64,000 nt of DNA, taken from Halanaerobiales bacterium (lineage in GTDB: Bacteria > Bacillota > Halanaerobiia > Halanaerobiales > DTU029). How positions within the stretch are numbered: the stretch's first letter is position 1; every line of letters starts with the position of its first letter. This document shows, in pieces, positions 1 through 64,000 of this stretch. A model generated the notes under the pieces. It was given only the letters and a program-made list of their open reading frames with translations. It ran no database searches and was not told where the DNA came from. The DNA lies in the NCBI GenBank assembly GCA_046546395.1, contig JBKGXW010000001.1, positions 29,599 through 93,598 of the forward strand, read 5' to 3'. The translations under genes and the position numbers were made by a program.

Positions 1-177
1 ATTGATACAGAAATCATAGCTGCAAGTATCCGCCATCCTTTCCATGTCCTGGAAGCAGCAAAAGCAGGTGCCCATATTTCTACTGTTCCATATCCTGTTT
101 TCAAGACAATGGTTCAGCATCCCAAGACAGATGAGGGTATTCAGAAATTCCTTGCTGATTGGGATAGCAGAGGCTAA
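1..177 (+). CDS. Transaldolase / fructose-6-phosphate aldolase family protein, C-terminal fragment (5' end outside window)
   Basis: Frame 1 is open from base 1 to TAA at 175-177. It reads [58 protein letters not shown], which resembles the conserved C-terminus of short TalC/Fsa-type transaldolases. It is absent from the ORF track because it has no start codon. Confidence 0.8.
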
Positions 178-242
178 CTTTGCAGACTGATTTACAATAA
201 CAAAGAGTATTGATATATTGAAAAAATATAGACTTTTTGAAG

Positions 243-270
243 AGGGGATTATCCTTATGGATAATCCCCT
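243..270 (+). terminator. Stem-loop terminator downstream of the transaldolase gene
   Basis: Perfect 12-bp stem AGGGGATTATCC / GGATAATCCCCT with a TTAT loop. The downstream T tract is weak. Confidence 0.6.
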
Positions 271-335
271 ATTAACATTTTTCAATATATTACATAAGAT
301 AATATTGATATAAATTTCGAAAAGAGGTGCAGGTA

Positions 336-1193
336 ATGGATAAAGGTAAAGAAAGTAGCCGTACAATAGAATTGAGGGACCCAATAGAGGGGAGGATAGA
401 TAAACCACGAAAGCAAGGGTTAACAATGATAATAGATAAGGGCCTGGGTCTTATGGAACTAAGAGATTTACTTGAAGTAAACAATCAGTACATAGATTTT
501 ATCAAGTTTTCCTTTGGGACAGCACTAATTTATCCTTATGAAATAATAAAAAGAAAAATCGAAATTATTAAGAACTACCAGATAGATGTTTATGCTGGTG
601 GTACACTCTTTGAAATTGCTGTAACCCAGAATAGTTTAAATGATTACCTTTTTCAATCGAGACAGGCTGGTTTCACTGCTGTTGAAATATCTAATGGCAC
701 AATTTATTTATCTCCTAAATTGAGAAAAGAGGCAATATTTAAGGCCAGGTCACTGGGATTTAAGGTCTTGACTGAGGTCGGAAAAAAAGACCGGGATAAT
801 AATTTGAGCCTGGTAGAAATGAAAAATCAAATTGAATTTGATCTTTCTTCAGGGACAGATTATATAATTATTGAAGGTAGAGAGTCAGGAAGAGCTATTT
901 CAATCTATGACGACAAAGGAAAAATAGATATGGATAAATTGAACGGAGTACTATTTGCGGTTGAAGGTTTAGAAGATAGACTTATCTGGGAGGCTCCTCT
1001 GAAAAGCCAGCAGGCTTTTTTAATTAATGAACTTGGTCCAAACGTAAGTCTGGGCAATATTCAACCTGGAGATGCAATGGCCCTTGAGGCATTAAGAAGG
1101 GGGCTGCGTGGAGATACATTTAAATATACTTTGAAGAAAGAGTTCATTGATAATAAAAATGTACATAATAAGGGGAGTATAGTAGGTGCATGA
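336..1193 (+). CDS. comA: (2R)-phospho-3-sulfolactate synthase (ComA family)
   Basis: Sequence KPRKQGLTMIIDKGLG...IDFIKFSFGT...VYAGGTLFE...AGFTAVEISNGT...TEVGKKD is typical of the ComA/YitD family. ATG at 336 lies 9 nt after AGAGG, so I prefer it to the GTG at 327. Confidence 0.85.
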   Translation: MDKGKESSRTIELRDPIEGRIDKPRKQGLTMIIDKGLGLMELRDLLEVNNQYIDFIKFSFGTALIYPYEIIKRKIEIIKNYQIDVYAGGTLFEIAVTQNSLNDYLFQSRQAGFTAVEISNGTIYLSPKLRKEAIFKARSLGFKVLTEVGKKDRDNNLSLVEMKNQIEFDLSSGTDYIIIEGRESGRAISIYDDKGKIDMDKLNGVLFAVEGLEDRLIWEAPLKSQQAFLINELGPNVSLGNIQPGDAMALEALRRGLRGDTFKYTLKKEFIDNKNVHNKGSIVGA

Positions 1194-1914
1194 TATAAGG
1201 ATAGTATTGACTCCAGGTGAACTGAAAAAAACCAGTATAGAGAATCAGATTATAATTGTTATTGATACACTGCGGGCCAGTACAACGATTATTACTGCTT
1301 TGTCTAATGGTATTAGAGAAATTTTTCCCTTCAGTACCAGGCCTGAACTGATCGGTTTTTATAATAGACAACCAGATAAAGAGAAGTATTTATTGGCTGG
1401 TGAGTATAAGGGAAAAAGGATTCGAGGCTTTGATTTAGGAAATTCACCGTTATCTTTTGCCAGTAAAAAATTCGAAAATAATATTGTATTATTAAAAACC
1501 AGTAACGGTACCAAGGTTTTGAACAGCATCAAAAAGAACAATTCAATATATATAGGGGGTTTAGTAAATAGCAAATCAATTGTACGTTTAATAAGAAAAA
1601 AACATCGAGATGTATTCCTGGTCTGTGCAGGCAGCTATGGGACATTTTCGCTGGAAGATTTCTTTGCTGCAGGGCGTTATTGTTATTTGTTGAAAAGGGA
1701 GGGATGGAAAGGTGATGATCTAACAGTTGCAGCTGCAAGGATATATGAGGATAATTCAGAGTATGATGATATAGTTAAACTGTTTTATCATTCCCGGAAC
1801 GGTCAGAATTTACTTGAACTGGGTTATAAAAAAGATATTAAGTTTTCAAGTAGAGTAGATATTTTTAATATTGTCCCTGTTTTTAATGGAGAAAAAATAA
1901 TTAAGAAAAATTAA
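1186..1914 (+). CDS. comB: 2-phosphosulfolactate phosphatase (ComB family)
   Basis: The N-terminus IVIDTLRASTTIITAL and the later GNSP motif match the ComB/YitC family. The start overlaps the comA stop by 8 nt, suggesting translational coupling. Confidence 0.85.
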   Translation: MHDIRIVLTPGELKKTSIENQIIIVIDTLRASTTIITALSNGIREIFPFSTRPELIGFYNRQPDKEKYLLAGEYKGKRIRGFDLGNSPLSFASKKFENNIVLLKTSNGTKVLNSIKKNNSIYIGGLVNSKSIVRLIRKKHRDVFLVCAGSYGTFSLEDFFAAGRYCYLLKREGWKGDDLTVAAARIYEDNSEYDDIVKLFYHSRNGQNLLELGYKKDIKFSSRVDIFNIVPVFNGEKIIKKN

Positions 1915-2078
1915 TATTTGTCAGGAGTTACAGTATTGTAAAGAATTTATTGGAGTTTTTTTGAGTGTTTTTTATATAAAAAATCAACAGGAGACTACAT
2001 ATATTGTTTATTCCTCTGGCATAAGTATAGATATGATAATGTGTCTGTATAATGGATAAAAAGGCTGGAGGAATTTCT

Positions 2079-2537
2079 ATGGTAAATAGTCTTTTATTAT
2101 ATATCATAATTATACTGGGGTTTCTGGCGCAATCACGTGTAATTGTACTGGCTGGCTTTTCTTTACTACTGATAAAAGAGCTTGGTTTATCCGGTCTATC
2201 AGAGTTTTTATGCAGTAAAGGAATTGAATTAGGTCTGTTTTTTTTACTGATGGCTATATTAGCCCCTATGATCCTGACTCCTATAAACTGGGATGAGCTA
2301 AAAAACTCATTGGGAGGGATAAGGGGTGTTGTAGCAATTTTAGCTGGTCTTCTGGCTACACAGTTTAATGGGATGGGACTTAAGCTGCTGGATGATAATC
2401 CCCAACTGATCATTGGAATAATAATTGGTTCACTTATTGGTATAGTGTTACTGGGTGGTATACCGGTTGGGCCTTTAATGGCAGCCGGTATTGCTGCTAT
2501 ACTTATTGAGCTTATTGGTTTGGTCTTGAAGTTCTAA
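2079..2537 (+). CDS. UPF0756/DUF441 family integral membrane protein (YeaL-like)
   Basis: Four to five hydrophobic helices and a glycine-rich C-terminal half (GGIPVGPLMAAGIAA) as in the DUF441 family. ATG at 2079 follows GGAGG, so I prefer it to the ORF-track start at 2052. Confidence 0.75.
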   Translation: MVNSLLLYIIIILGFLAQSRVIVLAGFSLLLIKELGLSGLSEFLCSKGIELGLFFLLMAILAPMILTPINWDELKNSLGGIRGVVAILAGLLATQFNGMGLKLLDDNPQLIIGIIIGSLIGIVLLGGIPVGPLMAAGIAAILIELIGLVLKF

Positions 2538-2616
2538 TCAGTCTTCTGAGATTTGCCTGGCCAGGAATCAATCTGGTCTTATAACTATAATAAACAAAAT
2601 AAAAGTGTGTTAATAT

Positions 2617-2913
2617 GTGATTAAGAATACTATGAAAGGATTCTATAATTCGGTTTCCGGGAGGAAGAGGTTATCCATGTTATTTTTTTACTTATTCATA
2701 ACTGGATTATTGATAATCATTCTGTGCATATTTAGGATTAAGATATCTTATATATATAATATTTATATCAGGCGAATAGATAAGAGGAGAAAGGATGAAC
2801 AGAAATTATCTGAAAGAGACATAAATAATTTAACTTTCAATTACCATACCTATCTAAAAAAATACAAGGAAAGTCAGCGGAGTAAAGGGTTTAGTTTCAG
2901 AAAAAAAGAGTAA
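2617..2913 (+). CDS. Hypothetical small membrane protein (weak call)
   Basis: 98-aa ORF with one hydrophobic helix and a Lys/Arg-rich tail. It has no recognisable family or good RBS and lies in an otherwise empty 700-bp gap. Confidence 0.2.
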   Translation: MIKNTMKGFYNSVSGRKRLSMLFFYLFITGLLIIILCIFRIKISYIYNIYIRRIDKRRKDEQKLSERDINNLTFNYHTYLKKYKESQRSKGFSFRKKE

Positions 2914-3058
2914 AAGCTTAAAATAACTTAACAACCATTATCCAGCCTATTCCAACATATTAAGTATCATTTCTTTCGCTGTTCTCAAGGCACAAAAATT
3001 GACAAAAGATTTCTTTCAAACTATCTACCTCAGGTATAAATTTAATAAAATTCAGAAA

Positions 3059-3092
3059 CCACTTGTACGAACAACCGGACAAGTGGTATAAT
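3059..3092 (+). promoter_or_regulatory. Candidate ara promoter with an AraR-type operator
   Basis: TTGTACGAACAA (3063-3074) matches the AraR core palindrome TTGTACGTACAA at 11 of 12 positions. It sits inside an 8-bp inverted repeat CCACTTGT-N12-ACAAGTGG (3059-3086). TATAAT follows at 3087-3092, 140 bp upstream of araM. Confidence 0.45.
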
Positions 3093-3232
3093 AGAATAAA
3101 CAATTATATGATTAATTAAGTAAAGAATCTGTTGATAAATACTAATATATTTGGCAATAACAATACCATAACTTAAAAATATAATTTTCAAAATGAATTG
3201 ATAAAAAGGGTAATAAATCAGGGAGGTAAAAA

Positions 3233-4513
3233 ATGCAGGTAAATCAGATTAAAGAGATTATCATTAAAGAAAATGCCAATGATGAGATACCACAGATTTT
3301 GAAAAGCTTAAGTGATTTGAAGAAGGTTTATCTAATAGCAGATAAGAATACATATTCTGTAGCAGGTGATGAACTGAGTAATAAGCTCCAGAAATATGCT
3401 TATCAGGTGGAAGAAGTCCTGCTAAAGGGTGAAAAGATTATAGCAAACACTGATTATTTATTTAAATTGCTGGAGAAAGTAAGTAGGGATGGCTATTTGC
3501 TGGCCTGCGGCTCAGGAACCATTAATGATCTGACAAGGTACATAAGTTTCAAACTGGAAGTTCCATATATGATTGTGGCTACAGCTCCTTCGATGGATGG
3601 TTATGCTTCACCAGTCTCGCCGATAACAGTAGATGGAGTGAAAACTACTTATAATGCGGTAACAGCAGAAGCCATAGTTGCCGATATAGATATCCTGAGA
3701 AATGCCCCCTGGGAGATGATTCAGGCTGGTTATGGAGACCTATTGGGTAAGATATCAGCACTGACAGACTGGAAACTGAGTAATATTATCTTTGGAGACA
3801 GCTTGAATCATGAGGCTATTTCTCTGGTAGAGGAAGAGTTAATAAGATTGATAGAACTTACTTCTGAATTAAAAGACAGGACAAAAGAGAGCATCCAGGC
3901 TCTCAGTGGTGGTCTTATCAATTCAGGAATAGCTATGCAGATTGTAGGTAATTCTCGTCCAGCATCGGGCACAGAACATCATATATCACATTTCCTGGAG
4001 ATGTATGGGGAGATATTTGAAGAAGAATTGCCTCCACATGGTATTAAAGTAGCCCTGGGAGAATACTTTGCTGCAAACCTTTATATGAAGCTTTATGAGT
4101 TTGATTTTTTAAGTCTAGAAAATGTAGATGACCTGGAAAAGAGGAGAAAACGTATCCGGGCCAATTATCTTAATAGAGCAGAACCAGTTCTTGAAACTTT
4201 AAATGAAAGATGGGAAGAGCATCAGCTGGATTTAGATATATTGAAGAAAAAGGAGAAAGAAATTAAATCCCTGATCAAAGATAATCTGGTGTATTTCAGG
4301 GAGATTGGTAGGTATCTGAAGGAAACAGGAATTATCGAGAGGGAAGATGTCAGAACGATTAAAAGGGAATGGTTATTGAAAGCTGTACAAACTGCTTTTG
4401 AAATAAGAAACCGATATACTGTTGCTGCCCTGCTGGATCAATTGGGTCTTCTGAAAGAATGGAGTTATGAAATTGTTGATGAGTTTCAGGAATTAATAAA
4501 TCATAGTGATTAA
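3233..4513 (+). CDS. araM: sn-glycerol-1-phosphate dehydrogenase, AraM-like (iron-ADH/DHQS superfamily)
   Basis: GSGTINDLTRY, ATAPSMDGYAS and GTEHHISH motifs. It is first in an arabinose gene cluster; B. subtilis araM is likewise part of the ara operon. Confidence 0.75.
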   Translation: MQVNQIKEIIIKENANDEIPQILKSLSDLKKVYLIADKNTYSVAGDELSNKLQKYAYQVEEVLLKGEKIIANTDYLFKLLEKVSRDGYLLACGSGTINDLTRYISFKLEVPYMIVATAPSMDGYASPVSPITVDGVKTTYNAVTAEAIVADIDILRNAPWEMIQAGYGDLLGKISALTDWKLSNIIFGDSLNHEAISLVEEELIRLIELTSELKDRTKESIQALSGGLINSGIAMQIVGNSRPASGTEHHISHFLEMYGEIFEEELPPHGIKVALGEYFAANLYMKLYEFDFLSLENVDDLEKRRKRIRANYLNRAEPVLETLNERWEEHQLDLDILKKKEKEIKSLIKDNLVYFREIGRYLKETGIIEREDVRTIKREWLLKAVQTAFEIRNRYTVAALLDQLGLLKEWSYEIVDEFQELINHSD

Positions 4514-4596
4514 ATTTCTGATAAAGAAGAAGGTTATATGTCAGTGTATATAGGCGAAGAATAAGTATATTTATACATTTAAAGAGTGGAAAAAGG

Positions 4597-5715
4597 ATGA
4601 TTATTTTGGACAATAATAATTACCTACCTAAATATCTTCAGGTGAAAAATTTTATATTAAAAACTATTGATGATGATGGTATACAACCTGGTGATAAAAT
4701 GCCCAGTGAAAATGAATTAAGAGAGAGGTACCATGTCAGCAGACATACAATTCGGAAGGCTCTTGAGCTTCTGGAAAGGGAGGGGCTGCTTGAAAAAAGA
4801 CAGGGTATCGGAACATTTTATCAGAAGAGACAAATGAGTTTGAGTAGAAATATAGGATTTATTAGTATTAGTCTATATGATTATATTTTTGCTGATATAC
4901 TATCGGGTATTGATGATATATTACATCAGAACGATTATCAGGTTATCCTGGGTAATTCCAAGGATAGTATAGAGAGGGAAAGACTAATACTTGAACAATT
5001 TTTAGATAAAAATATTGATGGATTAATAATCGAACCAGCCAAAAGCGCTATATCGCATTCGAATGCAGCCATTCTAAATGAATTTGTAAAGAGAAATATA
5101 CCGGTTGTGGTTCTCGATAGCCTCTATCCAGAGAAGCAATTCAACTATGTAGTTGTAGATGACCAGAAGGGCGGCTTTCTGGCAGTAGATTATCTTATCA
5201 GAATGGGTCATAGTAGAGTGGCTATGATTTATAAAAGTGCTCATAGTCCAGCAGTAGAAAGATTTAAGGGTTATAAAAATGCTCTGCAGAATGCAGATAT
5301 AAGTATTTGCAGTGAATTAATCAAGCCCTATTATAATTCAGAGTTTGAGCATCCCGAAAAATTTAGCGCTGAAATCAGAAGGATATGTCAACAGCTGCTG
5401 GAACTGGAAGAGATACCAACTGCTATATTCTGTTTTAATGATCAAACTGCTGTTTTGACAAAAGAAATATTGTCAGAAAAGGGTATAGCTATACCTGATG
5501 ATATTTCACTTGTTGGATTTGATAATTCTAAACTGGTTAAATTAAATACTATATCAATTAGCTCTATATCCCATCCCGGGAAAAAAGCGGGGGAAAAGGC
5601 GGCAGAAATAATATTATCACAGATTGAAGGCCAACAGGTCGATACCTGGACAAAAAAAATCTTTAAACCAGATCTGGTGAAAAGAGATTCGGTAAAAAAG
5701 TTAAAAGAAGAATAA
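4597..5715 (+). CDS. araR: Arabinose-utilisation repressor AraR (GntR-type HTH plus LacI/PBP sugar-binding domain)
   Basis: N-terminal GntR winged helix (PSENELRERYHVSRHTIRKALELLEREGLL) is fused to a LacI-type periplasmic-binding fold. This is the architecture specific to AraR. Confidence 0.85.
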   Translation: MIILDNNNYLPKYLQVKNFILKTIDDDGIQPGDKMPSENELRERYHVSRHTIRKALELLEREGLLEKRQGIGTFYQKRQMSLSRNIGFISISLYDYIFADILSGIDDILHQNDYQVILGNSKDSIERERLILEQFLDKNIDGLIIEPAKSAISHSNAAILNEFVKRNIPVVVLDSLYPEKQFNYVVVDDQKGGFLAVDYLIRMGHSRVAMIYKSAHSPAVERFKGYKNALQNADISICSELIKPYYNSEFEHPEKFSAEIRRICQQLLELEEIPTAIFCFNDQTAVLTKEILSEKGIAIPDDISLVGFDNSKLVKLNTISISSISHPGKKAGEKAAEIILSQIEGQQVDTWTKKIFKPDLVKRDSVKKLKEE

Positions 5716-5785
5716 ATTATAGTTCAGCTCGTTACTGAAGGAAATATTTATAAGGGAAATAATAATTTAATTGTGAGGTGTATTT

Positions 5786-6475
5786 ATGTTAAAAAAATTA
5801 AAAGAAAGTGTACTGGAAGCGAATCTTGAATTAAAGCGAAAAAAAATGATTATATATACCTGGGGAAACGTCAGTGGTATTGATAGAGAAAAAGGTTTAG
5901 TTGTAATAAAACCCAGTGGGGTTGCCTATGATCGGTTGACCGCTGACAAGATGGTAGTAGTTGACCTTGAAGGAAATGTTGTGGAAGGAGAGTTGAAGCC
6001 ATCTTCTGATACAGCTACTCACTTGATTCTGTACAGAGAGTTTGCAGATATTGGTGGTGTTGTTCATACACATTCACTGATAGCAACTGCCTGGGCTCAA
6101 TCGGGGAGGGATATACCCTGTTTTGGAACAACTCATGCTGATTATTTTTATCAGGAGATACCTGTTACTCGGGTTATGACTTCTGAAGAGGTTAAGAACG
6201 ATTATGAAGAGAATACAGGAAGGGTTATCGTAGAGAGGTTTAAAGAAAAAAATTATAATTATACACCGGCGGTTCTGGTTGCGGGACATGGGCCCTTCAC
6301 CTGGGGTAAAGATCCAGCAGATGCTGTTCATAATAGTGTTGTTCTGGAAGAGGTAGCTAAAATGGCTTTAAGTACTGTTCAATTGAATAGCGGAATAGAC
6401 GGAGTTCCCGGGTATCTAATGGATAAACACTTTTACAGAAAACATGGCGAAAATGCATATTATGGGCAGAATTGA
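5786..6475 (+). CDS. araD: L-ribulose-5-phosphate 4-epimerase
   Basis: Class II aldolase/epimerase fold with WGNVS, PSSDT..H and VHTHS motifs. Typical AraD length (229 aa) and ara context. Confidence 0.9.
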
Positions 6476-6618
6476 GGTATAAACTTCTGATAATAAAATG
6501 GGAAATAATAATAAAATATGTTAATAGCCTTTTGGATTTAATATAGTTTTTTTGTATTTAAATTAATTTTAAATTTATCAATATCTAGCTGTGAGCTAAA
6601 AAACAAGGAGGAATAAAG

Positions 6619-8112
6619 ATGATAAATATCAAAAATTATGAAGTATGGTTTGTAACTGGAAGTCAACACTTATATGGAGAAGAGACTTTACGAGAAGTTG
6701 CCGGGCACAGTAAAAAAATAGTGGAATATTTTTCTGAAGGGGATAGGTTCCCGGTTAAAGTTGTCTATAAGCCAGTAATGACAAATTCTTCTACAATTAG
6801 AGATCTTGTTCTGGAGGCTAATGCCAATAAATCATGTATAGGCCTGGTAACCTGGATGCATACCTTTTCACCAGCTAAAATGTGGATAGCTGGTCTTAAA
6901 TTATTACAAAAGCCTCTTTTACATCTCCATACTCAATTTAATAAAGAACTACCCTGGTCTGAGATTGATATGGATTTCATGAATCTGAATCAATCAGCAC
7001 ACGGAGGCCGTGAATATGGTTTTATGGCTTCCCGTCTGCGTATTAATCGCAAGGTTGTTGTAGGTCACTGGAAGGATCAGGAAGTAGTCAAAGAGATGTC
7101 AGATTGGAGTAGAGTTGCAGCAGCATGGCAGGACAGCCAGGGTGCAAAAATAGCCCGTTTTGGTGACAATATGCGTCAGGTTGCCGTAACAGAAGGGGAT
7201 AAGGTAGAAGCCGAGATTCGATTGGGATACTCGGTCAATGGTTATGGTATAGGAGATCTTGTAAAATATGTAAATGAGGTTCAGGATAAAGAGGTTGAGA
7301 ATTTAATTAAGATATATCAGGAAGATTATTTTATAGTTGAAAGTCTATTGGATGGTGGTAAGCAGCATGAATCATTAAGAGAGGCGGCCAGAATAGAGCT
7401 CGGCATGAAAAACTTTCTTAAAGATGGAGACTTTGTCGGCTTTACAACTACCTTTGAGAATTTACACGGACTGAAACAACTCCCAGGTATGGCAGTACAG
7501 CGACTGATGGCTGAGGGTTATGGTTTTGGTGCTGAAGGAGACTGGAAGACTGCTGCACTACTGAGGGCGATGAAGGTAATGGCCTCTGGTAAAGAGACAT
7601 CCTTTATGGAGGACTATACCTATCACCTGGAAGATAACAAGATGAAAGTGCTGGGTTCACATATGCTTGAGGTCTGTCCTTCAATTGCTGAAGGAAAGGC
7701 GTCTATGGAAGTACACCCTCTGGGAATAGGTGGTAAAGCCGATCCGGTAAGGCTAGTTTTTAATGTTTCGCCTGGAGAAGGGCTAAACGCCTCACTGGTC
7801 GATATGGGTAATAGATTCCGTTTGATTGTTAATGAGGTAGAGGTAGTTGCGCCAGATGAAGATTTACCAAAGCTGCCAGTAGCAAGGGTAGTCTGGAAAC
7901 CACTCCCTGACCTAAAAACAGCGGCAGCGGCCTGGATTCTGGCTGGAGGGGCACATCATACAACATTCAGTAAGGTTGTAAGCACAGAAATGTTGGAAGA
8001 TTACGCAGAGATGGCGGATATAGAATACCTGGTAATTGACGATAATACCAGAATTAGAGACTTCAAGAATCAAATAAGATGGAATGAGGTCTACTATAAG
8101 ATAAATTCATAA
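6619..8112 (+). CDS. araA: L-arabinose isomerase
   Basis: 497 aa. The N-terminus [17 protein letters not shown] and the later FMEDYTYH and GAHHT motifs are characteristic of AraA. Confidence 0.95.
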
Positions 8113-8169
8113 TTAATCAGATTTCTGTAATCAACTGGTTTTCAATAAGGTATAAACAGGAGGTAAATC

Positions 8170-9777
8170 ATGAGTCTTGAAATGAATGAGATTAGAGATG
8201 CCATTAAGAATGGTAATACAACAATAGGGATTGAATTTGGCTCAACCCGTATCAAGTCAGTCCTGATTGGGCCGGATAATATGCCGATAGCTACTGGTAG
8301 TCGCGAGTGGGAGAATAGTTATCTTGACAATATCTGGACATACAGTCTGGATAGTATTTGGAAAGGGCTGCAGGACAGCTACCAGGATATGGCCAGTAGT
8401 GTTCAAGATAAATATGGGATATCAATTCATAATACTGGAGCAATTGGTTTCAGTGCCATGATGCACGGCTACATGGTTTTTGATGAGAATGATAGCCTTT
8501 TAACACCCTTTCGTACCTGGAGGAATAATATCACTGGGCAGGCTGCTGAGGAATTGACTGAGCTCTTTAATTATAATATTCCTCAGAGGTGGAGTATAGC
8601 CCATCTCTATCAGGCTATCTTGAATGAAGAAGAACATGTCAGTAAAATCAATTATATGACAACACTGGCTGGTTATATACACTGGAAATTAACCGGAGAG
8701 AAGGTGCTCGGTATTGGTGAGGCCTCGGGAGTACTGCCTATAGATCTGGAGACGAAAGATTACAATATTGAAATGATTGATAAATTTAATGAGCTTATCA
8801 GCCCATTAGACATACCCTGGCTGCTGGAAGATATCCTACCAGGGATACTTTTAGCAGGTACTAAAGCAGGAGAACTTACAACAGAAGGGGCAAGGCTGCT
8901 TGATACAACAGGAAAATTACAACCAGGTATTTCTCTCTGCCCACCTGAGGGTGATGCGGAGACCGGTATGGTGGCTACAAATAGCATATCTGCCCGTACT
9001 GGTAATGTTTCTGCCGGTACCTCTGTATTTGGTATGATTGTACTAGAGCATGAATTATCAGGGGTTTATCCGGAGATTGACCTGGTGACAACACCTGAGG
9101 GGAAACTGGTAGCTATGGCCCATTCCAACAACTGTAGCTCAGATCTGGATGCCTGGATTAATCTCCTGGATGAGGCTGTTAGTGCTCTGGGAATGAAATG
9201 TGATAAGTCCAAGCTTTATGAAATTTTTTATAATAAAGCCCTGGAGGGTGATCCTGATTGTGGTGGCCTCTTATCTTATGGCTACATTTCAGGTGAGCAT
9301 ATGACTCACTTCGAAGAGGGGCGACCCTTATTCGTCCGTTCATCAAATAGTAATTTTAACCTGGCTAACTTTATGAGGGTACATTTATTCACCGCACTTG
9401 GTGCTTTGAAAACAGGTCTGGATATTCTTTTTGAAAAAGAGTCGGTTGAGGTTGATGAAATCCTGGGTCACGGCGGATTATTCAAAACAGAGGGAGTAGG
9501 GCAGAAAATAATGGCAGCCGCCCTTAATGTCCCTGTCTCTGTCATGGAAACAGCCGGAGAGGGAGGAGCCTGGGGTATTGCCCTGTTAGCTTCGTATCTG
9601 ATTAACCAGGAAGAAAACGAGTCACTGGTTGATTTTCTGAATCAGAAGGTATTTGCCGGTAAAATGGGTGAATCTGTTGAGCCTGATCCCCGCGATGTTT
9701 CAGGTTTTAATGAATTTATGAAAAGATACAATAAAGGCCTTGCTATTGAACGAGCAGCAGTAGAAAACCTGAAATAA
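8170..9777 (+). CDS. FGGY-family carbohydrate kinase, probable L-ribulokinase
   Basis: FGGY N-terminal ATPase motif ([13 protein letters not shown]) and C-terminal GHGGLF...GEGGAWG. Its position at the end of the ara cluster matches the non-orthologous ribulokinases of Clostridia. Confidence 0.75.
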
Positions 9778-9876
9778 GATTTAGTAACTGAGAAAAATTG
9801 ATTTACTATGACAAAGTGTTTTATTATTTTTCAAATATATATACTATCTGTCAAAAACTATTTATATATAATACCC

Positions 9877-9924
9877 TAATAGGATATAGGGTTGATGTGA
9901 CTGCCTATATATCCTATTTTTTTA
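9877..9924 (+). terminator. Probable rho-independent terminator of the ara operon
   Basis: TAATAGGATATAGGG ... CCTATATATCCTATT stem (one 2-nt bulge) followed by a run of seven T. Confidence 0.5.
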
Positions 9925-10103
9925 TTCTTACATCCTAAGTTATTGCTGTTAAACTTCTATTAGGATATATGATAATTTGTTTATTGTAATGTATAATTAT
10001 TAATGATAAAATAATAATAATCTAATTAGTATGGCGTGCTCGATGTTCTCCCAATTAATTATTTTAATAGTTTTATCAAAACATAAAGGAAAGGAAGATT
10101 TTT

Positions 10104-10373
10104 ATGAGGGCTATTATAACAGTAATTGGAATGGATAAAATAGGGATTATTGCTAGAGTAAGTACTCTGCTTGCCGAGAAAAAAGTCAATATTCTTGATA
10201 TCAGTCAGACAATACTGGAAGAGTATTTTACGATGATGATGCTAGTAGATCTGGAAAATATTGAATCACCTCTTGAAGAGTTAAAAGAAAAGCTGAATCA
10301 GACCGGAGAGTCACTGGGTGTTTCTATCAAACTCCAGCATGAAGATATTTTTCGTTCAATGCATCGGATATAA
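10104..10373 (+). CDS. ACT-domain protein (UPF0237 family)
   Basis: 89 aa. MRAIITVIGMDKIGIIARVSTLLAEKKVNILDISQT is the typical ACT fold of UPF0237 proteins, which normally precede a UPF0210 gene. Confidence 0.85.
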   Translation: MRAIITVIGMDKIGIIARVSTLLAEKKVNILDISQTILEEYFTMMMLVDLENIESPLEELKEKLNQTGESLGVSIKLQHEDIFRSMHRI

Positions 10374-10374
10374 G

Positions 10375-10406
10375 ATGAAGAATAAGTATTATGAAGAATA
10401 AGTGTT
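10375..10406. repeat. 2 x 16-bp tandem repeat
   Basis: ATGAAGAATAAGTATT / ATGAAGAATAAGTGTT lie directly after the ACT-gene stop codon. Confidence 0.8.
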
Positions 10407-10462
10407 ATGTAACGGAGATAGATATAATCTTATTGTACTAGATTATGAATAAAATGAAGCAT

Positions 10463-10524
10463 AACGTATAGGCAATACGTATGAAATAAAGCAAACGTAT
10501 AGGCAATATGTGTGAAATTAAGTT
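10463..10524. repeat. 2 x 31-bp tandem repeat
   Basis: AACGTATAGGCAATACGTATGAAATAAAGCA / AACGTATAGGCAATATGTGTGAAATTAAGTT lie between the ACT and UPF0210 genes. Confidence 0.8.
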
Positions 10525-10580
10525 AATACATATGTCTTAGCTTGCTAGATGAGATTCTAGAATGCACAGGGGGTTTAGGT

Positions 10581-11939
10581 ATGATTAATCCATATGAAAT
10601 AATGGAAACAATTCGTATGCTGGAAGATGAAAAACTTGATATCAGGACGATTACTATGGGTATTTCATTGAGGGACTGCTGTCACTCTGATGGTGAAAAA
10701 GCACGACAAAATATATATGATAAAATATGTAGGTATGCTGGAAGTCTGGTAGAGGTTGCTGAAGAGATAGAAGTAAAGTATGATATACCAATTATCAATA
10801 AAAGGATTTCAATTACGCCTATGGCAATGATAGCTGAGGCCAGTGGTGATAAAGATTATGTTAAGTTTGCTGAAATATTGGACAGGTCAGCAGGTGAAGT
10901 TGGAGTAGATTTTATTGGTGGATTCTCAGCACTGGTACATAAGGGTTATACCCGGGGTGATCAAATACTTATTAATTCTTTGCCTGAAGCACTGGCGGTT
11001 ACTGAGAGGGTCTGCTCATCAGTGAATGTGGCGACTACCAGGGCCGGTATCAATATGGATGCAGTGGCAGATATGGGTATTATTATAAAAAAAATTGCAG
11101 AGAAAACAGCTGAGAAGGACGGGGTTGGCTGTAGTAAACTAGTAGTTTTTGCTAATGTTCCAGAGGATAACCCTTTTATGGCTGGTGCATTTCACGGTGT
11201 AGGTGAAGGAGAATGTGTCATAAATGTTGGAATCAGTGGACCTGGAGCAATTAAATCTGCTCTAAAGAATGTGAGAAATAGGCCATTTGACGAGGTGGCA
11301 GAGATAATCAAGAAAACTGCCTTTAAAATAACCCGAATGGGTCAGCTGGTGGCAAGAGAAGCCTCAGAAAGACTGGGTGTGTCTTTTGGTATAGTTGATT
11401 TGTCTCTGGCTCCGACTCCTGCAGTCGGTGATAGTGTAGCAAGAATATTGGAAGAAATGGGACTGGAACGCTGTGGTACACATGGTACAACTGCTGCTCT
11501 GGCCCTTTTAAATGACGCAGTAAAAAAAGGTGGTGTTATGGCTTCATCCCATGTTGGAGGATTGAGTGGTGCTTTTATTCCTGTCAGTGAGGATGCGGGG
11601 ATGATTGAGTCTGTTGAAGAAGGTGCGCTCAGTCTGGATAAACTGGAGGCTATGACCTGTGTTTGTTCTGTGGGCCTAGATATGATAGCTGTACCAGGTA
11701 AGACAACAGCGGAGACGATTTCTGCTATTATTGCGGATGAAGTTGCTATAGGTATGATAAACAACAAAACAACTGCTGTCCGTATTATTCCTGCCCCTGG
11801 AAAAGATCTTGGTGATGAAGTAGTCTATGGGGGATTGTTCGGTAGAGCACCTATCATGAAGATTAATCCATATTCAAGTACTAACTTTATTCATAGAGGA
11901 GGTAGAATCCCTGCACCTTTAAATAGTCTTAAAAACTAA
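10581..11939 (+). CDS. UPF0210 (DUF711) family protein
   Basis: [30 protein letters not shown] is the canonical UPF0210 N-terminus. ATG at 10581 follows AGGGGG; the ORF-track extension from 10542 is probably not translated. Confidence 0.85.
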
Positions 11940-11987
11940 AAGGTGGTTTGAAAAGAGTTCGGAAGAACAGATGCTGATTTATTTTTG

Positions 11988-13199
11988 TCAGTGATTACCA
12001 CTCTTATCAGGAGTCATACCCTTCTCTTTGATGAAAATCACAGCCAGAATAAGTACTAACAAAGAGACTCCTGCTGCGCCATAGTGCATGGTTATTTTGC
12101 TTATTTCCTCAAGGAACGTGAAAATTGGAGGTCCGACTGCTACTCCACCAAAACGGGCTGCCCCGTAAATTGAGGTAATAACACCACGCTGGCTTGTATT
12201 GCTTGAGCTAGTAACCATTGTATTAACAGCTGGTAAGACCAGGCCTGTACCAATTCCAAGCAGTGAAAAAAAAGTTAAGTAAATTACCAGGGATTCAAAA
12301 TAATATAGAACTATCAGCATAATTGTGACCAGTGTTACACCCGTAATGATTGAGATTTTGAAGTACTTCTTGATTTTCTTCAGAGTATGTCCGGTTGTAT
12401 AGGAAGTAATCGACATAAAGAGTATGGGTATAGCAATAACCAGTCCTTTTATAAATCCTTTGATCTCGTATTTACTTTCAAGGATATCTGAGAAATATGA
12501 TAATAAGCCAAACAGTACAAATAATACTAGCATTCCTGTTAATATAGTTGCTATTAGCGAGAAACCTTTCTTTTTGAAAATGTCTGCAGTTTTCTCCAGA
12601 TATTGCTTCAGTCCCTGTTTTTCAGGCTTTTTGCCTTCTTCCCCTAAAAACCAGACACCTGCAGCAATGGGTACAGCCAGTATTGCATAGGAAAAAAAAA
12701 GAGCAATCCAGCTTATTAAGCCGATAGCAGAACCCAGTATGGGACTTAAAACCTTTCCTACGCCATTAGCAGCTTCTATGATTCCAAGTGCCTCACTACG
12801 CTGCTGAGACTGAAAGATATCTCCTATAAGTGCCATTACTATAGGTGCAGTTCCTGCTGCTCCTATACCCTGTACTACTCTTCCTACCAGAATAATATTA
12901 TAGGGGTTTTCTATAAGAAGGGCAGCTAATCCTGAGATAGCGCCACCTATCCCATATAATAATAAAGCAGGAACAATAACTTTGATTCTACCTATCTGGT
13001 CACAGAGATAACCCAGAAATGGTATAGCTATTCCTGCGGAAATAGAGAATACAGTTATTAATAGACCTACTTTAAATTGATTTATATCAAGTGCTGCTTT
13101 TATTTGAGGGAATTCAGGTATTAACATTGAATTTCCGAGAACCATGATAAATGGTACGCCACTGAATGCCAGCATCATTAACTTATACTTTTTTTCCAT
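11988..13199 (-). CDS. MFS transporter
   Basis: About 12 predicted TM helices. MFS motif A-like G(R/Y)LCDQIGR lies between TM2 and TM3. I prefer the start at MEKKYKLMM (13199), which has an upstream GAAGGAG, to the one at 13265. Confidence 0.8.
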   Translation of the reverse strand: MEKKYKLMMLAFSGVPFIMVLGNSMLIPEFPQIKAALDINQFKVGLLITVFSISAGIAIPFLGYLCDQIGRIKVIVPALLLYGIGGAISGLAALLIENPYNIILVGRVVQGIGAAGTAPIVMALIGDIFQSQQRSEALGIIEAANGVGKVLSPILGSAIGLISWIALFFSYAILAVPIAAGVWFLGEEGKKPEKQGLKQYLEKTADIFKKKGFSLIATILTGMLVLFVLFGLLSYFSDILESKYEIKGFIKGLVIAIPILFMSITSYTTGHTLKKIKKYFKISIITGVTLVTIMLIVLYYFESLVIYLTFFSLLGIGTGLVLPAVNTMVTSSSNTSQRGVITSIYGAARFGGVAVGPPIFTFLEEISKITMHYGAAGVSLLVLILAVIFIKEKGMTPDKSGNH

Positions 13200-13375
13200 A
13201 TAATGTTTAGAGTCTCCTTCTAATAATATAAGTGCTAAACTATCATTATTATTACCCCTAATCATCTAGTTCATAACAATATAATTGTTCCAGATAAAGG
13301 GAAAACAGAAGACTCTCTAAATGCCTCCTGTTTAAAATATGTGTTAAATTTTTAATTTACTCCAATCCAGTTTAT

Positions 13376-13855
13376 TTATTCTCCCGAGACTTTTTTTTTA
13401 TCACTATCTTCATCATGGTTTGAATTATTTTCACTTTCTACAGATATATGTCCCTTACTTGCTCCTTCAGTTTGACTATTTTTTAAGTTATTCACAAGAT
13501 TTGTTATCATACTCATATCAAAGTTTCCGCTTCCGCTATTTCCTCCCAGCGCACTCATCAAAAGGGGTAGCATTTGTTGAATATTATTACCACTATCTTC
13601 ATTACTGTTATTATGACCCTGCATTTGACTCAGTAAACCTGCTATGTTCCCCAGATTACCAATATTTCCTAAAGAAGACTCATTTTTGTTTTTACTTTTT
13701 GTGTCAGGTAAATTATTGACATTTGTCTGATAAATTTCTGTTATCTCAAGAAGTACCAGAATGCTGAGTAAACCGAATATTTCGTTACCTGAGTATATAT
13801 TGCTATTCTTCTGTAGGTTGTTTGATATAACAGAATATAATTGTTGATTATCCAT
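13376..13855 (-). CDS. Hypothetical protein, Asn/Ser/Gly-rich with one hydrophobic helix
   Basis: 159-aa ORF. The N-terminal motif YSGNEIFGLLSILVLLEITEI is shared with the adjacent upstream ORF. No family recognised. Confidence 0.45.
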   Translation of the reverse strand: MDNQQLYSVISNNLQKNSNIYSGNEIFGLLSILVLLEITEIYQTNVNNLPDTKSKNKNESSLGNIGNLGNIAGLLSQMQGHNNSNEDSGNNIQQMLPLLMSALGGNSGSGNFDMSMITNLVNNLKNSQTEGASKGHISVESENNSNHDEDSDKKKVSGE

Positions 13856-13869
13856 TATTTACCCCCTTA

Positions 13870-14121
13870 CTAATTATTTGTTTCTTCTTTAGGTTCTCTG
13901 CCTTTTTTAATTATATCTATCTTCTCGGTTAAAGTATTAAGGGATTTTCTGCTTTTTCTTTTAACTGTTTGAGTTTTTTTCTGCCGGAGAATTTGTGCCT
14001 GGAGAATTTGTAGGACATCCTCTGATAGAATAAGTAAAATTAAAACAAGAAATAGATTATACGCATTATACTGATCACTGTCTTTTTCTTCATTGCTTTC
14101 ATCAAAAAACCTTCTTGCCAT
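13870..14121 (-). CDS. Hypothetical small protein with one hydrophobic helix and a Lys-rich tail
   Basis: 83-aa ORF. The motif YNAYNLFLVLILLILSEDV is paralogous to the start of the 13376-13855 ORF. The two are tandem on the same strand with a 14-bp gap. Confidence 0.4.
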   Translation of the reverse strand: MARRFFDESNEEKDSDQYNAYNLFLVLILLILSEDVLQILQAQILRQKKTQTVKRKSRKSLNTLTEKIDIIKKGREPKEETNN

Positions 14122-14443
14122 AAATACCCCCCTCTCTTTTTGTAAAATATCGATCTACCGCATATTATAGAAAATTATTTTTCTTTACAAAAAAGATTCT
14201 AAAATAATATATGTCGAGAAGGAAGTAATTGTTAAAGAAATCTGCTTTTATATATTAAGTGAATATATTAGTTTCCTTGATGAGTTTTTTTAATTATATT
14301 TATTTCTGTATATTACTGCTATAATAATATATATTATCGGGCAGGAAATTATATACTTTTTTGATTATTAAAAAAATCTGTGTTAAAATAATAAGGTATA
14401 TATCCGGACAATTTAAATAATATATGTATTAGAGAAAGGTGAA

Positions 14444-15334
14444 ATGAATTTGCAGAAAAAGATAGCAACACCGGGAGCAACCAAGGAGCTACTTGGAAAA
14501 TATAATCTTAGACTTTCCAGGAAATTGGGACAAAACTTTCTGGTAGATAGGAATATTATTGATATTATTATTTCCGCAGGAGATATTAAAAAAGATGATA
14601 TAGTAATAGAGATTGGACCAGGTATTGGTTCTTTAACCCAGGCGATACTTGAAAAACTATCTGGCGGCAAACTTTATGCTATAGAAAAAGATAATAGACT
14701 TGTAGAAGTACTGGATGATTTATTTAGCAGTTATAAAAATCTTGAAGTAATAAATATGGATGTAATGAATATTGACTGGAATAATTTTTTTGAAGAAAAT
14801 AAACTATATAATAAAAAAATCAAATTAATGGCTAACCTTCCTTATTATATTACAACTCCGATAATAATGGGATTGTTGGAGGCAAAAGTTCCTATTGATT
14901 GTTATGTGTTCATGGTACAGAAGGAAGTTGCAGAAAGAATGATTGCAGATCCCGGAGGTAAGGATTACGGTTCGTTAAGTATTGCAGTTCAGTATTACTC
15001 GAATCCAGAGATAGTACACATCGTACCTTCCAGTGTTTTTATTCCACGACCTGCTGTTGAATCAGCGATAATCAAACTTAATAGAAGAATCGAAAGCCCT
15101 GTTCAGCTTGAAGATGAGGAATTTTTCTTTAAAATTGTTCAGGCAATATTCCAACAGAGAAGAAAAAACATCAAAAATTCATTAGTAAAAGCAGCAAATA
15201 TAGATCTGGAGAAAGAAGATGTTCTTCAAAGCCTTGATCAAATGGGATTGGAAAAAAGAATCAGGGGCGAAAAGCTAAGCCTGGAACAAATGGGACAACT
15301 GAGTAACTTAATATATAAAAAGAAACACAATTAA
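14444..15334 (+). CDS. rsmA: 16S rRNA (adenine1518-N6/adenine1519-N6)-dimethyltransferase
   Basis: LGQNFL, the EIGPGIGSLT SAM-binding motif and NLPYYITTPI are diagnostic of KsgA/RsmA. Confidence 0.95.
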   Translation: MNLQKKIATPGATKELLGKYNLRLSRKLGQNFLVDRNIIDIIISAGDIKKDDIVIEIGPGIGSLTQAILEKLSGGKLYAIEKDNRLVEVLDDLFSSYKNLEVINMDVMNIDWNNFFEENKLYNKKIKLMANLPYYITTPIIMGLLEAKVPIDCYVFMVQKEVAERMIADPGGKDYGSLSIAVQYYSNPEIVHIVPSSVFIPRPAVESAIIKLNRRIESPVQLEDEEFFFKIVQAIFQQRRKNIKNSLVKAANIDLEKEDVLQSLDQMGLEKRIRGEKLSLEQMGQLSNLIYKKKHN

Positions 15335-15464
15335 TTTTCTCATCTGAAATAATCTCAAGAATACTCCATCTACTTTGATTTAGGTGGTAAGGTTCACTGC
15401 ATACCTAACGATACGTGTACCTGAAAGTTGTGGACTAAATATTTTAATAAAGATGGTGAAGAAT

Positions 15465-15944
15465 ATGAAGTTTATGAGTCCGACAGATGGTTTAATGGGG
15501 ATCAATGAGGTATATGAAACTATACTTGATTTTATTGTAGAGAAACCAGAGGACCAGTATAAGTTAATTATAGGAACTGATTCTCAGGCAGGGATTTCAG
15601 AAGTTGTCTTTGTCACAGCTATTGTTATCTATCGTGTGGGAAGAGGTGGAAGGTTTTTCTATCATAAAGATCAGGAAAGACTGCAGACCAGCATGAAACA
15701 GCGGATTTTTTATGAAGTATCCAAAAGTCTGGAACTTGCCAGTCAGTTGACAGGTTTTATTGCTGACGAGCTTCTCCTTGTTGATGATTTAAAAGTTGAG
15801 ATTCATGTCGATGTTGGTGAAAAAGGGCCGACAAATGCAATTATAAAGGAAGTTGTTGGAATGGTGGTTGGTAGTGGTTTTGAAGCACTGATCAAGCCTG
15901 ATTCCTATGCGGCTTCAACTGTGGCTGATAAGTTTACGAAATAA
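15465..15944 (+). CDS. DUF458 / YkuK-family RNase H-like protein
   Basis: KLIIGTDSQ ... VFVTAIVIYRVGRGGRFFY ... IHVDVG resembles the YkuK family. The true start is probably at 15453 or 15465, not the ORF-track 15384. Confidence 0.75.
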   Translation: MKFMSPTDGLMGINEVYETILDFIVEKPEDQYKLIIGTDSQAGISEVVFVTAIVIYRVGRGGRFFYHKDQERLQTSMKQRIFYEVSKSLELASQLTGFIADELLLVDDLKVEIHVDVGEKGPTNAIIKEVVGMVVGSGFEALIKPDSYAASTVADKFTK

Positions 15945-15952
15945 TTAAAGTT

Positions 15953-16058
15953 ACGCAATGTAGATTCAGGTATGACCATATTCGATTAGGCCTCACCTGA
16001 ATCTTCAATTATAAACGCAATGTAGATTCAGGTATGACCATATTCGATTAGGCCTCAC
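15953..16058. repeat. Direct repeat: 2 x 44 bp with 62-bp period
   Basis: ACGCAATGTAGATTCAGGTATGACCATATTCGATTAGGCCTCAC occurs identically at 15953-15996 and 16015-16058. The spacer carries ACCTGAATCT, which is complementary to AGATTCAGGT in both copies. Confidence 0.9.
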
Positions 16059-16084
16059 ATGTACGGGTCCCGTTTCATATAGTG
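16057..16084 (+). promoter_or_regulatory. Possible sigma-K-type promoter of yabG
   Basis: AC-N17-CATATAGTG, compared with the consensus AC-N16/17-CATAnnnTA (one mismatch). It lies 43 bp upstream of the yabG ATG. B. subtilis yabG is sigma-K dependent. Confidence 0.3.
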
Positions 16085-16126
16085 TAGTATAGAGTAGCAT
16101 TATATACCCTCGTAGGGGGCGGGAAT

Positions 16127-16936
16127 ATGAAGTTCAAGATCGGAGATTTTGTTACACGAAAATCACATGCTTCGGATGTTGTATTTAGAATTGAAAAAAT
16201 AAATAACGGTATGGCATTTCTGAGAAGTTTTAAATTGAGACTAATGGCTGATGCTCCACTGGATGATCTCATTAGGATAAAGGATAAGGATAAAAAAATA
16301 TTAAAGAAAGAATTATTGATGGAATCTTTTGAATGCCTGCAGCGACAGCAGAAACACCATGTACTTAATAGCAAATTAGTTAGAGCCAAAACAAGAGAAA
16401 ATTCCTACAAAGAGTATAAAATCAGGGTTTTGCACCTTGATGGTGATAAGGATTATCTGGATTTATCAATCGCTAACTATAAAAATTTAAATATTGATGT
16501 AGTTGGATTCTATATTCCTGAAAAGGGACAACCAGAAAAAATTCCAGAACTGATTAAACAAATTAGGCCAGATATAATCGTTATAACTGGTCATGATGGC
16601 GAAGTAAACAACAAATCATTTCATACATCTGATTACTTTATAAAATCAGTCCAAATTGCCCGTAGCTTTGAATCTGATCTCGATAAATTAATTATTTTTG
16701 CTGGCGCATGTCAGTCTGATTATAAGGAGTTAATAAAGAGTGGAGCTAATTTTGCCAGTTCACCGGAGAATAAGCTAATTCATTTTCTGGATCCTATATT
16801 AGTAGTTGAAAAGATTGTGTTTACTTCTGTAAGAGATGTTCTTTCTGTAAAGGATATTATAAATAATACAATAACTGGAAGTGGCGGCATAGGAGGGGTA
16901 GAAACCAGGGGAAAAATGCGACTACAGTACCCTTAA
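16127..16936 (+). CDS. yabG: Sporulation-specific peptidase YabG (peptidase U57)
   Basis: MKFKIGDFVTRKSH..., DIIVITGHDG and FAGACQS motifs. It occupies the conserved position between rsmA and veg. Confidence 0.9.
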   Translation: MKFKIGDFVTRKSHASDVVFRIEKINNGMAFLRSFKLRLMADAPLDDLIRIKDKDKKILKKELLMESFECLQRQQKHHVLNSKLVRAKTRENSYKEYKIRVLHLDGDKDYLDLSIANYKNLNIDVVGFYIPEKGQPEKIPELIKQIRPDIIVITGHDGEVNNKSFHTSDYFIKSVQIARSFESDLDKLIIFAGACQSDYKELIKSGANFASSPENKLIHFLDPILVVEKIVFTSVRDVLSVKDIINNTITGSGGIGGVETRGKMRLQYP

Positions 16937-16968
16937 ATCTAATTTTTCTACAAAAATCAAGATATATC

Positions 16969-16997
16969 TTGACACAGACTTAATACTCTGGTATAAT
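16969..16997 (+). promoter_or_regulatory. Consensus sigma-A promoter of veg
   Basis: TTGACA (16969-16974), a 17-bp spacer, then TGgTATAAT (extended -10; TATAAT at 16992-16997). An A/T-rich UP-like tract lies upstream. This mirrors the well-known strong veg promoter of B. subtilis. Confidence 0.8.
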
Positions 16998-17126
16998 ATT
17001 ATTTTTTATTTGACTATTATTTCTTTTTTGTGTTATACTAATAATAATCGTGTTAACATTACGGTTAGGCTTTTGCTATTACTTAAAATTTTAATACTGC
17101 TTTATATTAGAAAGGTGGACCGCCAA

Positions 17127-17393
17127 ATGAATAAAAACCAGAATGTATTAACAGAGATAAGAGATAGTGTTAATTCTTTTGTTGGTCGTGAAGTTATGAT
17201 AAAGGCGAACCGCGGCAGAAGGAAGAGCCTGGAAAAGGAGGGCGTACTGGAAAAGACTCATCAGAATATTTTTGTGGTTAAAATTAATGACCATCAACAA
17301 ATTCGACGTCTTTCCTATAGCTATGCTGATTTATTAACAGATAATGTTGAACTAAAATTAAAGAGCGAAAATGAGAAGATAGGTATAATCTAG
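17127..17393 (+). CDS. veg: Veg protein
   Basis: The 88-aa product MNKNQNVLTEIRDSVNSFVGREVMIKANRGRRK...YSYADLLT matches Veg. AAAGGTGGA lies 8 nt upstream of the ATG. The ORF-track extension from 17010 runs through the promoter. Confidence 0.9.
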   Translation: MNKNQNVLTEIRDSVNSFVGREVMIKANRGRRKSLEKEGVLEKTHQNIFVVKINDHQQIRRLSYSYADLLTDNVELKLKSENEKIGII

Positions 17394-17536
17394 TAATAAG
17401 TTTATGTACGATTATTTGAATTTTATAAGGCTTTACATCATTAATCTTTTTATATAAATTTGTCTACAAATTGAGAAGTATTAGCGGTAAAATAAGTTAT
17501 TAATTATTGTATTATTAAAAATGAATAAAGAAGATA

Positions 17537-17570
17537 AAAGCTGTGATCTGTCAGGTCACAGCTTTTTTAT
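17537..17570 (+). terminator. Rho-independent terminator of veg
   Basis: AAAGCTGTGA ... TCACAGCTTT stem followed by TTTTT. Confidence 0.8.
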
Positions 17571-17632
17571 TTCTCTTCACTAAACATATCCTTTCTGAAT
17601 ATTATAGAGTAAATAACTATGGAGGGATAATA

Positions 17633-18637
17633 GTGAATGACTATAAAAAAATTATAGGTAAACACAAAAATTTTTTACTAAATAGGGAGAATGTTGTTGG
17701 TGTTGGCCACGGGATCAAAGAAAGGAATGGGAGAAGAACAGGTGAGGATGCTGTTGTTATCCTCGTCAAACAAAAACTACCTGTAATGAAGGTGAAAAAG
17801 AAAGACCTGCTACCGCATAGAATTGATGATTGTCAAACAGATGTTATAGAAATAGGAGAATTGGGTTTTCATTCAGAAAGGACAGTTAAACTTAGGCCAG
17901 CTCAGCCAGGTGTTAGTATTGGACATTATAAGATTTCGGCAGGAACACTGGGAGCTATTGTTCGGGATAAAAAGACTGGTTCACCTTTGATTTTATCTAA
18001 TAATCACGTACTGGCCAATATAACAAATGGAAAAGATAATAGGTCAAAAATAGGTGACCCAATTATACAACCAGGAGCCTATGATGATGGTAATAACCCT
18101 GATGACATAATAGCATATCTGGAGAGGCTTGTACCTATACACAGGGGTGAAAGTGAACCAGAGTGTAAAATTGCCATAGCTGTAGAGAAAATAGCAAATT
18201 TTATAATACATTTTGTAAGGCCTTATTATAATTTTAAATTATTAAAGCAGGGAAATAACAATATTGTAGATTGTGCTGTGGCCAGACCAAAATCAGATCA
18301 ACTTATAAATTCAAGAATTATCGAAATAGGAGAGATAAAGGGGTTAAATGAAGCAGTTGTCGATATGGAGGTCCAGAAAAGCGGTCGAACAAGCGGCTTA
18401 ACCAGGGGGAAAGTAGTGGCAGTAGATGCTACAGTAAATGTAAGTATGAGTGAAACCGAGTCTGCTAATTTTGAGGACCAGTTCATAACTACACCAATTT
18501 CAAAAGCGGGGGACAGCGGGTCTCTGGTACTTGATATGGATAATAACGCTGTGGGACTTTTGTTTGCAGGTTCAGATAAGGCAACAGTATGTAATAGAAT
18601 TAGTAATGTAATCCAGGCACTTTCTATTGAAATATAA
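17633..18637 (+). CDS. Chymotrypsin-fold (S1-like) serine peptidase with N-terminal pro-region
   Basis: Candidate triad His (SNNHVLAN), Asp (VDCAVA) and Ser (GDSGSLV). GTG at 17633 lies 6 nt after GGAGGG. The ORF-track start at 17543 lies inside the veg terminator. Confidence 0.7.
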   Translation: MNDYKKIIGKHKNFLLNRENVVGVGHGIKERNGRRTGEDAVVILVKQKLPVMKVKKKDLLPHRIDDCQTDVIEIGELGFHSERTVKLRPAQPGVSIGHYKISAGTLGAIVRDKKTGSPLILSNNHVLANITNGKDNRSKIGDPIIQPGAYDDGNNPDDIIAYLERLVPIHRGESEPECKIAIAVEKIANFIIHFVRPYYNFKLLKQGNNNIVDCAVARPKSDQLINSRIIEIGEIKGLNEAVVDMEVQKSGRTSGLTRGKVVAVDATVNVSMSETESANFEDQFITTPISKAGDSGSLVLDMDNNAVGLLFAGSDKATVCNRISNVIQALSIEI

Positions 18638-18648
18638 GGGGGATATCA

Positions 18649-19581
18649 ATGACATATCAAGTATTAGGTTTTCATCTTGCATATAGTAAATCAGGCCTGG
18701 AAACTATAAAAGAACATCATAGGGTACTAAACCAGATAATACCAACCTGGCTAGAAGTAAAGGCTAATGGAGATTTAAAAATAAATAAAAGTAATAAGCT
18801 AATTGAGGCTTTTATTGATAAAGATATGATTATCCCTATGGTCCAAAATGCTGATCTTGATTCCAGTATAAGTAATGATCTAATCAGTAATCAGGGGGCT
18901 GTCGATCTTTTTATTAAGAATATATTATCATATATAGAAGAAGAGAACTTCAATGAAATATGTATTGATATTGAGGGAATTAATTATAAAAATAAGAATT
19001 TATTTTCAAGTTTCATAAAAAAAGTAGCGGATTTTCTTCATCAACATGGTTTCTCTTTAAGTGTTGTTGTGCCAGCAAAGCTGGAGAATAATCAAGATTC
19101 TACCTGGTCAGGCGCCTATGAATATAGTTCATTGGCAGAGGCGGTTGACAGAATAATTATAATGGCCTATGATTTTCACTGGCCTGGAGGATCTCCAGGT
19201 CCTATAGCACCTTTGTCATGGGTTCAGGATGTAGTTGATTATGCTATTATGGAAATTCCCCTTGAAAAAATATTTCTGGGTCTGGGGCTATATGGATATG
19301 ATTGGACAATTAAACGTGAACAGCGGGCAAGAGGACTGGTTTATGAACAGATTCGAAATATAGTCGAGAAATACAATATAACAACAGAATGGGATCAGGA
19401 TTCTCAATCACCATATTTTCGATATATAATTAACGATGAGGAACATGAGGTTTGGTTTGAAAACAAAGAAAGTATAGCCAAGAAATTAAAACTTATCAGT
19501 GAATTCCAGTTGAAAGGTGTCGTTTTCTGGAGATTAGGTCAGGAGGACTCAGATCTGTGGAAAGTATTAAGAAATATCTAA
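18649..19581 (+). CDS. Glycoside hydrolase family 18 protein (YaaH/SleL-like catalytic domain, no LysM)
   Basis: GH18 TIM-barrel signatures: ICIDIEG (the D-x-E catalytic strand), MAYDFHW and GLYGYDW. There is an 11-nt gap after the protease gene. Confidence 0.8.
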   Translation: MTYQVLGFHLAYSKSGLETIKEHHRVLNQIIPTWLEVKANGDLKINKSNKLIEAFIDKDMIIPMVQNADLDSSISNDLISNQGAVDLFIKNILSYIEEENFNEICIDIEGINYKNKNLFSSFIKKVADFLHQHGFSLSVVVPAKLENNQDSTWSGAYEYSSLAEAVDRIIIMAYDFHWPGGSPGPIAPLSWVQDVVDYAIMEIPLEKIFLGLGLYGYDWTIKREQRARGLVYEQIRNIVEKYNITTEWDQDSQSPYFRYIINDEEHEVWFENKESIAKKLKLISEFQLKGVVFWRLGQEDSDLWKVLRNI

Positions 19582-19618
19582 AGTTAATTCAAAATAAATT
19601 GTTTATCAGGTGGTAGTT

Positions 19619-21493
19619 ATGCTTTTAAGTGTTTGTATAGTTGTTAGTGAAGGAGCAAGGTCTATTGCAAAAACAATATATAGTGCCAGTAAAATAGCAG
19701 ACGAGATAATTGTAATTGATCTGGATTCCTATGATAATACAGCAGATATAGCCAGTTCGATGGGAGCCACAGTATTTCGGATTCATAATGAATATAATCT
19801 CTGTAAGAGTAAAAATTTTGCCCGTGAAAAAGCTGCTGGAAACTGGATACTTTTTTTGGAAGCTAACGAGGAGCTATTAGATGACTATAAGCAATTGCGT
19901 CTCATGTTGAGTAATAGTAGTCAGGATGGATATTATCTGCCTGTTTCTGAACTTAATTATCTTAAAGAAAATAGGGATCACGGAGTGCAGAATTTCTCTT
20001 TACCCAGATTGTCCCTTCGTTTATATCAAAATAGGAAAAACTATAAATACAGCAATGATAGTCATCAGAGTATTACAAATTCGATTCTTAAAGAGAAAGG
20101 AGGGGCCTCTCTCAAAGTTCTTCATTTGCCCATAATAAGGAAACCTGTAGAGTCTATTCTTCCTGTAGAAATTAGGCCAGCGACTTTATATTATCTTGAA
20201 GTAGATCAGGAAATACCAATTGGCGAGAAAGCCTTTAAATATCTCAAGGAAGGGATAAAATATTTCTGGGAAAAAGACTTTCAACAGGCTAGCCGTAGTC
20301 TTTATGAAGGATATATAGAAGTAGATAAAAAATATAAGGTTTTTCTTCTTAAGAATTTCCTTTTTATACTTCTGGAAAACAGACAATATAATAGGGCAGA
20401 AAAGATTTTAAAAGATGCTATAGAGGAATATCCGGGCTATAGTATTTTCAGGTTCTGGCAGGGTTATATAGAATACATCAGGGGTGATTATAAAAAATCT
20501 ATTAATAGTTTTCAAACAATAATTGAGAATCAATTTCGTGATAAAGAAAAAAATATCAAACAAAATACCGAATTTTTACTGGGTTTAGTCTATCTAGCAG
20601 ATAATAATTATCCTGATGCAGGAAAGTTACTGAGGGAAGCCATGTGTCAATTCCCTGGTAATAGATTGATTATAAATGTATTAATCGAACTAAGTGGGTT
20701 AAATCTTTCTAAAATATATGATTATTTCAGGCCAGATGAAGCAGATAATAGAAAGAAATTTCTGCTTGTAATGGAATGTTTGAATGCCAGAAAAGAGTAT
20801 AGATTGATGGAGAAATTGATAGAACGACAGACGATCATCAGCGATAAGGAAAATATTTTACTTTATTGGAAGGGTATTATCTCTTTAAAACAGGAGTATT
20901 ATGATAGATCTTTAAGCTATTTCAAAAATATCACTCCAGATTTCAAAGATTTTAAAAAAACACTTATCTTTCAGTGGATAGTAAATCTTAATACACCAGT
21001 TAAGTTTGAGTCCAGGAGTATAGTTAATCAGATAAAACTACTTGGAGATAAAACAAATTGGAATTTAATCAATTTTTTTAATGAAATATATTTTTATCAA
21101 CATGATGTCTTTCTAAAGTTTGATAATCTTGTAGCAAAACTTAAGTTCTACAATCAGGCACTTTGTTTTTTAAATTTATTAATACAATATGGTACATGTA
21201 AGGCAATAATTATAATGCTTGAGATTTTAGAGAGCCTTCGATTTAAAAGATCTGCAGGGGATATTGGCTTTTTATTTTATATTCATGGATACAGGGAACA
21301 GGCCTACGAGTATTTGAAAAAAAGCCTGGAAATGGGTGAAACGTTCCCTGAAACAGCAATAATGTCTGAAATCTGTAACAGTATTGGAAAAAAAGAAGAA
21401 GGAAAAAAATGGTTAGATAAAACCGATATCCTCGATTTTTATAAAGAAATAAATGTCCATTGCAGGAAATTTGATCTCTTTGTCGAATATTAA
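19619..21493 (+). CDS. Family-2 glycosyltransferase fused to a long TPR-like helical-repeat domain
   Basis: The N-terminal ~100 aa (SVCIVVSEG...IIVIDLDSYDNTADIA...NFAREKAAGNWILFLEANE) form a GT2 fold. The remaining ~500 aa are helical Y/L/K-rich repeats. ATG at 19619 follows AGGTGG. Confidence 0.7.
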   Translation: MLLSVCIVVSEGARSIAKTIYSASKIADEIIVIDLDSYDNTADIASSMGATVFRIHNEYNLCKSKNFAREKAAGNWILFLEANEELLDDYKQLRLMLSNSSQDGYYLPVSELNYLKENRDHGVQNFSLPRLSLRLYQNRKNYKYSNDSHQSITNSILKEKGGASLKVLHLPIIRKPVESILPVEIRPATLYYLEVDQEIPIGEKAFKYLKEGIKYFWEKDFQQASRSLYEGYIEVDKKYKVFLLKNFLFILLENRQYNRAEKILKDAIEEYPGYSIFRFWQGYIEYIRGDYKKSINSFQTIIENQFRDKEKNIKQNTEFLLGLVYLADNNYPDAGKLLREAMCQFPGNRLIINVLIELSGLNLSKIYDYFRPDEADNRKKFLLVMECLNARKEYRLMEKLIERQTIISDKENILLYWKGIISLKQEYYDRSLSYFKNITPDFKDFKKTLIFQWIVNLNTPVKFESRSIVNQIKLLGDKTNWNLINFFNEIYFYQHDVFLKFDNLVAKLKFYNQALCFLNLLIQYGTCKAIIIMLEILESLRFKRSAGDIGFLFYIHGYREQAYEYLKKSLEMGETFPETAIMSEICNSIGKKEEGKKWLDKTDILDFYKEINVHCRKFDLFVEY

Positions 21494-21568
21494 CAAAGTC
21501 GTAACAATATTTTAACTTTATATTTAAAAAATTAAACTAATGTTAACGTTAGTAACACAATGTTAACA
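21490..21568 (+). promoter_or_regulatory. Pho-box-like array upstream of the Na/Pi cotransporter gene
   Basis: TTAACA (21490), GTAACA (21501), TTAACT (21512) and TTTAAA (21523) lie at exact 11-bp spacing. TTAACG (21543), GTAACA (21552) and TTAACA (21563) follow. This matches the PhoP TT(A/T/C)ACA direct-repeat pattern. Confidence 0.5.
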
Positions 21569-21708
21569 TTAGTCTTGTGTATAGGTGCTTTTATACAAAG
21601 TTTTTTTGTAAAGTTTTAATATTGTAAAAGTTCTTTTGTACAGGCTCTTATTCTTTCAGATTCTTATTCATTATAAGTTTATAATATTAAAAGATGGGGG
21701 AGATATTC

Positions 21709-23430
21709 TTGTCAATTGAAATGGTTTTTGGTCTTTTAGGTGGTCTCGGCCTCTTTATCTATGGTATGAAACAAATGAGCGAAGGCCTGCAGAAGGCTGC
21801 AGGTAAAAAATTGAAGAGTTTACTCGGGATGTTGACAACCAACCGTTTTGCTGGATTGGCTGTCGGTACAGCGGTTACTTCTGTTATTCAGAGTAGTAGT
21901 GCAACTACTGTTATGGTTGTTGGATTTGTAAATGCTGGATTAATGACCCTGGAACAATCCATCGGTGTAATAATGGGTGCCAACATCGGAACTACAGTTA
22001 CTGCACAATTAATTGCCTTTAAGTTGAGTCATTATTCTTTACATGCTATAGCTATCGGTGCTGCACTGTATTTATTCAGTAGGAGTGATAGGATTAAGCA
22101 GATTGGACAAATAATTTTAGGTTTCGGGATACTTTTCCTGGGTATGACTATTATGAAAGATACTATGGAGCCTTTAAAAGACTCTGAGGCATTCGTTAAT
22201 ATGATGAGGACATTTGGCGGCTCACCTATACTTGGCCTGTTGATAGGTACAAGTCTGACTATTATTTTACAGAGTAGTAGTGCCAGTATAGGTATAATCC
22301 TGAGCATGCTTTCAGTAGGAATTATCGATTTCTGGGCTGCAGTTCCATTTTTACTCGGAGGAAATATTGGTACAACCATAACGGCTATTCTATCGAGTAT
22401 CGGTGCAAATAAAAGCGCAAAGCAGGCAGCAGCTGCCCACTTTATCTTCAATCTCCTGGGAGCAGGTATAATTCTATCTTTATTCTATTTGATACCTAAT
22501 TTTGCTGATAATATACATACAATCGTTTACTCGATGACTATGTGGTTCCAGCGAACTTTTTATCCTGCAATTCGTGCCTTTTATCAATTATTCCAGCAGG
22601 ATGTAAGTAATATGGTGATTGGAGAACCCTCTCCTGAGCGTTTACTGGCTAATACACATACAATGTTTAATATTCTTAATACATTGGTCTGGATACCATT
22701 TACTGGCTTTATAGTATTAATAGTTCGCAAAATGGTGCCTGGTGAAGAACTAACTATTAAGCGGGGCTTAAATTTCCTTGATGAACGTATGCTGGAGACA
22801 CCCGGTTTTGCTATTGATCAATTAAAGGCTGAAGTTTTAAGGATGTATGATATAGCTGCTGAAATGGTTGAAGAAACTGCTGAAACTTTTAAGAACTATG
22901 ATTATGATATAGTCAAATCTGTAGAACATAAGGAAGATGTTATTAACGAGTTGGAAGAGGAACTGGTCCAATTTATAACTAAGTTTCCACGCAACTCCAT
23001 GACTGAGGAAGATATCATGACTGTAGATATGTACTATGCTATGATTGATGATATTGAAAGTTTTGCTGACGACACGCAGGATATTGTGGAACTGGCTAGA
23101 TACAAAAAGGAGAATAAGATAGAGTTTTCAGAAGAAGCATGGGAAACCTTTGAAGAAAGCTTTGTAAATATCAATGAAATGATGGGTAATACACGGTCGT
23201 TAATTGAGAAGTATGATGATATCCTGGCTGAAAAAGTATTGAATGGTGAAGAACGTATGGATAGATATCAGATCGAAAGCCGTAATGGCCATATGGAAAG
23301 ATTGGGTATGGGTATCTGTGATCCAAATGCCGGAATAGTTTATCTTGAGGCGATGGATGATCTGGAGCATATCAGTGATCAACTGGCAGATATTACTCAT
23401 AGTATACTTGAGGGAACAGGTAGAAAATAG
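21709..23430 (+). CDS. Na+/phosphate cotransporter family protein with C-terminal PhoU-like domain
   Basis: Duplicated QSSSAT/QSSSAS Na/Pi-cotransporter motifs and a C-terminal helical PhoU-like region. The start is uncertain: ATG 21694, TTG 21709 (5 nt after GGGGGAG) or ATG 21721. Confidence 0.85.
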   Translation: MSIEMVFGLLGGLGLFIYGMKQMSEGLQKAAGKKLKSLLGMLTTNRFAGLAVGTAVTSVIQSSSATTVMVVGFVNAGLMTLEQSIGVIMGANIGTTVTAQLIAFKLSHYSLHAIAIGAALYLFSRSDRIKQIGQIILGFGILFLGMTIMKDTMEPLKDSEAFVNMMRTFGGSPILGLLIGTSLTIILQSSSASIGIILSMLSVGIIDFWAAVPFLLGGNIGTTITAILSSIGANKSAKQAAAAHFIFNLLGAGIILSLFYLIPNFADNIHTIVYSMTMWFQRTFYPAIRAFYQLFQQDVSNMVIGEPSPERLLANTHTMFNILNTLVWIPFTGFIVLIVRKMVPGEELTIKRGLNFLDERMLETPGFAIDQLKAEVLRMYDIAAEMVEETAETFKNYDYDIVKSVEHKEDVINELEEELVQFITKFPRNSMTEEDIMTVDMYYAMIDDIESFADDTQDIVELARYKKENKIEFSEEAWETFEESFVNINEMMGNTRSLIEKYDDILAEKVLNGEERMDRYQIESRNGHMERLGMGICDPNAGIVYLEAMDDLEHISDQLADITHSILEGTGRK

Positions 23431-23547
23431 CGTTTGATGAAGCAAGAGTATGCAAAGGGCTATAATGTTACCTGTAGTACTATTTTTCGAGTCTATAATA
23501 CAATTCATATATACCGTTTAAATATATTTAATACAGTCTTAAAAAAT

Positions 23548-23577
23548 AAGACTCCTTTTCAGAGGGGTCTTTTTTTG
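23548..23577 (+). terminator. Rho-independent terminator
   Basis: AAGACTCC ... GGGGTCTT stem (one G-U pair) followed by a T7 tract. Confidence 0.7.
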
Positions 23578-23711
23578 TTATAATGAAGAAAATTACAGAA
23601 TTTTAATGTTTTAATTTATAAAAGCTATATGGATGGTGTTGAATGGAAGTTAATTTAATAATGTATTTGTAATTATCAAAAGTAGATTACTAGAACAAAT
23701 AGGAGGTTATA

Positions 23712-24401
23712 ATGAAGAAAATTCTTGTTATTGATGATGAGGAGAATATCAGGGAGCTTGTTAAATTTAATCTTGAGGCAGCTGGCTATAATGTTATTCT
23801 TGCAGCCGATGGACAGCAGGGACTTGAAAAACTTGATAGTTCTATTGAACTGATTGTTCTGGATTTGATGCTTCCTGTACTTGATGGATTGACAGTATGC
23901 CGTAAGATAAGAAGTGATGTTCAGTATCAGAATATACCTATAATTATGTTAACAGCAAGGGGTGAGGAAGTAGATAAGGTACTGGGACTGGAATTGGGTG
24001 CTGATGATTATCTGACAAAACCCTTTAGCCCCAGGGAGCTTACTGCCAGGGTAAAAGCGATTTTGAGAAGAGTGGTATCCACTAAGGATCAGAATGATAA
24101 GCAGGAAAGGTCTCTAATAGCAAGAGGAGATCTTGAGTTTAATATATTGAGTCATGAAGTAAGGAAATCAGGGAAATTAATGGATCTGACTCCAAAAGAA
24201 TTTGATCTTCTGAGAATGCTCCTGGTAAATGAAGGCAAGGTGCTGACCAGGGATTTGCTACTAGAGAAAATTTGGGGTTATGAATATGCTGGTGACACCA
24301 GGACAGTTGATGTACATATCAGGAGATTGAGGAAAAAAATTGGGGAAGATTATATTATTACTGTAAGAGGGGTGGGGTATAAGATTGCTAAATTGGAATA
24401 A
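23712..24401 (+). CDS. phoP: OmpR/PhoB-family response regulator (PhoP-like)
   Basis: Receiver domain (ILVIDDE...DLMLP, phospho-acceptor Asp, ...LTA...K) plus a winged-helix effector domain (LTPKEFDLL...RTVDVHIRRLRKK). It lies within a phosphate gene block. Confidence 0.8.
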   Translation: MKKILVIDDEENIRELVKFNLEAAGYNVILAADGQQGLEKLDSSIELIVLDLMLPVLDGLTVCRKIRSDVQYQNIPIIMLTARGEEVDKVLGLELGADDYLTKPFSPRELTARVKAILRRVVSTKDQNDKQERSLIARGDLEFNILSHEVRKSGKLMDLTPKEFDLLRMLLVNEGKVLTRDLLLEKIWGYEYAGDTRTVDVHIRRLRKKIGEDYIITVRGVGYKIAKLE

Positions 24402-26169
24402 ATACAGCTTGAGAAAACAACTTGTGATACTTTTTTTAATTGTTCAGTTAATTCTATTGTTTGGTTTAATGATTTATTATAACTATAATCAGCGGCAGTC
24501 ATATCTTGAACAATTAAAGAATAGTCTTTACAACCAGGCAATTCTCATCAAAGAGTTCAAAACCAGCAACATGAATCAGATTTCTTCTATTGTTATTGAT
24601 CAATGGTCAAAGGAAATGGGAGAAAAGATTGATAAAAGGATTACTATTATAGATAGAGATGGCATTGTCGTTGCTGATTCAGATTATAGTCCTGAAGAGA
24701 TGGATAATCACATTGACCGTCCTGAAATACAGGATATACTGGAAGGACAGGATATCGGGACTGCTATTCGTCAGAGTGATACGCTGAATATAGATATGTA
24801 TTATCTTGCAGTACCGATAAGAGATGGGGATTCTCTGACAGGTTTTATACGCTTAAGTGAGTCTCTAGAAGATATCAATCAAATTATTAGTGCTAATATA
24901 ACAAGTAATTTGATATTTTTCTTTTTTATGTTTTTATTAACACTTTTGCTGGTATGGAAGTTAACGAAAGATATAATTAACCCTTTGAGCCAGATAACTA
25001 GAATTGCTGACAATCTTTCCAGGGGTAATTTTCAGGATAAGATAAAGATTAAGGACTATAATAACGAAATTGGTACACTGGCCAGGGTTTTTAATAACAT
25101 GGCAACACAGTTAGAAAGTAATATTAATCAAATTTCTGAAGAGAAAAATAGGGCAGAGGCAATCTTGAAGAGTATGGTTGATGGGTTAATTGCAGCCGAT
25201 ATTAATTTAAAAATAAGGGTTATCAATCCAGCAGCAAAGAAGATCTTTGATCTGGCTGACGTTGATGTTAAGGGGAATAGAGTAATTGAGATTTTTCGTC
25301 ATCACGAGATCGAACATTCGCTGGATAAGGCGATGAAAGAAAACACTGTACTTACAAAAGAAATAATAATTCAAAAGGCAGAAATCAGGACTCTGAGGTG
25401 TAACTTTGTGCCGATTAATAATGAACAGGGTATAGTTACAGGTGGTATAGTAGTTTTTAATGATATTACAGAATTGAGAAGGCTGGAGCAGATGAGAAAA
25501 GAATTTGTAGCAAATGTTTCTCATGAACTGCGAACTCCTCTTACTTCAATAATAGGATATGTTGATACTATACTTGAAAACGATATCGATGATATGACTA
25601 CCATTGAAAGATTTTTGTATATTATAAAAAAAGAAGCAGACAGGTTAGCAATATTGATTAAGGATTTACTGGATTTATCAAAATTGGAAGGGAAAAATAA
25701 ATATGTCTTAAGACCGGGATTGCTGAATAATATAGTCGATAAAATCGTTAATATTCTCAAAGAAAAAGCACGGAAAAAGGGTATAGAAATTAAAACAGAG
25801 CTTTCTTCTGATTTTATGGTTTATATGATACCAGAACAGATAGAACAGGTCTTTATAAATCTTGTAGATAATGCAATTAAGTATACAGCAGAAGGTGGAC
25901 TTATTGTAGTGAGGGTGTACTATAGGTATGATAAAGTGGTTGTAGAAATCAGTGATAATGGTATAGGTATTCCCCCAGAAGAACAGGAAAGGATATTTGA
26001 GAGGTTTTACAGGGTAGATAAAGCAAGAGCGCGGCACTTTGGCGGGACCGGTATTGGCTTATCCATTGTTAAACATGTGATTCAGAACCACAATAACAAG
26101 ATTGAAGTAGATAGTCAGCCAGATAAAGGGTCGACCTTCCGGTTTTATCTTGATAAAGTGAAACCTTAG
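24385..26169 (+). CDS. phoR: Sensor histidine kinase (PhoR-like: TM-extracytoplasmic-TM-HAMP-PAS-HisKA-HATPase)
   Basis: H-box FVANVSHELRTPLTSI, N-box NLVDNAIKYT and G-boxes DNGIGI / GGTGIGLSIV. The TTG start overlaps the phoP stop. Confidence 0.8.
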   Translation: MLNWNKYSLRKQLVILFLIVQLILLFGLMIYYNYNQRQSYLEQLKNSLYNQAILIKEFKTSNMNQISSIVIDQWSKEMGEKIDKRITIIDRDGIVVADSDYSPEEMDNHIDRPEIQDILEGQDIGTAIRQSDTLNIDMYYLAVPIRDGDSLTGFIRLSESLEDINQIISANITSNLIFFFFMFLLTLLLVWKLTKDIINPLSQITRIADNLSRGNFQDKIKIKDYNNEIGTLARVFNNMATQLESNINQISEEKNRAEAILKSMVDGLIAADINLKIRVINPAAKKIFDLADVDVKGNRVIEIFRHHEIEHSLDKAMKENTVLTKEIIIQKAEIRTLRCNFVPINNEQGIVTGGIVVFNDITELRRLEQMRKEFVANVSHELRTPLTSIIGYVDTILENDIDDMTTIERFLYIIKKEADRLAILIKDLLDLSKLEGKNKYVLRPGLLNNIVDKIVNILKEKARKKGIEIKTELSSDFMVYMIPEQIEQVFINLVDNAIKYTAEGGLIVVRVYYRYDKVVVEISDNGIGIPPEEQERIFERFYRVDKARARHFGGTGIGLSIVKHVIQNHNNKIEVDSQPDKGSTFRFYLDKVKP

Positions 26170-26889
26170 TACTAGATTTGTAAAACTAAATATTATTTAT
26201 CATAAAAAGATGTTTTCTTCTATAATGAGGAAAGCATCTTTATTTATATATTGCTTCCTTCTTTTTTTATTTAGTATTATTTTAATATCTAATATACCCC
26301 TGAATACTGTTATTAAGGTGATCTCAGGGGTTATTTTATTTATGGAAAAATGTACAATAAAAAAAAGAAAGGAATTTGTCGAAGTCCGAAGAATATATAA
26401 TTTAGACAAGAAAGTAAATAAAAGAAAAAGGTAATAGTAAAATACTTTCTTTATTAAAAATTCTTCAAAAGTAAAAAAATGTCACAATATAGTCAAACTC
26501 CATTATAACATATTATTTCATGTCCAGGAAATTATGTTTTTTATAGATGATTTCCTACATTCAACAAAATGTCATTGATTTGATTATGGACGTAGGCTAA
26601 TTTATTACTTAATTTGAAGACTTAGAATACTGTCAAAAGTCTTATCATCTCCAGCTAAATAGTGGTAGAAAGGAGGTGTCCCCCGGTCCACGCGGTGTAA
26701 AGAGGTGATAGGGTTCTATATATAGTTCATTGAAAACTAAAAAAGGGAACAGGTGAAATGAGGAAACGAGGATACTCATGGACAGGTTTCCCTGAGGTTG
26801 GAAATGAGCTTTAGAACTGCTTTATTGTATCAAAGTAAATTAATATTAAAAAAAACTCATTTAAAACAATCAAGGGGGAAATAATTATT

Positions 26890-29067
26890 ATGAAGAAATA
26901 TAGTGCTATTATTACAATCTTATTAGTATTAACAATGACAGTTTCTACATTTGCTGGTTCATTTGCAGATGTTCCCAATAATCACTGGGCTTATGAAGCT
27001 GTTAATAAGCTGGTAGCTTCTGGTCTAGTTCAGGGTTATCCTGATGGAACATTCAAAGGGCAAAATGATTTAAGCCGTTATGAAATTGCTGTTATGATTG
27101 CTCGCTTACTGGAAGATGTTGAAGAGGCTCGCAGAGAGTTAGTTGACCAGGCAGATTTTATGGTTAATGACGCTCTAATCGAAGCTAATTCTGGTCTGAG
27201 CGAAGCTGAAGCTGAGGAAGTTAAGGCTATTCTTGAAACTGTTATTGAACAAAATCAAGCTGAAGCCTCTGAAGAAGCTTCTGAACCACAGAAGCTGTCT
27301 GCAGGTCAAGCTGGTGAGGTAATGACTATTGTTGGTGACCTTGCTTCTGAATTTAATGCCGAGTTAGAAACTATGGGTGTTAAGGTGGCTTCTCTAGAAG
27401 ATAGAGTTGAAGACTTAGAAACAATTACTTTCAATGGTGAATACAAAGCTGAATTCAAACATGTTGAAAGTGACAATGATGCTTATGATAATCCATTTAA
27501 CGCCGGAGATGCTATCGACACTGATGAAGATACCTTTAATCACTCAGTAGATCTTAATGTAGCAATTGACAAAGCTCCTTTAAGTGCTGATCTTGATCTT
27601 GAAGCAACTACTGAAGGTCTGGGTATTGACGACCATGACAGCAATGGTTTTAATCTTGAATCAATATCTGCTGTTATTACTGGTCCTGAATTTGTTGCAA
27701 CTATCAAAGAAGGACAGGAAGAAAAAGTGAGAGATTATCTATTTGATGCGCATATGGATGATGATGACTTAATTAATGGTACCAATGGTATTAAATTAGA
27801 AACCATGGGAGAAACCTATCTCTTAACTGGATTTGAACTTGGTGAAGATGATGAAGATAACATGTCTGCTAATGATCATTATGCATTTGCTGGTACCAAC
27901 AAATTAGAAACTCTAGCTGACATTAACTTCGTATATGGTTTCGAAGTCGGTACTGACGAATTAATAAAAGCAAACAATAATGTATTTGGTCTATATAGAA
28001 CATTTGACTTTGCTGGATTTGATGTAACTCCTGAATTAGCTATTAGTAACACTGATCTAGAAGAATTGTACTTTACCCTTAATGCTGAAGGTAATGTTGG
28101 CAATATTGATACTACTTTCAATTTCAAGAACATTGAAGAAGCATTCGAACCTGTTTATGCTGATGTTGATGCAGCAGAAGGTTATGACATTAAAGGTGAA
28201 AAAAACGTAGGTATTGTTGACCTGGTTGCTTTCCATGAAGACTATGGTAATCCATTTACCTATGTTGAAGGTGAAGTAACAGAAGCTAATGGTATTGAAG
28301 TAGTAGGATTTAATGTATTTGGTAATGCTGCCTTCAGAACCTATAGTGACGCAACAAATGCAACAAGTGAATTAGTAACTGTACAGGCAAAAAATAGCTA
28401 TGGTAAACTTGATGTTCTGGGTAAAGTAGAACACCAGGAAACAACTAATCAATTTGATGTAGAAGATGGTGACATTGGTAAAGATGATGACACTTATGAA
28501 ACAGAAGAAGACAAGCTAGATACAAGTATTGATCTTGACTACGCTTTCAGTAATTCCTTAAAAGCTGGTGCATTCTACAAATGGAATCAGGATATGAACA
28601 TGTCAGAACATGTTTACAATGTAGACTACGCTAGAGGTATTGTAACAGCTGGTGCTGAAATGAAAATTGAAGCTGATGAAAACCACGTTTATGCTGGTCT
28701 GAATGCCGACAAAGCTGAGTCTTACGACATCTTAGCAATGAATGTAACTCCTTATGCTCAGTACAAATTCTGGGATAAAGATGTTAACACAACAAACCTA
28801 CTGGCTGGTGTTGAAACAAGCAAAGCAGTTAACGAATATGCAACTCTAACTGCAGCTTACGAATATGCTAGTTATGAAGAAGATGATGACTTTGGTGATG
28901 ACACATTTAATGCAGGTACTCTATTAACTACCAAGTTAGGTGCTTCTTATAAAATCACTGAAGATGTATCAGCTAATGCTGATTACAGAAACCTGAACTT
29001 TGATGGTGACACTGCTCAGGATTATCAGGCTGACGAAGTTACAGCTGGTGTTAGTGTATCATTCTAA
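26890..29067 (+). CDS. OmpM-type outer-membrane protein: signal peptide, SLH domain, coiled coil and C-terminal beta-barrel
   Basis: Signal peptide ...STFAGSFA. SLH motif DVPNNHWAYEAVNKLVASGLVQGYPDGTFKGQNDLSRYEIAVMIARLL. An Ala/Glu coiled coil, then about 550 aa of alternating aromatic/polar beta-strand pattern ending in ...GVSVSF. The protein is very acidic. Confidence 0.8.
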   Translation: MKKYSAIITILLVLTMTVSTFAGSFADVPNNHWAYEAVNKLVASGLVQGYPDGTFKGQNDLSRYEIAVMIARLLEDVEEARRELVDQADFMVNDALIEANSGLSEAEAEEVKAILETVIEQNQAEASEEASEPQKLSAGQAGEVMTIVGDLASEFNAELETMGVKVASLEDRVEDLETITFNGEYKAEFKHVESDNDAYDNPFNAGDAIDTDEDTFNHSVDLNVAIDKAPLSADLDLEATTEGLGIDDHDSNGFNLESISAVITGPEFVATIKEGQEEKVRDYLFDAHMDDDDLINGTNGIKLETMGETYLLTGFELGEDDEDNMSANDHYAFAGTNKLETLADINFVYGFEVGTDELIKANNNVFGLYRTFDFAGFDVTPELAISNTDLEELYFTLNAEGNVGNIDTTFNFKNIEEAFEPVYADVDAAEGYDIKGEKNVGIVDLVAFHEDYGNPFTYVEGEVTEANGIEVVGFNVFGNAAFRTYSDATNATSELVTVQAKNSYGKLDVLGKVEHQETTNQFDVEDGDIGKDDDTYETEEDKLDTSIDLDYAFSNSLKAGAFYKWNQDMNMSEHVYNVDYARGIVTAGAEMKIEADENHVYAGLNADKAESYDILAMNVTPYAQYKFWDKDVNTTNLLAGVETSKAVNEYATLTAAYEYASYEEDDDFGDDTFNAGTLLTTKLGASYKITEDVSANADYRNLNFDGDTAQDYQADEVTAGVSVSF

Positions 29068-29116
29068 GTAAGTCTACTTGTATAGTTCATGAATAGTTAA
29101 ATAATAAATACACAGG

Positions 29117-29143
29117 CCCTCCGGGAAACCGGGGGGTTTTTTT
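29117..29143 (+). terminator. Rho-independent terminator of the OmpM gene
   Basis: CCCTCCGG-GAAA-CCGGGGGG stem-loop followed by T7. Confidence 0.8.
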
Positions 29144-29167
29144 ATGTTTATTAACACAGACCAATTT

Positions 29168-29217
29168 GTCACAAATTGTTAATACTAACTTCACATATAT
29201 TTAACATTTTTGCAATA
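29168..29217 (+). promoter_or_regulatory. Pho-box-like array upstream of the EAL-CBS gene
   Basis: GTCACA (29168), TTAATA (29179), TTCACA (29190), TTAACA (29201) and GCAATA (29212) lie at exact 11-bp periodicity. I could not pick a convincing -10 element. Confidence 0.4.
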
Positions 29218-29402
29218 AGCAATTAATCTTTTTCTCTTATAATTAAAACTGAGATAATAAAATCCAGGGGAGTGATATGGTTTTGCACTTTTTTTATTAG
29301 CCTGCTCATAATATATAATACTTTTAAATTTAGAGATACTTCCGGTCTAACAATGGATATTGCAACATGAACATTAAAGATTGACTTTAATGAGGTGGTA
29401 AT

Positions 29403-30716
29403 TTGTATAAAGCAGAAAATAGTAAGATTAAACAGCTGAAGCAAATCATTGAGAAAAGGGATATTAGAACAATATTTCAGCCTATCGTCAATTTAAAAAA
29501 TGGAGATATTTTTGGATATGAAGCATTGAGTAGGGGGCCAGCAGATACAATATTTGAAAATCCGGTAACTTTATTTAATTATGCTAATGAACAGAATGTG
29601 CTTTTCAAATTGGAAAAGATAGCAAGGGAAAACGCCTTGCAGTCTGCCAGGTCTGTAGATAGAAGTTTAAAAATATTTATTAATGTTGATCCACATGTTA
29701 TATATGATAAAACTTTTAGAAGTGGTGTTACCCGTAATTATCTCAGGGAAATGGCCTTTAATGAAAACAACATAGTAATAGAACTTACAGAAAGGACTTT
29801 TATAGAAGACTTTAAAGCATTTAAAATGTCGCTAGATCATTACAGGGAACAGGGCTTTAATATTGCTATTGATGATACAGGTGCCGGTTATTCGGGCCTT
29901 CAGTCAATAGTATCAATTCCTTTCGATTATATTAAAATTGATCGCTCTCTGATTTCAGGTATTGATACAGATCCTGTAAAACAGGCATTACTGGAGGCGT
30001 TTATTAAGTTTACTAAACGAATTAATTCAAAAATCATTGCTGAAGGAATAGAAACCAGAGCTGAATTGGATTTCTTAATAGGGCTGGAAGTTGATTATGG
30101 GCAGGGGTTTGTAATCAGTAGACCCCAGAAAAAATTATTAAATAAGCTTGTAATTCAGGACTTTATCAGGGAGCGCAATAAATATATTCCAGATAAATTA
30201 AATAATCCTTATATTGGAGAAATATCACTAATAGATGTAACATTTCAGCCTGAAACTGAGACAGAAAAGGTAGTTCAGGTATTTGAAAATAATGAACATA
30301 TACAGAGTGTAATTATAGTAGAAAATAATCACCCCGTAGGAATAATTATGAGAGATAAATTGTATTATCGTTTAAGGACAAAATATGAATATGCCGTCTA
30401 TATGGGTAGACCTATTAAACTTATTATGAATGACAACCCTATGATAGTTGATTTTCATGATGCTATTTATGATGTATCTCAGAGGGCAATGTCCAGAAAG
30501 CATAGTAATATATATGATTCTATTATTGTGACACGTAATGGCGGATATTATGGATCTGTTTCAATTAAAAATTTGCTTGAAAAGGTATCCAGTATGCAGG
30601 TTGAGGAAGCTAAACAGTGTAATCCCCGTAATCTTGAGACTCATCTTCAGATAAGTGATACAGCTGCTGAAATTAAAAAAAATAGCCCAAAAAGAGGAAG
30701 GCAATATCTATATTAA
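29403..30716 (+). CDS. c-di-GMP phosphodiesterase: EAL domain plus C-terminal CBS pair
   Basis: The EAL signature set is intact: YEALSRG, FINVDP, IELTE, DDTGAGYSG, KIDRSL, AEGIE, GQG. The C-terminal ~130 aa resemble two CBS motifs. The TTG start follows GAGGTGG. Confidence 0.8.
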   Translation: MYKAENSKIKQLKQIIEKRDIRTIFQPIVNLKNGDIFGYEALSRGPADTIFENPVTLFNYANEQNVLFKLEKIARENALQSARSVDRSLKIFINVDPHVIYDKTFRSGVTRNYLREMAFNENNIVIELTERTFIEDFKAFKMSLDHYREQGFNIAIDDTGAGYSGLQSIVSIPFDYIKIDRSLISGIDTDPVKQALLEAFIKFTKRINSKIIAEGIETRAELDFLIGLEVDYGQGFVISRPQKKLLNKLVIQDFIRERNKYIPDKLNNPYIGEISLIDVTFQPETETEKVVQVFENNEHIQSVIIVENNHPVGIIMRDKLYYRLRTKYEYAVYMGRPIKLIMNDNPMIVDFHDAIYDVSQRAMSRKHSNIYDSIIVTRNGGYYGSVSIKNLLEKVSSMQVEEAKQCNPRNLETHLQISDTAAEIKKNSPKRGRQYLY

Positions 30717-30812
30717 AGATAGTAATATAATTAAGGGTGTAGAATTAACAAAAAAACTGGAAAACTATAGAATGATAGGCTCATAAATTTACAAGTTCTT
30801 TGGTATACTTTG

Positions 30813-30866
30813 TTAACCTTCATTTAACATTTTTGTAACATAATTTTAACATAAGATTGTTATACT
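30813..30866 (+). promoter_or_regulatory. Pho box plus -10 element of the pst operon
   Basis: TTAACC (30813), TTAACA (30824), GTAACA (30835) and TTAACA (30846) lie at exact 11-bp spacing in place of a -35 element. TGtTATACT follows (extended -10; TATACT at 30861-30866). Confidence 0.7.
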
Positions 30867-30948
30867 AATCCTGTATGTGAGTTATATTTAGATACTAATT
30901 TTTATATGGATTGGACAAATAAATATAATTTAAATGGAGGGAAAAAAT

Positions 30949-31860
30949 ATGAAGAAAACCAGGTTTTATTTATTGTTTATACTCGTTATAGGAATCAGTT
31001 TTGTTATAATAGGTTGTGGTGACGGTAATGGGAATCAACAACAGGCACTTCAGATAAAAGGGTCAGACACAGAAGTAAATGTAGTCCAACGTATGGCTGA
31101 GGTTTATATGGAAAACAATGATGCGAAAATTGCAGTGACTGGTGGCGGCTCAGGTACTGGAATAGCTGCTTTGATAAATGGAGAAGTTGATGTCGCCAAT
31201 TCATCAAGGGATATGAAGGAAGCAGAGATAGAAGATGCTGAAAAGAATGGTGTAGAAGCAGTGAGATTTATTATAGCTATGGATGGATTGTGTATTGTAG
31301 TTAATGAAGATAACCCTGTAAAAGAATTAACAGTTGATGAAATAGGTAGAATATTTAAAGGAGAGATTTCAAACTGGAATGAAGTTGGAGGCCCAGACCT
31401 CCAGATATCTTTATATGGTAGACAGAGCAATTCAGGAACGTATATTTTCTTCAGGGATAATGTACTGAAGGGTGATTATTCCCAAAATATGAAGAGGATG
31501 AATGGTAATGCCCAGATTGTAGAGTCTATTAAAAGTGATAAAGCTGGTATCAGCTATGTTGGAGTTGGTTATACTGTTGATGAGAATAATAATGAAGTTG
31601 AGGGTTTAAATATAGTCAATGTTGCAGTTGATGAAGATTCACCTTCGGTTAATCCTCTGAAAGCAGAAAATGTTGAAGATGGAAGTTATCCTCTGGCAAG
31701 ACCATTGAATCAGTATGTAAATGGAAAGCCGGAAGGCGAAATCAGAAATTTTATAGAGTTTGAACTCAGTAAAGAGGGACAGGAGATGGTTATTGAGGAA
31801 GGGTTTTATCCTGTTAACCCGGAATTCCAGAAAATAAATGAAGAAAATTTAAAACAGTAA
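30949..31860 (+). CDS. pstS: Phosphate ABC transporter substrate-binding lipoprotein
   Basis: Lipobox VIIGC, then the GSDTE...TGGGSGTG phosphate-binding PBP signature. ATG at 30949 follows GGAGGG. Confidence 0.9.
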   Translation: MKKTRFYLLFILVIGISFVIIGCGDGNGNQQQALQIKGSDTEVNVVQRMAEVYMENNDAKIAVTGGGSGTGIAALINGEVDVANSSRDMKEAEIEDAEKNGVEAVRFIIAMDGLCIVVNEDNPVKELTVDEIGRIFKGEISNWNEVGGPDLQISLYGRQSNSGTYIFFRDNVLKGDYSQNMKRMNGNAQIVESIKSDKAGISYVGVGYTVDENNNEVEGLNIVNVAVDEDSPSVNPLKAENVEDGSYPLARPLNQYVNGKPEGEIRNFIEFELSKEGQEMVIEEGFYPVNPEFQKINEENLKQ

Positions 31861-31875
31861 TTGGGGGAGTATAGT

Positions 31876-32760
31876 ATGCAGAAGAAGCAGAAATTAATTG
31901 AAAAAATTATTAGTTATTTCTTTCTTGCAAATGGGTTGTTAGTTATATTTGTATTACTGAGTATTTTTTATTTGCTGCTGAAGAATAGTATGCCTGCATT
32001 TTCTGAAGTTGGTCTGAAGGAGTTTTTTGCTTCGGCTAACTGGAACCCCAGTTCATATTCAGAGCCCAGCTATGGGATTCTTGCACAGGTGGTTAGTACA
32101 TTAATGGTTACTTTTGGTGCCATGCTGATAGCAGTACCTATTGGTGTTGGTACTGCTGCCTATATTGCGGAGGTAGCAAGCCCCCGAGTAAAAGGAATAT
32201 TAAAACCTGTGATTGAAATCCTGGCTGGTATACCTTCAGTAGTGATAGGTTTCCTTGGTATCGTATTACTTGGGCCGATTATTGCTGATGCTGCGAATCT
32301 GTCAAATGGTCTAAATGTTATAAATGGTTCTATATTACTTGCAATAATGTCACTTCCAACAATTATAAGTCTTTCAGAGGATGCAATCTCTGCAGTCCCT
32401 GATAGTTACAGACAGGCCTCGTTGGGATTGGGAGCAAACCGCTGGCAGACACTGGTCAGATCAGTAATACCTTCCGGCCTTTCTGGTATAATTGCCTCGA
32501 TTATGCTGGGTATGGGGAGGGCAATAGGAGAAACCATGACTGTCTTGATGGCAACTGGTAATGCTCCAGCCTTGCCCGGAAGTTTGTTTGATTCAGTAAG
32601 GACTATGACTGCGACAATTGCTATTGAACTGGGAGAAGTACCTTATAATACAACTCACTATTATGCTTTGTTTGCAGTTGGACTAATCCTATTTATAATG
32701 ACTTTTGTTGTTAATTTAGTATCAGATATAATACTCCATAAATATCAGGAGGTGGCTTAA
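31876..32760 (+). CDS. pstC: Phosphate ABC transporter permease PstC
   Basis: Six TM helices, an EAA-like loop (SLGLGANRWQT) and GETMTVLMATGN. ATG at 31876 follows GGGGGAG. Confidence 0.9.
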   Translation: MQKKQKLIEKIISYFFLANGLLVIFVLLSIFYLLLKNSMPAFSEVGLKEFFASANWNPSSYSEPSYGILAQVVSTLMVTFGAMLIAVPIGVGTAAYIAEVASPRVKGILKPVIEILAGIPSVVIGFLGIVLLGPIIADAANLSNGLNVINGSILLAIMSLPTIISLSEDAISAVPDSYRQASLGLGANRWQTLVRSVIPSGLSGIIASIMLGMGRAIGETMTVLMATGNAPALPGSLFDSVRTMTATIAIELGEVPYNTTHYYALFAVGLILFIMTFVVNLVSDIILHKYQEVA

Positions 32761-32810
32761 GTTGAAGGAAAACTTTTGTCACTTTTTATCTTGTAAGCGC
32801 AGCGAAAGGA

Positions 32811-33674
32811 ATGAAACTTAATATGTCAAGAGATCTTAAGGAAAAAATAGGTTTCTTTATACTTAAGGCTTCTGCACTACTTGTGATTTTGATCCTGGGA
32901 GTAATTATATATGATATTTTGTCAAAGGGTATAACAGTCATTAACTGGCAATTTATAAGCAGTGCCCCTAAAAACGGTATGACAGAAGGTGGTATATTAC
33001 CGGCAATTATCGGGACTTTCTATGTAACCATGATAACAGCATTGTTATCTACACCAGTAGGCATTTTTGCAGCAATTTATTTGAATGAATATGCGCGCAG
33101 AGGACTACTGACCAGGTTTATCAGGATGGCTATCAGGAATCTATCAGGGGTTCCATCTATTGTCTTTGGTTTATTTGGCGTGGCCCTTTTTGTACAGGGA
33201 TTGAGACTGGGAACTTCCATTTTAAGTGCCGGGCTGACACTGGGTCTGATGACATTGCCTGTTACTATTACTGCCAGCGAGGAAGCTCTTAAGACTGTAC
33301 CTGACTCATATAGAAGGGGGTCTCTAGCCCTTGGTGCTACTAAATGGCAGAGTATCAGGACTAATGTGCTACCCGTAGCTGTACCTGGTATGATGACAGG
33401 GTCAATACTGGGACTGGCCAGGGCAGCAGGGGAAACAGCCCCAATTCTATTCACTGGCGCAGCTTTTTATTTGCCATATCTGCCAGGAACACTTTTTGAC
33501 CAGTTTATGGCTCTGCCTTACCACCTATATATAATGGCTACACAACATCATGCGATACAGCAGGTAAGGCCGATAGCTTACGGTACAGCTCTTATCTTAA
33601 TTCTGCTTGTGATTATTATGAACTTAACGGCAATTGTAATAAGGGCCAGATTCAGGAAGAAATTTAGGGGATAG
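32811..33674 (+). CDS. pstA: Phosphate ABC transporter permease PstA
   Basis: SLALGATKWQ and AAGETAPILFTG motifs. Position follows pstC. Confidence 0.9.
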   Translation: MKLNMSRDLKEKIGFFILKASALLVILILGVIIYDILSKGITVINWQFISSAPKNGMTEGGILPAIIGTFYVTMITALLSTPVGIFAAIYLNEYARRGLLTRFIRMAIRNLSGVPSIVFGLFGVALFVQGLRLGTSILSAGLTLGLMTLPVTITASEEALKTVPDSYRRGSLALGATKWQSIRTNVLPVAVPGMMTGSILGLARAAGETAPILFTGAAFYLPYLPGTLFDQFMALPYHLYIMATQHHAIQQVRPIAYGTALILILLVIIMNLTAIVIRARFRKKFRG

Positions 33675-33722
33675 GGTTTAAACGATATAGACATAACATA
33701 TAAAGTGGAAGGAGTAAATTTC

Positions 33723-34484
33723 ATGGGTGAGGCAAATAAGATAGAGGTAAAGGATTTAGATTTTTATTATAATGATTTTCAGGCTTTGCAGGATATAAAT
33801 CTGGAAATAAAAGAAAATAGAGTTACAGCATTAATAGGCCCTTCTGGTTGTGGTAAATCTACATTTCTAAGAACCCTGAACAGGATGAATGACTTAATTG
33901 AGGGGAGCAGAGTGGAGGGTGAAGTTATCTTTGATGGAGAAGATATCTACAGTAAAGAAACGGATGTTGTTGAATTACGTAAGAAGGTGGGGATGGTTTT
34001 TCAGCAGCCTAATCCTTTTCCCAAAAGTATATATGATAATGTTGCCTATGGACCCCGTATACATGGAATCAAGAATAAGGCAAAACTTGATGAAATTGTT
34101 GAAAGTAGCCTCAAAGGTGCAGCACTCTGGGATGATGTGAAAGACAGATTAAATGAATCAGGTCTGAGTATTTCCGGTGGACAGCAGCAGCGTCTCTGTA
34201 TCGCCAGGGCACTAGCTGTGAAACCAGAAGTACTACTGATGGACGAACCTGCTTCAGCACTTGATCCAGTAGCTACAGCTAAAATTGAAGAACTTATAGA
34301 CATACTAAAAAAAAATTATACTATTGTAATAGTAACCCATAGTATGCAGCAGGCTGCCAGGGTATCAGACAATACAGCATTTTTCCTTATGGGAGTACTG
34401 GTGGAATTTGATAAAACAGAAAGGTTATTTGAAAACCCATCAGATCAACGTACAGAAGACTATATTACCGGGCGTTTTGGATAG
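33723..34484 (+). CDS. pstB: Phosphate ABC transporter ATP-binding protein
   Basis: Walker [10 protein letters not shown], signature LSGGQQQRL and Walker B LLMDEP, plus the PstB-specific FYY and [19 protein letters not shown] motifs. ATG at 33723 follows GGAAGGAG. Confidence 0.95.
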
Positions 34485-34549
34485 AATGCCCTGGAGATTT
34501 AATGAATATAAATGAGTATTAATTACTGTGACTAAAGGAGTGTAAGCAT

Positions 34550-35197
34550 ATGCGTAAGAGTTTTCATGAGTCTCTGGCAGACTTAAAAAACGAGATGTTG
34601 AAGATGGTCAGCATGGTTGAGGAGGCTATAAATAAGAGTATTCAAGCATTAAAAGATGGTGACCTTGAGTTAGCACAAAAGGTTAAAAATGAAGATGACA
34701 AAATAGATGACATGGAAATTATATTAGAAGAAAAGTGTACAAAGTTAATTGCCTTACAACAACCTGTAGCCAAGGATTTAAGGATGATTATCGTTATTTC
34801 CAAGCTTGTTACTGACCTTGAACGAATTGGTGATCATGCTTCAAATATAGCCAATATGGTACTGGAGATTGGTAATGAGCCATTAATAAAACCACTAATT
34901 GATATTCCCCGGATGACTGAGATAGTAACAAGGCGCCTCAGGGAGACTATTGATGCCTTTGTGAATATGGATATAGAGCTGGCCAAGAAGGTAGCACGTG
35001 AAGACGAAGAGATTGATATAATAGATAAACAAATATTACGAGAACTATTGACATTTATGATGGAAGATCCTAAAACTATCAGACAGGCTACATCGTTGAT
35101 GTTTATCAGTAGATTCCTGGAACGTATTGGCGACCATTCAACTAATATCTGTGAACGTATAGTCTATATGGTAAGTGGAGAAAGGGAAGCGTACTAA
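34550..35197 (+). CDS. phoU: Phosphate signalling complex protein PhoU
   Basis: Duplicated three-helix repeats, each ending in E(R)IGDH (DLERIGDHASN; LERIGDHSTN). Confidence 0.9.
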   Translation: MRKSFHESLADLKNEMLKMVSMVEEAINKSIQALKDGDLELAQKVKNEDDKIDDMEIILEEKCTKLIALQQPVAKDLRMIIVISKLVTDLERIGDHASNIANMVLEIGNEPLIKPLIDIPRMTEIVTRRLRETIDAFVNMDIELAKKVAREDEEIDIIDKQILRELLTFMMEDPKTIRQATSLMFISRFLERIGDHSTNICERIVYMVSGEREAY

Positions 35198-35258
35198 TTT
35201 TCCTTCCAGATGTCAATAATTCATCTTAAAGTTCTAAAAGTATAAAATAAATAGACCT

Positions 35259-35286
35259 GGAGCTCTATACAAATGGGCTCCTTTTT
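35259..35286 (+). terminator. Probable terminator of the pst-phoU operon
   Basis: GGAGCTC ... GGGCTCC stem (one mismatch) followed by TTTTT. Confidence 0.45.
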
Positions 35287-35505
35287 AATGGGCAGGAAAT
35301 AGTGTGCCTTCGTAAATTGTCGATATATCCGAATCCGAATTCTGGATTATAAAAGTAATGATGAATCAGGTATAACCATTATTGAAAATTGCCATGTTAA
35401 TTGTTATAATATAAATGTATTAATACAAATTAAAATTAACTATATATCTAGATGATTTATCCATTATTTTTATAGTTATAGCAATATTATATATTTTCCG
35501 GGGGG

Positions 35506-36963
35506 ATGAGCGTGATTAAAATTGACAAAGATAATAAAGCCAACCTATATATGCAGGTATACCGGCAGTTAAAAAAAGAAATAATGAACGAAGAATTAAA
35601 AGCCAATACAAAATTAAAACCTATTCGTCAGATGGCTGATGATCTAGGGATAAATCCAGCTACTGTTGTTAAGTCATATGACCTTCTTGAAAAAGAAGGC
35701 TTGATTTACAAAAAAGTAGGTAGTGGCAGCTTTGTCTCTCCTGTACTGGAGGGTATTTCAGTAAGGGGAGAAGGGACAGAGAATAATAATGAACTGGATA
35801 TGATGCAGTATGGTCAGGTAGTGATGGGATCCGATATAAACTTTGCCAGTGCTACACCTTCCCCTGAGTTATTCCCAATAAATGAATATAAAGAAGTAAT
35901 AAATGAGGTTATTGAAAGAGATGGAGGAGCTGTCTTTACATATCAAAAGAGTCAGGGATATCCACCACTTAGAGAATATATTCATAGTTTTCTTAACTCA
36001 GATGGGATATCTGCGGATATCAATAATATTATGGTTGTTTCTGGAGCCCAGCAGGGGATAGATCTTGTTTCTAAAGCATTAATCAATATAACCGATATTG
36101 TAGTAGTTGAGGAAGCGACCTATACTGCTGCCTTATCTTCATTTCGAGCGCAGGGAGCCCGTATCAGGACAATTCCTCTGACAGGTACTGGTATGGACCT
36201 AAATGAATTGGAAGACTTTCTGCAGAAAAATGATATATCCTGTTTATATATGATGAGCAATTTCCACAATCCAACAGGTATATGTTGGAGTGAAGAGAAG
36301 AAAGAAAAACTGGTAGAACTTGCGGAAAAATATGATTTTTATATTATTGAAGATGATTGCTTATCTGAATTATATTATACAGGCGATAAACCAGTACCTA
36401 CTAAGAGTTTTGATTATAATGAACGTGTTATATATATAAAGAGCTATTCAAAGATGTTTATGCCGGGATTAAGACTGGGATTTATGGTTATTCCCGGTAA
36501 ATTGCTGACGTCAATATTATCTGCAAAGTATTCAACAGATATTTCGGGTGCAGGTTTGACTCAAAGGTCATTTGATTTGTTTATGAGAAAGGGCTTATGG
36601 GATAGACATTTACAGAAAATGCGTATTATTTTAAATAGGCGTTTTCACTTAATGAAAGAAAAGATGAGATACTTTCATCCGGATGTCAGTCTGGTTTATG
36701 GTCCCAGGGGGGGACTTTACTTCTGGATGTCTTTACCCCCGGGCAAGAGTAGTGAAGACTTTTATTTGACTGCTCTCAAAAATGGGGTTGCATTTTTGCC
36801 AGGAGGGACATTTATGGCTGCAGGAAGGAGCACAGCATTCTTTCGTTTAAGTTTTGCAGATGCAAACGAGAAAGATATCAAGCAAGGAATGGATATTATG
36901 ATTAAGATAATAAGAAAATTTATTGAAGAAGGAGATAAAATGGATTATATGCCTTTATTATAG
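35506..36963 (+). CDS. MocR/GabR-type regulator (GntR HTH fused to a fold-type I aminotransferase-like domain)
   Basis: N-terminal GntR HTH (LKPIRQMADDLGINPATVVKSYDLLEKEGLIY). C-terminal aminotransferase fold with the PLP-lysine context YIKSYSKMFMPGLRLGF. Confidence 0.85.
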   Translation: MSVIKIDKDNKANLYMQVYRQLKKEIMNEELKANTKLKPIRQMADDLGINPATVVKSYDLLEKEGLIYKKVGSGSFVSPVLEGISVRGEGTENNNELDMMQYGQVVMGSDINFASATPSPELFPINEYKEVINEVIERDGGAVFTYQKSQGYPPLREYIHSFLNSDGISADINNIMVVSGAQQGIDLVSKALINITDIVVVEEATYTAALSSFRAQGARIRTIPLTGTGMDLNELEDFLQKNDISCLYMMSNFHNPTGICWSEEKKEKLVELAEKYDFYIIEDDCLSELYYTGDKPVPTKSFDYNERVIYIKSYSKMFMPGLRLGFMVIPGKLLTSILSAKYSTDISGAGLTQRSFDLFMRKGLWDRHLQKMRIILNRRFHLMKEKMRYFHPDVSLVYGPRGGLYFWMSLPPGKSSEDFYLTALKNGVAFLPGGTFMAAGRSTAFFRLSFADANEKDIKQGMDIMIKIIRKFIEEGDKMDYMPLL

Positions 36964-37136
36964 TAGTTGTAAATATTATATAAATAATATTTAGGACTTT
37001 TGTCTTTTTATATACGCGTTAGTTCTTTATTATTGAGAATTATATTAAAGATAATATTTGAGATAATATATGTACATCTGCGTTGTAATATAGATAGTAA
37101 TAGAGGTATTCTAGATATAATACTAGGTAAAAAATT

Positions 37137-37165
37137 AAGGGAGATGTTCACCGACATCTCCCCTT
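37137..37165 (-). terminator. Probable terminator for the minus-strand manA transcript
   Basis: AAGGGAGATGT / ACATCTCCCCTT hairpin (one bulge). On the minus strand it is followed by TTTTTT. It lies about 310 nt downstream of the manA stop. Confidence 0.5.
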
Positions 37166-37474
37166 TAAGGAATTGGTTATTTATACATTGGTCTCAAGGA
37201 CCTTGATATTCATTTTTATTGAACTCTGATGACCTTATTTTAATTATAAATATTTTATATAAACACCAATTCCTTTATTAGTAGTATAAACAGTTTGTTC
37301 TCTTTTATTCTATTTTTTTTTATTTTTATAATTTTTTATTTCTCTATTAATATATACTGTTTCCTGATCATTAAAATGCCAATTGTAAAGTTACTTTTCT
37401 TGCTTACCATACCCCGTCCTCCTCTTGAAATGGGATAATTCTATGTTAATAGCCTGTTAATTTAGCGCAATATT

Positions 37475-38542
37475 CTATTCCTTCCATTCATTAAATCCTG
37501 CTAGATTATTAATTTCAGATTTTGTAAAATTGAGCTTGTTTAACTCTTTTTCGAGTTCTCTTTTACTATCTGGTATATAACTTACTAGCATTTCAGTTAG
37601 GCCGTCAATTTTAACAGAACGGAGATCAGCAGGTATGAAATATGTATCACCGGGGCTGAGATTATAAACCCTTTCATTACTACTTATACCGGCCTGTCCA
37701 CTTAGATTCATGACAATAAAGAATTTTTCGCCACCGGGGTGCAGTTCATATATATTTTTTACGTCAACTTTTTCTGTTACAAAATATGGGCAGGCAGCTA
37801 AAAAACTCCTTCTATAATTAGTATTATCAATAGTTAGAGGAGTACTCTTTGCCTGTATATTATCTTTTCCAAAATTAATAACATCAAGGGCTTTTTCTAC
37901 GTGGAGATCCCGGGGTTTTCCGTTCTGGCCTACTCTGTTCCAGTCATAAACCCGATAGGTTGTATCAGAATTCTGCTGTATTTCTGCAAGTAATATCCCT
38001 TCTTCAATAGCATGTATTGTACCAGAGGGCATATAGAAAATATCGCCCTTTTCAACTGAGATTTCATTTAAATACTTTTCCAGTTCTCCTTCTTCAATGG
38101 CTTCAGAAAAATCTTCTTTTCTGGTTCCGGGTTTTAGTCCATACACTAATTTTGCATCTGGTTCTGCATCTATAATATACCACATTTCTGTTTTACCTAA
38201 TTCGTTTTCTACTTTATCAGCATATTCATCATCAGGATGTACCTGGACAGATAATTTTGCGTTTGCATCAAGAATTTTAACAAGTAGAGGGAATCTGTTA
38301 TCCTCATTAAGTTTTGCTTTTCCCAGTAATTCTTGAGTGTTATTATCTATTAATTCAGTAATTGTTCTGCCCTGATAGATCCCATTTTCAATAATGCTGG
38401 TTCCATTGGGGTGTGCGGCGACTTCCCAGCTTTCACCTATTTTATTGTTTGGTAAATATCGGTTGAAAACTTTAGTTAGTTTATCTCCGCCCCAAATTTT
38501 TTCTTTATAGATTGGGTTAAATTTTAAAGGGTATAGGTCCAT
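37475..38542 (-). CDS. manA: Class I mannose-6-phosphate isomerase (cupin type)
   Basis: MDLYPLKFNPIYKEKIWGG, SWEV, LSVQVHPDD, KTEMWY and GTIHA motifs of Firmicute Pmi. I prefer the ATG at 38542 (GGAG upstream) to the GTG at 38551. Confidence 0.85.
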   Translation of the reverse strand: MDLYPLKFNPIYKEKIWGGDKLTKVFNRYLPNNKIGESWEVAAHPNGTSIIENGIYQGRTITELIDNNTQELLGKAKLNEDNRFPLLVKILDANAKLSVQVHPDDEYADKVENELGKTEMWYIIDAEPDAKLVYGLKPGTRKEDFSEAIEEGELEKYLNEISVEKGDIFYMPSGTIHAIEEGILLAEIQQNSDTTYRVYDWNRVGQNGKPRDLHVEKALDVINFGKDNIQAKSTPLTIDNTNYRRSFLAACPYFVTEKVDVKNIYELHPGGEKFFIVMNLSGQAGISSNERVYNLSPGDTYFIPADLRSVKIDGLTEMLVSYIPDSKRELEKELNKLNFTKSEINNLAGFNEWKE

Positions 38543-38829
38543 ACTTATCACACTCCATTCTAGTATTATATTTGTCCTATTCTATGTTAATATTCTAGTA
38601 AAATTGGGAAAGTCCTTTTTATTTTGAATTAAGTATAGGTATATGCTAAAATGAAAGTGAATATTGTATCTTACAGTATATAGAATAATATGAATATACT
38701 ATTGACAAATGTATATTTCTTATGTATAATATTATTGCAATAGATTACTAGTGCACTATATTTTAGTCAAGATATTAACATTTACGAAAAGTATTGAGAA
38801 TGCAAAGTATTAATTGAAAAATATTAATA

Positions 38830-39396
38830 ATGAAAAGAGGAGTGATTATATTGGCAGATAAAAAAATTTATAGGTCCAGAAAAGATAGGATGTTAGGTGG
38901 AGTATGTGGTGGACTTGCTGAATACTTCAATATTGATTCTACAATTGTTAGATTAGCTGCAGTCTTATTGTTATTTGCAGAGGGTATTGGACTGGTATTA
39001 TACATAGTTGCCTGGATCGTTGTTCCTGAGAAATCGAGATTTAGAGATAATAACCATGAAGATACTTACAACAGTACTTCTAGAACTATTGATGTTGAGG
39101 GATATAGCTCAGAGACAGAAGGGTCTGATGAAGAGGAGAAAATAGGTAATAAGAAAAAAATCAAGTTAGACCATGACGATAAAGAAAAAACCAGCAATAA
39201 AGGGGCAACTATTTCCGACAGTGAAAATAGGAATGATAAAGGGCAGATGATTATAGGTATTATTCTGGTAAGTCTAGGTTCAATATTTTTGATCGACAGA
39301 GCGTTTCCCTTTTTCCGATGGCACTTTTTTTGGCCGCTAATTCTTGTTGGTTTCGGTATTGTACTGTTACTGAAGGGGGTAAATAGTGATGAGTAA
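38830..39396 (+). CDS. PspC-domain membrane protein
   Basis: KIYRSRKDRMLGGVCGGLAEYFNIDSTIVRLAAVLL...VPE is a canonical PspC domain, followed by an acidic/Ser-rich linker and two C-terminal TM helices. The true start may be TTG at 38851, after AGAGGAG. Confidence 0.8.
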   Translation: MKRGVIILADKKIYRSRKDRMLGGVCGGLAEYFNIDSTIVRLAAVLLLFAEGIGLVLYIVAWIVVPEKSRFRDNNHEDTYNSTSRTIDVEGYSSETEGSDEEEKIGNKKKIKLDHDDKEKTSNKGATISDSENRNDKGQMIIGIILVSLGSIFLIDRAFPFFRWHFFWPLILVGFGIVLLLKGVNSDE

Positions 39397-40351
39397 TTAT
39401 AACCGTTCGCAAATTAAGTGGGGAATTATACTAATAGGACTTGGTATCTTATTTTTACTGAGTACCATGGGAGTTATCAGAAATTTTAACTGGAGAGCCC
39501 TTCTGCATTTCTGGCCAGTTATTATTATAATTATAGGGTTGAATATTATTTTAAAAAAAACCCCCCTGTGGTGGTTGACTCCGGTAATATTTGTACTGGG
39601 TATAATCGCTCTATTCTTTATCAGCAGTAGTCCTGGATACTATTCTTATGATTATAGCTATAATTATGATTTTGGTTTCAATCCCCCTTTTGTAGAAAGA
39701 GATTTGAATAGACATCAGACAGAGACTGAGTTAGAAAGCGGAATAGAAGAAATGAAGGTAGAATTAAATTTTAGCGCAGGTAGATTGACCCTGGATACAG
39801 TTAGAGATGAAAGAAATCTTTATGAAGCTAATTTAAAGACCCGGCATGATCGACCTGCTATAGATTATTCCTATGATGAAGGAGAGGGGACTGCAAGTTT
39901 AGTAATTAAACAACCCGAGAGAAGAGAGAGGCTTTTTAATGTTTCTGGCAGAAATGATTGGAAGATATATCTCTCAAGCAAGATTCCTCTAGATATAAAG
40001 GTGAACGCAGGTGCAGGTGAGTTTCGTTTTGACCTGGAAGAATTAAGGATTAAGGATTTGACAATCAATAGTGGCGCAGGTGATCTGGACATAAATCTGG
40101 GCACTTTTACGCGAAATTTGACATTAAATTCAGGAGCGGCTAATATTGATCTAAATATACCAGATGGTAAAGCTGTTAGATTAAAAACGGATGGTATTAT
40201 CAGCAATAATAATTTTACTAATAAGGGACTGGTTAAACAAAATAACAATCTATATCAGACGCCTGATTATGAAGAATCTGAGGACGGTTTGTATATCCAG
40301 ATTAATACGCCTGCCAGTAATATTGATCTTGATTTCTATAGGGCTAATTAA
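39389..40351 (+). CDS. Membrane protein with N-terminal LiaI/LiaF-like TM region and C-terminal toastrack (DUF2154/DUF4097-like) beta-helix
   Basis: Three to four N-terminal TM helices. The C-terminus carries repeated beta-helix rungs NAGAGEFRFDL / NSGAGDLDINL / NSGAANIDLNI. The start overlaps the PspC-gene stop. Confidence 0.65.
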   Translation: MSNYNRSQIKWGIILIGLGILFLLSTMGVIRNFNWRALLHFWPVIIIIIGLNIILKKTPLWWLTPVIFVLGIIALFFISSSPGYYSYDYSYNYDFGFNPPFVERDLNRHQTETELESGIEEMKVELNFSAGRLTLDTVRDERNLYEANLKTRHDRPAIDYSYDEGEGTASLVIKQPERRERLFNVSGRNDWKIYLSSKIPLDIKVNAGAGEFRFDLEELRIKDLTINSGAGDLDINLGTFTRNLTLNSGAANIDLNIPDGKAVRLKTDGIISNNNFTNKGLVKQNNNLYQTPDYEESEDGLYIQINTPASNIDLDFYRAN

Positions 40352-40363
40352 ATATGATGTGCA

Positions 40364-40392
40364 AAGAATGGACTTCGGTCCATTCTTTTTTT
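40364..40392 (+). terminator. Rho-independent terminator
   Basis: Perfect 10-bp stem AAGAATGGAC-TTCG-GTCCATTCTT followed by a T tract. Confidence 0.85.
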
Positions 40393-40479
40393 CTTCCATA
40401 AATTACATTAGTTATACTAAACTAACTTATGTTATAATACTGACATAATGATAAATAATTTAAGATACTAAAATAGGGG

Positions 40480-41265
40480 GTGAAGAGGTTGAGGTTGTTC
40501 AATTCTAAAATAATATTGGTATTGCTTGTGTTCTTGATAGTCTTTCATATAGGAACTGATGGTGTATTCAATTCAAATGTTGTTAATGCTGGTGGATTCT
40601 GGGAAGAACACAGAGGTAGTGTAATGACAGTAATCAAAGGTATGGTTATGTTGTGGATTATTAACCTGATGAGAGAAAATATAGGTGGTAATGAAGATGA
40701 AGATATTCTGACGTCTACTATCAAAAAGGGTCTTAATATAGGAAGTGATTCCTCAGAAGGGATTAATCAGGATGATACTGATAACTCAAATAATGATTCT
40801 TCCAGGGTTAATATTAACAGTCCTGAAAGCAAGAATAATAACAATTCAATTATTAATTACGAATATGTAACTGATGAGGAATTTGATATGCTAAAACACA
40901 TCAATGAAGTCAGGCAGGAAGAGGGTTTGAATTTGCTGGAGCTTGATATGGAACTAACCAGAATAGCCCGAAGAAAAGCTCTGGACATGATTGATAATAA
41001 TTATTTTGATCATAATTCCCCAACCTTAGGTACTCCATTTGATATGATAAAAGCCTATGAAGTTGAATATTCTCTGGCAGGAGAAAACCTGGCTGAATCT
41101 TCTTCTATAGAAGAGGCTTTCAAGTCTTTAATGGCAAGTGAGGACCATCGTAATAATATTTTCAAGTCTCGTTATGACAGGGTTGGTAATGGAATAGTGA
41201 AGAAGGACAATGGTCAATATATTATTGTTCAATTATTTATTGATAGTCCTGACCCTGCTAAATAA
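40480..41265 (+). CDS. CAP/SCP/PR1-like domain protein (YkwD-like), secreted or membrane-anchored
   Basis: N-terminal hydrophobic anchor, an Asn/Ser/Asp-rich linker, and a C-terminal CAP domain (YFDHNSPTLGTPFDM...AGENLA...HRNNI...VGNGI). The exact start is uncertain. Confidence 0.75.
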   Translation: MKRLRLFNSKIILVLLVFLIVFHIGTDGVFNSNVVNAGGFWEEHRGSVMTVIKGMVMLWIINLMRENIGGNEDEDILTSTIKKGLNIGSDSSEGINQDDTDNSNNDSSRVNINSPESKNNNNSIINYEYVTDEEFDMLKHINEVRQEEGLNLLELDMELTRIARRKALDMIDNNYFDHNSPTLGTPFDMIKAYEVEYSLAGENLAESSSIEEAFKSLMASEDHRNNIFKSRYDRVGNGIVKKDNGQYIIVQLFIDSPDPAK

Positions 41266-41432
41266 GAGAGGTGTAAATTATGAGAGATCCAGATAAATAT
41301 GTCTGCTAGATTAACAGGCATATATGAAGGCAGTTATTACCAGATGATTTCTGGAATAACTGCTCTTTTTTATTTAAAAGTTATTTTACTCATTAATGAA
41401 ATGGACGGTGCTATTTTGTTTATCTCTTTATC

Positions 41433-41460
41433 ACACTTTTTTAATATCAACCATATTATA
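41433..41460 (+). promoter_or_regulatory. Sigma-K-like promoter candidate
   Basis: AC (41433-41434), N17, then CATATTATA (41452-41460), compared with consensus AC-N16/17-CATAnnnTA. It shares a CACACTTT -35 context with the 43664 candidate. It lies 24 nt upstream of the ATG at 41484. Confidence 0.35.
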
Positions 41461-41483
41461 TATAGGAGAGAAGGAAGTGATGT

Positions 41484-42923
41484 ATGTTGTTCAGCTGGAC
41501 ATTATTAATAATAATCTTGATGGCTTTTATAATAGGTTTTTACTATTTATATAATTATAAAAGTTTTTATAATGAGCAAGAAATAGAAAGGAATAAAGGA
41601 GGGGGAGGGATGCTCCAGATACATGATGTGGAAGAGTTAGAATTAATCAAGGTCCCTGTAGTTATAGGGGAGAATGTTACTCAAAGAATGGAAGTGACTG
41701 ATTTAAAACTTAATATGCCTGCGATTAAGGTCAGGGATATTAATGCCAGGATTCAAAATATACAGTCTGAGGTAGTAGATGACAGGGTAATTATTCAGGC
41801 AGATATATATAAACAGATTTTTTATGTAGGAACAGATGATATTATTCATTATCAATCTGCAAACGTTCAATTCAGCACCTTTATAGATGTCCCTGGTGCT
41901 GAACCGGGTATGGAACTGGTGATTGAACCAAGTATCGAACATACTATTGGTAAATTAAGTGCAGACGGTACTATGCTCCATGAAAAAATATTGATACAAT
42001 TTTTTGTAAAAGTACTTTCTGTACAACAGTTAATGATAGAAGTTGGCTCTGGGCCCTTAGTAAAAGTAGAACGTGTTGTCGGAGAAAATACCGTAGAAAA
42101 GATGATCAGGAGTAATCTAACACTGGCAGTGGAGGCCAGTAAAATAGTAGATATTATTACTGAAGTGAAGGGGTTAGAGACTGAGGTTGTTAATGACAAA
42201 GTAATTATACAGGGGCTTGTACATAATCAACTTTTTTATATTGGAGAGGATGATGTAGAGCATCTTAAGGGTGAAGATATACCATTTACTGAATTTCTAG
42301 ATCTCCCGGGTGTAGAAACAGGGATGAATGTTCAGCTTTATCCTGCTGTAGAAAATATCAGGCAGGATTTAAGCACTGATAGGCTTAACATTACACAGGA
42401 AGTTCTAATGGAATTATTTGTGAAAGTTACTGAGAAAGTACAGATAAATGTAGTAACCGGGGATGATTCTATGGTTATGTTGCCAGAAGTAATAGGCGAG
42501 AATGTAAAACAGATTACAGATGAAACCACAATGAAGCTTGAGCAGAAGGCTCTTAATGTAAGAGAGATTAGTGCTTCGTTGGAGGATCTAAATGTAGTTG
42601 TTATTAATGACAAGGTAATTATTCATGGAAATATACATAAAACTGCCTTCTATATCGGGAAAGATAATATAGAGTACCATCAGGCTGAAATAATACCATA
42701 TAATACATTTGTAAATGTAATAGGAGCAAAACCTGGGATGAATGTAGAGATAACACCTACTATTACTTTTTCTCAACCAGTATTATCAGGAGAGGGAGGA
42801 TTTTTAACTCAGAAAGTAATTGGAGATATCTTTATTAAGGTAACAGATGATATTCAATTCAGGGTAAGCGAAGTAGGACCATATGAAGCATATAATATAA
42901 AGCCTGATTTCACAAAAAGTTAA
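41484..42923 (+). CDS. Triple DUF3794 (SipL/SPOCS-like) repeat protein with predicted N-terminal TM anchor
   Basis: Three ~135-aa internal repeats share V(V/I)GEN.V...DKVIIQG...FY(I/V)G.DD......F..F(L/I)D(V/L)PG.E.GM. A strong alternative start at ATG 41610 (after AAAGGAGGGGGAGGG) would remove the TM segment. Confidence 0.8.
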   Translation: MLFSWTLLIIILMAFIIGFYYLYNYKSFYNEQEIERNKGGGGMLQIHDVEELELIKVPVVIGENVTQRMEVTDLKLNMPAIKVRDINARIQNIQSEVVDDRVIIQADIYKQIFYVGTDDIIHYQSANVQFSTFIDVPGAEPGMELVIEPSIEHTIGKLSADGTMLHEKILIQFFVKVLSVQQLMIEVGSGPLVKVERVVGENTVEKMIRSNLTLAVEASKIVDIITEVKGLETEVVNDKVIIQGLVHNQLFYIGEDDVEHLKGEDIPFTEFLDLPGVETGMNVQLYPAVENIRQDLSTDRLNITQEVLMELFVKVTEKVQINVVTGDDSMVMLPEVIGENVKQITDETTMKLEQKALNVREISASLEDLNVVVINDKVIIHGNIHKTAFYIGKDNIEYHQAEIIPYNTFVNVIGAKPGMNVEITPTITFSQPVLSGEGGFLTQKVIGDIFIKVTDDIQFRVSEVGPYEAYNIKPDFTKS

Positions 42924-42996
42924 AACTGTTCTATTAATATTGGTGGAAGACAGACCAGGGATTAATTTCAGGGAAAATTAATGTTAATAATAATTT

Positions 42997-43025
42997 ATAA
43001 GCCTGGATCTAAGCTCCAGGCTTAT
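42997..43025. terminator. Bidirectional hairpin between convergent genes
   Basis: Perfect 11-bp stem ATAAGCCTGGA-TCTAAGC-TCCAGGCTTAT. The flanks are A/T-rich rather than clean U tracts. Confidence 0.65.
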
Positions 43026-43130
43026 AATAGGTTAAATATCTTACTTTTGATAGTTTTCAGATTCAAGAGGATTATTTTGCGATTTTAATAAAAATGAAGG
43101 TGAAAGCGAGGAGAAGAATTAGGTAAAGAC

Positions 43131-43562
43131 TTACAAGTTCCGGGTAGGTTCATTGACATGAGCTATATCTAATCTTTCACTTGTTTCTCCGTTATATAAA
43201 ATAAATAAAACCTGATCTTTATAGAAGTATTTTGTAGTAACAGTAAAAAGTTGATATGTTCCACTTTCTACTTCTCCTACCATAATTACTTCATATCCTC
43301 TATATTTTACTAGATCTGCTGTTCCGTTTTTTATTATTACTGCAAGCTCCCCTTTGCTAATACTATAGTTCTCATTATATTGTAGAAAAGCCAATTTTTT
43401 CTTTAATCTTTCTTCTTCCAGATAAGTATATACATTGGCTCTGGTCGTTCCTGAAGTTCTTTTTGTATCCCATGTTTTTTCATTATAGCGGTCCAGTGGT
43501 ATATATTGCACTGCGGGATACTTAAATATCTCCCGGGAATATCCAAATGGCATGATTTTCAC
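43131..43562 (-). CDS. Hypothetical protein (143 aa), no recognised family
   Basis: Clean ORF with GGAGGTG 7 nt upstream of the ATG. It lies between two DUF3794 genes and is preceded by a sigma-K-like promoter. Confidence 0.6.
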   Translation of the reverse strand: MKIMPFGYSREIFKYPAVQYIPLDRYNEKTWDTKRTSGTTRANVYTYLEEERLKKKLAFLQYNENYSISKGELAVIIKNGTADLVKYRGYEVIMVGEVESGTYQLFTVTTKYFYKDQVLFILYNGETSERLDIAHVNEPTRNL

Positions 43563-43571
43563 CTCCAGAAT

Positions 43572-43599
43572 ATTTTATGAGAAATGCAGTCCTGATGTG
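43572..43599 (-). promoter_or_regulatory. Sigma-K-like promoter candidate for the 143-aa orphan gene
   Basis: The minus strand reads AC-N17-CATAAAATA, an exact fit to AC-N17-CATAnnnTA. It ends 4 nt before the GGAGGTG RBS. Confidence 0.35.
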
Positions 43600-43663
43600 C
43601 AAAATATTTTTGTCATAATTAACAATAGAGTTTTATATACATTAGTATAGAAAATAGATTTTC

Positions 43664-43690
43664 ACACTTTAGCTGTTTATGCATATATTA
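43664..43690 (+). promoter_or_regulatory. Sigma-K-like promoter candidate
   Basis: AC (43664-43665), N16, then CATATATTA (43682-43690). It lies 42 nt upstream of the TTG start at 43732. Confidence 0.35.
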
Positions 43691-43731
43691 TAAGTGATAA
43701 GTTTAATAACTTTTAGAAAGGAGGAATCAGA

Positions 43732-45414
43732 TTGGCCGTTAATTTTAATGAAGAGCTGATCAGGGTCGAATACGTTATTGGCGAAGAGACAGTAACAGAA
43801 TCAATTACCGGAACCATAACCATACCTGATGAAAAGCCCCCTGCAGAGAGGATTATTGATGTAAAGGAATTTGGAATAAATAATCTGCAGACCACTATAG
43901 AAGAAGGTGGCGTTGATATAACAGGGGATATTGAGGTAGGTGTGACATACGTAGGAATTGTGGAAGAGACAGAACCTCAACAACCTGTACACTTTGTGCA
44001 TGATACATTGAGAGTTAGCAATTTTGTTGATATTCCTGAAGCAGAGCCAGGTATGAATGTTTTTGTGGATATTACTGTTAGAAGAGTTTCTTTTGATCAG
44101 ATTGATATTCCACCACTTGAACCAGACGAAGATTTCCCGGGGGTAACGACACTTGAGGTTACGGTTGTTATTCAGAAATTTGTCAAGGTTACTGAGTATA
44201 GACAGATTACTGTAATTACCGAAATTACCGGGGTTCCCGAAGAAAATGTAAGAGAGGAACTTCTCAGGATTGAAGATGTTATTGGTGAAAATACAGTAAC
44301 TGTTGTAGTCAGTGGTGAGTTGACACCACCACCTGAATTGGAAAAACCCCCAATAGAAAGAATTCTGAGTGCAACGGCTGAATTGGAAGGTGAAGTTGAG
44401 ACTGACATTACAGAAGATGGTGTAATTATTGATGGTGAAATTTTTGCTGGAGTAATGTATGTCGGTATTGTTGAAGAAGACGAACCTCAACAACCAGTGC
44501 ATTTTCTGGAAGATACCTTTAATTTTAGCGAAACAGTCGATGTAGCTGGTGCAGAAGAAGGTATGTCGGCCCACGTTAACCTGGCAATTCAGAAGATTTC
44601 ATATGATGAAATATTTGATGAAGACGGTAATATTGTTACAGTTGAAGTAGATGTAGTTCTCCGTATGTTTGTTAAAATTACAGAACCTAAGCAGGTTTCA
44701 GTAATTGTAGATGTTATTAGTGATGAGGTTGAACTTGAAAGGGAGTTGCTCAGGGTAGAGGATGTTGTTGGTGAAGATACAATTCATGAGACAACGACTC
44801 AGAGATTGCTAATACCTGAGGCTGATCCAATCAAACCACCTGCAACAAGAATAATTGATTCACAGGCCAGAATAGTAGATCGCGATGTTACAGTAGAATC
44901 TGGTGGGGTTTTACTTGATATGGTTATTGAAGGAAGTATCATCTATGTAGGAGCCGTGGAAGATACTGAACCGCAGCAACCTGTTCATTTCTATCATGAT
45001 ACATTCCCATATGATAACTTCATCGATATATCTGGTGCAGAGCCCGGTATGAACGCCCATGTCGAAGTTGAGGTAACCAAATCTTCTGCTGAACTTGTTA
45101 ATATAAATGCTGCAGGAAATACCAGACAGGTTGATATCACAGTAGTTATCAGGAAGTTTGCCAAGGTTACTGAATTTAGACAGCTGGAAATTATAACTGA
45201 TATCATAGTTGTATCTCCGGCCGCCGATGGAGAATGTCCACCATCTTATGTAGTCTATGTAGTTCAGGCTGGGGATACATTATACAAAATCTCCAGAAGA
45301 TATAGAACAACTGTGGATGCATTGATTCAGGCTAACCCTGATATAAATCCAAACAACCTACAGGTAGGTCAGAAAATCTGTGTACCAAGTGAAATTATCA
45401 GTCCGCGAGGATAA
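43732..45414 (+). CDS. Triple DUF3794 (SipL/SPOCS-like) repeat protein with C-terminal LysM domain
   Basis: Three ~185-aa repeats each contain EL(I/L)R(V/I)E.V(I/V)GE.T, Y VG(I/A)VE(E/D)(T/D)EPQQPVHF and (A)E(P/E)GM. The C-terminus YVVQAGDTLYKISRRYRTTVDALIQANPDINPNNLQVGQKICVP is a LysM domain. The TTG start follows AAAGGAGG. Confidence 0.85.
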   Translation: MAVNFNEELIRVEYVIGEETVTESITGTITIPDEKPPAERIIDVKEFGINNLQTTIEEGGVDITGDIEVGVTYVGIVEETEPQQPVHFVHDTLRVSNFVDIPEAEPGMNVFVDITVRRVSFDQIDIPPLEPDEDFPGVTTLEVTVVIQKFVKVTEYRQITVITEITGVPEENVREELLRIEDVIGENTVTVVVSGELTPPPELEKPPIERILSATAELEGEVETDITEDGVIIDGEIFAGVMYVGIVEEDEPQQPVHFLEDTFNFSETVDVAGAEEGMSAHVNLAIQKISYDEIFDEDGNIVTVEVDVVLRMFVKITEPKQVSVIVDVISDEVELERELLRVEDVVGEDTIHETTTQRLLIPEADPIKPPATRIIDSQARIVDRDVTVESGGVLLDMVIEGSIIYVGAVEDTEPQQPVHFYHDTFPYDNFIDISGAEPGMNAHVEVEVTKSSAELVNINAAGNTRQVDITVVIRKFAKVTEFRQLEIITDIIVVSPAADGECPPSYVVYVVQAGDTLYKISRRYRTTVDALIQANPDINPNNLQVGQKICVPSEIISPRG

Positions 45415-45422
45415 GACGATAA

Positions 45423-45458
45423 GGACTGTGGGGCATTAACCTACAGTTCTTTTTTTTT
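45423..45458 (+). terminator. Rho-independent terminator
   Basis: GGACTGTGGG ... CCTACAGTTC stem (with G-U pairs) followed by T9. Confidence 0.75.
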
Positions 45459-45775
45459 GATCTAATTATATTTCTTTATAGAAAACAAAATATTTCTATA
45501 AGTTAATAGAATGAAAGCATAAGGTCATATATTCTTTATATAGAGTAGATGGCCTTAATTTTTTTCGAGAGTAAACTGTTATTAATACTCCAGAGCGTGT
45601 TCTTTTGGTTATCCTGTAGGGAAGACTTTCTTTGAAACTAGACTTCACTTTATCTTGTAAACTATATGGATATTCTAACTTTAATCACAAATTCTAAATT
45701 ATTGGCATACATTAATAGTGATAAAACTTCTAGTCGATCCAGCCAATGCCTGGAGTTATTTACCACAGTCAATTT

Positions 45776-45784
45776 CATATATTA
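45776..45784 (+). promoter_or_regulatory. Sigma-K-like -10 box (no matching -35)
   Basis: CATATATTA is identical to the -10 candidate at 43682, and both continue as CATATATTATAA. There is no AC at the expected -35 distance. Confidence 0.2.
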
Positions 45785-45816
45785 TAAATAAGAAAGATCA
45801 ACGGGGAGGATTGAAA

Positions 45817-45909
45817 ATGGCTGAAAACAAGAAGAAATCACCTAAAAGCAAAAAGGTGAATGTTAGACCTCATAAGATTAAAAAAGCAATTAAAATTAAA
45901 AAAGCATAG
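45817..45909 (+). CDS. Putative 30-aa lysine-rich peptide
   Basis: MAENKKKSPKSKKVNVRPHKIKKAIKIKKA. The ATG lies 7 nt after GGGGAGGA. The stop lies 14 nt before the next gene, which has its own RBS. The ORF is short and low-complexity, so this call is tentative. Confidence 0.35.
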   Translation: MAENKKKSPKSKKVNVRPHKIKKAIKIKKA

Positions 45910-45923
45910 AAAGGAGGTTAGTT

Positions 45924-47456
45924 ATGCCGCAGCAATTGCGTATTGACGAAACAATTGTTTCCAGAGTACTGGAAACTGAAATAATCAAAAATCTGGGAAT
46001 ACCCTCCCAATTACCTGATGTGGAAAGGGTAGTCAGCGTTAATGCCAGAGTTGAAATAAGCAGCATTGAACTTGAAACAGGTTCTGTTGTGATTAATGGG
46101 ATTATCAGGGCTACTGTATATTATGCCTCTCAGGATGATCCATCTGATGTAATAAGTGTCAGGAGGAACTTTACTTTTTCAGATAGAATTGCTGTTGCTG
46201 GAGCTAGACGGGGACTTGACGCAGACGCAGAAGTACTTATCACAGATATAGATTTCAATGTAGTTAATAATCGAACTATTGGACTTGAATTCACATTAAC
46301 TATTGACCTTGACCTGACTGCGCCTGATACTGTACCATTGATTGAAGAAAGAGAGGATGTAGATATTCGGCGTGAAAGATTTAGAATACAGCGTAGTATC
46401 AGGGAAAGAAACTATACAAGAGAACTTGTAGAAACTATTAGAATTGATACAGATATGCCAAATATAAGAAGAGTTGTTGATGTAGATAATAGTATCCAGA
46501 TATCAGAAATAACCACTAATTATGACAGAGTAAGGGTTCGAGGAATAATAGATAGTGACTTATTATATGTAGATCAGAATGGACAACTGGAATACGAGGA
46601 TCTTACGTATGGTTTTAATGAGTCTTTTTCATTTACTGGAGTAACACCTGATATGGATGCTTATGTTGAAACCAATATTATCAGCGAGGAAGTAGAATTA
46701 ATAGATAGACGAAGGGTCAGGATAACTTCAGAAGTAATCTTTACCATACTGGTAATTGAAGAGGAATTAGTTGAAATACCGACTGATATTGTTAGCCCTG
46801 TAGACAGGGTATCTCCGGTTAGAAGGAATGTTATAGTAGAAAGGGTCGTTGTTGAGGAAAGGACCAGAGTTTCCGCCAGAGATAGGGTGACTATTCCCCA
46901 GGGTAATCCTGATATTGCACGTGTTATCAGTGCAAGTGGCAATATTCGAGGAGGTAGTATTGAGGTAGATGCTCAAAACGGTGGGGTTTTAGTAAGTGGT
47001 GTTATTGATGCTAATATCATTTATGTGGCAGACTTAGAAGATCAACCTGTCTACTTTGCACCTGCTACCGTTACATTTAGTACTTTTATAGATATTCCTG
47101 AAGTGGAGACAGATATGCAGGCTTATGCTGATATAGATCTTAACAGAATAACTGCTTCTGGAATAAATGAAAGGGAAATAAGTGTCAGGGCCATTCTTGA
47201 TGTTAACTTACTTGTAACAGAAAGGGTACGTGTCCCTGTAATAACAAGTATTTCAGATCGTCCTACACAACAGCCGGAGCAACCAGCGGCACCTGCGCCT
47301 GGTCAGCAAGTCACCTATGTTGTCCAATCGGGTGACACTCTTTATCTTATTGCTCAAAAGTTCAGTGTAACAGTTGATAGAATAATTTCAGTTAATAATA
47401 TAACTAATCCAGGGAATTTACAGGTAGGACAGCGCCTGATAATACCAGGAGATTAG
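45924..47456 (+). CDS. DUF3794 (SipL/SPOCS-like) repeat protein with C-terminal LysM domain
   Basis: Three divergent DUF3794-type modules (for example V.INGIIRATVYYA, VRGIIDSDLLYVD and VSGVIDANIIYVA, each followed by F..F...(A/T)...(L/M)DA). A Pro/Gln linker precedes the LysM domain YVVQSGDTLYLIAQKFSVTVDRIISVNNITNPGNLQVGQRLIIP. Confidence 0.85.
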   Translation: MPQQLRIDETIVSRVLETEIIKNLGIPSQLPDVERVVSVNARVEISSIELETGSVVINGIIRATVYYASQDDPSDVISVRRNFTFSDRIAVAGARRGLDADAEVLITDIDFNVVNNRTIGLEFTLTIDLDLTAPDTVPLIEEREDVDIRRERFRIQRSIRERNYTRELVETIRIDTDMPNIRRVVDVDNSIQISEITTNYDRVRVRGIIDSDLLYVDQNGQLEYEDLTYGFNESFSFTGVTPDMDAYVETNIISEEVELIDRRRVRITSEVIFTILVIEEELVEIPTDIVSPVDRVSPVRRNVIVERVVVEERTRVSARDRVTIPQGNPDIARVISASGNIRGGSIEVDAQNGGVLVSGVIDANIIYVADLEDQPVYFAPATVTFSTFIDIPEVETDMQAYADIDLNRITASGINEREISVRAILDVNLLVTERVRVPVITSISDRPTQQPEQPAAPAPGQQVTYVVQSGDTLYLIAQKFSVTVDRIISVNNITNPGNLQVGQRLIIPGD

Positions 47457-47529
47457 AAGGATATAAACCTGTTTGCAAAACCTATATATCTTGCTCTCTT
47501 AAAGTAAAAATAAAAGGAAATACTATTTT

Positions 47530-47561
47530 ACAAGTCATTGCTTGATGATTTGTTTTTTTTT
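47530..47561 (+). terminator. Rho-independent terminator
   Basis: ACAAGTCAT ... ATGATTTGT stem (one G-U pair) followed by T9. Confidence 0.7.
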
Positions 47562-47755
47562 GCAATTAGATAATCGAGATGCTTTTTATACTTGTTTGGC
47601 AATTCAGATAAACCTCTCCACACTGAATACAATCTAGAGAATTATATATATTTCCTTAGAGGGTTAAGAAGAACAGAAATTAAAAAAAGATGAAGCTTTA
47701 AGAGCATGAAAAGCACTAGAATGGTTATAATATAACCTGAGGTGATTATTAGTAA

Positions 47756-48859
47756 ATGTTCGCCAGGTTAAAAATACTACTTATTTTCGTTCCTATTAGC
47801 ATAGGGGTTTCTTATTTTATGGATGGTTCTTTAATATCCTTTGTTTCATCAGCTCTGGCCATTATACCCCTGGCTGCTTTAATGTCCAGTTTAACTGATC
47901 AACTTCGTTCACAGATAGGGAGCAGCTGGGGTGGTTTAATAAATGTAACTTTCGGGAATGCAACAGAATTAATAATATCTATATTTGCTTTATATGACGG
48001 ATTGTTGAATGTAGTGAAAGCAAATATAACAGGCTCTATAATAATGAATCTACTCTTAGTATTGGGGCTGTCTTTTTTTCTGGGTGGTTTAAGATATCAG
48101 AGGCAGGAATTTGATAAACTACTGGCAATTACAAATAGCGCAATGCTCATGCTGGCAGTAATAGGCATGTTAGTACCTGCGATCTTTTATTTTGGGTCAC
48201 CGAATATCAGGACAGTGATTCTGGGCCGTCTGAGTATAGGAGTGGGCTTTGTTTTGTTTTCAACTTATATTGCAAGTCTATATTTTACGCTGATTTTTCA
48301 TGAGAGAGAGAAGAAAAACAGAAAGAAAACTAAAGGAAGTCAGGAAAGGGTTTATTTTTCAGTAGATCCTGAATATATCGAAACTGGTAAGAAAGAGAAA
48401 ACACGACCTTTAGCTCGAAATGTCATTTATTTGTTTATAACAACCTCTTTTATTGCAATAGAAGCCAGTATTCTTGTAGGTTCTATATCTATTCTTCAGG
48501 AAAGGTTTAATATTTCTCCTGTTTTTATAGGAATCATTATCCTGCCAATTATTTCTAATGTTGCAGAAAACGTAACTGCTGTAAGAATGGCTAGAGAAAA
48601 TAAGATTGATTTGAGTATTACAATAGCAATAGGTTCAAGTATCCAGGTGGCACTATTCCTGGTGCCATTATTAATTTTTTTCAGTCATCTGACTTCAAAT
48701 CCAATGAATGTTTTATTTAATATACTGGAAATCAGTACAATCGGGCTTTCTGTTCTGGCTATTAATGTGATTTACTTACAGGGCAAGTCAAACTGGTTTG
48801 AAGGACTGCAGTTGATTGCTGCTTACCTGATAATTGCGATAGCATTCTTTTTTGCATAA
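47756..48859 (+). CDS. Ca2+/H+ antiporter (CaCA family, ChaA/YfkE-like)
   Basis: Alpha-repeat signatures GNATELIISIFAL and SNVAENVTAV, with 10-11 TM helices and a central basic loop. Confidence 0.85.
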   Translation: MFARLKILLIFVPISIGVSYFMDGSLISFVSSALAIIPLAALMSSLTDQLRSQIGSSWGGLINVTFGNATELIISIFALYDGLLNVVKANITGSIIMNLLLVLGLSFFLGGLRYQRQEFDKLLAITNSAMLMLAVIGMLVPAIFYFGSPNIRTVILGRLSIGVGFVLFSTYIASLYFTLIFHEREKKNRKKTKGSQERVYFSVDPEYIETGKKEKTRPLARNVIYLFITTSFIAIEASILVGSISILQERFNISPVFIGIIILPIISNVAENVTAVRMARENKIDLSITIAIGSSIQVALFLVPLLIFFSHLTSNPMNVLFNILEISTIGLSVLAINVIYLQGKSNWFEGLQLIAAYLIIAIAFFFA

Positions 48860-48905
48860 AGGAAAAGGATCTTAAGCATTTATCTAAAATAATTGTAAGA
48901 TAACA

Positions 48906-48935
48906 CCACCCAAATCTTATTTTTGATTTGGGTGG
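48906..48935. terminator. Hairpin between convergent genes (possible bidirectional terminator)
   Basis: Perfect 11-bp stem CCACCCAAATC-TTATTTTT-GATTTGGGTGG. There is no clean U tract on either side. Confidence 0.45.
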
Positions 48936-49015
48936 AGTTCTGTATGGTTTATTTAAATATAGAGCACCTGGGATAAAACATAAGATTTCCCTTTCTGCCT
49001 GCTGATCTATTTAGA

Positions 49016-49576
49016 TTATTTATCAGTGCGGGTGGGGATTTTTAGTTTCTGACCTGGGTAGATTGAATCACTCTCAAGTTCATTAATCCTCTTTATTTCA
49101 GCTACTGAAACATTGTATTTACGACTGATCTTCCAGAGGGAATCCCCCTTATGTACTGTATAAACAAAATATGAATTATTATTTGAATCAGATGAAGAAT
49201 CTGAAGGATCATCTTTTGGATGCTCTATATTCCCTGTGAATGACTGTCGAATAATAATGGGAGTCCCCACAGAAACCTTACTGTATACTGCTTCTGCATC
49301 TTTATTGTACATCCTCACACAGCCAAGAGAGACTGCCTGACCTATTAGATGAGGTTGGTTTGTTCCATGTATACCGTGTTCTCTCCAGGTAAACTGCATC
49401 CAGCGTGTCCCCAGTATGCCGCCAGGGTTGTAGATTTTATTTAATATTTTAAAATCACCCGTAGGAGTAGGAGTAGATGGTTTACCTACTGCTACCGGGA
49501 ATATATTGACCACTTGATTGTTATTTTTCAATATTAGGCGACGTGTATTTGTTTCGATATAAATTTTGTGGGTCAA
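49016..49576 (-). CDS. L,D-transpeptidase (YkuD fold) with C-terminal LysM domain
   Basis: Catalytic motif HGIHGTN...SLGCVRM. C-terminal LysM YTVHKGDSLWKISRKYNVSVAEIKRINELESDSIYPGQKLKIP. The TTG start follows GGGAGG. Confidence 0.85.
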   Translation of the reverse strand: MTHKIYIETNTRRLILKNNNQVVNIFPVAVGKPSTPTPTGDFKILNKIYNPGGILGTRWMQFTWREHGIHGTNQPHLIGQAVSLGCVRMYNKDAEAVYSKVSVGTPIIIRQSFTGNIEHPKDDPSDSSSDSNNNSYFVYTVHKGDSLWKISRKYNVSVAEIKRINELESDSIYPGQKLKIPTRTDK

Positions 49577-49788
49577 TGTAGCTACCTCCCTTTTTAAGTA
49601 ATATCTTTAAATTATAATATAGTATATTCATGTAATAGGGATATGTTAATATACTCTTAATTTAGTCTCTCTTGAGATTCGCATCTGGAATAAGTTTACA
49701 GGGCTAATATATAGTATATAAGGGTTGCGGATGTTATAATACTATATAGGTATTTTATAGTAAAGGTACTCAGATAGGGGGTGACTGG

Positions 49789-50640
49789 ATGAAGAAATAT
49801 ATAATACTTTTATTACTGCTAATATTAGTTGCTTTTTTCCTTTATATAAATAATAATAACAGGGTTATGCATGTTTCTCAGGTAGAGAGCTATCAGGCTA
49901 CAGGTAAAAATGTTGATAATAAGGAAAATATAAAACTACTGACATATAATATCCGACATGGAGTAGGTGTTGATGGAAGGTTGGATTTGGACAGAATTGT
50001 AGAGGTCATTAAATATTCAGGAGCAGAGATTATTGGTCTTAATGAAGTAGATTATTTAATGAGAAGAAGTGGCTTTCGCAATCAGGTGGGTTATATTGCT
50101 GAAAAGCTGGGCATGAACTATGCTTTTGGTGCAAGTGAAAAGCAAATTGCTGGTAGTTATGGTAATGCTATTCTATCCAGATATCCGATAGTTAGGGTAG
50201 AGAATCATGAACTTCCTTCACTTGTTGATAAAAAAATGGAGAAGCGTGCATTAATAAAATCTAAAATAAAAATTAGTGATGACAAAAGCATTTATGTTCT
50301 TTCTACCCATCTGTCACTCAACTGTACTGAGCGGTCAAAGCAGATCATCTGGCTGGAGAAGTTTTTAAGTGTTTTTTCAGAACCATATATTCTAATGGGT
50401 GATTTCAACACTGAAATTGATGAGATAAATTATGTACTAAATGAAAATGATATTACTTCTTCTGCTTTAATACCTATACCAGTACTTCTGCAGAGAAAAA
50501 CATATCCATCTGTTAATCCGGTTAAAGGAGTTGATATGTATTTTTCTTCTTTATCTTTTGAAGTAAAAGATAGCCATACAATAAATACTACTGCTTCCGA
50601 TCACTTACCTGTTTATCTTGAAGTAGAATTTGCGGGTTAA
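49789..50640 (+). CDS. Endonuclease/exonuclease/phosphatase (EEP) family protein with N-terminal anchor or signal
   Basis: LLTYNIRHG, GLNEVD, GDFN and SDHLPV motifs of the EEP fold, with a hydrophobic N-terminus. Confidence 0.8.
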   Translation: MKKYIILLLLLILVAFFLYINNNNRVMHVSQVESYQATGKNVDNKENIKLLTYNIRHGVGVDGRLDLDRIVEVIKYSGAEIIGLNEVDYLMRRSGFRNQVGYIAEKLGMNYAFGASEKQIAGSYGNAILSRYPIVRVENHELPSLVDKKMEKRALIKSKIKISDDKSIYVLSTHLSLNCTERSKQIIWLEKFLSVFSEPYILMGDFNTEIDEINYVLNENDITSSALIPIPVLLQRKTYPSVNPVKGVDMYFSSLSFEVKDSHTINTTASDHLPVYLEVEFAG

Positions 50641-50743
50641 AAATGGAGTAAAGTAATAATAAGATATATAATTTTGATGATTTCTTGATTTTTATCACTA
50701 AAAATTACATCCATAAAACTTGATGAAAATCTTAGTATAAATG

Positions 50744-50775
50744 AGCTTAAATCCGATCTGGGTTTAAGCTTTATT
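50744..50775 (+). terminator. Possible terminator
   Basis: AGCTTAAA-N11-TTTAAGCT stem followed by a TT-rich tract. The stem is AT-rich and therefore weak. Confidence 0.35.
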
Positions 50776-50858
50776 CATATAAATAATCCCTTCAGTGAAT
50801 GGTCATACTAGTAATTGAAAATCTAATATTACTAATTGTTGGGAAAGGGTATGATCTT

Positions 50859-51671
50859 GTGGGCGAAAAAGCTAGAGGTACTATGTTATTAATAGGGGGG
50901 GCGGAGGATAAAAAAAGGGATAAAGAAATATTAAAAAGATTTATTACTTTGTCAGAAGAAAGTAATTCATATATTGTTGTACTAACTTCAGCTACTTCAG
51001 AACCTGATACTGTTGGAAAGGAGTATCATAATGTTTTTAAAAAATTGGGTGCAGATAATATTAAGGTTCTCAATATAGATAATAGAAAAAAGGCAGTCGA
51101 TCCAGGATACTCTCATATAATAGAAAAAGCCGGTGGTATCTTTTTTACAGGGGGTGATCAATTAAGGATTACCAGTATATTTGGTGGTTCAAGAATATAT
51201 GAAGGTCTAAAAAAAGCTTATGAAAATGGATCAATCATCGCTGGCACCAGTGCGGGAGCATCGGTTGTAAGTGATATTATGATAGTTGGAGGCCGTGGCA
51301 ATGATAGTCCGGGATTTGATAGTGTGCGTCTGGCTTCAGGGCTGGGGCTGCTGGAAGAGGTTGTGGTCGATCAACACTTTGCACAGCGGGGAAGGATGAA
51401 TCGCCTACTGATGGCAATTGCATATAATCCATATATACTGGGTATTGGAATAGATGAAGATACTGCAATTGAGATAAATTCTAATGCTGTCGCCACTGTA
51501 ATGGGAAACAGGACCGTTATGGTACTTGATGGTAAGGATATAACACATAGCAATATATCGGAAATAGGTGAAAATCAACCCCTTGCTTTACTGGGTGTAA
51601 GGGTCCATATCCTACCAGCCGGGTATAAATATAATCTTAGAAATAGGGAGATAATAATATCTGAAACATAA
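50859..51671 (+). CDS. cphB: Cyanophycinase (peptidase S51)
   Basis: LLIGGAEDK, FFTGGDQ and GTSAGA (nucleophile Ser) motifs. The start is uncertain: GTG 50859 or ATG 50883. The ORF-track start at 50799 adds an atypical extension. Confidence 0.85.
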   Translation: MGEKARGTMLLIGGAEDKKRDKEILKRFITLSEESNSYIVVLTSATSEPDTVGKEYHNVFKKLGADNIKVLNIDNRKKAVDPGYSHIIEKAGGIFFTGGDQLRITSIFGGSRIYEGLKKAYENGSIIAGTSAGASVVSDIMIVGGRGNDSPGFDSVRLASGLGLLEEVVVDQHFAQRGRMNRLLMAIAYNPYILGIGIDEDTAIEINSNAVATVMGNRTVMVLDGKDITHSNISEIGENQPLALLGVRVHILPAGYKYNLRNREIIISET

Positions 51672-51770
51672 GCTACATCTGGATATTTCCTCTATGAATC
51701 TGAAAATAGAAAAGAGTATATAAGTAGTATTATTAAGATGCTAAAGATCCAGTTAACAGGAGGTATAGAA

Positions 51771-54434
51771 TTGAAGATTATATCACATCGTTTAATGAAA
51801 GGGCCTAACCTATATACCTATTCGCCTGTTATAGAGACAATATGTGATCTTGATAGCTTTGACCAAGTGGAAAGTAAGGATATCAAAGGATTTAATAAAT
51901 CTGTAATAAAATATTTTCCAGGATTACTTGATCATAGTTGTTCAGAGGGCAGAAAAGGAGGGTTTTTAAAAAGGCTGAAAGAAGGAACTTATCTGGGACA
52001 TATAATCGAACACCTCAGTCTTGAAATACAGGTTTTGCTTGGATATGATGTTTATTATGGAAAAACCATCTGGATAGAAGGTAGCTGCTATAAGCTTATA
52101 ACTGAATATATAGTAGAGGAAATTGCTCAATTTGCAGTAGAAACAGCTTTAGAATTTGTACTGGCTCTGGCTGAGCAAACTGATACAGAACTTATTCTTA
52201 ATAAACTAAAAAATGAAGGAGAAAAGATTGTAAGACGCTATGGGATAGGGCCAAGTACCAGAGCATTAATTGATTCAGCGAAGAAAAGGAATATACCAGT
52301 TATCCCTCTTGATAAAGAGAATTGTCTCTATCAACTGGGATATGGAAAAAGACAAAAAAGGATTGAAGCCACAATAAGCTCAACAACTTCCTGCATAGCA
52401 GTGGATATTGCCAGTAACAAAATGCAGACAAATGAATTGCTGAGGGATGCGGGTTTGCCTGTTCCCAGGGGTTTTATTCTGGAAAATATTATTGAGTTGA
52501 AAGATGTGATCTGTCATCTAGAGACACCCCTTGTTGTAAAACCCTTTAACTGCAATCATGGGAAAGGAGTCAGCCTGAATATAAACAACTGGTATGAATT
52601 AAAAAAAGCCTTTTATCGTGCACGAAAATATAGTAGAAAAATTATTGTTGAGGAATATATAGTAGGGAAAGACTATAGATTGTTAGTAGTAGGGAATAGG
52701 ATGATTGCAGCAGCGGAGAGGAAACCTCCTCATATCAGAGGAGACGGGAAAAACAACATAAGAAAATTAATAGAGCAGATTAACGATTCTACATTGAGGG
52801 GAGATGGTCATGAAAAACCATTGACCCGCATAAAAATAGATGAAGTAATAATAAAACACCTACAGGCTGAGGGATATAATCTGGATACCATTCCAGAAAA
52901 GAATCAAATTATTTTTTTGAGGCATAATGGTAATTTAAGTACTGGAGGTACTGCAGAGGATATAACAGGGCAGGTTCATCCCCTGAATATGGAACTGGCT
53001 ATCAGGGCTGCTCATGTTATCGGTCTTGATATAGCAGGTATTGATATAATAGCACAGGATATAAGGGTTCCCCTTTTACAACAGGAGGGTGTGATTATAG
53101 AAGTTAATGCCTCGCCTGGTATAAGAATGCACCTTTATCCCTCTATAGGAAAAAGTAGACCTGCTGCTGATGCTATTATTGATCATCTTTTCCCGGATAA
53201 TGATGGTCGAATTCCAGTAATTTCTATCACCGGAACAAATGGTAAAACAACTACTACACGATTACTGGCAGAGATATTCAGTCAGGTATATGAAAATGTA
53301 GGTTATACTACTACTGATGGGACTTATATTAATGATCAATGTATTATACCAGGTGATAATACTGGACCTATTAGTGCAAAATCATTACTTAAGGAACCAA
53401 TAGTAGATATAGTAATTCTAGAAACTGCAAGGGGTGGTATAATTCGGGAAGGGCTGGGATACCATCAAAGTGATATAGGTGTTATTTTAAATATTACTGA
53501 AGACCACCTGGGAGTAGATGGGATAGAAACCCTGGCAGATCTTGCCTTCATTAAATCTTTAGTTATTGAGACTGTAAAAAAAACAGGAAATTGTGTGTTG
53601 AATGCCGATGATCCAACAGTTTTGAGATTGTCAGAGAGGGCTTCCGCACCTATCGTATATTTCTCGCAGAAGAATAATAATGTAATAATCACAAACCATT
53701 GTAATAATGGTGGGAAAGCAGTTTATATAGAAAACGGCAATATAGTACATCAAAAAGGAGACTTAAAGGAAGTTGTATTTCGTGATGTCAGGAACATCCC
53801 TATTACTTTTGGAGGCAGAGCTAAACACAATGTTGAAAATATATTGGCAGCGACTTCAGTAGCCCTTAGTCGCGGGATTGATAAAAGATACATAGAAAAG
53901 GCTTTGAGCTCTTTTGGTAGTAACTGGTCAGATAATACTGGTCGATTAAATATTTTTCAGACAATAGGACTTAAAGTGATTCTTGATTATGGCCATAACC
54001 CGGCTGGTTTTGAAAAAGTCTTCAAGTTTATGAAGAAGCTGGAGGGTGAAAGGTTAGTTGGAATAGTTGGTCTGCCAGGAGACAGGAATGATGACTTAAT
54101 TATAAAGGCGGGAAAGATTATAGCTGATTACCTTGATGTAGTGTACATAAAAGAGGATATGGATTTACGAGGAAGAAAAGCCGGTGAAGTAGCTGGATTA
54201 TTAAGAAAAGCACTTCTCGAAAATAATTATCAGGGCCTGTATTCATATATATCTGCAGAAAGTGATGCCCTGGAAATGGCTTTAAGTAATGCTATACCCG
54301 GTGATATAATTGTCTGTTTTTATGAAAAAAACCCCGAAAAGCTTATCAGGATTATAAGGCAGGGAATGCTGGAATTTGAAACAAAGGAAGCAGTTGTAGA
54401 TCAAAAAACCAGAAAAAGTCTTATAATAGATTAA
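51771..54434 (+). CDS. cphA: Cyanophycin synthetase
   Basis: An N-terminal domain, an ATP-grasp domain (LVVKP...GKGV...YRLLVV) and a Mur-ligase-like domain (ITGTNGKTTT). TTG at 51771 lies 7 nt after AGGAGG and yields the typical M-K-I-(I/L) N-terminus. Confidence 0.9.
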   Translation: MKIISHRLMKGPNLYTYSPVIETICDLDSFDQVESKDIKGFNKSVIKYFPGLLDHSCSEGRKGGFLKRLKEGTYLGHIIEHLSLEIQVLLGYDVYYGKTIWIEGSCYKLITEYIVEEIAQFAVETALEFVLALAEQTDTELILNKLKNEGEKIVRRYGIGPSTRALIDSAKKRNIPVIPLDKENCLYQLGYGKRQKRIEATISSTTSCIAVDIASNKMQTNELLRDAGLPVPRGFILENIIELKDVICHLETPLVVKPFNCNHGKGVSLNINNWYELKKAFYRARKYSRKIIVEEYIVGKDYRLLVVGNRMIAAAERKPPHIRGDGKNNIRKLIEQINDSTLRGDGHEKPLTRIKIDEVIIKHLQAEGYNLDTIPEKNQIIFLRHNGNLSTGGTAEDITGQVHPLNMELAIRAAHVIGLDIAGIDIIAQDIRVPLLQQEGVIIEVNASPGIRMHLYPSIGKSRPAADAIIDHLFPDNDGRIPVISITGTNGKTTTTRLLAEIFSQVYENVGYTTTDGTYINDQCIIPGDNTGPISAKSLLKEPIVDIVILETARGGIIREGLGYHQSDIGVILNITEDHLGVDGIETLADLAFIKSLVIETVKKTGNCVLNADDPTVLRLSERASAPIVYFSQKNNNVIITNHCNNGGKAVYIENGNIVHQKGDLKEVVFRDVRNIPITFGGRAKHNVENILAATSVALSRGIDKRYIEKALSSFGSNWSDNTGRLNIFQTIGLKVILDYGHNPAGFEKVFKFMKKLEGERLVGIVGLPGDRNDDLIIKAGKIIADYLDVVYIKEDMDLRGRKAGEVAGLLRKALLENNYQGLYSYISAESDALEMALSNAIPGDIIVCFYEKNPEKLIRIIRQGMLEFETKEAVVDQKTRKSLIID

Positions 54435-54563
54435 CATTTCATTCCTATAATGTTATAATAATATCAGGTTCTTCTTAAAATAAAGTTTGACTATTTGCTT
54501 TGAATAATAATAAGGAGAGACTATTATATATAATCTAACATATGGATTGAAGGTGTTAATATA

Positions 54564-55454
54564 ATGAATCAGATAGTAGTCCCTGCTCCGGCTAAAATAA
54601 ATCTTGCCCTTGATATTTTAGGGGTAAGGAGTGACGGCTACCATGAAGTCGAAATGATTATGCAGTCGATTAGTCTTCATGATAATATAATTATCAAAAA
54701 GAAGGAAGAAGGTATTAAATTAGCGACGTCTAATCTAGATCTTCCAGAGGATGAAAACAATATAGCATATAAAGCTGCCCGTCTAATAATTGACAAAGCT
54801 GAGTTAACTGAAGGAGTAGATATATACATTGAAAAAAACATTCCTGTAGCTGGGGGACTGGCAGGAGGAAGTACAGATGCAGCTGCTGTATTGAATGGGA
54901 TTAATATGTTATATAATCTCGATTTGTCTGAAGATGAATTAAAAAAACTGGCTTCAAAGCTTGGTTCAGATGTCCCTTTCTGTATCAGAGGTGGAACAGC
55001 CCTGGCATATGGTAGAGGAGAAATGATACGGCAATTACCTGATATAGAAAAACAGTATCTTGTACTTGTAAATCCGGGTATTTCTATCAGTACTGCTTGG
55101 GCCTATAGCGAATATGATAAAGGGATTCAAAGACTTAAAATTCCTGGAGTTCCTGTAGATAAACTAACATCTAAGCTAACGACTGATAAAAAGATTAATT
55201 GGGCAGAGGGATGGTTCAATGTTCTTGAAGAAGTAGCTGAAAGTTTTTATCCAGAAATAATTGATATTAAGGAACTATTAAATGAAATGGGTGCCATATT
55301 TACCCTGATGTCTGGTAGTGGTTCTACGGTTTTTGCAGTTGTAAACAATCTGGAAACCGCAGGAAATATCAGGGAAAATTGGCCCAGGTCAGATGATTAT
55401 ATTACCACAGCCTGGACTGTAAAGGAGGATTTTTCAGAGCTGTGGCGAAAATAG
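54564..55454 (+). CDS. ispE: 4-diphosphocytidyl-2-C-methyl-D-erythritol kinase
   Basis: APAKINL.LDI, GHMP-kinase motif PVAGGLAGGSTDAAA and SGSGSTVF. Confidence 0.95.
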   Translation: MNQIVVPAPAKINLALDILGVRSDGYHEVEMIMQSISLHDNIIIKKKEEGIKLATSNLDLPEDENNIAYKAARLIIDKAELTEGVDIYIEKNIPVAGGLAGGSTDAAAVLNGINMLYNLDLSEDELKKLASKLGSDVPFCIRGGTALAYGRGEMIRQLPDIEKQYLVLVNPGISISTAWAYSEYDKGIQRLKIPGVPVDKLTSKLTTDKKINWAEGWFNVLEEVAESFYPEIIDIKELLNEMGAIFTLMSGSGSTVFAVVNNLETAGNIRENWPRSDDYITTAWTVKEDFSELWRK

Positions 55455-55543
55455 TATTAGAGCTACAAGATTATAATGAGAAAACATATAGTAGAGACTC
55501 TGGAAGATGAGATTAAATATTAGTACTGTCGGGAGGGTTATAT

Positions 55544-56302
55544 ATGGCCTTAGATGTAATAATCTTAGCTGGTGCTCCAAATAAAGGTCCTTTAAAAGAA
55601 ATAACTACCACTGATCATGAAGCTTTAATTAAGATTGCAGATATACCCATGGTCGAATATGTGATTAAGGCTGTTAATCAGGCCCAAAACACAGGAAATA
55701 TAATAGTTGTAGGTCCTGGAGACGAATTGAAAAAGTCGATTCAGGAAAAAGTGGACCTATTTATTGAGTCTGGTGAATCATTAAAAGAGAACATCTTTAA
55801 GGGGATAAATAAAACTGATAAAAAAGATTATATATTATTAATGACTTCAGACATACCTTTAATTACAGCAGATGTTATTGATGATTACATAACAACCTGT
55901 CTGGAAGATGGTGAGGCTGATCTTTATTACCCTATAATACCGAAAGAATATAATATAATGAAATTCCCGAAAGTTAAAAGAACTTATTTTCATCTTGCTG
56001 AGGGAGTATTTACTGGTGGGAATATGGTACTTTTAAAGCCCAAAATTCTGGAAGAGTCAAATGAGATGTTGGAAAAAGCCCTGGCGCTGCGAAAAAAACC
56101 ATGGAAAATGAGTCGCTTATTGGGAATGAAGTTTATTCTTAAGTTTGTAATAGGGCGGCTATCTCTTGGAGAAATCGAGAGTAAAGTTGCCAGTATAACG
56201 GGATGCAGAGGACACTTCATGATAACAAATCACCCGGAAATAGGTTTTGATGTAGACAAACCCAGCGACTTACGAATAATGCAAGATAAAGTGAGCTCTT
56301 AG
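55544..56302 (+). CDS. MobA-like NTP-transferase domain protein (nucleotidyltransferase, substrate unknown)
   Basis: The N-terminal ILAGAPNKGPL glycine-rich loop and the LLMTSDIPL motif fit the NTP_transf_3 fold. Its last 16 nt belong to the downstream tandem repeat. Confidence 0.7.
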   Translation: MALDVIILAGAPNKGPLKEITTTDHEALIKIADIPMVEYVIKAVNQAQNTGNIIVVGPGDELKKSIQEKVDLFIESGESLKENIFKGINKTDKKDYILLMTSDIPLITADVIDDYITTCLEDGEADLYYPIIPKEYNIMKFPKVKRTYFHLAEGVFTGGNMVLLKPKILEESNEMLEKALALRKKPWKMSRLLGMKFILKFVIGRLSLGEIESKVASITGCRGHFMITNHPEIGFDVDKPSDLRIMQDKVSS

Positions 56303-56643
56303 TTTCAGGGCGGTTTTACTGAAACTTAGTGGAACGAATCCAGGGTCTTACTGTCACTTGCTTACATTTTAGAAGTAGCGAAATTAGTGACAGTTAGACA
56401 TCGGGTAAAGTGAGCTCTTAGTTTCAGGGCGGTTTTACTGAAACTTAGTGGAACGAATCCAGGGTCTTACTGTCACTTGCTTACATTTTAGAAGTAGCGA
56501 AATTAGTGACAGTTAGACATCGGGTAAAGTGAGCTCTTAGTTTCAGGGCGGTTTTACTTGAAGTTTAGACGAGCAAATACTGGGACTTACTGTCACTTAG
56601 ATACATAGCAAGCTACAAATATTAGTGACAGTTAGTATCGAGT
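56287..56643. repeat. 3 x 119-bp tandem repeat (copies 1 and 2 identical, copy 3 diverged)
   Basis: Units start at 56287, 56406 and 56525, each with TAAAGTGAGCTCTTAGTTTCAGGGCGGTTTTAC. Each unit holds a long-range stem ACTGTCACT ... AGTGACAGT. Copies 1 and 2 also hold AGTTTCAG-N10-CTGAAACT. Confidence 0.95.
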
Positions 56644-56665
56644 GAAAACCCATATATAATGTTTT

Positions 56666-56702
56666 AAGAGTCCCTTGCTCATGAGAGTAATCGGGGACTC
56701 TT
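56666..56702. terminator. Hairpin between convergent genes (likely terminator of the minus-strand ATPase gene)
   Basis: AAGAGTCCC-N19-GGGACTCTT, a perfect 9-bp stem. The U tracts are weak. Confidence 0.5.
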
Positions 56703-56754
56703 GTTAATTAAAGTTATTTATCCTGAGAATGTATGAGATACTGCAAATTAAAAA

Positions 56755-57831
56755 TTAGTTCCCTAGTATTTTTCTGATAAGATCATTTCTGTAGTGGTCG
56801 ATTTTTTCAAAGTTCATGGCTGAGACATAATATTCTTCCAGTTCATCATGAAGGTTCTTGGCACTTTTCAGAAAGTAATATACTCTTTTCATCATATCCT
56901 CATATAATTTTTCTGCATCAAGAATTTCGGCATTGTAATCCTTTATATAATCCAGATTTATTGTTTCTACCAGATTAATTGTGTAGTCTTTTGCTTTTGT
57001 AGCTTCAAGATAATGCGGTGGGGTTCCTACCAGTAAAGCTGTATTTAATTCAGGTATTATGGCAGCATCCAGCTCTTCTGGGTCCATGGGGCAGTGTAGG
57101 TATAGGATAAAATAACCGTATTTAGCCGCTTCTGCACAGAAACCCTTAATTAATGAAGATTTTCCAGTACCCGGTTTACCCTTGATCACGATCCTGTTCT
57201 CTATATCTTCACTTAAATTTTCCAGATAATTGACTGCACCGCCGGGCGTAATAGCACTTCCAAATAAATGACGTTCTGAACCTGAGCTAATTTCTCTTTT
57301 GAGTACATTTTTACAGATTAGTTTATCTAATAGTTTATTATAAAAATCTTTATCCTGACTTTTCTGGTAATATTTTTTCCAGTGTAAATGTATACACTTA
57401 GCTGCTTTTAAAAAACTATATGCCTGACTGAAACGCTGGCTGATTAGATCTGTTAAATACATAATATCACTTCTGTTTTCTTCCAGTGAGTCTCTATTCC
57501 AGTATTTCCCCAGATTAATAATCTCATCAATTGCACCTGGATAGATGGGATCGGTCATATGAGGTGCTGTGCCGTCAAGCACAGCGGTTTTCAATTCTGG
57601 TATAACAACACCATCAAGAGAATTATTATCAGAAGAACACCAGTGAAACTCTATATCATAACCTGCATCATTTAATTGATAGCCAATTTTTTTCATAAAA
57701 GTTGATTTCCCTGTACCGGGTCCACCTTTTATAATATAGACTCTGTCGGCATAATATGGGAGATACTGATAAAATGAATAAAAGCCCTGTGGGGTATTAC
57801 CTCCCGGAAAGAAATTTTTAATCTTTGACAT
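56755..57831 (-). CDS. P-loop NTPase with two Walker A motifs (PRK06851-like conserved Firmicute ATPase, function unknown)
   Basis: Two halves each carry a Walker A motif (GGPGTGKST; GKPGTGKSS) followed by ...HC(S/P)...D(G/A)(V/A)(V/I)IPEL...GT(A/P)PH, implying an internal duplication. Confidence 0.7.
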   Translation of the reverse strand: MSKIKNFFPGGNTPQGFYSFYQYLPYYADRVYIIKGGPGTGKSTFMKKIGYQLNDAGYDIEFHWCSSDNNSLDGVVIPELKTAVLDGTAPHMTDPIYPGAIDEIINLGKYWNRDSLEENRSDIMYLTDLISQRFSQAYSFLKAAKCIHLHWKKYYQKSQDKDFYNKLLDKLICKNVLKREISSGSERHLFGSAITPGGAVNYLENLSEDIENRIVIKGKPGTGKSSLIKGFCAEAAKYGYFILYLHCPMDPEELDAAIIPELNTALLVGTPPHYLEATKAKDYTINLVETINLDYIKDYNAEILDAEKLYEDMMKRVYYFLKSAKNLHDELEEYYVSAMNFEKIDHYRNDLIRKILGN

Positions 57832-57968
57832 TATATTACCCCCTTTTTAGTGTATATTAAAATATATGTGGGGAAAATAAAAATTATCAATAAATATTGA
57901 CATGACAAGCTTCATGCAATATTTGTTGGCACGAAATAAAAAAAAATAGAAAAAAACCTTACATGAAC

Positions 57969-57997
57969 TTGACATAGAGTTACGTATGTTATATAAT
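57969..57997 (+). promoter_or_regulatory. Consensus sigma-A promoter of glnRA
   Basis: TTGACA (57969-57974), a 17-bp spacer, then TATAAT (57992-57997). It lies 60 nt upstream of glnR. A TGTTA...AACA dyad overlaps the -10 element (see the rejected items). Confidence 0.7.
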
Positions 57998-58057
57998 CTA
58001 AACATGAAATGGGAAATGGAAGATTAAAAAAGGATAAAAAGTGAGGTGAGTTAATAT

Positions 58058-58402
58058 ATGGTGGTTAAAAAAAACATACCAATGAGGGTTGTTAAAGAAG
58101 AAACAGGACTTACATCACGACAAATTAGATATTATGATGAAACCGGTCTGGTTTTCCCGGAGAGAACAAAAGGTAATCAGAGATTGTTTTCTGAAGAAGA
58201 TATAAGCCGTATGAAAAAAATAAAATCTCTTTTAGATGAGGGATATACTATTGAAGCTATAAAAAACAAATTAAACCAGCCCAAACCTGTTAAGAGTAAC
58301 TCGGTCAATTTAAAGAGTGATAGATGGAGTAACAGGATAAATAAAGGTGATTTATCATCTAAATTTCCTGTTTCAAATAAATTAAATAAGGCAAAAAAAT
58401 AA
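58058..58402 (+). CDS. glnR: MerR-family nitrogen regulator GlnR
   Basis: MRVVKEETGLTSRQIRYYDETGLVFPERTKGNQRLFSEEDISRMKKIK matches the GlnR/TnrA HTH. It lies directly upstream of glnA. Confidence 0.85.
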   Translation: MVVKKNIPMRVVKEETGLTSRQIRYYDETGLVFPERTKGNQRLFSEEDISRMKKIKSLLDEGYTIEAIKNKLNQPKPVKSNSVNLKSDRWSNRINKGDLSSKFPVSNKLNKAKK

Positions 58403-58425
58403 GAAGAAGCAAGGAGTGAGTAGTC

Positions 58426-59751
58426 ATGTCAATGACAAAAGAAGATATTTTGAGGTTAGCCCAGGAAAAGGATGTTAAGTTTATCAGGATGCAGTTTGTA
58501 GATATTTTAGGGACTATTAAGAATGTGGCAATTACAGTAGAACAATTGCCAACAGCTCTGGATGGAGAGATTATGTTTGATGGTTCATCTATTGAAGGTT
58601 TTACAAGAATCCATGAATCTGACATGTATTTAAAACCTGATTATGAAACCTTTACAATTTTTCCCTGGAAGCCAAAAGAGGGAGCAGTTGCCAGATTAAT
58701 GTGTGATATTTATACACCCGATGGAGAACCTTTCGGTGGTTGTCCTCGCAGTATATTGAAAAAAGTCATCGAAGAAGCTAGAGAAATGGGATATGAAATG
58801 TTCGCGGGACCTGAGCCAGAATTTTTCCTTTTTGAAAAAGATGAGAACGGAGAGCCTACAACAATTACCCATGATAAAGGTGGATATTTTGATTTGTCTC
58901 CTGTTGATCTTGGAGAAAATGCCAGACGCGATATAGTTCTTGCGCTGGAAGAAATGGATTTTGATGTAGAGGCTTCACATCATGAAGTGGCACCAGGGCA
59001 GCATGAGATAGATTTTAAATATGCAGAGGTTTTGAAAACAGCTGATAATATTGCTACTTTTAAATTTGTAACAAAGTCTATAGCAATGCAGCATGGTTTA
59101 CATGCTACATTTATGCCTAAGCCAATCTTTGGAGAAAATGGTTCTGGGATGCATGTACATCAGTCTCTATTTATAGATGGGGAAAATGCTTTCTATGATC
59201 CAGATGATGAAAATGGATTAAGTGAAATCGCCTATTACTATATGGGTGGTATATTAAAACATGCACCAGCTATCGCAGCTATTACTAATCCAATTATTAA
59301 CTCATATAAACGTCTTGTACCGGGTTATGAAGCACCTGTCTATATTTCCTGGTCTGGGAAGAATAGAAGTGCACTTGTAAGGGTTCCTTCTGCCCGCGGA
59401 AATGGTACCAGGATAGAATTGCGTAATCCTGACCCATCAGCCAATCCATACTTAGCTATGGCTGTTATGTTAAAGGCTGGGCTTGATGGTATCAAGAATC
59501 AAATTGAGCCGGGTGAACAGACTACGGAAAATATTTTCGGTATGACACCAGATGAAAGAGCTGCGCGTGGAATTGAGAGTCTGCCAGGAAGTATAATGGA
59601 AGCTGTTGAAAACCTTAGTCAAGATGAAGTAATTAAAGATACTCTTGGCGATCATATATATGAACACTTTGTTGAAGGAAAATTAATAGAGTGGGATGTC
59701 TTTAGAACACAGGTACATGATTGGGAATTGGATCAATACTTAAATATATAA
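58426..59751 (+). CDS. glnA: Glutamine synthetase, type I
   Basis: 441 aa with [33 protein letters not shown] and NPYL motifs. Confidence 0.95.
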
Positions 59752-59812
59752 AATTATTATTTGCTTAAATAGAATTAGATAAGAAGATTTATTTTGTTAA
59801 AAGCCTTCTACC

Positions 59813-59845
59813 ATCCCGGGTCTTATTTAGATCCGGGATTTTTTC
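59813..59845 (+). terminator. Rho-independent terminator of glnRA
   Basis: ATCCCGG-N13-CCGGGAT stem followed by TTTTTT. Confidence 0.8.
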
Positions 59846-60053
59846 TATCTGAATTGTGAATAAGACTGAGGTTGCTAAAAAGATTTAAAGACGTTATAAT
59901 AATTTAATAAAGAAAGTAGCGTTAGTTTCAATATAACGTTTGTATCAGTATATATGTGTGTAATATAGATTATATAGGGGATGCACTGATGGATTTAATA
60001 CTATTTCCTGTCTGGGCTCCTTTGAATTAATCTCATAAGAAAGGAATGTAACA

Positions 60054-61037
60054 ATGAAGATAGGTAAAATGCCTGGAAAAAAACTTGAGGAGATCATACT
60101 AAATAAAATTGAATATAAAAGGAATGATGTACTGGTTCATGCTGGAATAGGAGAAGATTGTTCTGTTGTTGATTTAAAGAATAGTTTACTGGTTATATCT
60201 TCAGATCCTATTACAGGTGCAAGCAAAAACGCGGGGTATCTGGCAGTACATGTGGCATGTAATGATATAGCAGCTGCAGGAGCTGAGCCAATAGGTATTC
60301 AGGTAATATTACTTCTCCCTGAAGAAGTTAAGGAAAAAGAAATTACTAATTTGATGAATGAAATAATCGAAACCGCGGCGGTTATTAATGTTGAGGTTCT
60401 GGGAGGACACACCGAGGTACTATCAGCTGTAAATAAACCGATAATCTGTGTTACAGCAGTAGGAAAGGTCGAAAAGGGAGAGGTTCGTTCGTCTGCAGAC
60501 GCACAACCAGGTGATGATCTTGTAGTTACAAAAGGAGTGGGGATTGAGGGTACCTATATACTTGCAAATGATTATTCTGATTTATTGAAAGACAAAGGTG
60601 TTTCTGAGGATATTATTGAAGAGGCTCTTGGATATAAAAACAAACTTAGTGTAATTAATGAGTCCAGAATAGCTGTCAGTTATGGGGCACATGCCCTACA
60701 TGATATAACTGAGGGCGGGTTATATGGTGCTCTGGAAGAGGTGTCACAGGCTGCCGGGGTCGGTTTTGATCTATATATAGATAGTTTGCCTATAAGCAGA
60801 GAAACAGGGGTAATTTCTGAGGCACTGGATATAGATCCAGCTGGTTTAATATCTTCTGGAAGTATGCTTATAGCTGTACCTGAAAGTGAAAAGCTAATAA
60901 ATGAATTAAAAAAACAGGGAATAACTGCTGCAAAGATTGGGGTATTGACAGAGAAAGAGAAGAACATTATAATTTCCGGTAAGAAAAAAGCTTTCGTCTG
61001 GCCCGAGAAAGATGAATTGTGGAGGTTGATGGAATAA
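60054..61037 (+). CDS. AIR-synthase-related protein (PurM/ThiL/HypE superfamily)
   Basis: GEDCSVVD, SSDPITG, the NDIAAAGAEP dimer-interface motif and LGGHTE. 327 aa, two-domain PurM-like layout. Confidence 0.75.
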   Translation: MKIGKMPGKKLEEIILNKIEYKRNDVLVHAGIGEDCSVVDLKNSLLVISSDPITGASKNAGYLAVHVACNDIAAAGAEPIGIQVILLLPEEVKEKEITNLMNEIIETAAVINVEVLGGHTEVLSAVNKPIICVTAVGKVEKGEVRSSADAQPGDDLVVTKGVGIEGTYILANDYSDLLKDKGVSEDIIEEALGYKNKLSVINESRIAVSYGAHALHDITEGGLYGALEEVSQAAGVGFDLYIDSLPISRETGVISEALDIDPAGLISSGSMLIAVPESEKLINELKKQGITAAKIGVLTEKEKNIIISGKKKAFVWPEKDELWRLME

Positions 61038-61051
61038 TTTCCTTTTTTTTC

Positions 61052-61080
61052 TTGACTTTTGCAAATTTTATATATATAAT
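61052..61080 (+). promoter_or_regulatory. Sigma-A-type promoter upstream of spoVG
   Basis: TTGACT (61052-61057), a 17-bp spacer, then TATAAT (61075-61080). Confidence 0.6.
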
Positions 61081-61113
61081 ACATAATAACAATATATTAA
61101 GGTGGTGGATGTT

Positions 61114-61371
61114 TTGAATATAACTGAAGTAAGGATTTTTCTGACATCACAGACAGGACCGACTAAAGCTTTTGCCAGTGTAACATTTGACGACTCTTTC
61201 GTGATTAAAGATCTAAGAGTTGTAGATGGTAAAAAAGGATTGTTTGTCTCTATGCCGTCTCGTAAAGATAAAAACGGTGAATTTAGAGACATATGTCATC
61301 CCATTAATACTGATACCAGAAATCTTATTCATGATGCTGTAATTGAAAGATACAACCAGGAGATAGCATAA
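61114..61371 (+). CDS. spoVG: Septation/regulatory protein SpoVG
   Basis: (M)NITEVRIFL...AFASVTFDDSFVIKDLRVVDGKKGLFVSMPSRKDKNGEFRDICHPIN aligns with SpoVG from its first residues. The TTG start lies 8 nt after AAGGTGG. Confidence 0.9.
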   Translation: MNITEVRIFLTSQTGPTKAFASVTFDDSFVIKDLRVVDGKKGLFVSMPSRKDKNGEFRDICHPINTDTRNLIHDAVIERYNQEIA

Positions 61372-61444
61372 TTGTAATTTAAAAAGCCAGGAAATATTGC
61401 AAATGAATAATCTTAAAAGATATCACAAATACATACCAAAGTAA

Positions 61445-61477
61445 GGCAGGGACTAAAAGTTTAGTCGCTGTCTTTTT
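61445..61477 (+). terminator. Rho-independent terminator of spoVG
   Basis: GGCAGGGACTAA-AAGT-TTAGTCGCTGTC stem (one mismatch, one G-U pair) followed by TTTTT. Confidence 0.65.
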
Positions 61478-61581
61478 AATATCTATTAGATAGCGAGGGG
61501 GCAATTTGTTCCTTTCTTGACAAAACCCTTTTTCTCTGTTATACTTCTAACGGTTAAGGTTATTATTGAGGGAGTTTTTAG

Positions 61582-62433
61582 ATGAAACCATATGTTATGG
61601 CTGAAGATTTATACCAACACAAACTGGCAGTTATTCTGGGACGAGGAAAAAGGTTGAAAATGCTGCTGCAGCGGTTTCCTACCGAAAAGAAATTTAAAGC
61701 TGCTTCAATAGAGGAAATTGCTGATATAATTGGGATTCGTAATCCCAACTCAAGTATATTGCAGAAACTGGATAAACTGGATGTTACATATGACAGGCTT
61801 GTAACATTTGTAGTTGATCCTGCCTGGAGTAAAAAACCCAGGGCAAGAAGAATCATGGGAATTGATACTGAATATTTAAAAAGTGACCTGGATTCAATCC
61901 AGTATATCATTATGGATGGATTAGAATACATTACATCGGGTATAATATTTACCAACAATTCCATTGCTCATTCTGTCAGTATATCTGATGGGATAAATCA
62001 TTTGAGGGGTACAATAAACAGGTATCAACCGGAGATAATAGTAGGTCATAACTTTAATTCAGATATCTCTATACTGGAATCTGCTTATGGAGATGAATTG
62101 CCTGAACTATATTATTATGATGATACAATGGAATTAATGGCAAATAGCAATCTTTCCAATATTATCGGCAGTTCCAGTCTTAATATTGCTGTTCAAAAAC
62201 TTTTTAATACTGATGTTATTGGATTATTCAATGCTTATAATGATATAAGCTTACTTGTTGAATATGGTATTAAGGATGCGCTTTACCCCCTTTGTATAAG
62301 ATATTTAGTTCTAAATGGTAACATCCCGGAGCTTAATTTTATGCTTAAATTGGGGGATATAATAAAACAGGAAAATCGTCAGTCATTAAAAAATGATGAG
62401 TTTAGTATAAAACTCCAGGAACAGGGAGGATAA
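61582..62433 (+). CDS. DEDD-family 3'-5' exonuclease domain protein with N-terminal helix-hairpin-helix-like region
   Basis: Candidate Exo I MGIDTEY, Exo II VGHNFNSDISIL and Exo III EYGIKDA (DEDDy type). The N-terminal ~90 aa (SIEEIADIIGI) resemble an HhH motif. Confidence 0.6.
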   Translation: MKPYVMAEDLYQHKLAVILGRGKRLKMLLQRFPTEKKFKAASIEEIADIIGIRNPNSSILQKLDKLDVTYDRLVTFVVDPAWSKKPRARRIMGIDTEYLKSDLDSIQYIIMDGLEYITSGIIFTNNSIAHSVSISDGINHLRGTINRYQPEIIVGHNFNSDISILESAYGDELPELYYYDDTMELMANSNLSNIIGSSSLNIAVQKLFNTDVIGLFNAYNDISLLVEYGIKDALYPLCIRYLVLNGNIPELNFMLKLGDIIKQENRQSLKNDEFSIKLQEQGG

Positions 62434-62438
62434 TTCCT

Positions 62439-63791
62439 ATGTCTAATGTTCTTTCCATTATACTGGCAGCAGGTCAGGGCACAAGAATGAAATCTGATAA
62501 AATCAAAGTATTACATCATGTAGCAGGGAAACCCATGATAAAGCATGTTGTTGATGGTATTACTGATTTCAGTTCAAAGATTGTGGTTGTTATTGGTCAC
62601 CAGGGTGATGAAGTAAATGAGTGTCTAGGTAATAATAATGAGATAAAAACTGTAATTCAGGAAAAACAGTTGGGTACCGGGCATGCGGTTATGCAGGCCA
62701 GAAATTATCTTGAAAGTCATTATGGACCAGTTCTTGTTCTCTATGGTGATACACCTCTGTTAAGAGAAGAGACTTTAAAAAGATTTATCGAATTACAGCA
62801 GAGAGAAAAAGCTGCCTGTACAGTTCTTACGGCTCAGATTGACAATCCTGCTGGATATGGTAGAGTTATCAAGAACCAACATGGGTATATTGAAAAGATA
62901 GTAGAAGAAAAAGATGCGAGCAGGCAAGAAAAGGCTGTCAATGAGATAAACAGTGGGGTGTGCTGTTTTGATAGCAGATTACTCCTTGAAGCACTTGATA
63001 ATATAGATAATAATAATGCACAGGGCGAGTATTATTTAACTGACACGATAGGATATTTAACTGATCAGGGAAAAGCTGTTGTTCCTATGCTTATTGAAAA
63101 AAATAGTGAGATTATTGGTATAAATGATAGAGTAAACCTTGCCCGGGCAGAAAAAGTACTGAGAGACCGGAATAACAAAAAACACATGATGAATGGTGTA
63201 ACAATTATTGATCCGAATACCACATATATCGATAGTCAGGTAGAGATCGGGAAGGATACTATTCTTTACCCTTTTACATATCTTGAGGGGAATACAAAAA
63301 TAGGAACTCACTGTACTATTGCTCCACATAGTAGAATAAATGATGGAGAAATAGGAGATTATGTTAATATAAAAGATCATAGCATAGTAATGGAAAGTAA
63401 GATAGGTAATGAAACCAACATTGGTCCTTTTGCATATATAAGACCAGGTTGTAATATTTCGGAACAGGCCAAGATTGGTGACTTTGTTGAGCTCAAAAAA
63501 GCTGAAATTGGGAAAGGAACTAAAGTACCCCATTTGAGTTATGTAGGTGATGCTAGTATTGGTCAGGGGACCAATATTGGTGCAGGAACTATATTTGCAA
63601 ATTATGATGGTCAGGAAAAACACAAAACTACTGTAGGTGACAATGTATTTATCGGAAGTAATACAACATTAATTGCTCCCGTTAAGGTTGATAATAAAGC
63701 GAAAACGGGTGCAGGATCTGTTGTTACCAGAGATATTAAAGAAGGGACTACCGTAGTTGGCGTACCGGCCCATGTATTTAAAAAGGAATAG
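62439..63791 (+). CDS. glmU: Bifunctional UDP-N-acetylglucosamine pyrophosphorylase / glucosamine-1-phosphate N-acetyltransferase
   Basis: ILAAGQGTRMKS, GTGHA and YGDTPL motifs, plus C-terminal left-handed beta-helix hexapeptide repeats. Confidence 0.95.
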   Translation: MSNVLSIILAAGQGTRMKSDKIKVLHHVAGKPMIKHVVDGITDFSSKIVVVIGHQGDEVNECLGNNNEIKTVIQEKQLGTGHAVMQARNYLESHYGPVLVLYGDTPLLREETLKRFIELQQREKAACTVLTAQIDNPAGYGRVIKNQHGYIEKIVEEKDASRQEKAVNEINSGVCCFDSRLLLEALDNIDNNNAQGEYYLTDTIGYLTDQGKAVVPMLIEKNSEIIGINDRVNLARAEKVLRDRNNKKHMMNGVTIIDPNTTYIDSQVEIGKDTILYPFTYLEGNTKIGTHCTIAPHSRINDGEIGDYVNIKDHSIVMESKIGNETNIGPFAYIRPGCNISEQAKIGDFVELKKAEIGKGTKVPHLSYVGDASIGQGTNIGAGTIFANYDGQEKHKTTVGDNVFIGSNTTLIAPVKVDNKAKTGAGSVVTRDIKEGTTVVGVPAHVFKKE

Positions 63792-63810
63792 GGAGGTATA
63801 GGTGAAAATT

Positions 63811-64000
63811 GATGTCTACATATAGTGATAAGTTAAAAATTTTTGCCGGCAATTGTCATCCGAAACTTGCTGAAGAGATTTGTGATTATTTAGGTACAAG
63901 TCTGGTTAGTGCTGAGATTACCCGTTTTAAGGACGGAGAAATTGGAGTAGCTATTGATGAAACAGTCAGGGGAGCAGATGTATTTGTTATACAACCAACC
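63811..64000 (+). CDS. prs: Ribose-phosphate pyrophosphokinase, N-terminal fragment (3' end outside window)
   Basis: MSTYSDKLKIFAGNCHPKLAEEICDYLGTSLVSAEITRFKDGEIGVAIDETVRGADVFVIQPT matches the Prs N-terminus. The ATG follows GGGAGG, and the position after glmU is conserved. Confidence 0.9.

What the first reader, a model, noticed from the sequence alone, without database searches (positions are those of the whole stretch)
41433..47456. Island of three multi-module DUF3794 (SipL-like) genes, two with LysM, behind sigma-K-like promoters: a possibly expanded spore-envelope assembly module
Three + strand genes (41484-42923, 43732-45414, 45924-47456) are each built from three copies of one module, giving nine copies in 6 kb.

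The recurring signature is V-x-G-E-x-(T/V) ... (I/V)-x-G-x-(I/V)-x-x-x-(I/V/L)-(F/Y)-Y-(V/I)-(G/A) ... F-x-x-F-(I/L/V)-D-(I/V/L)-x-(G/E)-(A/V)-E-x-(G/D)-M. The three repeats of the middle protein keep an invariant EPQQPVHF block.

I recognise the module as DUF3794 (SPOCS), the fold of the clostridial coat morphogenetic protein SipL. As in SipL, two of these proteins end in a LysM domain. The first protein instead has a predicted N-terminal TM helix.

As far as I know SipL is single-copy where it has been studied. Here there are three paralogues, interleaved with a 143-aa orphan on the opposite strand and a 30-aa Lys-rich mini-ORF.

The first two paralogues and the 143-aa orphan are preceded by AC-N16/17-CATAnnnTA boxes that match the mother-cell sigma-K consensus. 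Two of these share a CACACTTT -35 context. The third paralogue has only the -10 box, with no matching -35.

The same window encodes an OmpM-type outer-membrane anchor. These proteins might therefore organise a spore envelope in a diderm Firmicute, where coat assembly is essentially uncharacterised.
Basis: partly seen in the sequence, partly recalled or inferred. Interest (0 to 1): 0.72.

Follow-up and report, generated by a model that had tools for sequence, protein, structure and literature searches.

The report
Expanded SipL spore-coat locus, Halanaerobiales
This is a real cluster of three SipL-like (triple-SPOCS) spore-coat assembly genes plus two small conserved partner genes, sitting where Clostridia keep their single sipL gene; it is conserved across the whole order Halanaerobiales, so it is an uncharacterised lineage variant of a known system and not something special to this genome.

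Summary
Three + strand genes each carry three SPOCS/DUF3794 modules (Pfam E 5e-39, 8e-52, 1.5e-36), and the second and third end in LysM.

The island is not unique. The window is a Halanaerobiales MAG, and the same cluster occurs in Halothermothrix orenii, Iocasia, Acetohalobium, Halanaerobium and others. It always lies between YkwD/CAP and ispE on the ksgA-yabG-veg...ispE...glmU backbone, which is exactly where Clostridium and Tepidanaerobacter keep one 3xSPOCS+LysM (SipL-type) gene.

The order-wide core is P2 (43732-45414) plus a divergently transcribed 140-aa gene with a confident predicted fold that has no PDB match. P3 is a within-order duplicate of P2 and is always preceded by a conserved 30-aa basic mini-ORF. 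P1 belongs to an older lineage without LysM, and its N-terminal membrane helix is ancestral.

All four transcription units carry AC-N16/17-CATAnnnTA boxes conserved in position across orthologous loci.

All genes are under purifying selection (dN/dS 0.03-0.18).

Best reading: mother-cell-expressed coat morphogenetic proteins. The link to the outer membrane is untested, and the family is not known to sporulate.

The parts
41433..41460 (+). Promoter-like box of the P1 unit: AC-N17-CATATTATA in a CACACTTT -35 context
   Evidence: The same box (CACAyTTT...CCATATTATA) precedes the TM ORF or P1 orthologue in 7 of 7 Halanaerobiales loci that have P1.
41484..41609 (+). N-terminal transmembrane-helix segment, in frame with P1 (a separate small ORF in the closest relatives)
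   Evidence: MLFSWTLLIIILMAFIIGFYYLYNYK matches the conserved N-terminal helix SWxILxGxxxGFxIGTYYLYxYW of 540-650-aa orthologues. It is a separate ORF in L001, L004 and L005. NCBI's annotation omits it.
41484..42923 (+). P1: 3 x SPOCS, no LysM, 0 Cys (479 aa, or 437 aa from the alternative start at ATG 41610)
   Evidence: Pfam PF12673 E 4.8e-39, three stretches. Orthogroup defined. Clade with the L012/L013/L021 pairs 191/200. dN/dS 0.12.
42995..43027 (.). Hairpin between the convergent P1 and orphan genes (terminator-like, 13 bp stem)
43131..43553 (-). Conserved 140-aa Halanaerobiales-specific protein, divergently transcribed from P2; unknown fold
   Evidence: 35 homologues, all Halanaerobiales or unclassified Bacillota MAGs, no Pfam or NCBIfam match. 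Present directly upstream of the P2 orthologue in all 11 loci examined. AF2 pLDDT 88, pTM 0.83, no PDB match. Not a SPOCS module. dN/dS 0.18.
43571..43598 (-). Promoter-like box of the 140-aa gene: ACA-N16-CATAAAATA
   Evidence: Conserved at -26/-27 from the ATG in the window, L003, L004 and L005. The implied 5' UTR is very short.
43664..43690 (+). Promoter-like box of P2: CACACTTT-N11-GCATATATTA
   Evidence: Conserved at -45 to -55 in 7 of 8 loci, plus near-identical boxes in Orenia and Halonatronum. Also reads as sigma-A-like TTCACA-17-TATATT, 10/12.
43732..45414 (+). P2: SipL-type protein, 3 x SPOCS + C-terminal LysM, 560 aa, TTG start; core gene of the cluster
   Evidence: Pfam SipL 7.8e-52 and LysM 5.6e-17. 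Full-length orthologues across the order. Best match of the Tepidanaerobacter-group singletons. dN/dS 0.029. AF2 model shows 3 x six long beta-strands + LysM.
45421..45451 (+). Intrinsic-terminator-like hairpin + T-run after P2
45687..45714 (+). Promoter-like box of the mini-ORF/P3 unit: AC-N17-CATACATTA
   Evidence: GCATATATTA boxes at the equivalent position in L003, L004 and L005.
45817..45909 (+). Conserved 30-aa basic mini-ORF (MAENKKKSPKSKKVNVRPHKIKKAIKIKKA), 14 nt upstream of the P3 start
   Evidence: GGAGG-N7-ATG. Homologous 30-35-aa ORFs with 12-14 K+R and a fixed 14-19 nt gap to P3 in L001, L003, L004 and L005, and also in Halanaerobium L086.
45924..47456 (+). P3: second SipL-type protein, 3 x SPOCS + LysM, 510 aa, 0 Cys; fast-evolving duplicate of the P2 lineage
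   Evidence: Pfam SipL 1.5e-36 and LysM 3.5e-16. Monophyletic 200/200, and nested with P2 in a Halanaerobiales clade 165/200. Absent from the Acetohalobium, Natroniella, Orenia and Halonatronum loci. dN/dS 0.083.
40480..41265 (+). YkwD/CAP-family gene, conserved upstream flank of the sipL slot
   Evidence: PF00188 6.6e-18; TIGR02909 spore_YkwD 1.3e-40, below cut-off. Syntenic in Halanaerobiales and in Tepidanaerobacter-group loci.
16127..16936 (+). yabG sporulation peptidase (backbone marker, sporulation-specific gene in the same window)
   Evidence: TIGR02855 equivalog, 284.4 bits > cut-off 270.4. Upstream CACAT-N15-CATATAGTG.
54564..55454 (+). ispE (downstream backbone marker of the sipL slot)
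   Evidence: GHMP kinase domains. ispE follows the SipL-like gene in Clostridium and Tepidanaerobacter loci.

Best explanation
The region is the Halanaerobiales version of the clostridial sipL locus, expanded in place into a five-gene set of spore-coat morphogenesis genes that are transcribed in the mother cell.

Shown here:
- The proteins are SPOCS-family. P2 and P3 have the SipL architecture.
- The cluster occupies the ancestral sipL slot between YkwD/veg and ispE.
- The genes and their AC...CATAnnnTA promoters are conserved and under purifying selection.

Inferred:
- Late in sporulation a mother-cell sigma factor transcribes four units: TM-P1, the 140-aa gene, P2, and mini-ORF+P3. The -35 AC points to sigma-K, but sigma-E is not excluded.
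- P2, the conserved SipL orthologue, is recruited to the forespore surface through its LysM domain binding SpoIVA, as in C. difficile. Its three SPOCS modules fold into a single-chain pseudo-trimeric 'tripod' that acts as a hub for further coat proteins.
- The EPQQPVHF loop, repeated once per module and conserved across species, is a candidate three-fold contact site.
- The divergently transcribed 140-aa protein is a lineage-specific partner of P2.
- P3 with its basic mini-protein is a younger, specialised second hub.
- P1, which lacks LysM but has a membrane helix fused or adjacent, places a SPOCS tripod at a mother-cell-derived membrane, plausibly the outer forespore membrane.
- The Cys-poor composition puts all three proteins in the organiser class (SipL/CotE-like), not the disulphide-cross-linked lattice class (CsxA/CsxC/CdeC-like).
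For: - Domains.
- Canonical SipL = 3 x DUF3794 + LysM; SipL binds SpoIVA through LysM: (PMC6436350; bioRxiv 10.64898/2026.09.03.749163).
- Synteny ksgA-orf186-yabG-veg-(CAP)-SipL-like-ispE-NTP transferase-glmU in about 25 Clostridium/Tepidanaerobacter loci, with the same backbone in the window. C. difficile sipL = CD3567 and yabG = CD3569.
- Cluster conserved in all 11 Halanaerobiales loci examined, including the described spore-formers Orenia and Halonatronum.
- Promoter boxes conserved in sequence and position across 23 orthologous promoters. The -35 AC is the sigma-K discriminator. yabG in the same window has a similar box.
- Purifying selection, dN/dS 0.03-0.18.
- Aromatic residue after GDTL in every LysM of the family.
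- Cys counts 0/2/0.
- No signal peptide on P2 or P3 (N-termini).
- A sporulation-specific yabG in the window.
- Halanaerobiales genomes retain spo0A and most sporulation genes.
Against: - There are no expression or localisation data.
- The window does not show spoIVA, sigE or sigK, so the sporulation competence of this MAG is unverified.
- Cultured Halanaerobiaceae, H. orenii and the sequenced A. arabaticum strain are listed as non-spore-formers.
- The loose promoter motif is not enriched window-wide, and the P2 box also fits sigma-A at 10/12.
- C. difficile sipL is sigma-E-dependent, not sigma-K-dependent.
- The AF2 model of P2 has a low pTM (0.45), so the tripod arrangement is not demonstrated. 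No solved structure matches the SPOCS part.
- Equivalence of the post-GDTL aromatic residue with C. difficile W475 was not verified, because no C. difficile sequence was available.
Confidence: 0.68

Rival explanations
1. The proteins, or at least P1 and P3, are structural, lattice-forming spore-envelope components like CsxA/CsxC/CdeC, and not morphogenetic hubs. They would build a coat or exosporium layer themselves.
For: The SPOCS fold is used by both classes. P1 lacks LysM, as CsxA and CsxC do. P1-group relatives are numerous and architecturally diverse. Some Halanaerobiales paralogues are Cys-rich, for example 11-15 Cys in L007.
Against: The window proteins have 0, 2 and 0 cysteines, whereas the structural class is defined by many Cys that form disulphide networks. 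P2 and P3 have the SipL architecture and sit at the SipL position.
Confidence: 0.17
2. The genes are vegetative cell-envelope or peptidoglycan-associated proteins of a non-sporulating diderm lineage. They would be transcribed by the housekeeping sigma factor, with LysM binding peptidoglycan.
For: Halanaerobiaceae have no known spore-formers. The P2 box matches sigma-A at 10/12. LysM usually binds peptidoglycan. Neighbouring genes (PspC, LiaF-like, YkuD L,D-transpeptidase) are envelope-related.
Against: P2 and P3 have no signal peptide or TM segment, so their LysM domains would stay in the cytoplasm. The conserved positions in the promoters are CACA and CATA, not TTG and TATAAT. The locus is the sipL slot next to yabG. 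The same genes occur in spore-forming Orenia and Halonatronum.
Confidence: 0.08
3. The cluster is a decaying relic of a lost sporulation programme and has no current function.
For: The family is reported as asporogenous. P1 shows fusion/fission and loss of its linker, and the Halanaerobium MAG has lost P1.
Against: All four genes are intact with dN/dS 0.03-0.18 at dS of about 0.65-1.0. Promoters, RBSs, the TTG start of P2 and the 30-aa mini-ORF are all conserved.
Confidence: 0.05

Closest known systems
Clostridioides difficile SipL (CD3567)
   Same: P2 and P3 have three tandem DUF3794/SPOCS domains plus a C-terminal LysM. They are Cys-poor, their genomic position is next to yabG/veg and ispE, and they carry a mother-cell-type promoter. 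An aromatic residue follows GDTL in the LysM domain.
   Different: There are three paralogues instead of one. The -35 is AC (sigma-K-like), whereas C. difficile sipL has a mapped sigma-E promoter. P2 has an extra conserved EPQQPVHF loop in each module. P2 is paired with an order-specific 140-aa gene. P1 lacks LysM and has a TM helix. Core identity to Clostridium orthologues is only about 20-25%.
Bacillus subtilis SpoVID
   Same: It is a SPOCS domain + LysM coat morphogenetic protein that interacts with SpoIVA and is the functional analogue of SipL.
   Different: SpoVID has one N-terminal SPOCS domain. Its LysM is dispensable for SpoIVA binding. The TIGR02907 model matches P2 and P3 only over the LysM domain and far below its cut-off.
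CotE (B. subtilis) and CsxA/CsxC/CdeC (Clostridium spp.)
   Same: They have SPOCS-fold spore-envelope proteins without LysM that form three-legged assemblies, and P1 resembles them in lacking LysM.
   Different: Those proteins are single-SPOCS subunits that trimerise. CsxA, CsxC and CdeC are Cys-rich lattice builders. P1 is a single chain with three modules, 0 Cys, and a membrane helix.
Tandem SipL-like pairs in uncultured Bacillota (loci L012, L013, L021)
   Same: Two adjacent 3xSPOCS genes sit in the veg-CAP slot. Their first gene is the closest LysM-bearing relative of the P1 core (clade support 191/200).
   Different: Both genes keep LysM. There is no TM helix, no 140-aa gene and no mini-ORF.

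Membership tests
SPOCS / DUF3794 domain family (Pfam PF12673) | Significant match to the family HMM above the gathering score | tested here: met
   132.9, 173.9 and 124.9 bits against a cut-off of 23.6, with three stretches in each protein.
SipL (clostridial coat morphogenetic protein) | Architecture: three DUF3794 domains followed by one C-terminal LysM | tested here: met
   Met for P2 and P3 (architecture definition). Not met for P1, which has no LysM.
SipL (clostridial coat morphogenetic protein) | Orthologous genomic position (yabG-veg...sipL...ispE) | tested here: met
   Synteny across about 25 Clostridium/Tepidanaerobacter loci and the window. CD3567/CD3569 adjacency.
SipL (clostridial coat morphogenetic protein) | LysM domain binds SpoIVA; an aromatic residue is needed at the W475 position | tested here: inconclusive
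   Tyr follows GDTL in P2 and P3, and W/F/Y in all relatives. Equivalence to W475 is assumed, not verified, and binding cannot be tested here.
SipL (clostridial coat morphogenetic protein) | Sigma-E-dependent transcription (-35 ATA) | tested here: not met
   All four boxes have AC(A) at -35 and no ATA. Discriminator taken. This is a sequence-only test.
SipL (clostridial coat morphogenetic protein) | Required for coat localisation and heat-resistant spores | not testable with these tools
   Needs genetics in a sporulating Halanaerobiales strain.
SpoVID (TIGR02907) | Full-length match to the equivalog model | tested here: not met
   20.5 and 22.3 bits against a cut-off of 169.85, over the LysM region only.
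SafA/ExsA (TIGR02899 LysM subfamily) | Score above the subfamily cut-off | tested here: not met
   43.5 and 31.7 bits against a cut-off of 67.85.
Cys-rich SPOCS lattice proteins (CsxA/CsxC/CdeC) | Many cysteines (14-24 per subunit) for disulphide cross-linking | tested here: not met
   0, 2 and 0 Cys. Criterion taken.
Sigma-K-type mother-cell promoters | AC-N16/17-CATAnnnTA upstream of the gene | tested here: met
   Four boxes, correctly oriented 18-104 nt from start codons and conserved in orthologous loci. The actual sigma dependence cannot be tested here.

The most novel reading that the evidence does not exclude
Halanaerobiales, and perhaps other diderm Firmicutes, assemble their spore envelope with a multi-component SPOCS system that has no counterpart in Bacillus or C. 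difficile. A membrane-anchored, LysM-less tripod (P1) would tether coat material to the outer forespore membrane, the membrane that is proposed to become the outer membrane of the germinated diderm cell. A SipL-type hub (P2) would work with an order-specific 140-aa protein of new fold. A second hub (P3) would depend on a 30-aa polybasic peptide. The whole set would be switched on by sigma-K and not sigma-E.
Probability: 0.12. Interest if true: 0.7.

Novelty: new variant of a known kind. Interest (0 to 1): 0.4.

Why it matters
Spore-coat assembly is understood in Bacillus (SpoIVA-SpoVM-SpoVID-SafA-CotE) and partly in C. difficile (SpoIVA-SipL). Nothing is known for the diderm, halophilic Halanaerobiales.

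This analysis gives a concrete, conserved candidate gene set with a clear evolutionary history. It is an in-place expansion of the sipL locus, with two previously unnoticed conserved small genes and four footprinted promoters.

It also bears on whether 'asporogenous' Halanaerobiaceae really never sporulate. Coat-morphogenesis genes and their promoters are under strong purifying selection, which is hard to reconcile with a lost pathway.

The practical value is as a target list for genetics and transcriptomics. It is not a new principle.

Tried and rejected
1. Orphan as a cryptic single SPOCS module: hhalign probability 0.1%. Rejected.

2. Orphan fold assignment: a confident AF2 model has no PDB hit (best E 0.2, TM < 0.3), and there is no Pfam or NCBIfam family. 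Function remains unknown.

3. Mini-ORF as a SpoVM-like amphipathic helix: helical hydrophobic moment 0.11 against 0.53 for SpoVM, and below the shuffle mean. Rejected.

4. SPOCS part of P2 against solved structures, by sequence and by fold: only LysM matches. The tripod could not be confirmed (pTM 0.45).

5. Window-wide enrichment of AC-N16/17-CATAnnnTA: none (7 observed vs 7.2 expected). The motif count alone is not evidence.

6. The genome-collection scan chose a LysM peptide as its pattern, so about 55 of the 80 loci were LysM-only hits in Chloroflexota and other phyla. Only about 25 loci were informative, and Negativicutes could not be surveyed.

7. The exhaustive search with P3 was swamped by multi-LysM proteins. 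It shows only that full-length P3-type representatives are few.

8. Rfam and tRNA scans of the window found nothing.

9. The P1 'TM helix' as an ORF-calling artefact: considered because of the internal SD+ATG and the NCBI start. Rejected as a pure artefact because the helix is homologous to the N-terminus of many orthologues. The fused-versus-separate question stays open.

Full report
**1. What is there**

The three + strand ORFs are at the stated coordinates.
- Each matches Pfam PF12673 (SipL, SPOCS domain) in three stretches, at 125-174 bits against a 23.6-bit cut-off.
- P2 (43732-45414) and P3 (45924-47456) end in a LysM domain. P1 (41484-42923) does not.
- The three P2 modules share an extra EPQQPVHF loop, and this loop is also conserved across 18 orthologues.
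- The proteins contain 0, 2 and 0 cysteines.
- An AlphaFold2 model of P2 (pLDDT 77.5) is three repeats of six long beta-strands followed by a LysM fold. Its pTM is only 0.45, so the mutual arrangement of the modules is not established.
- Nothing in the PDB matches the SPOCS part, either by sequence or by fold.

**2. Organism and context**

P2 is 100% identical to a protein annotated 'SPOCS domain-containing protein' in a Halanaerobiales MAG (contig of 94.7 kb). It has full-length orthologues throughout the order.

The window also encodes:
- an SLH + beta-barrel (OmpM-like) protein;
- ksgA, a bona fide yabG sporulation peptidase (above the NCBIfam equivalog cut-off) and veg;
- ispE and glmU.

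**3. The cluster is not unique**

Gene contexts in H. orenii-like, Acetohalobium, Iocasia, Halothermothrix DTU029, Natroniella, Orenia, Halonatronum, Halanaerobium and MAG loci all show a SPOCS cluster at the same place.
- The invariant core is the P2 orthologue plus a divergently transcribed gene of about 135-140 aa directly upstream. This pair is present in 11 of 11 loci.
- P1-type genes (one to three copies) and the P3 gene vary between lineages.
- Outside the order, Clostridium, Lachnospiraceae and the Tepidanaerobacter group have a single 3xSPOCS+LysM gene.
- Three uncultured Bacillota have a tandem pair.

**4. Positional orthology with sipL**

In about 25 Clostridium/Tepidanaerobacter loci the order is ksgA-orf186-yabG-veg-(YkwD/CAP)-SipL-like-ispE-NTP transferase-glmU.
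- In C. difficile, sipL is CD3567 and yabG is CD3569.
- The window has the same backbone, with the SPOCS cluster between YkwD/CAP and ispE.
- The cluster is therefore an in-place expansion of the ancestral sipL locus.

**5. History of the paralogues**

phmmer scores define three clean orthogroups. A neighbour-joining tree of the SPOCS cores (442 columns, 200 bootstraps) gives:
- P3 monophyletic, 200/200.
- All LysM-bearing Halanaerobiales forms (P2+P3) in one clade, 165/200. So P3 is a fast-evolving, within-order duplicate of the P2 lineage.
- P1 grouped with the tandem pairs of L012/L013/L021, 191/200. This is an older second lineage that in Halanaerobiales lost LysM.

Distance trees at this divergence are only indicative.

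**6. The P1 N-terminus**

- NCBI starts P1 at the internal ATG 41610 (437 aa), which follows a very strong Shine-Dalgarno sequence.
- Yet the upstream 42 codons encode a helix homologous to the conserved N-terminal TM helix of 540-650-aa orthologues in Iocasia, Halocella, Anoxybacter, Frackibacter and many MAGs.
- In the closest relatives this helix is a separate small ORF behind the same promoter.
- The membrane helix is therefore an ancestral part of the P1 unit. In this genome it may be fused, separate through internal initiation, or both.

**7. Two overlooked conserved genes**

The 140-aa minus-strand gene (43131-43553):
- It is restricted to Halanaerobiales, with 35 homologues and no Pfam or NCBIfam family.
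- It folds confidently (pLDDT 88, pTM 0.83) and has no structural neighbour in the PDB.
- It is not a SPOCS module.

The 30-aa polybasic mini-ORF (45817-45909):
- It is present wherever P3 is present.
- It keeps a fixed 14-19 nt gap to the P3 start codon.
- It does not look like an amphipathic helix of the SpoVM kind.

**8. Promoters**

Strict AC-N16/17-CATAnnnTA matches are no more frequent in the window than in shuffled sequence (7 vs 7.2).
- Four of the seven lie in the cluster's intergenic DNA, on the right strand, 18-104 nt upstream of the four first genes.
- Alignment of 23 orthologous promoters shows conserved (t/g)CACAyTT at -35 and (G/C)CATAwwwTAta at -10, at conserved distances from the start codons.
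- Near-identical P2 boxes occur in Orenia and Halonatronum.
- According to TSS mapping in C. difficile, sigma-E and sigma-K share the -10 and differ at -35, ATA versus AC. The boxes here are of the AC type.
- The window's yabG, sigma-K-dependent in C. difficile, has a similar CACAT...CATATAGTG box.
- C. difficile sipL itself is sigma-E-dependent, so this would be a regulatory difference.
- The P2 box also scores 10/12 as a sigma-A promoter. The conserved positions (C instead of G in the -35, the C of CATA) argue against sigma-A but cannot exclude it.
- Terminator-like hairpins separate the units.

**9. Are the genes functional?**

- For the unsaturated pair L004/L005, dN/dS is 0.116 (P1), 0.183 (140-aa gene), 0.029 (P2) and 0.083 (P3).
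- The unusual TTG start of P2, the RBSs and the promoters are all conserved.
- This contradicts a relic interpretation. The tension is that Halanaerobiaceae have no described spore-formers, while Halanaerobiales genomes retain spo0A and most sporulation genes.

**10. Mechanism**

By homology, position and promoter type, the best-supported model is mother-cell-expressed coat morphogenetic proteins.
- P2 would act like SipL: LysM-mediated recruitment by SpoIVA and a tripod hub for coat proteins. The LysM domains of P2 and P3 keep an aromatic residue after GDTL, as do all clostridial homologues. This is probably the position of W475 needed for SpoIVA binding in C. difficile, but I could not verify the equivalence.
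- P1 would place a SPOCS tripod at a membrane.
- The 140-aa protein and the mini-peptide would be lineage-specific partners.
- These steps are inferences.
- The suggested connection with the outer membrane is untested.

**11. Verdict**

The novelty claim is weakened because the cluster is an order-wide feature that is already annotated at domain level.

What is new is the recognition of the cluster as an expanded sipL locus. It has a conserved partner gene of unknown fold, a conserved mini-ORF, an ancestral membrane anchor on the LysM-less paralogue, and sigma-K-type promoters.

Noticed in passing
window 15953-16060: A direct repeat of about 44 bp, present twice (acgcaatgtagattcaggtatgaccatattcgattaggcctcac), lies immediately upstream of yabG. 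It is followed by a CACAT-N15-CATATAGTG box.
   Followed up: no
window 275-301 (+), upstream of 327-1914: A strict AC-N16-CATAAGATA box sits 26 nt upstream of phosphosulfolactate synthase and 2-phosphosulfolactate phosphatase genes. A sulfolactate pathway may be under a mother-cell-type promoter (sulfolactate is a known spore solute in B. subtilis, from my own knowledge).
   Followed up: no
window 15384-15944: A 186-aa ORF with no family match is conserved between ksgA and yabG in the window, the Tepidanaerobacter group and the L012/L013/L021 loci (43-51% identity).
   Followed up: partly
window 47756-48859 and 49016-49576 (-): A Ca2+/H+ exchanger (TIGR00378, 323 bits) and a YkuD-type L,D-transpeptidase with LysM flank the cluster. 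Both are syntenic across Halanaerobiales, and the YkuD-LysM gene is also next to the tandem pairs in L012/L013/L021.
   Followed up: partly
window 50799-54434: Cyanophycinase and cyanophycin synthetase genes are inserted between the cluster and ispE. They are absent at this position in H. orenii-like and Acetohalobium loci.
   Followed up: no
window 56755-57831 (-): A double P-loop STAND-like NTPase is conserved at the same position (after purR/NTP transferase) in Acetohalobium arabaticum (52% identity).
   Followed up: no
P1-group proteins P0156-P0275; loci L003, L007: LysM-less 3xSPOCS proteins fall into three size classes: <=460 aa (bare); 461-700 aa, many with an N-terminal TM helix and a linker of about 150 aa carrying a YE[FY]AYQNNTNF motif; and >700 aa with long charged N-terminal regions or extra modules. 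Capillibacterium members (644 aa) have an unrelated N-terminal TM helix.
   Followed up: partly
L084 (Orenia marismortui) 4192-8687; L085 (Halonatronum) 5545-6574: In the two spore-forming Halobacteroidaceae, mobile elements (a group II intron reverse transcriptase and transposases) occupy the space upstream of the orphan-P2 pair, where other genera have P1-type genes.
   Followed up: no
L002 (Acetohalobium arabaticum) 715-2785 and 8559-9356: Two CryBP1-family genes and a GvpL/GvpF-family gene are interleaved with the SPOCS genes in Acetohalobium.
   Followed up: no

Follow-up and report, generated by a model that had tools for sequence, protein, structure and literature searches.

Does a tandem array that begins within the last codons of a gene descend from that gene, or has it come from elsewhere? 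The question is raised by a locus in the window (the whole 64-kb stretch of Halanaerobiales DNA analysed here), where a MobA-like NTP-transferase gene of 252 aa (55544–56302, + strand; ORF with Pfam NTP_transf_3) converges on a double P-loop ATPase gene (56755–57831, − strand; ORF and Pfam), a neighbour that lies outside the repeats. Tandem Repeats Finder located here by far the strongest repeat of the window (56287–56635, period 119, 2.9 copies, score 521–552), made of head-to-tail units of 119 bp each that start at 56287, 56406 and 56525. Alignment of the three units showed that unit 1 (type A; 56287–56405, + strand) and unit 2 (56406–56524, + strand) are identical at 119 of 119 nt, and that unit 3 (56525–56647, + strand) shares their first 33 nt; both this identity and the three-unit layout had been described in the first-pass annotation of this DNA and are borne out. 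Beyond the shared nucleotides unit 3 is 65% identical to the other two, with one indel, and it thus combines a type-A head (33 nt) with a type-B body.

The array region (56287–56720) folds better than shuffled sequences, with a z of about −6 on either strand. The motifs of the two hairpins described below have no second location in the window outside the array, and no match to the hairpin 1 motif is expected in shuffled sequence. Another stable hairpin, AAGAGTCCC-N19-GGGACTCTT, lies between the convergent genes (56666–56702, no strand assigned). The window copy was not flagged by a simple terminator scan, and a related locus, L053, has a hairpin at the same position. Judging from the sequence, this hairpin is probably the terminator of the nucleotidyltransferase transcript, in which case the array would sit in the 3′ UTR. 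The units themselves had been described as free of U-tract terminators; this holds for proper terminators, while the scan flagged a weak 5-bp stem followed by GGTTTT in each unit.

Every unit is built in the same order: left end, hairpin 1, linker, long irregular hairpin 2 and right end. The left end is conserved in all copies as TAAAGTGAG(T/C)TCTTAG and contains TAA, TGA and TAG, one stop codon per reading frame, so that all three frames are covered. The right end, ..ATCGG(G/A)TAAA, is likewise conserved in all copies; it reads ..GACATCGGG in unit 1, where the TAAA that follows is common to this and the next unit, and ..TATCGAGTG followed by AAAA in unit 3. Hairpin 1 of unit 1 (56298–56329, + strand) has the form CTTAGTTTCAG-N10-CTGAAACTTAG, with 11-nt arms and a 10-nt loop. 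It recurs at 56417–56448 in unit 2 and, weakened by a change of the 3′ arm to CTTGAAGT, at 56536–56568 in unit 3 (both + strand). Hairpin 2 of unit 1 (56345–56399, + strand) is formed by the arms GTCTTACTGTCACT..AGTGACAGTTAGAC, 14 nt long and 93% complementary, with a conserved T.T mismatch. Its counterparts lie at 56464–56518 in unit 2 and at 56585–56636 in unit 3 (both + strand), where the arms ACTTACTGTCAC.. and ..GTGACAGTTAGT enclose a different loop. Both hairpins were therefore recovered as originally described, the long stem being kept in copy 3 around another loop and the second hairpin being altered there. The two hairpins have only a CTTA..TTAG base in common. The ends of the unit do not pair: all inverted repeats found in 56200–56760 correspond to the internal hairpins, and TAAAGTGAGTTCTTAG at the left end does not match ATTTATCCGACACC, the right end in reverse complement.

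Homologous non-coding units of about 57–250 bp came to light in pattern scans and HMM searches at about 24 distinct loci, in a Halanaerobiales MAG, the isolate Orenia metallireducens, several metagenomes and one Paradesulfitobacterium genome. The MAG JBDNGI01 contains nine further loci (at least ten in all), O. metallireducens MSL40 four, and Orenia-like metagenome contigs six, with one locus each in a Bacillota MAG, a marine metagenome, another metagenome and Paradesulfitobacterium ferrireducens. All these dispersed copies are in relatives; the source genome was searched over the 64 kb of the window, which holds the one locus. An HMM built only from Orenia-type copies matched unit 1 over its full length (E = 7.5e-15). 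Like the window units, the family units have neither an ORF nor terminal inverted repeats. In every case the flanks of the dispersed copies are unrelated up to TAAA at each end. The 16-nt head opens units at unrelated genes (def, a gene for an ECF transporter component, pgi and others), and the genes adjoining family members have no common function. Both orientations relative to neighbours occur, as do truncated and 57-nt copies. Tandem arrays recur at L053, L011, L019, L041 and L017 besides the window; they are strictly head to tail, and copy numbers seen reach tens at most. The L011 array is not a fresh local duplication, as its neighbouring units differ by a 25-nt insert and at about 20% of positions. 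Pattern matches in coding DNA at L031, L043 and L052, and most non-Firmicute matches of the pattern scan, were discarded as chance.

Elsewhere the searches were negative. The exact hairpin-2 arms of the window gave no match in species-representative genomes, a set without the source genome. There was likewise no match to the left-end pattern in viral contigs, no blastn match of the array to plasmids or phages, and no tRNA or tmRNA in the window. No description of the family emerged from full-text searches, whether for its end sequences or for Halanaerobiales repeats and MITEs. Taken together, the sequences indicate that the array is very probably made up of a mobile repeat present three times, a small element that is non-coding, non-autonomous and dispersed in Halanaerobiales. 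A REP/MITE-like element was among the options in the first-pass annotation, which had named dispersed copies as its sign, and such copies are what we find in related genomes. A locus-specific small RNA derived from the 3′ UTR, also proposed there, does not fit a family that is not tied to this gene, occurs in both orientations and has one copy inside a UDP-glucose dehydrogenase reading frame.

This last copy, at L051, splits the gene: the match to the Pfam central domain breaks off at the element, at position 52 of the 94 in the profile, and the reading frame resumes beyond it. At seven independent loci the left end provides the stop codon of the host gene. Each frame is represented: TAG ends the nucleotidyltransferase gene and the genes at L011, L037 (def) and L051, TGA the one at L019, and TAA those at L027 and L035. 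Excision of the element and one TAAA in silico, to reconstruct the empty sites, gives sensible gene ends; def at L037, for instance, would end in ..FVDKLGEMG*, 4 nt before the fmt start. The left junction always carries TAAA(G), and the target sites are many and loosely defined (TAAA/TAAG). Although (T/C/A)AAA is present on both sides of every copy, the reconstructions require one TAAA only. As the motif is the same everywhere, the flanking TAAA fits a target duplication and a fixed element end alike.

The insertion can be followed most closely at the nucleotidyltransferase locus. The last 16 nt of the gene (56287–56302) lie at the same time in the left end of the element. The overlap had been noticed earlier as five codons plus the stop; it consists of a single base from an Asp codon, then K, V, S and S codons and TAG, and the bases past the TAAA site, GTG AGC TCT TAG (V S S *), are derived from the element. 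A C-terminal KVSS is present only in the five closest homologues, the next ones ending in DKFIS, DEFIS, KIIS or KYIL. The 90%-identity cluster of the nucleotidyltransferase has the window protein as its sole member, and no near-identical allele with another tail was found in it. One relative, L056, whose protein is 77% identical, has no unit: its gene ends in GAT AAG TTT ATA TCA TAA (..DKFIS*) and is directly followed by a terminator. At the same locus, L054 has one unit, L001 one unit and a 16-nt left-end fragment, L053 an A and a B unit with a 32-nt fragment, and the window three units; the ATPase gene is kept as neighbour in relatives both with and without the element. Behind the array, at 56644–56661 (+ strand), we recognise by eye the remains, now decayed, of the former terminal codons and stop, AAAACCCATATATAA, comparable to TTATATATATAA after the array of L053, to ATATTAAAA in L054, which is followed by the same terminator, and to the empty site of L056.

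Since the same head opens units at unrelated genes and relatives without the element end in ..DKFIS*, the present KVSS* tail must come from the element. The first-pass annotation had taken the heads of copies 2 and 3 for relics of the 3′ end of the gene, which reverses the direction. The comparison of these loci shows that, in an ancestor of the lineage, a single unit entered the Lys codon that lies four codons from the gene end, at a TAAA/TAAG site. Its left end supplied VSS and a stop codon in place of the last three codons, and the old tail (FIS*) was shifted downstream, where it decayed. Later, the number of units at the locus varied among the relatives, giving 0, 1, 1+, 2+ and 3.

The pairing of the hairpins is kept across the family. 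In the family alignment 92.9% of cells are paired (25–49% in slid controls), and 8 of 28 pairs carry double-sided changes, compared with 4.0 ± 1.3 in shuffles (1 of 500). Six pairs of the hairpin 2 helix have changed on both sides, and pair 18/45 in hairpin 1 is U-A in five units, C-G in five and U-G in one. Selection on the stem pairing, which the first reading had suggested from copy 3, is thus supported at the level of the family. On the strand that reads TAAAGTGAG, G.U pairs are far commoner than A.C mismatches, and in all short-form units (13/13) the top strand folds better than the bottom strand, by 0.4–11.5 kcal/mol. All nine short-form loci (9/9) are co-oriented with the upstream gene, and at all nine the top strand is the G-rich strand according to local GC skew, our proxy for replication direction; Orenia-type copies are mixed.

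Covariation, the excess of G.U pairs, the better folding of the top strand and the co-orientation of short-form loci would all be expected if the units were primarily functional structured RNA, i.e. a 3′-UTR or intergenic stabiliser, a processing signal or a small RNA family. Their spread would then reflect selection for function, the three-frame stop would shield the structure from ribosomes, and the window units, placed between a stop codon and the downstream hairpin, would be transcribed. We consider such a primary role unlikely. An Rfam check, as proposed in the first-pass annotation, gave no match to Rfam 15 at gathering thresholds either in the window or in 11 loci with family members, and even at E ≤ 10 the window and family members produced chance-level matches only. 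The units have no promoter or terminator of their own, Orenia-type members occur in both orientations and some of them fold better on the bottom strand, copies are found inside an ORF or in truncated or 57-nt forms, and the adjoining genes are functionally unrelated. Moreover, the strand asymmetry could stem from a C-to-T mutation bias on the G-rich strand. An RNA role is, in any case, compatible with mobility: REP, ERIC, BOX and Correia elements combine mobility with activity at the RNA level.

A second alternative is site-specific recombination, by an integron-like system acting on attC sites or by a tyrosine or serine recombinase, with TAAA as the core, hairpin 2 folded and the arrays as stacked empty cassettes. 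Units of 113–125 bp with a long imperfect hairpin resemble attC sites of the VCR type, which (as in CALINs) also form head-to-tail units of about 120 bp, and here too a short core is common to each junction. The 3′ arm of units 1 and 2, GTTAGAC, fits GTTRRRY. However, this resemblance is confined to one arm in these two window units: the 5′ arm is CTTAC and not ..AAC, which produces the conserved T.T mismatch, and most family members miss GTTRRRY (GTTAGTC, GTTAGCC, GTTAGTA). There are no ORF cassettes between the units and no integrase or other recombinase in the window, the cores are not conserved, and the insertion sites are many, unrelated and loosely defined (TAAA/TAAG). Such an origin therefore appears very unlikely. 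The array also differs from a CRISPR array, as it has no spacers and no cas gene was found in the window, and from the repeats of type III antitoxins, since the window has no toxN-like gene and the neighbours are the convergent nucleotidyltransferase and ATPase genes.

It seems extremely improbable that the array is a product of assembly, even though units 1 and 2 agree at every one of their 119 nt, identical tandem copies of this length cannot be counted with short reads, and Logan contigs, built from short reads, break off at the head of the unit. Such breaks are expected from a real repeat with two variants, units are present at the same place in four independent assemblies of related organisms (L001, L053, L054 and L055), and types A and B differ in sequence, so that collapse or expansion could not create both. 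In an independent short-read assembly, that of sample SRR21542053, the flanking genes are identical and both contigs break in the shared 33-nt head, in keeping with two or more variants of the unit at this position, the contigs being equally compatible with one, two or three identical copies. The option of an assembly artefact, raised in the first-pass annotation, is thus unlikely for the array as a whole; the number of identical units is given as assembled and may differ.

Comparison with relatives gives some insight into the individual units. The orthology of the A and B units of the window with those of L053 is clear; unit 1 is orthologous to unit A of L053, which is single where the window has units 1 and 2. 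Unit 2 is either a recent local duplication or a re-insertion. In L053, unit B still has a head of its own in which hairpin 1 (GCTTCAG/CTGAAGT) is intact, unlike unit 3 with its A-type head. The single unit of L001 is about 70% identical to unit 3 either way, which is too even for a call of orthology. A local origin, with the 3′ end and 3′ UTR of this gene duplicated in tandem, which the match of the first 16 nt of each unit to the last codons and stop might suggest, can be practically dismissed, given that head and remainder of the unit recur beside unrelated genes at about 23 further loci, that relatives without units end in ..DKFIS* instead of KVSS*, and that the old tail is recognisable after the array.

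Small structured intergenic repeats are well known, and the family described here is a newly found one of the established REP/MITE/BOX/PATE-like type. Among its closest parallels are the PATEs of the IS200/IS605 group and the REP/BIME sequences, which depend on Y1 HUH enzymes (TnpA or RAYT). They are likewise small and non-coding without terminal inverted repeats, with one-strand hairpins near both ends kept by covariation, a fixed sequence of 4–5 nt at the left junction, and dispersed intergenic copies that cluster at some sites. In Halanaerobiales, IS200/IS605 elements abound and a copy resembling a PATE has been described (PMC7290912). Nevertheless, no tnpA, tnpB or RAYT gene with the ends of the family was found in the fetched loci, and family members show no uniform orientation with respect to the replication strand. 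A CTTA..TTAG base is all that the two hairpins have in common, whereas the end hairpins of IS608 are near-identical, and the arrays are head to tail, whereas BIMEs alternate. REPs carry a GTAG tag, which is absent from our units, and measure 20–40 nt, usually in more than 100 copies, compared with units of 113–250 nt here. Pairing between a guide and a cleavage site, as in IS608, was considered by eye: in only part of the copies does the ATTT ahead of hairpin 1 complement TAAA position by position, hairpin 2 is preceded by no counterpart, and the idea was dropped.

There are also similarities to the MITE-type repeats (ERIC, BOX, RUP, Correia, bcr1 of Bacillus, RPE of Rickettsia and classical MITEs): these are about 100–250 bp long, ORF-less and strongly structured, they lie in intergenic or 3′-UTR DNA with a short A/T-rich sequence at both junctions, and BOX has modular variants with optional inserts. 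In JBDNGI01 and MSL40 the family shows the combination that marks classical MITEs, small size, lack of an ORF and several dispersed copies per genome. On the other hand, classical MITEs derived from DDE elements have terminal inverted repeats, which the family lacks, and its ends match no known IS. RPE and QMITE also alter protein C-termini or lie within ORFs (PMC10969869). The family is further set apart from the MITE-type repeats by a left end with a stop in each frame that serves as the stop of the host gene at seven loci. To our knowledge, there is no described precedent for such a left end.

How the units move is a more tentative matter. As TAAA flanks every unit, each resident copy would re-create the preferred target beside itself, and re-insertion could then lengthen arrays in head-to-tail fashion. 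The array would also be remodelled by slippage, unequal recombination and gene conversion, which would explain both the identity of units 1 and 2 and the A-type head of unit 3. By analogy with the HUH/Y1 transposases of IS200/IS605 and REP, a trans-acting enzyme might recognise the hairpins on one DNA strand, a possibility that we put forward with reserve, as the least certain part of this picture and less likely than not. As the first-pass annotation had stated for the array, there are no CRISPR-like spacers in the alignment and no transposase among the about 50 ORFs of the window, which include no recombinase or integrase either. Regex and HMM scans detected no autonomous copy (left end, ORF, right end) in the fetched loci, and tblastn with an approximate IS608 TnpA sequence found no TnpA in about 450 kb of them. 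The only TnpB element seen, in L045 (6521–7690), has end hairpins unrelated to the family. The occurrence of Orenia-type copies in both orientations with respect to GC skew argues against a strict lagging-strand rule, but the IS605 copies of Halanaerobium hydrogeniformans are likewise without strand bias (PMC7290912). The co-orientation of the short forms and their better top-strand folding could instead reflect selection at the RNA level.

It is rather doubtful, if conceivable, that the family represents a new class of bacterial mobile element: targeted to TAAA, without terminal inverted repeats, with two covarying single-strand hairpins (CTTA..TTAG base, conserved T.T mismatch), an enzyme so far linked to no known IS, and a three-frame stop as a ‘landing pad’ for last codons. 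The apical motif CTTACTG..CAGTTAG also occurs in Paradesulfitobacterium and, as part of long hairpins of another build, in Blautia and further Lachnospiraceae; if the family were such a class, this motif would suggest a recognition module widespread in Bacillota.

The family thus opens no new category, and it is absent from Rfam and from the searchable literature on such repeats. For annotation, ..KVSS* tails of Halanaerobiales proteins (the nucleotidyltransferase, def, the ECF transporter component and others) should be read as repeat-derived and not ancestral, and assemblies of these organisms are prone to contig breaks at the element. At the locus studied, the insertion would have changed three C-terminal residues and added about 360 nt of structured RNA to the 3′ UTR, and this added structure may affect the stability of the mRNA, an effect known from REP, ERIC and BOX elements. 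Because Orenia metallireducens can be cultivated, the mobilising enzyme and any effect on mRNA are testable there. The orthologous series of 0, 1, 2 and 3 units illustrates how a repeat enters the last codons of a gene, takes over its stop and becomes a tandem array.

Tandem Repeats Finder returned a single outstanding array in the window (56287-56635, period 119, 2.9 copies, score 521-552), made up of units beginning at 56287, 56406 and 56525. As the first-pass annotation had described, copies 1 and 2 align without a difference, and copy 3 shares their first 33 nt. The rest of copy 3 aligned at 65% identity, with one indel. Both hairpins that it reported are also present, i.e. hairpin 1 near the left end of the unit (CTTAGTTTCAG-N10-CTGAAACTTAG) and the long hairpin 2 near the right end (GTCTTACTGTCACT-N27-AGTGACAGTTAGAC, containing a T.T mismatch). 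In copy 3, hairpin 2 persists around another loop and the 3' arm of hairpin 1 is changed. A motif search of the whole window found neither hairpin outside the array. A strong hairpin (56666-56702) lies downstream, before the convergent double P-loop ATPase gene. In SRR21542053, two short-read contigs with identical flanking genes both end within the 33-nt shared head, which is the assembly-graph behaviour expected for one head joined to two different bodies; the count of two identical units is as assembled and should be taken as provisional.

The array belongs to a dispersed family, and the suggestion of a REP/MITE-like element proved correct in this respect. The window comes from a member of Halanaerobiales. 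MAG JBDNGI01, the nearest of the representative genomes (protein 78% identical), has a single homologous unit in the corresponding position, and both hairpins of that unit show compensatory changes. Degenerate patterns derived from these two sequences revealed further copies on nine other contigs of this MAG, at four loci of the isolate Orenia metallireducens MSL40, at one locus of a Bacillota MAG, at eight more distinct loci on metagenome contigs and, as a tandem pair, in Paradesulfitobacterium ferrireducens, bringing the total from all sources to about 24 distinct loci. All copies have in common TAAAGTGAG(T/C)TCTTAG at the left end with hairpin 1 next to it, the linker ..GAAC(A/G)AATCC.., hairpin 2, which is long and irregular, and ..ATCGG(G/A)TAAA(T/G) at the right end; similarity of the flanks ends at TAAA on both sides. 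An HMM built from Orenia-type copies only matched window unit 1 from end to end (E = 7.5e-15). No copy has terminal inverted repeats or an ORF.

Copy size ranges from 57 nt to about 250 nt. In the 57-nt forms the left end is fused straight to the right end via a shared GGGAGTTTT; they occur at three different loci (L035 3025-3079, of which L046 is the same locus; L045 5313-5368; L049 13583-13638), and either they move in this short form or one and the same deletion arose more than once. Some members contain an insert of ~25 nt, CCCTAAAGGATGACCTAAAGGCC, a direct repeat of CCTAAAGG, which lies between the hairpins in some copies and within the hairpin 2 loop in others (L011 271-287, L020 2426-2442, L027 1794-1810, L034 875-891, L036 540-556, L032 404-420, L001 4163-4179); in the fetched loci and the window it was confined to the elements. 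The pair of family-like units in P. ferrireducens PLL0 (L017 4060-4310, minus strand), a host outside Halanaerobiales, reads TAAAGAAAACTTACTGCAG.. and has the right end CCATCGGGTAAAG of window units 1 and 2, its second unit being interrupted and truncated. Hairpin 1 also reads CTTACTGCAG..CTGCAGTTTAG there, so that the two hairpins look alike.

Since the nucleotidyltransferase ORF ends at 56302, the first 16 nt of the unit consist of T, AAA GTG AGC TCT and TAG. The first-pass annotation took this head, where repeated, for a relic of the 3' end of the gene; the comparisons reverse the direction. The left end offers one stop codon per reading frame (TAA, TGA and TAG), and the gene upstream runs into the element and terminates there at seven independent loci. 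TAG is used by the nucleotidyltransferase in the window, an ECF-type membrane protein (L011), def (L037) and UDP-glucose dehydrogenase (L051), TGA at L019, and TAA at L027 and L035. The KVSS tail occurred only in the five closest nucleotidyltransferase homologues (78-100% identity), and the next relatives end in DKFIS, DEFIS, KIIS or KYIL. When the element and one TAAA are removed from L037, the reconstructed def ends ..FVDKLGEMG*, with the fmt start 4 nt on. In L051 the Pfam central domain of UDP-glucose dehydrogenase ends at profile position 52/94, at the element, and the frame picks up directly past it into the C-terminal domain. The nucleotidyltransferase tail thus derives from the element and not the element from the gene. 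The L051 host gene is split into several short ORFs (4166-5213) and its catalytic cysteine motif GGSC has decayed to RVSY; it is either a pseudogene or part of a low-coverage contig carrying errors.

The nucleotidyltransferase locus itself is found with zero to three units. In L056 (protein 77% identical) it is empty, the gene ending GAT AAG TTT ATA TCA TAA with a terminator next. In L054 (85%) a single unit precedes ATATTAAAA and this same terminator; L001, the JBDNGI01 locus (78%), carries a single unit together with a left-end fragment and a long-form copy in inverted orientation; L053 (87%) has units A and B, a left-end fragment and TTATATATATAA; and in the window two A units and a hybrid one are followed by AAAACCCATATATAA. 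The A/T-rich stretch behind each array is, on comparison by eye, what is left of the former tail TTT ATA TCA TAA after decay. In the common ancestor of this clade, one unit thus entered the Lys codon at TAAA/TAAG.

Window unit 1 is orthologous to L053 unit A (stems identical, loops different), and the linker and right end of window unit 3 correspond to those of L053 unit B. In L053, hairpin 1 of unit B is intact (GCTTCAG/CTGAAGT) and belongs to a head peculiar to that unit; unit 3 of the window starts with 33 nt of the A type, by which hairpin 1 is disrupted. Two events would thus be required in the window lineage: duplication or re-insertion of A, and gene conversion or recombination placing an A head onto B. 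Tandem pairs also occur at L011, L019, L041 and L017. The neighbouring L011 units are distinguished by the 25-nt insert and by differences at about 20% of positions, which fits separate adjacent insertions better than fresh duplication. As each copy ends in TAAA, at which copies also insert, a resident copy provides a target at its own border, and such self-made targets may explain the strictly head-to-tail arrays with shared TAAA. Three arrays bear a left-end fragment at their right edge, of 16 nt (L001 4099-4114), 32 nt (L053 2772-2803) and 43 nt (L027 1891-1933, identical to the head of the adjoining unit); these could have been left by a deletion in an additional unit once present there, or could arise as side products of the way the element inserts.

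The RNAalifold consensus of 11 aligned short-form units contains 28 pairs, and pairing holds in 92.9% of cells as against 25-49% in slid controls. Two-sided changes affect 8 pairs (4.0 +/- 1.3 when shuffled, 8 being reached in 1/500 shuffles) and 20 cells (6.4 +/- 2.4), so the pairing has been maintained, in agreement with the selection on the stem proposed earlier. On the TAAAGTGAG strand, G.U pairs (about 29 cells) greatly exceed A.C mismatches (about 4). All 13 short-form units tested fold better on this strand, by 0.4-11.5 kcal/mol, and at 9/9 short-form loci this strand is the one locally rich in G and runs in the direction of the upstream gene; Orenia-type copies show no such folding advantage and are of mixed orientation. 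This pattern fits single-strand DNA recognition, selection on a sense RNA or a bias towards C-to-T mutation of the G-rich strand.

No transposase or recombinase was found in the window, and no TnpA (tblastn) or arrangement of left end, ORF and right end in any fetched locus. The one TnpB element encountered, an IS605-type tnpB gene (L045 6300-7960; 389 aa, zinc-ribbon CPKCGH..CLACGY), lies 1.2 kb from a 57-nt mini element; it has matching hairpins TTCCAAATCTT..GATTTGGTGGG at its ends on both sides, and these ends are unrelated to those of the family. As in IS200/IS605 PATEs and in REPs (HUH/Y1), the termini are not inverted and one-strand hairpins lie close to both ends; both hairpins are built on CTTA..TTAG with a T.T mismatch, and a fixed tetranucleotide occupies the left junction and the right end. 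The anatomy points most to single-strand transposition of the HUH/Y1 type, which we regard as a tentative reading, less likely than not; an unknown enzyme, a recombinase or purely recombinational spread jointly account for the remaining probability. IS200/IS605 elements are plentiful in Halanaerobium hydrogeniformans, with no strand bias (PMC7290912).

Long hairpins of ~170-190 nt were observed in Blautia and other Lachnospiraceae genomes (L008 60-220; L015 1500-1700, minus strand; L010 1-170; L012 2560-2740; L014 20-200), without a match in Rfam. Their apex, CTTACTG(A/C)GACTTAG..GAAGGCTCT(T/C)CCTGA..CTTAGTC(T/G)CAGTTAG, shares with hairpin 2 the stem CTTACTG..CAGTTAG, with T.T mismatches spaced one helical turn, and those of L010, L012 and L014 share CTTAGYGGA..GAAATCC with the window linker. 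The outer stems are wholly different between loci, yet still paired. Their kinship with the family is uncertain, because the search pattern pre-selected part of the match. The window also contains a 31-nt tandem repeat (10452-10522, 2.2 copies, 87% matches, AAATAAAGCATAACGTATAGGCAATACGTATG) directly upstream of a DUF711 gene (10542-11939), a 16-nt repeat (10375-10409) and three successive paralogous genes for SipL/SPOCS-domain proteins (41484-47456), two with a C-terminal LysM domain.

In its workings the family resembles the small intergenic repeats REP/BIME, PATE, ERIC, BOX, RUP, Correia and RPE. Assignment to attC fails on the core motifs and on the absence of cassettes and integrase, to classical MITEs on the lack of terminal inverted repeats, and to REP/BIME on unit size and orientation. 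The Rfam scan that the first-pass annotation had suggested matched no family in the window or the member loci, and our literature search found no paper describing these repeats. They constitute a new family within a familiar class, distinguished by the three-frame stop in the left end and by a well-resolved 0/1/2/3 series at a single locus.
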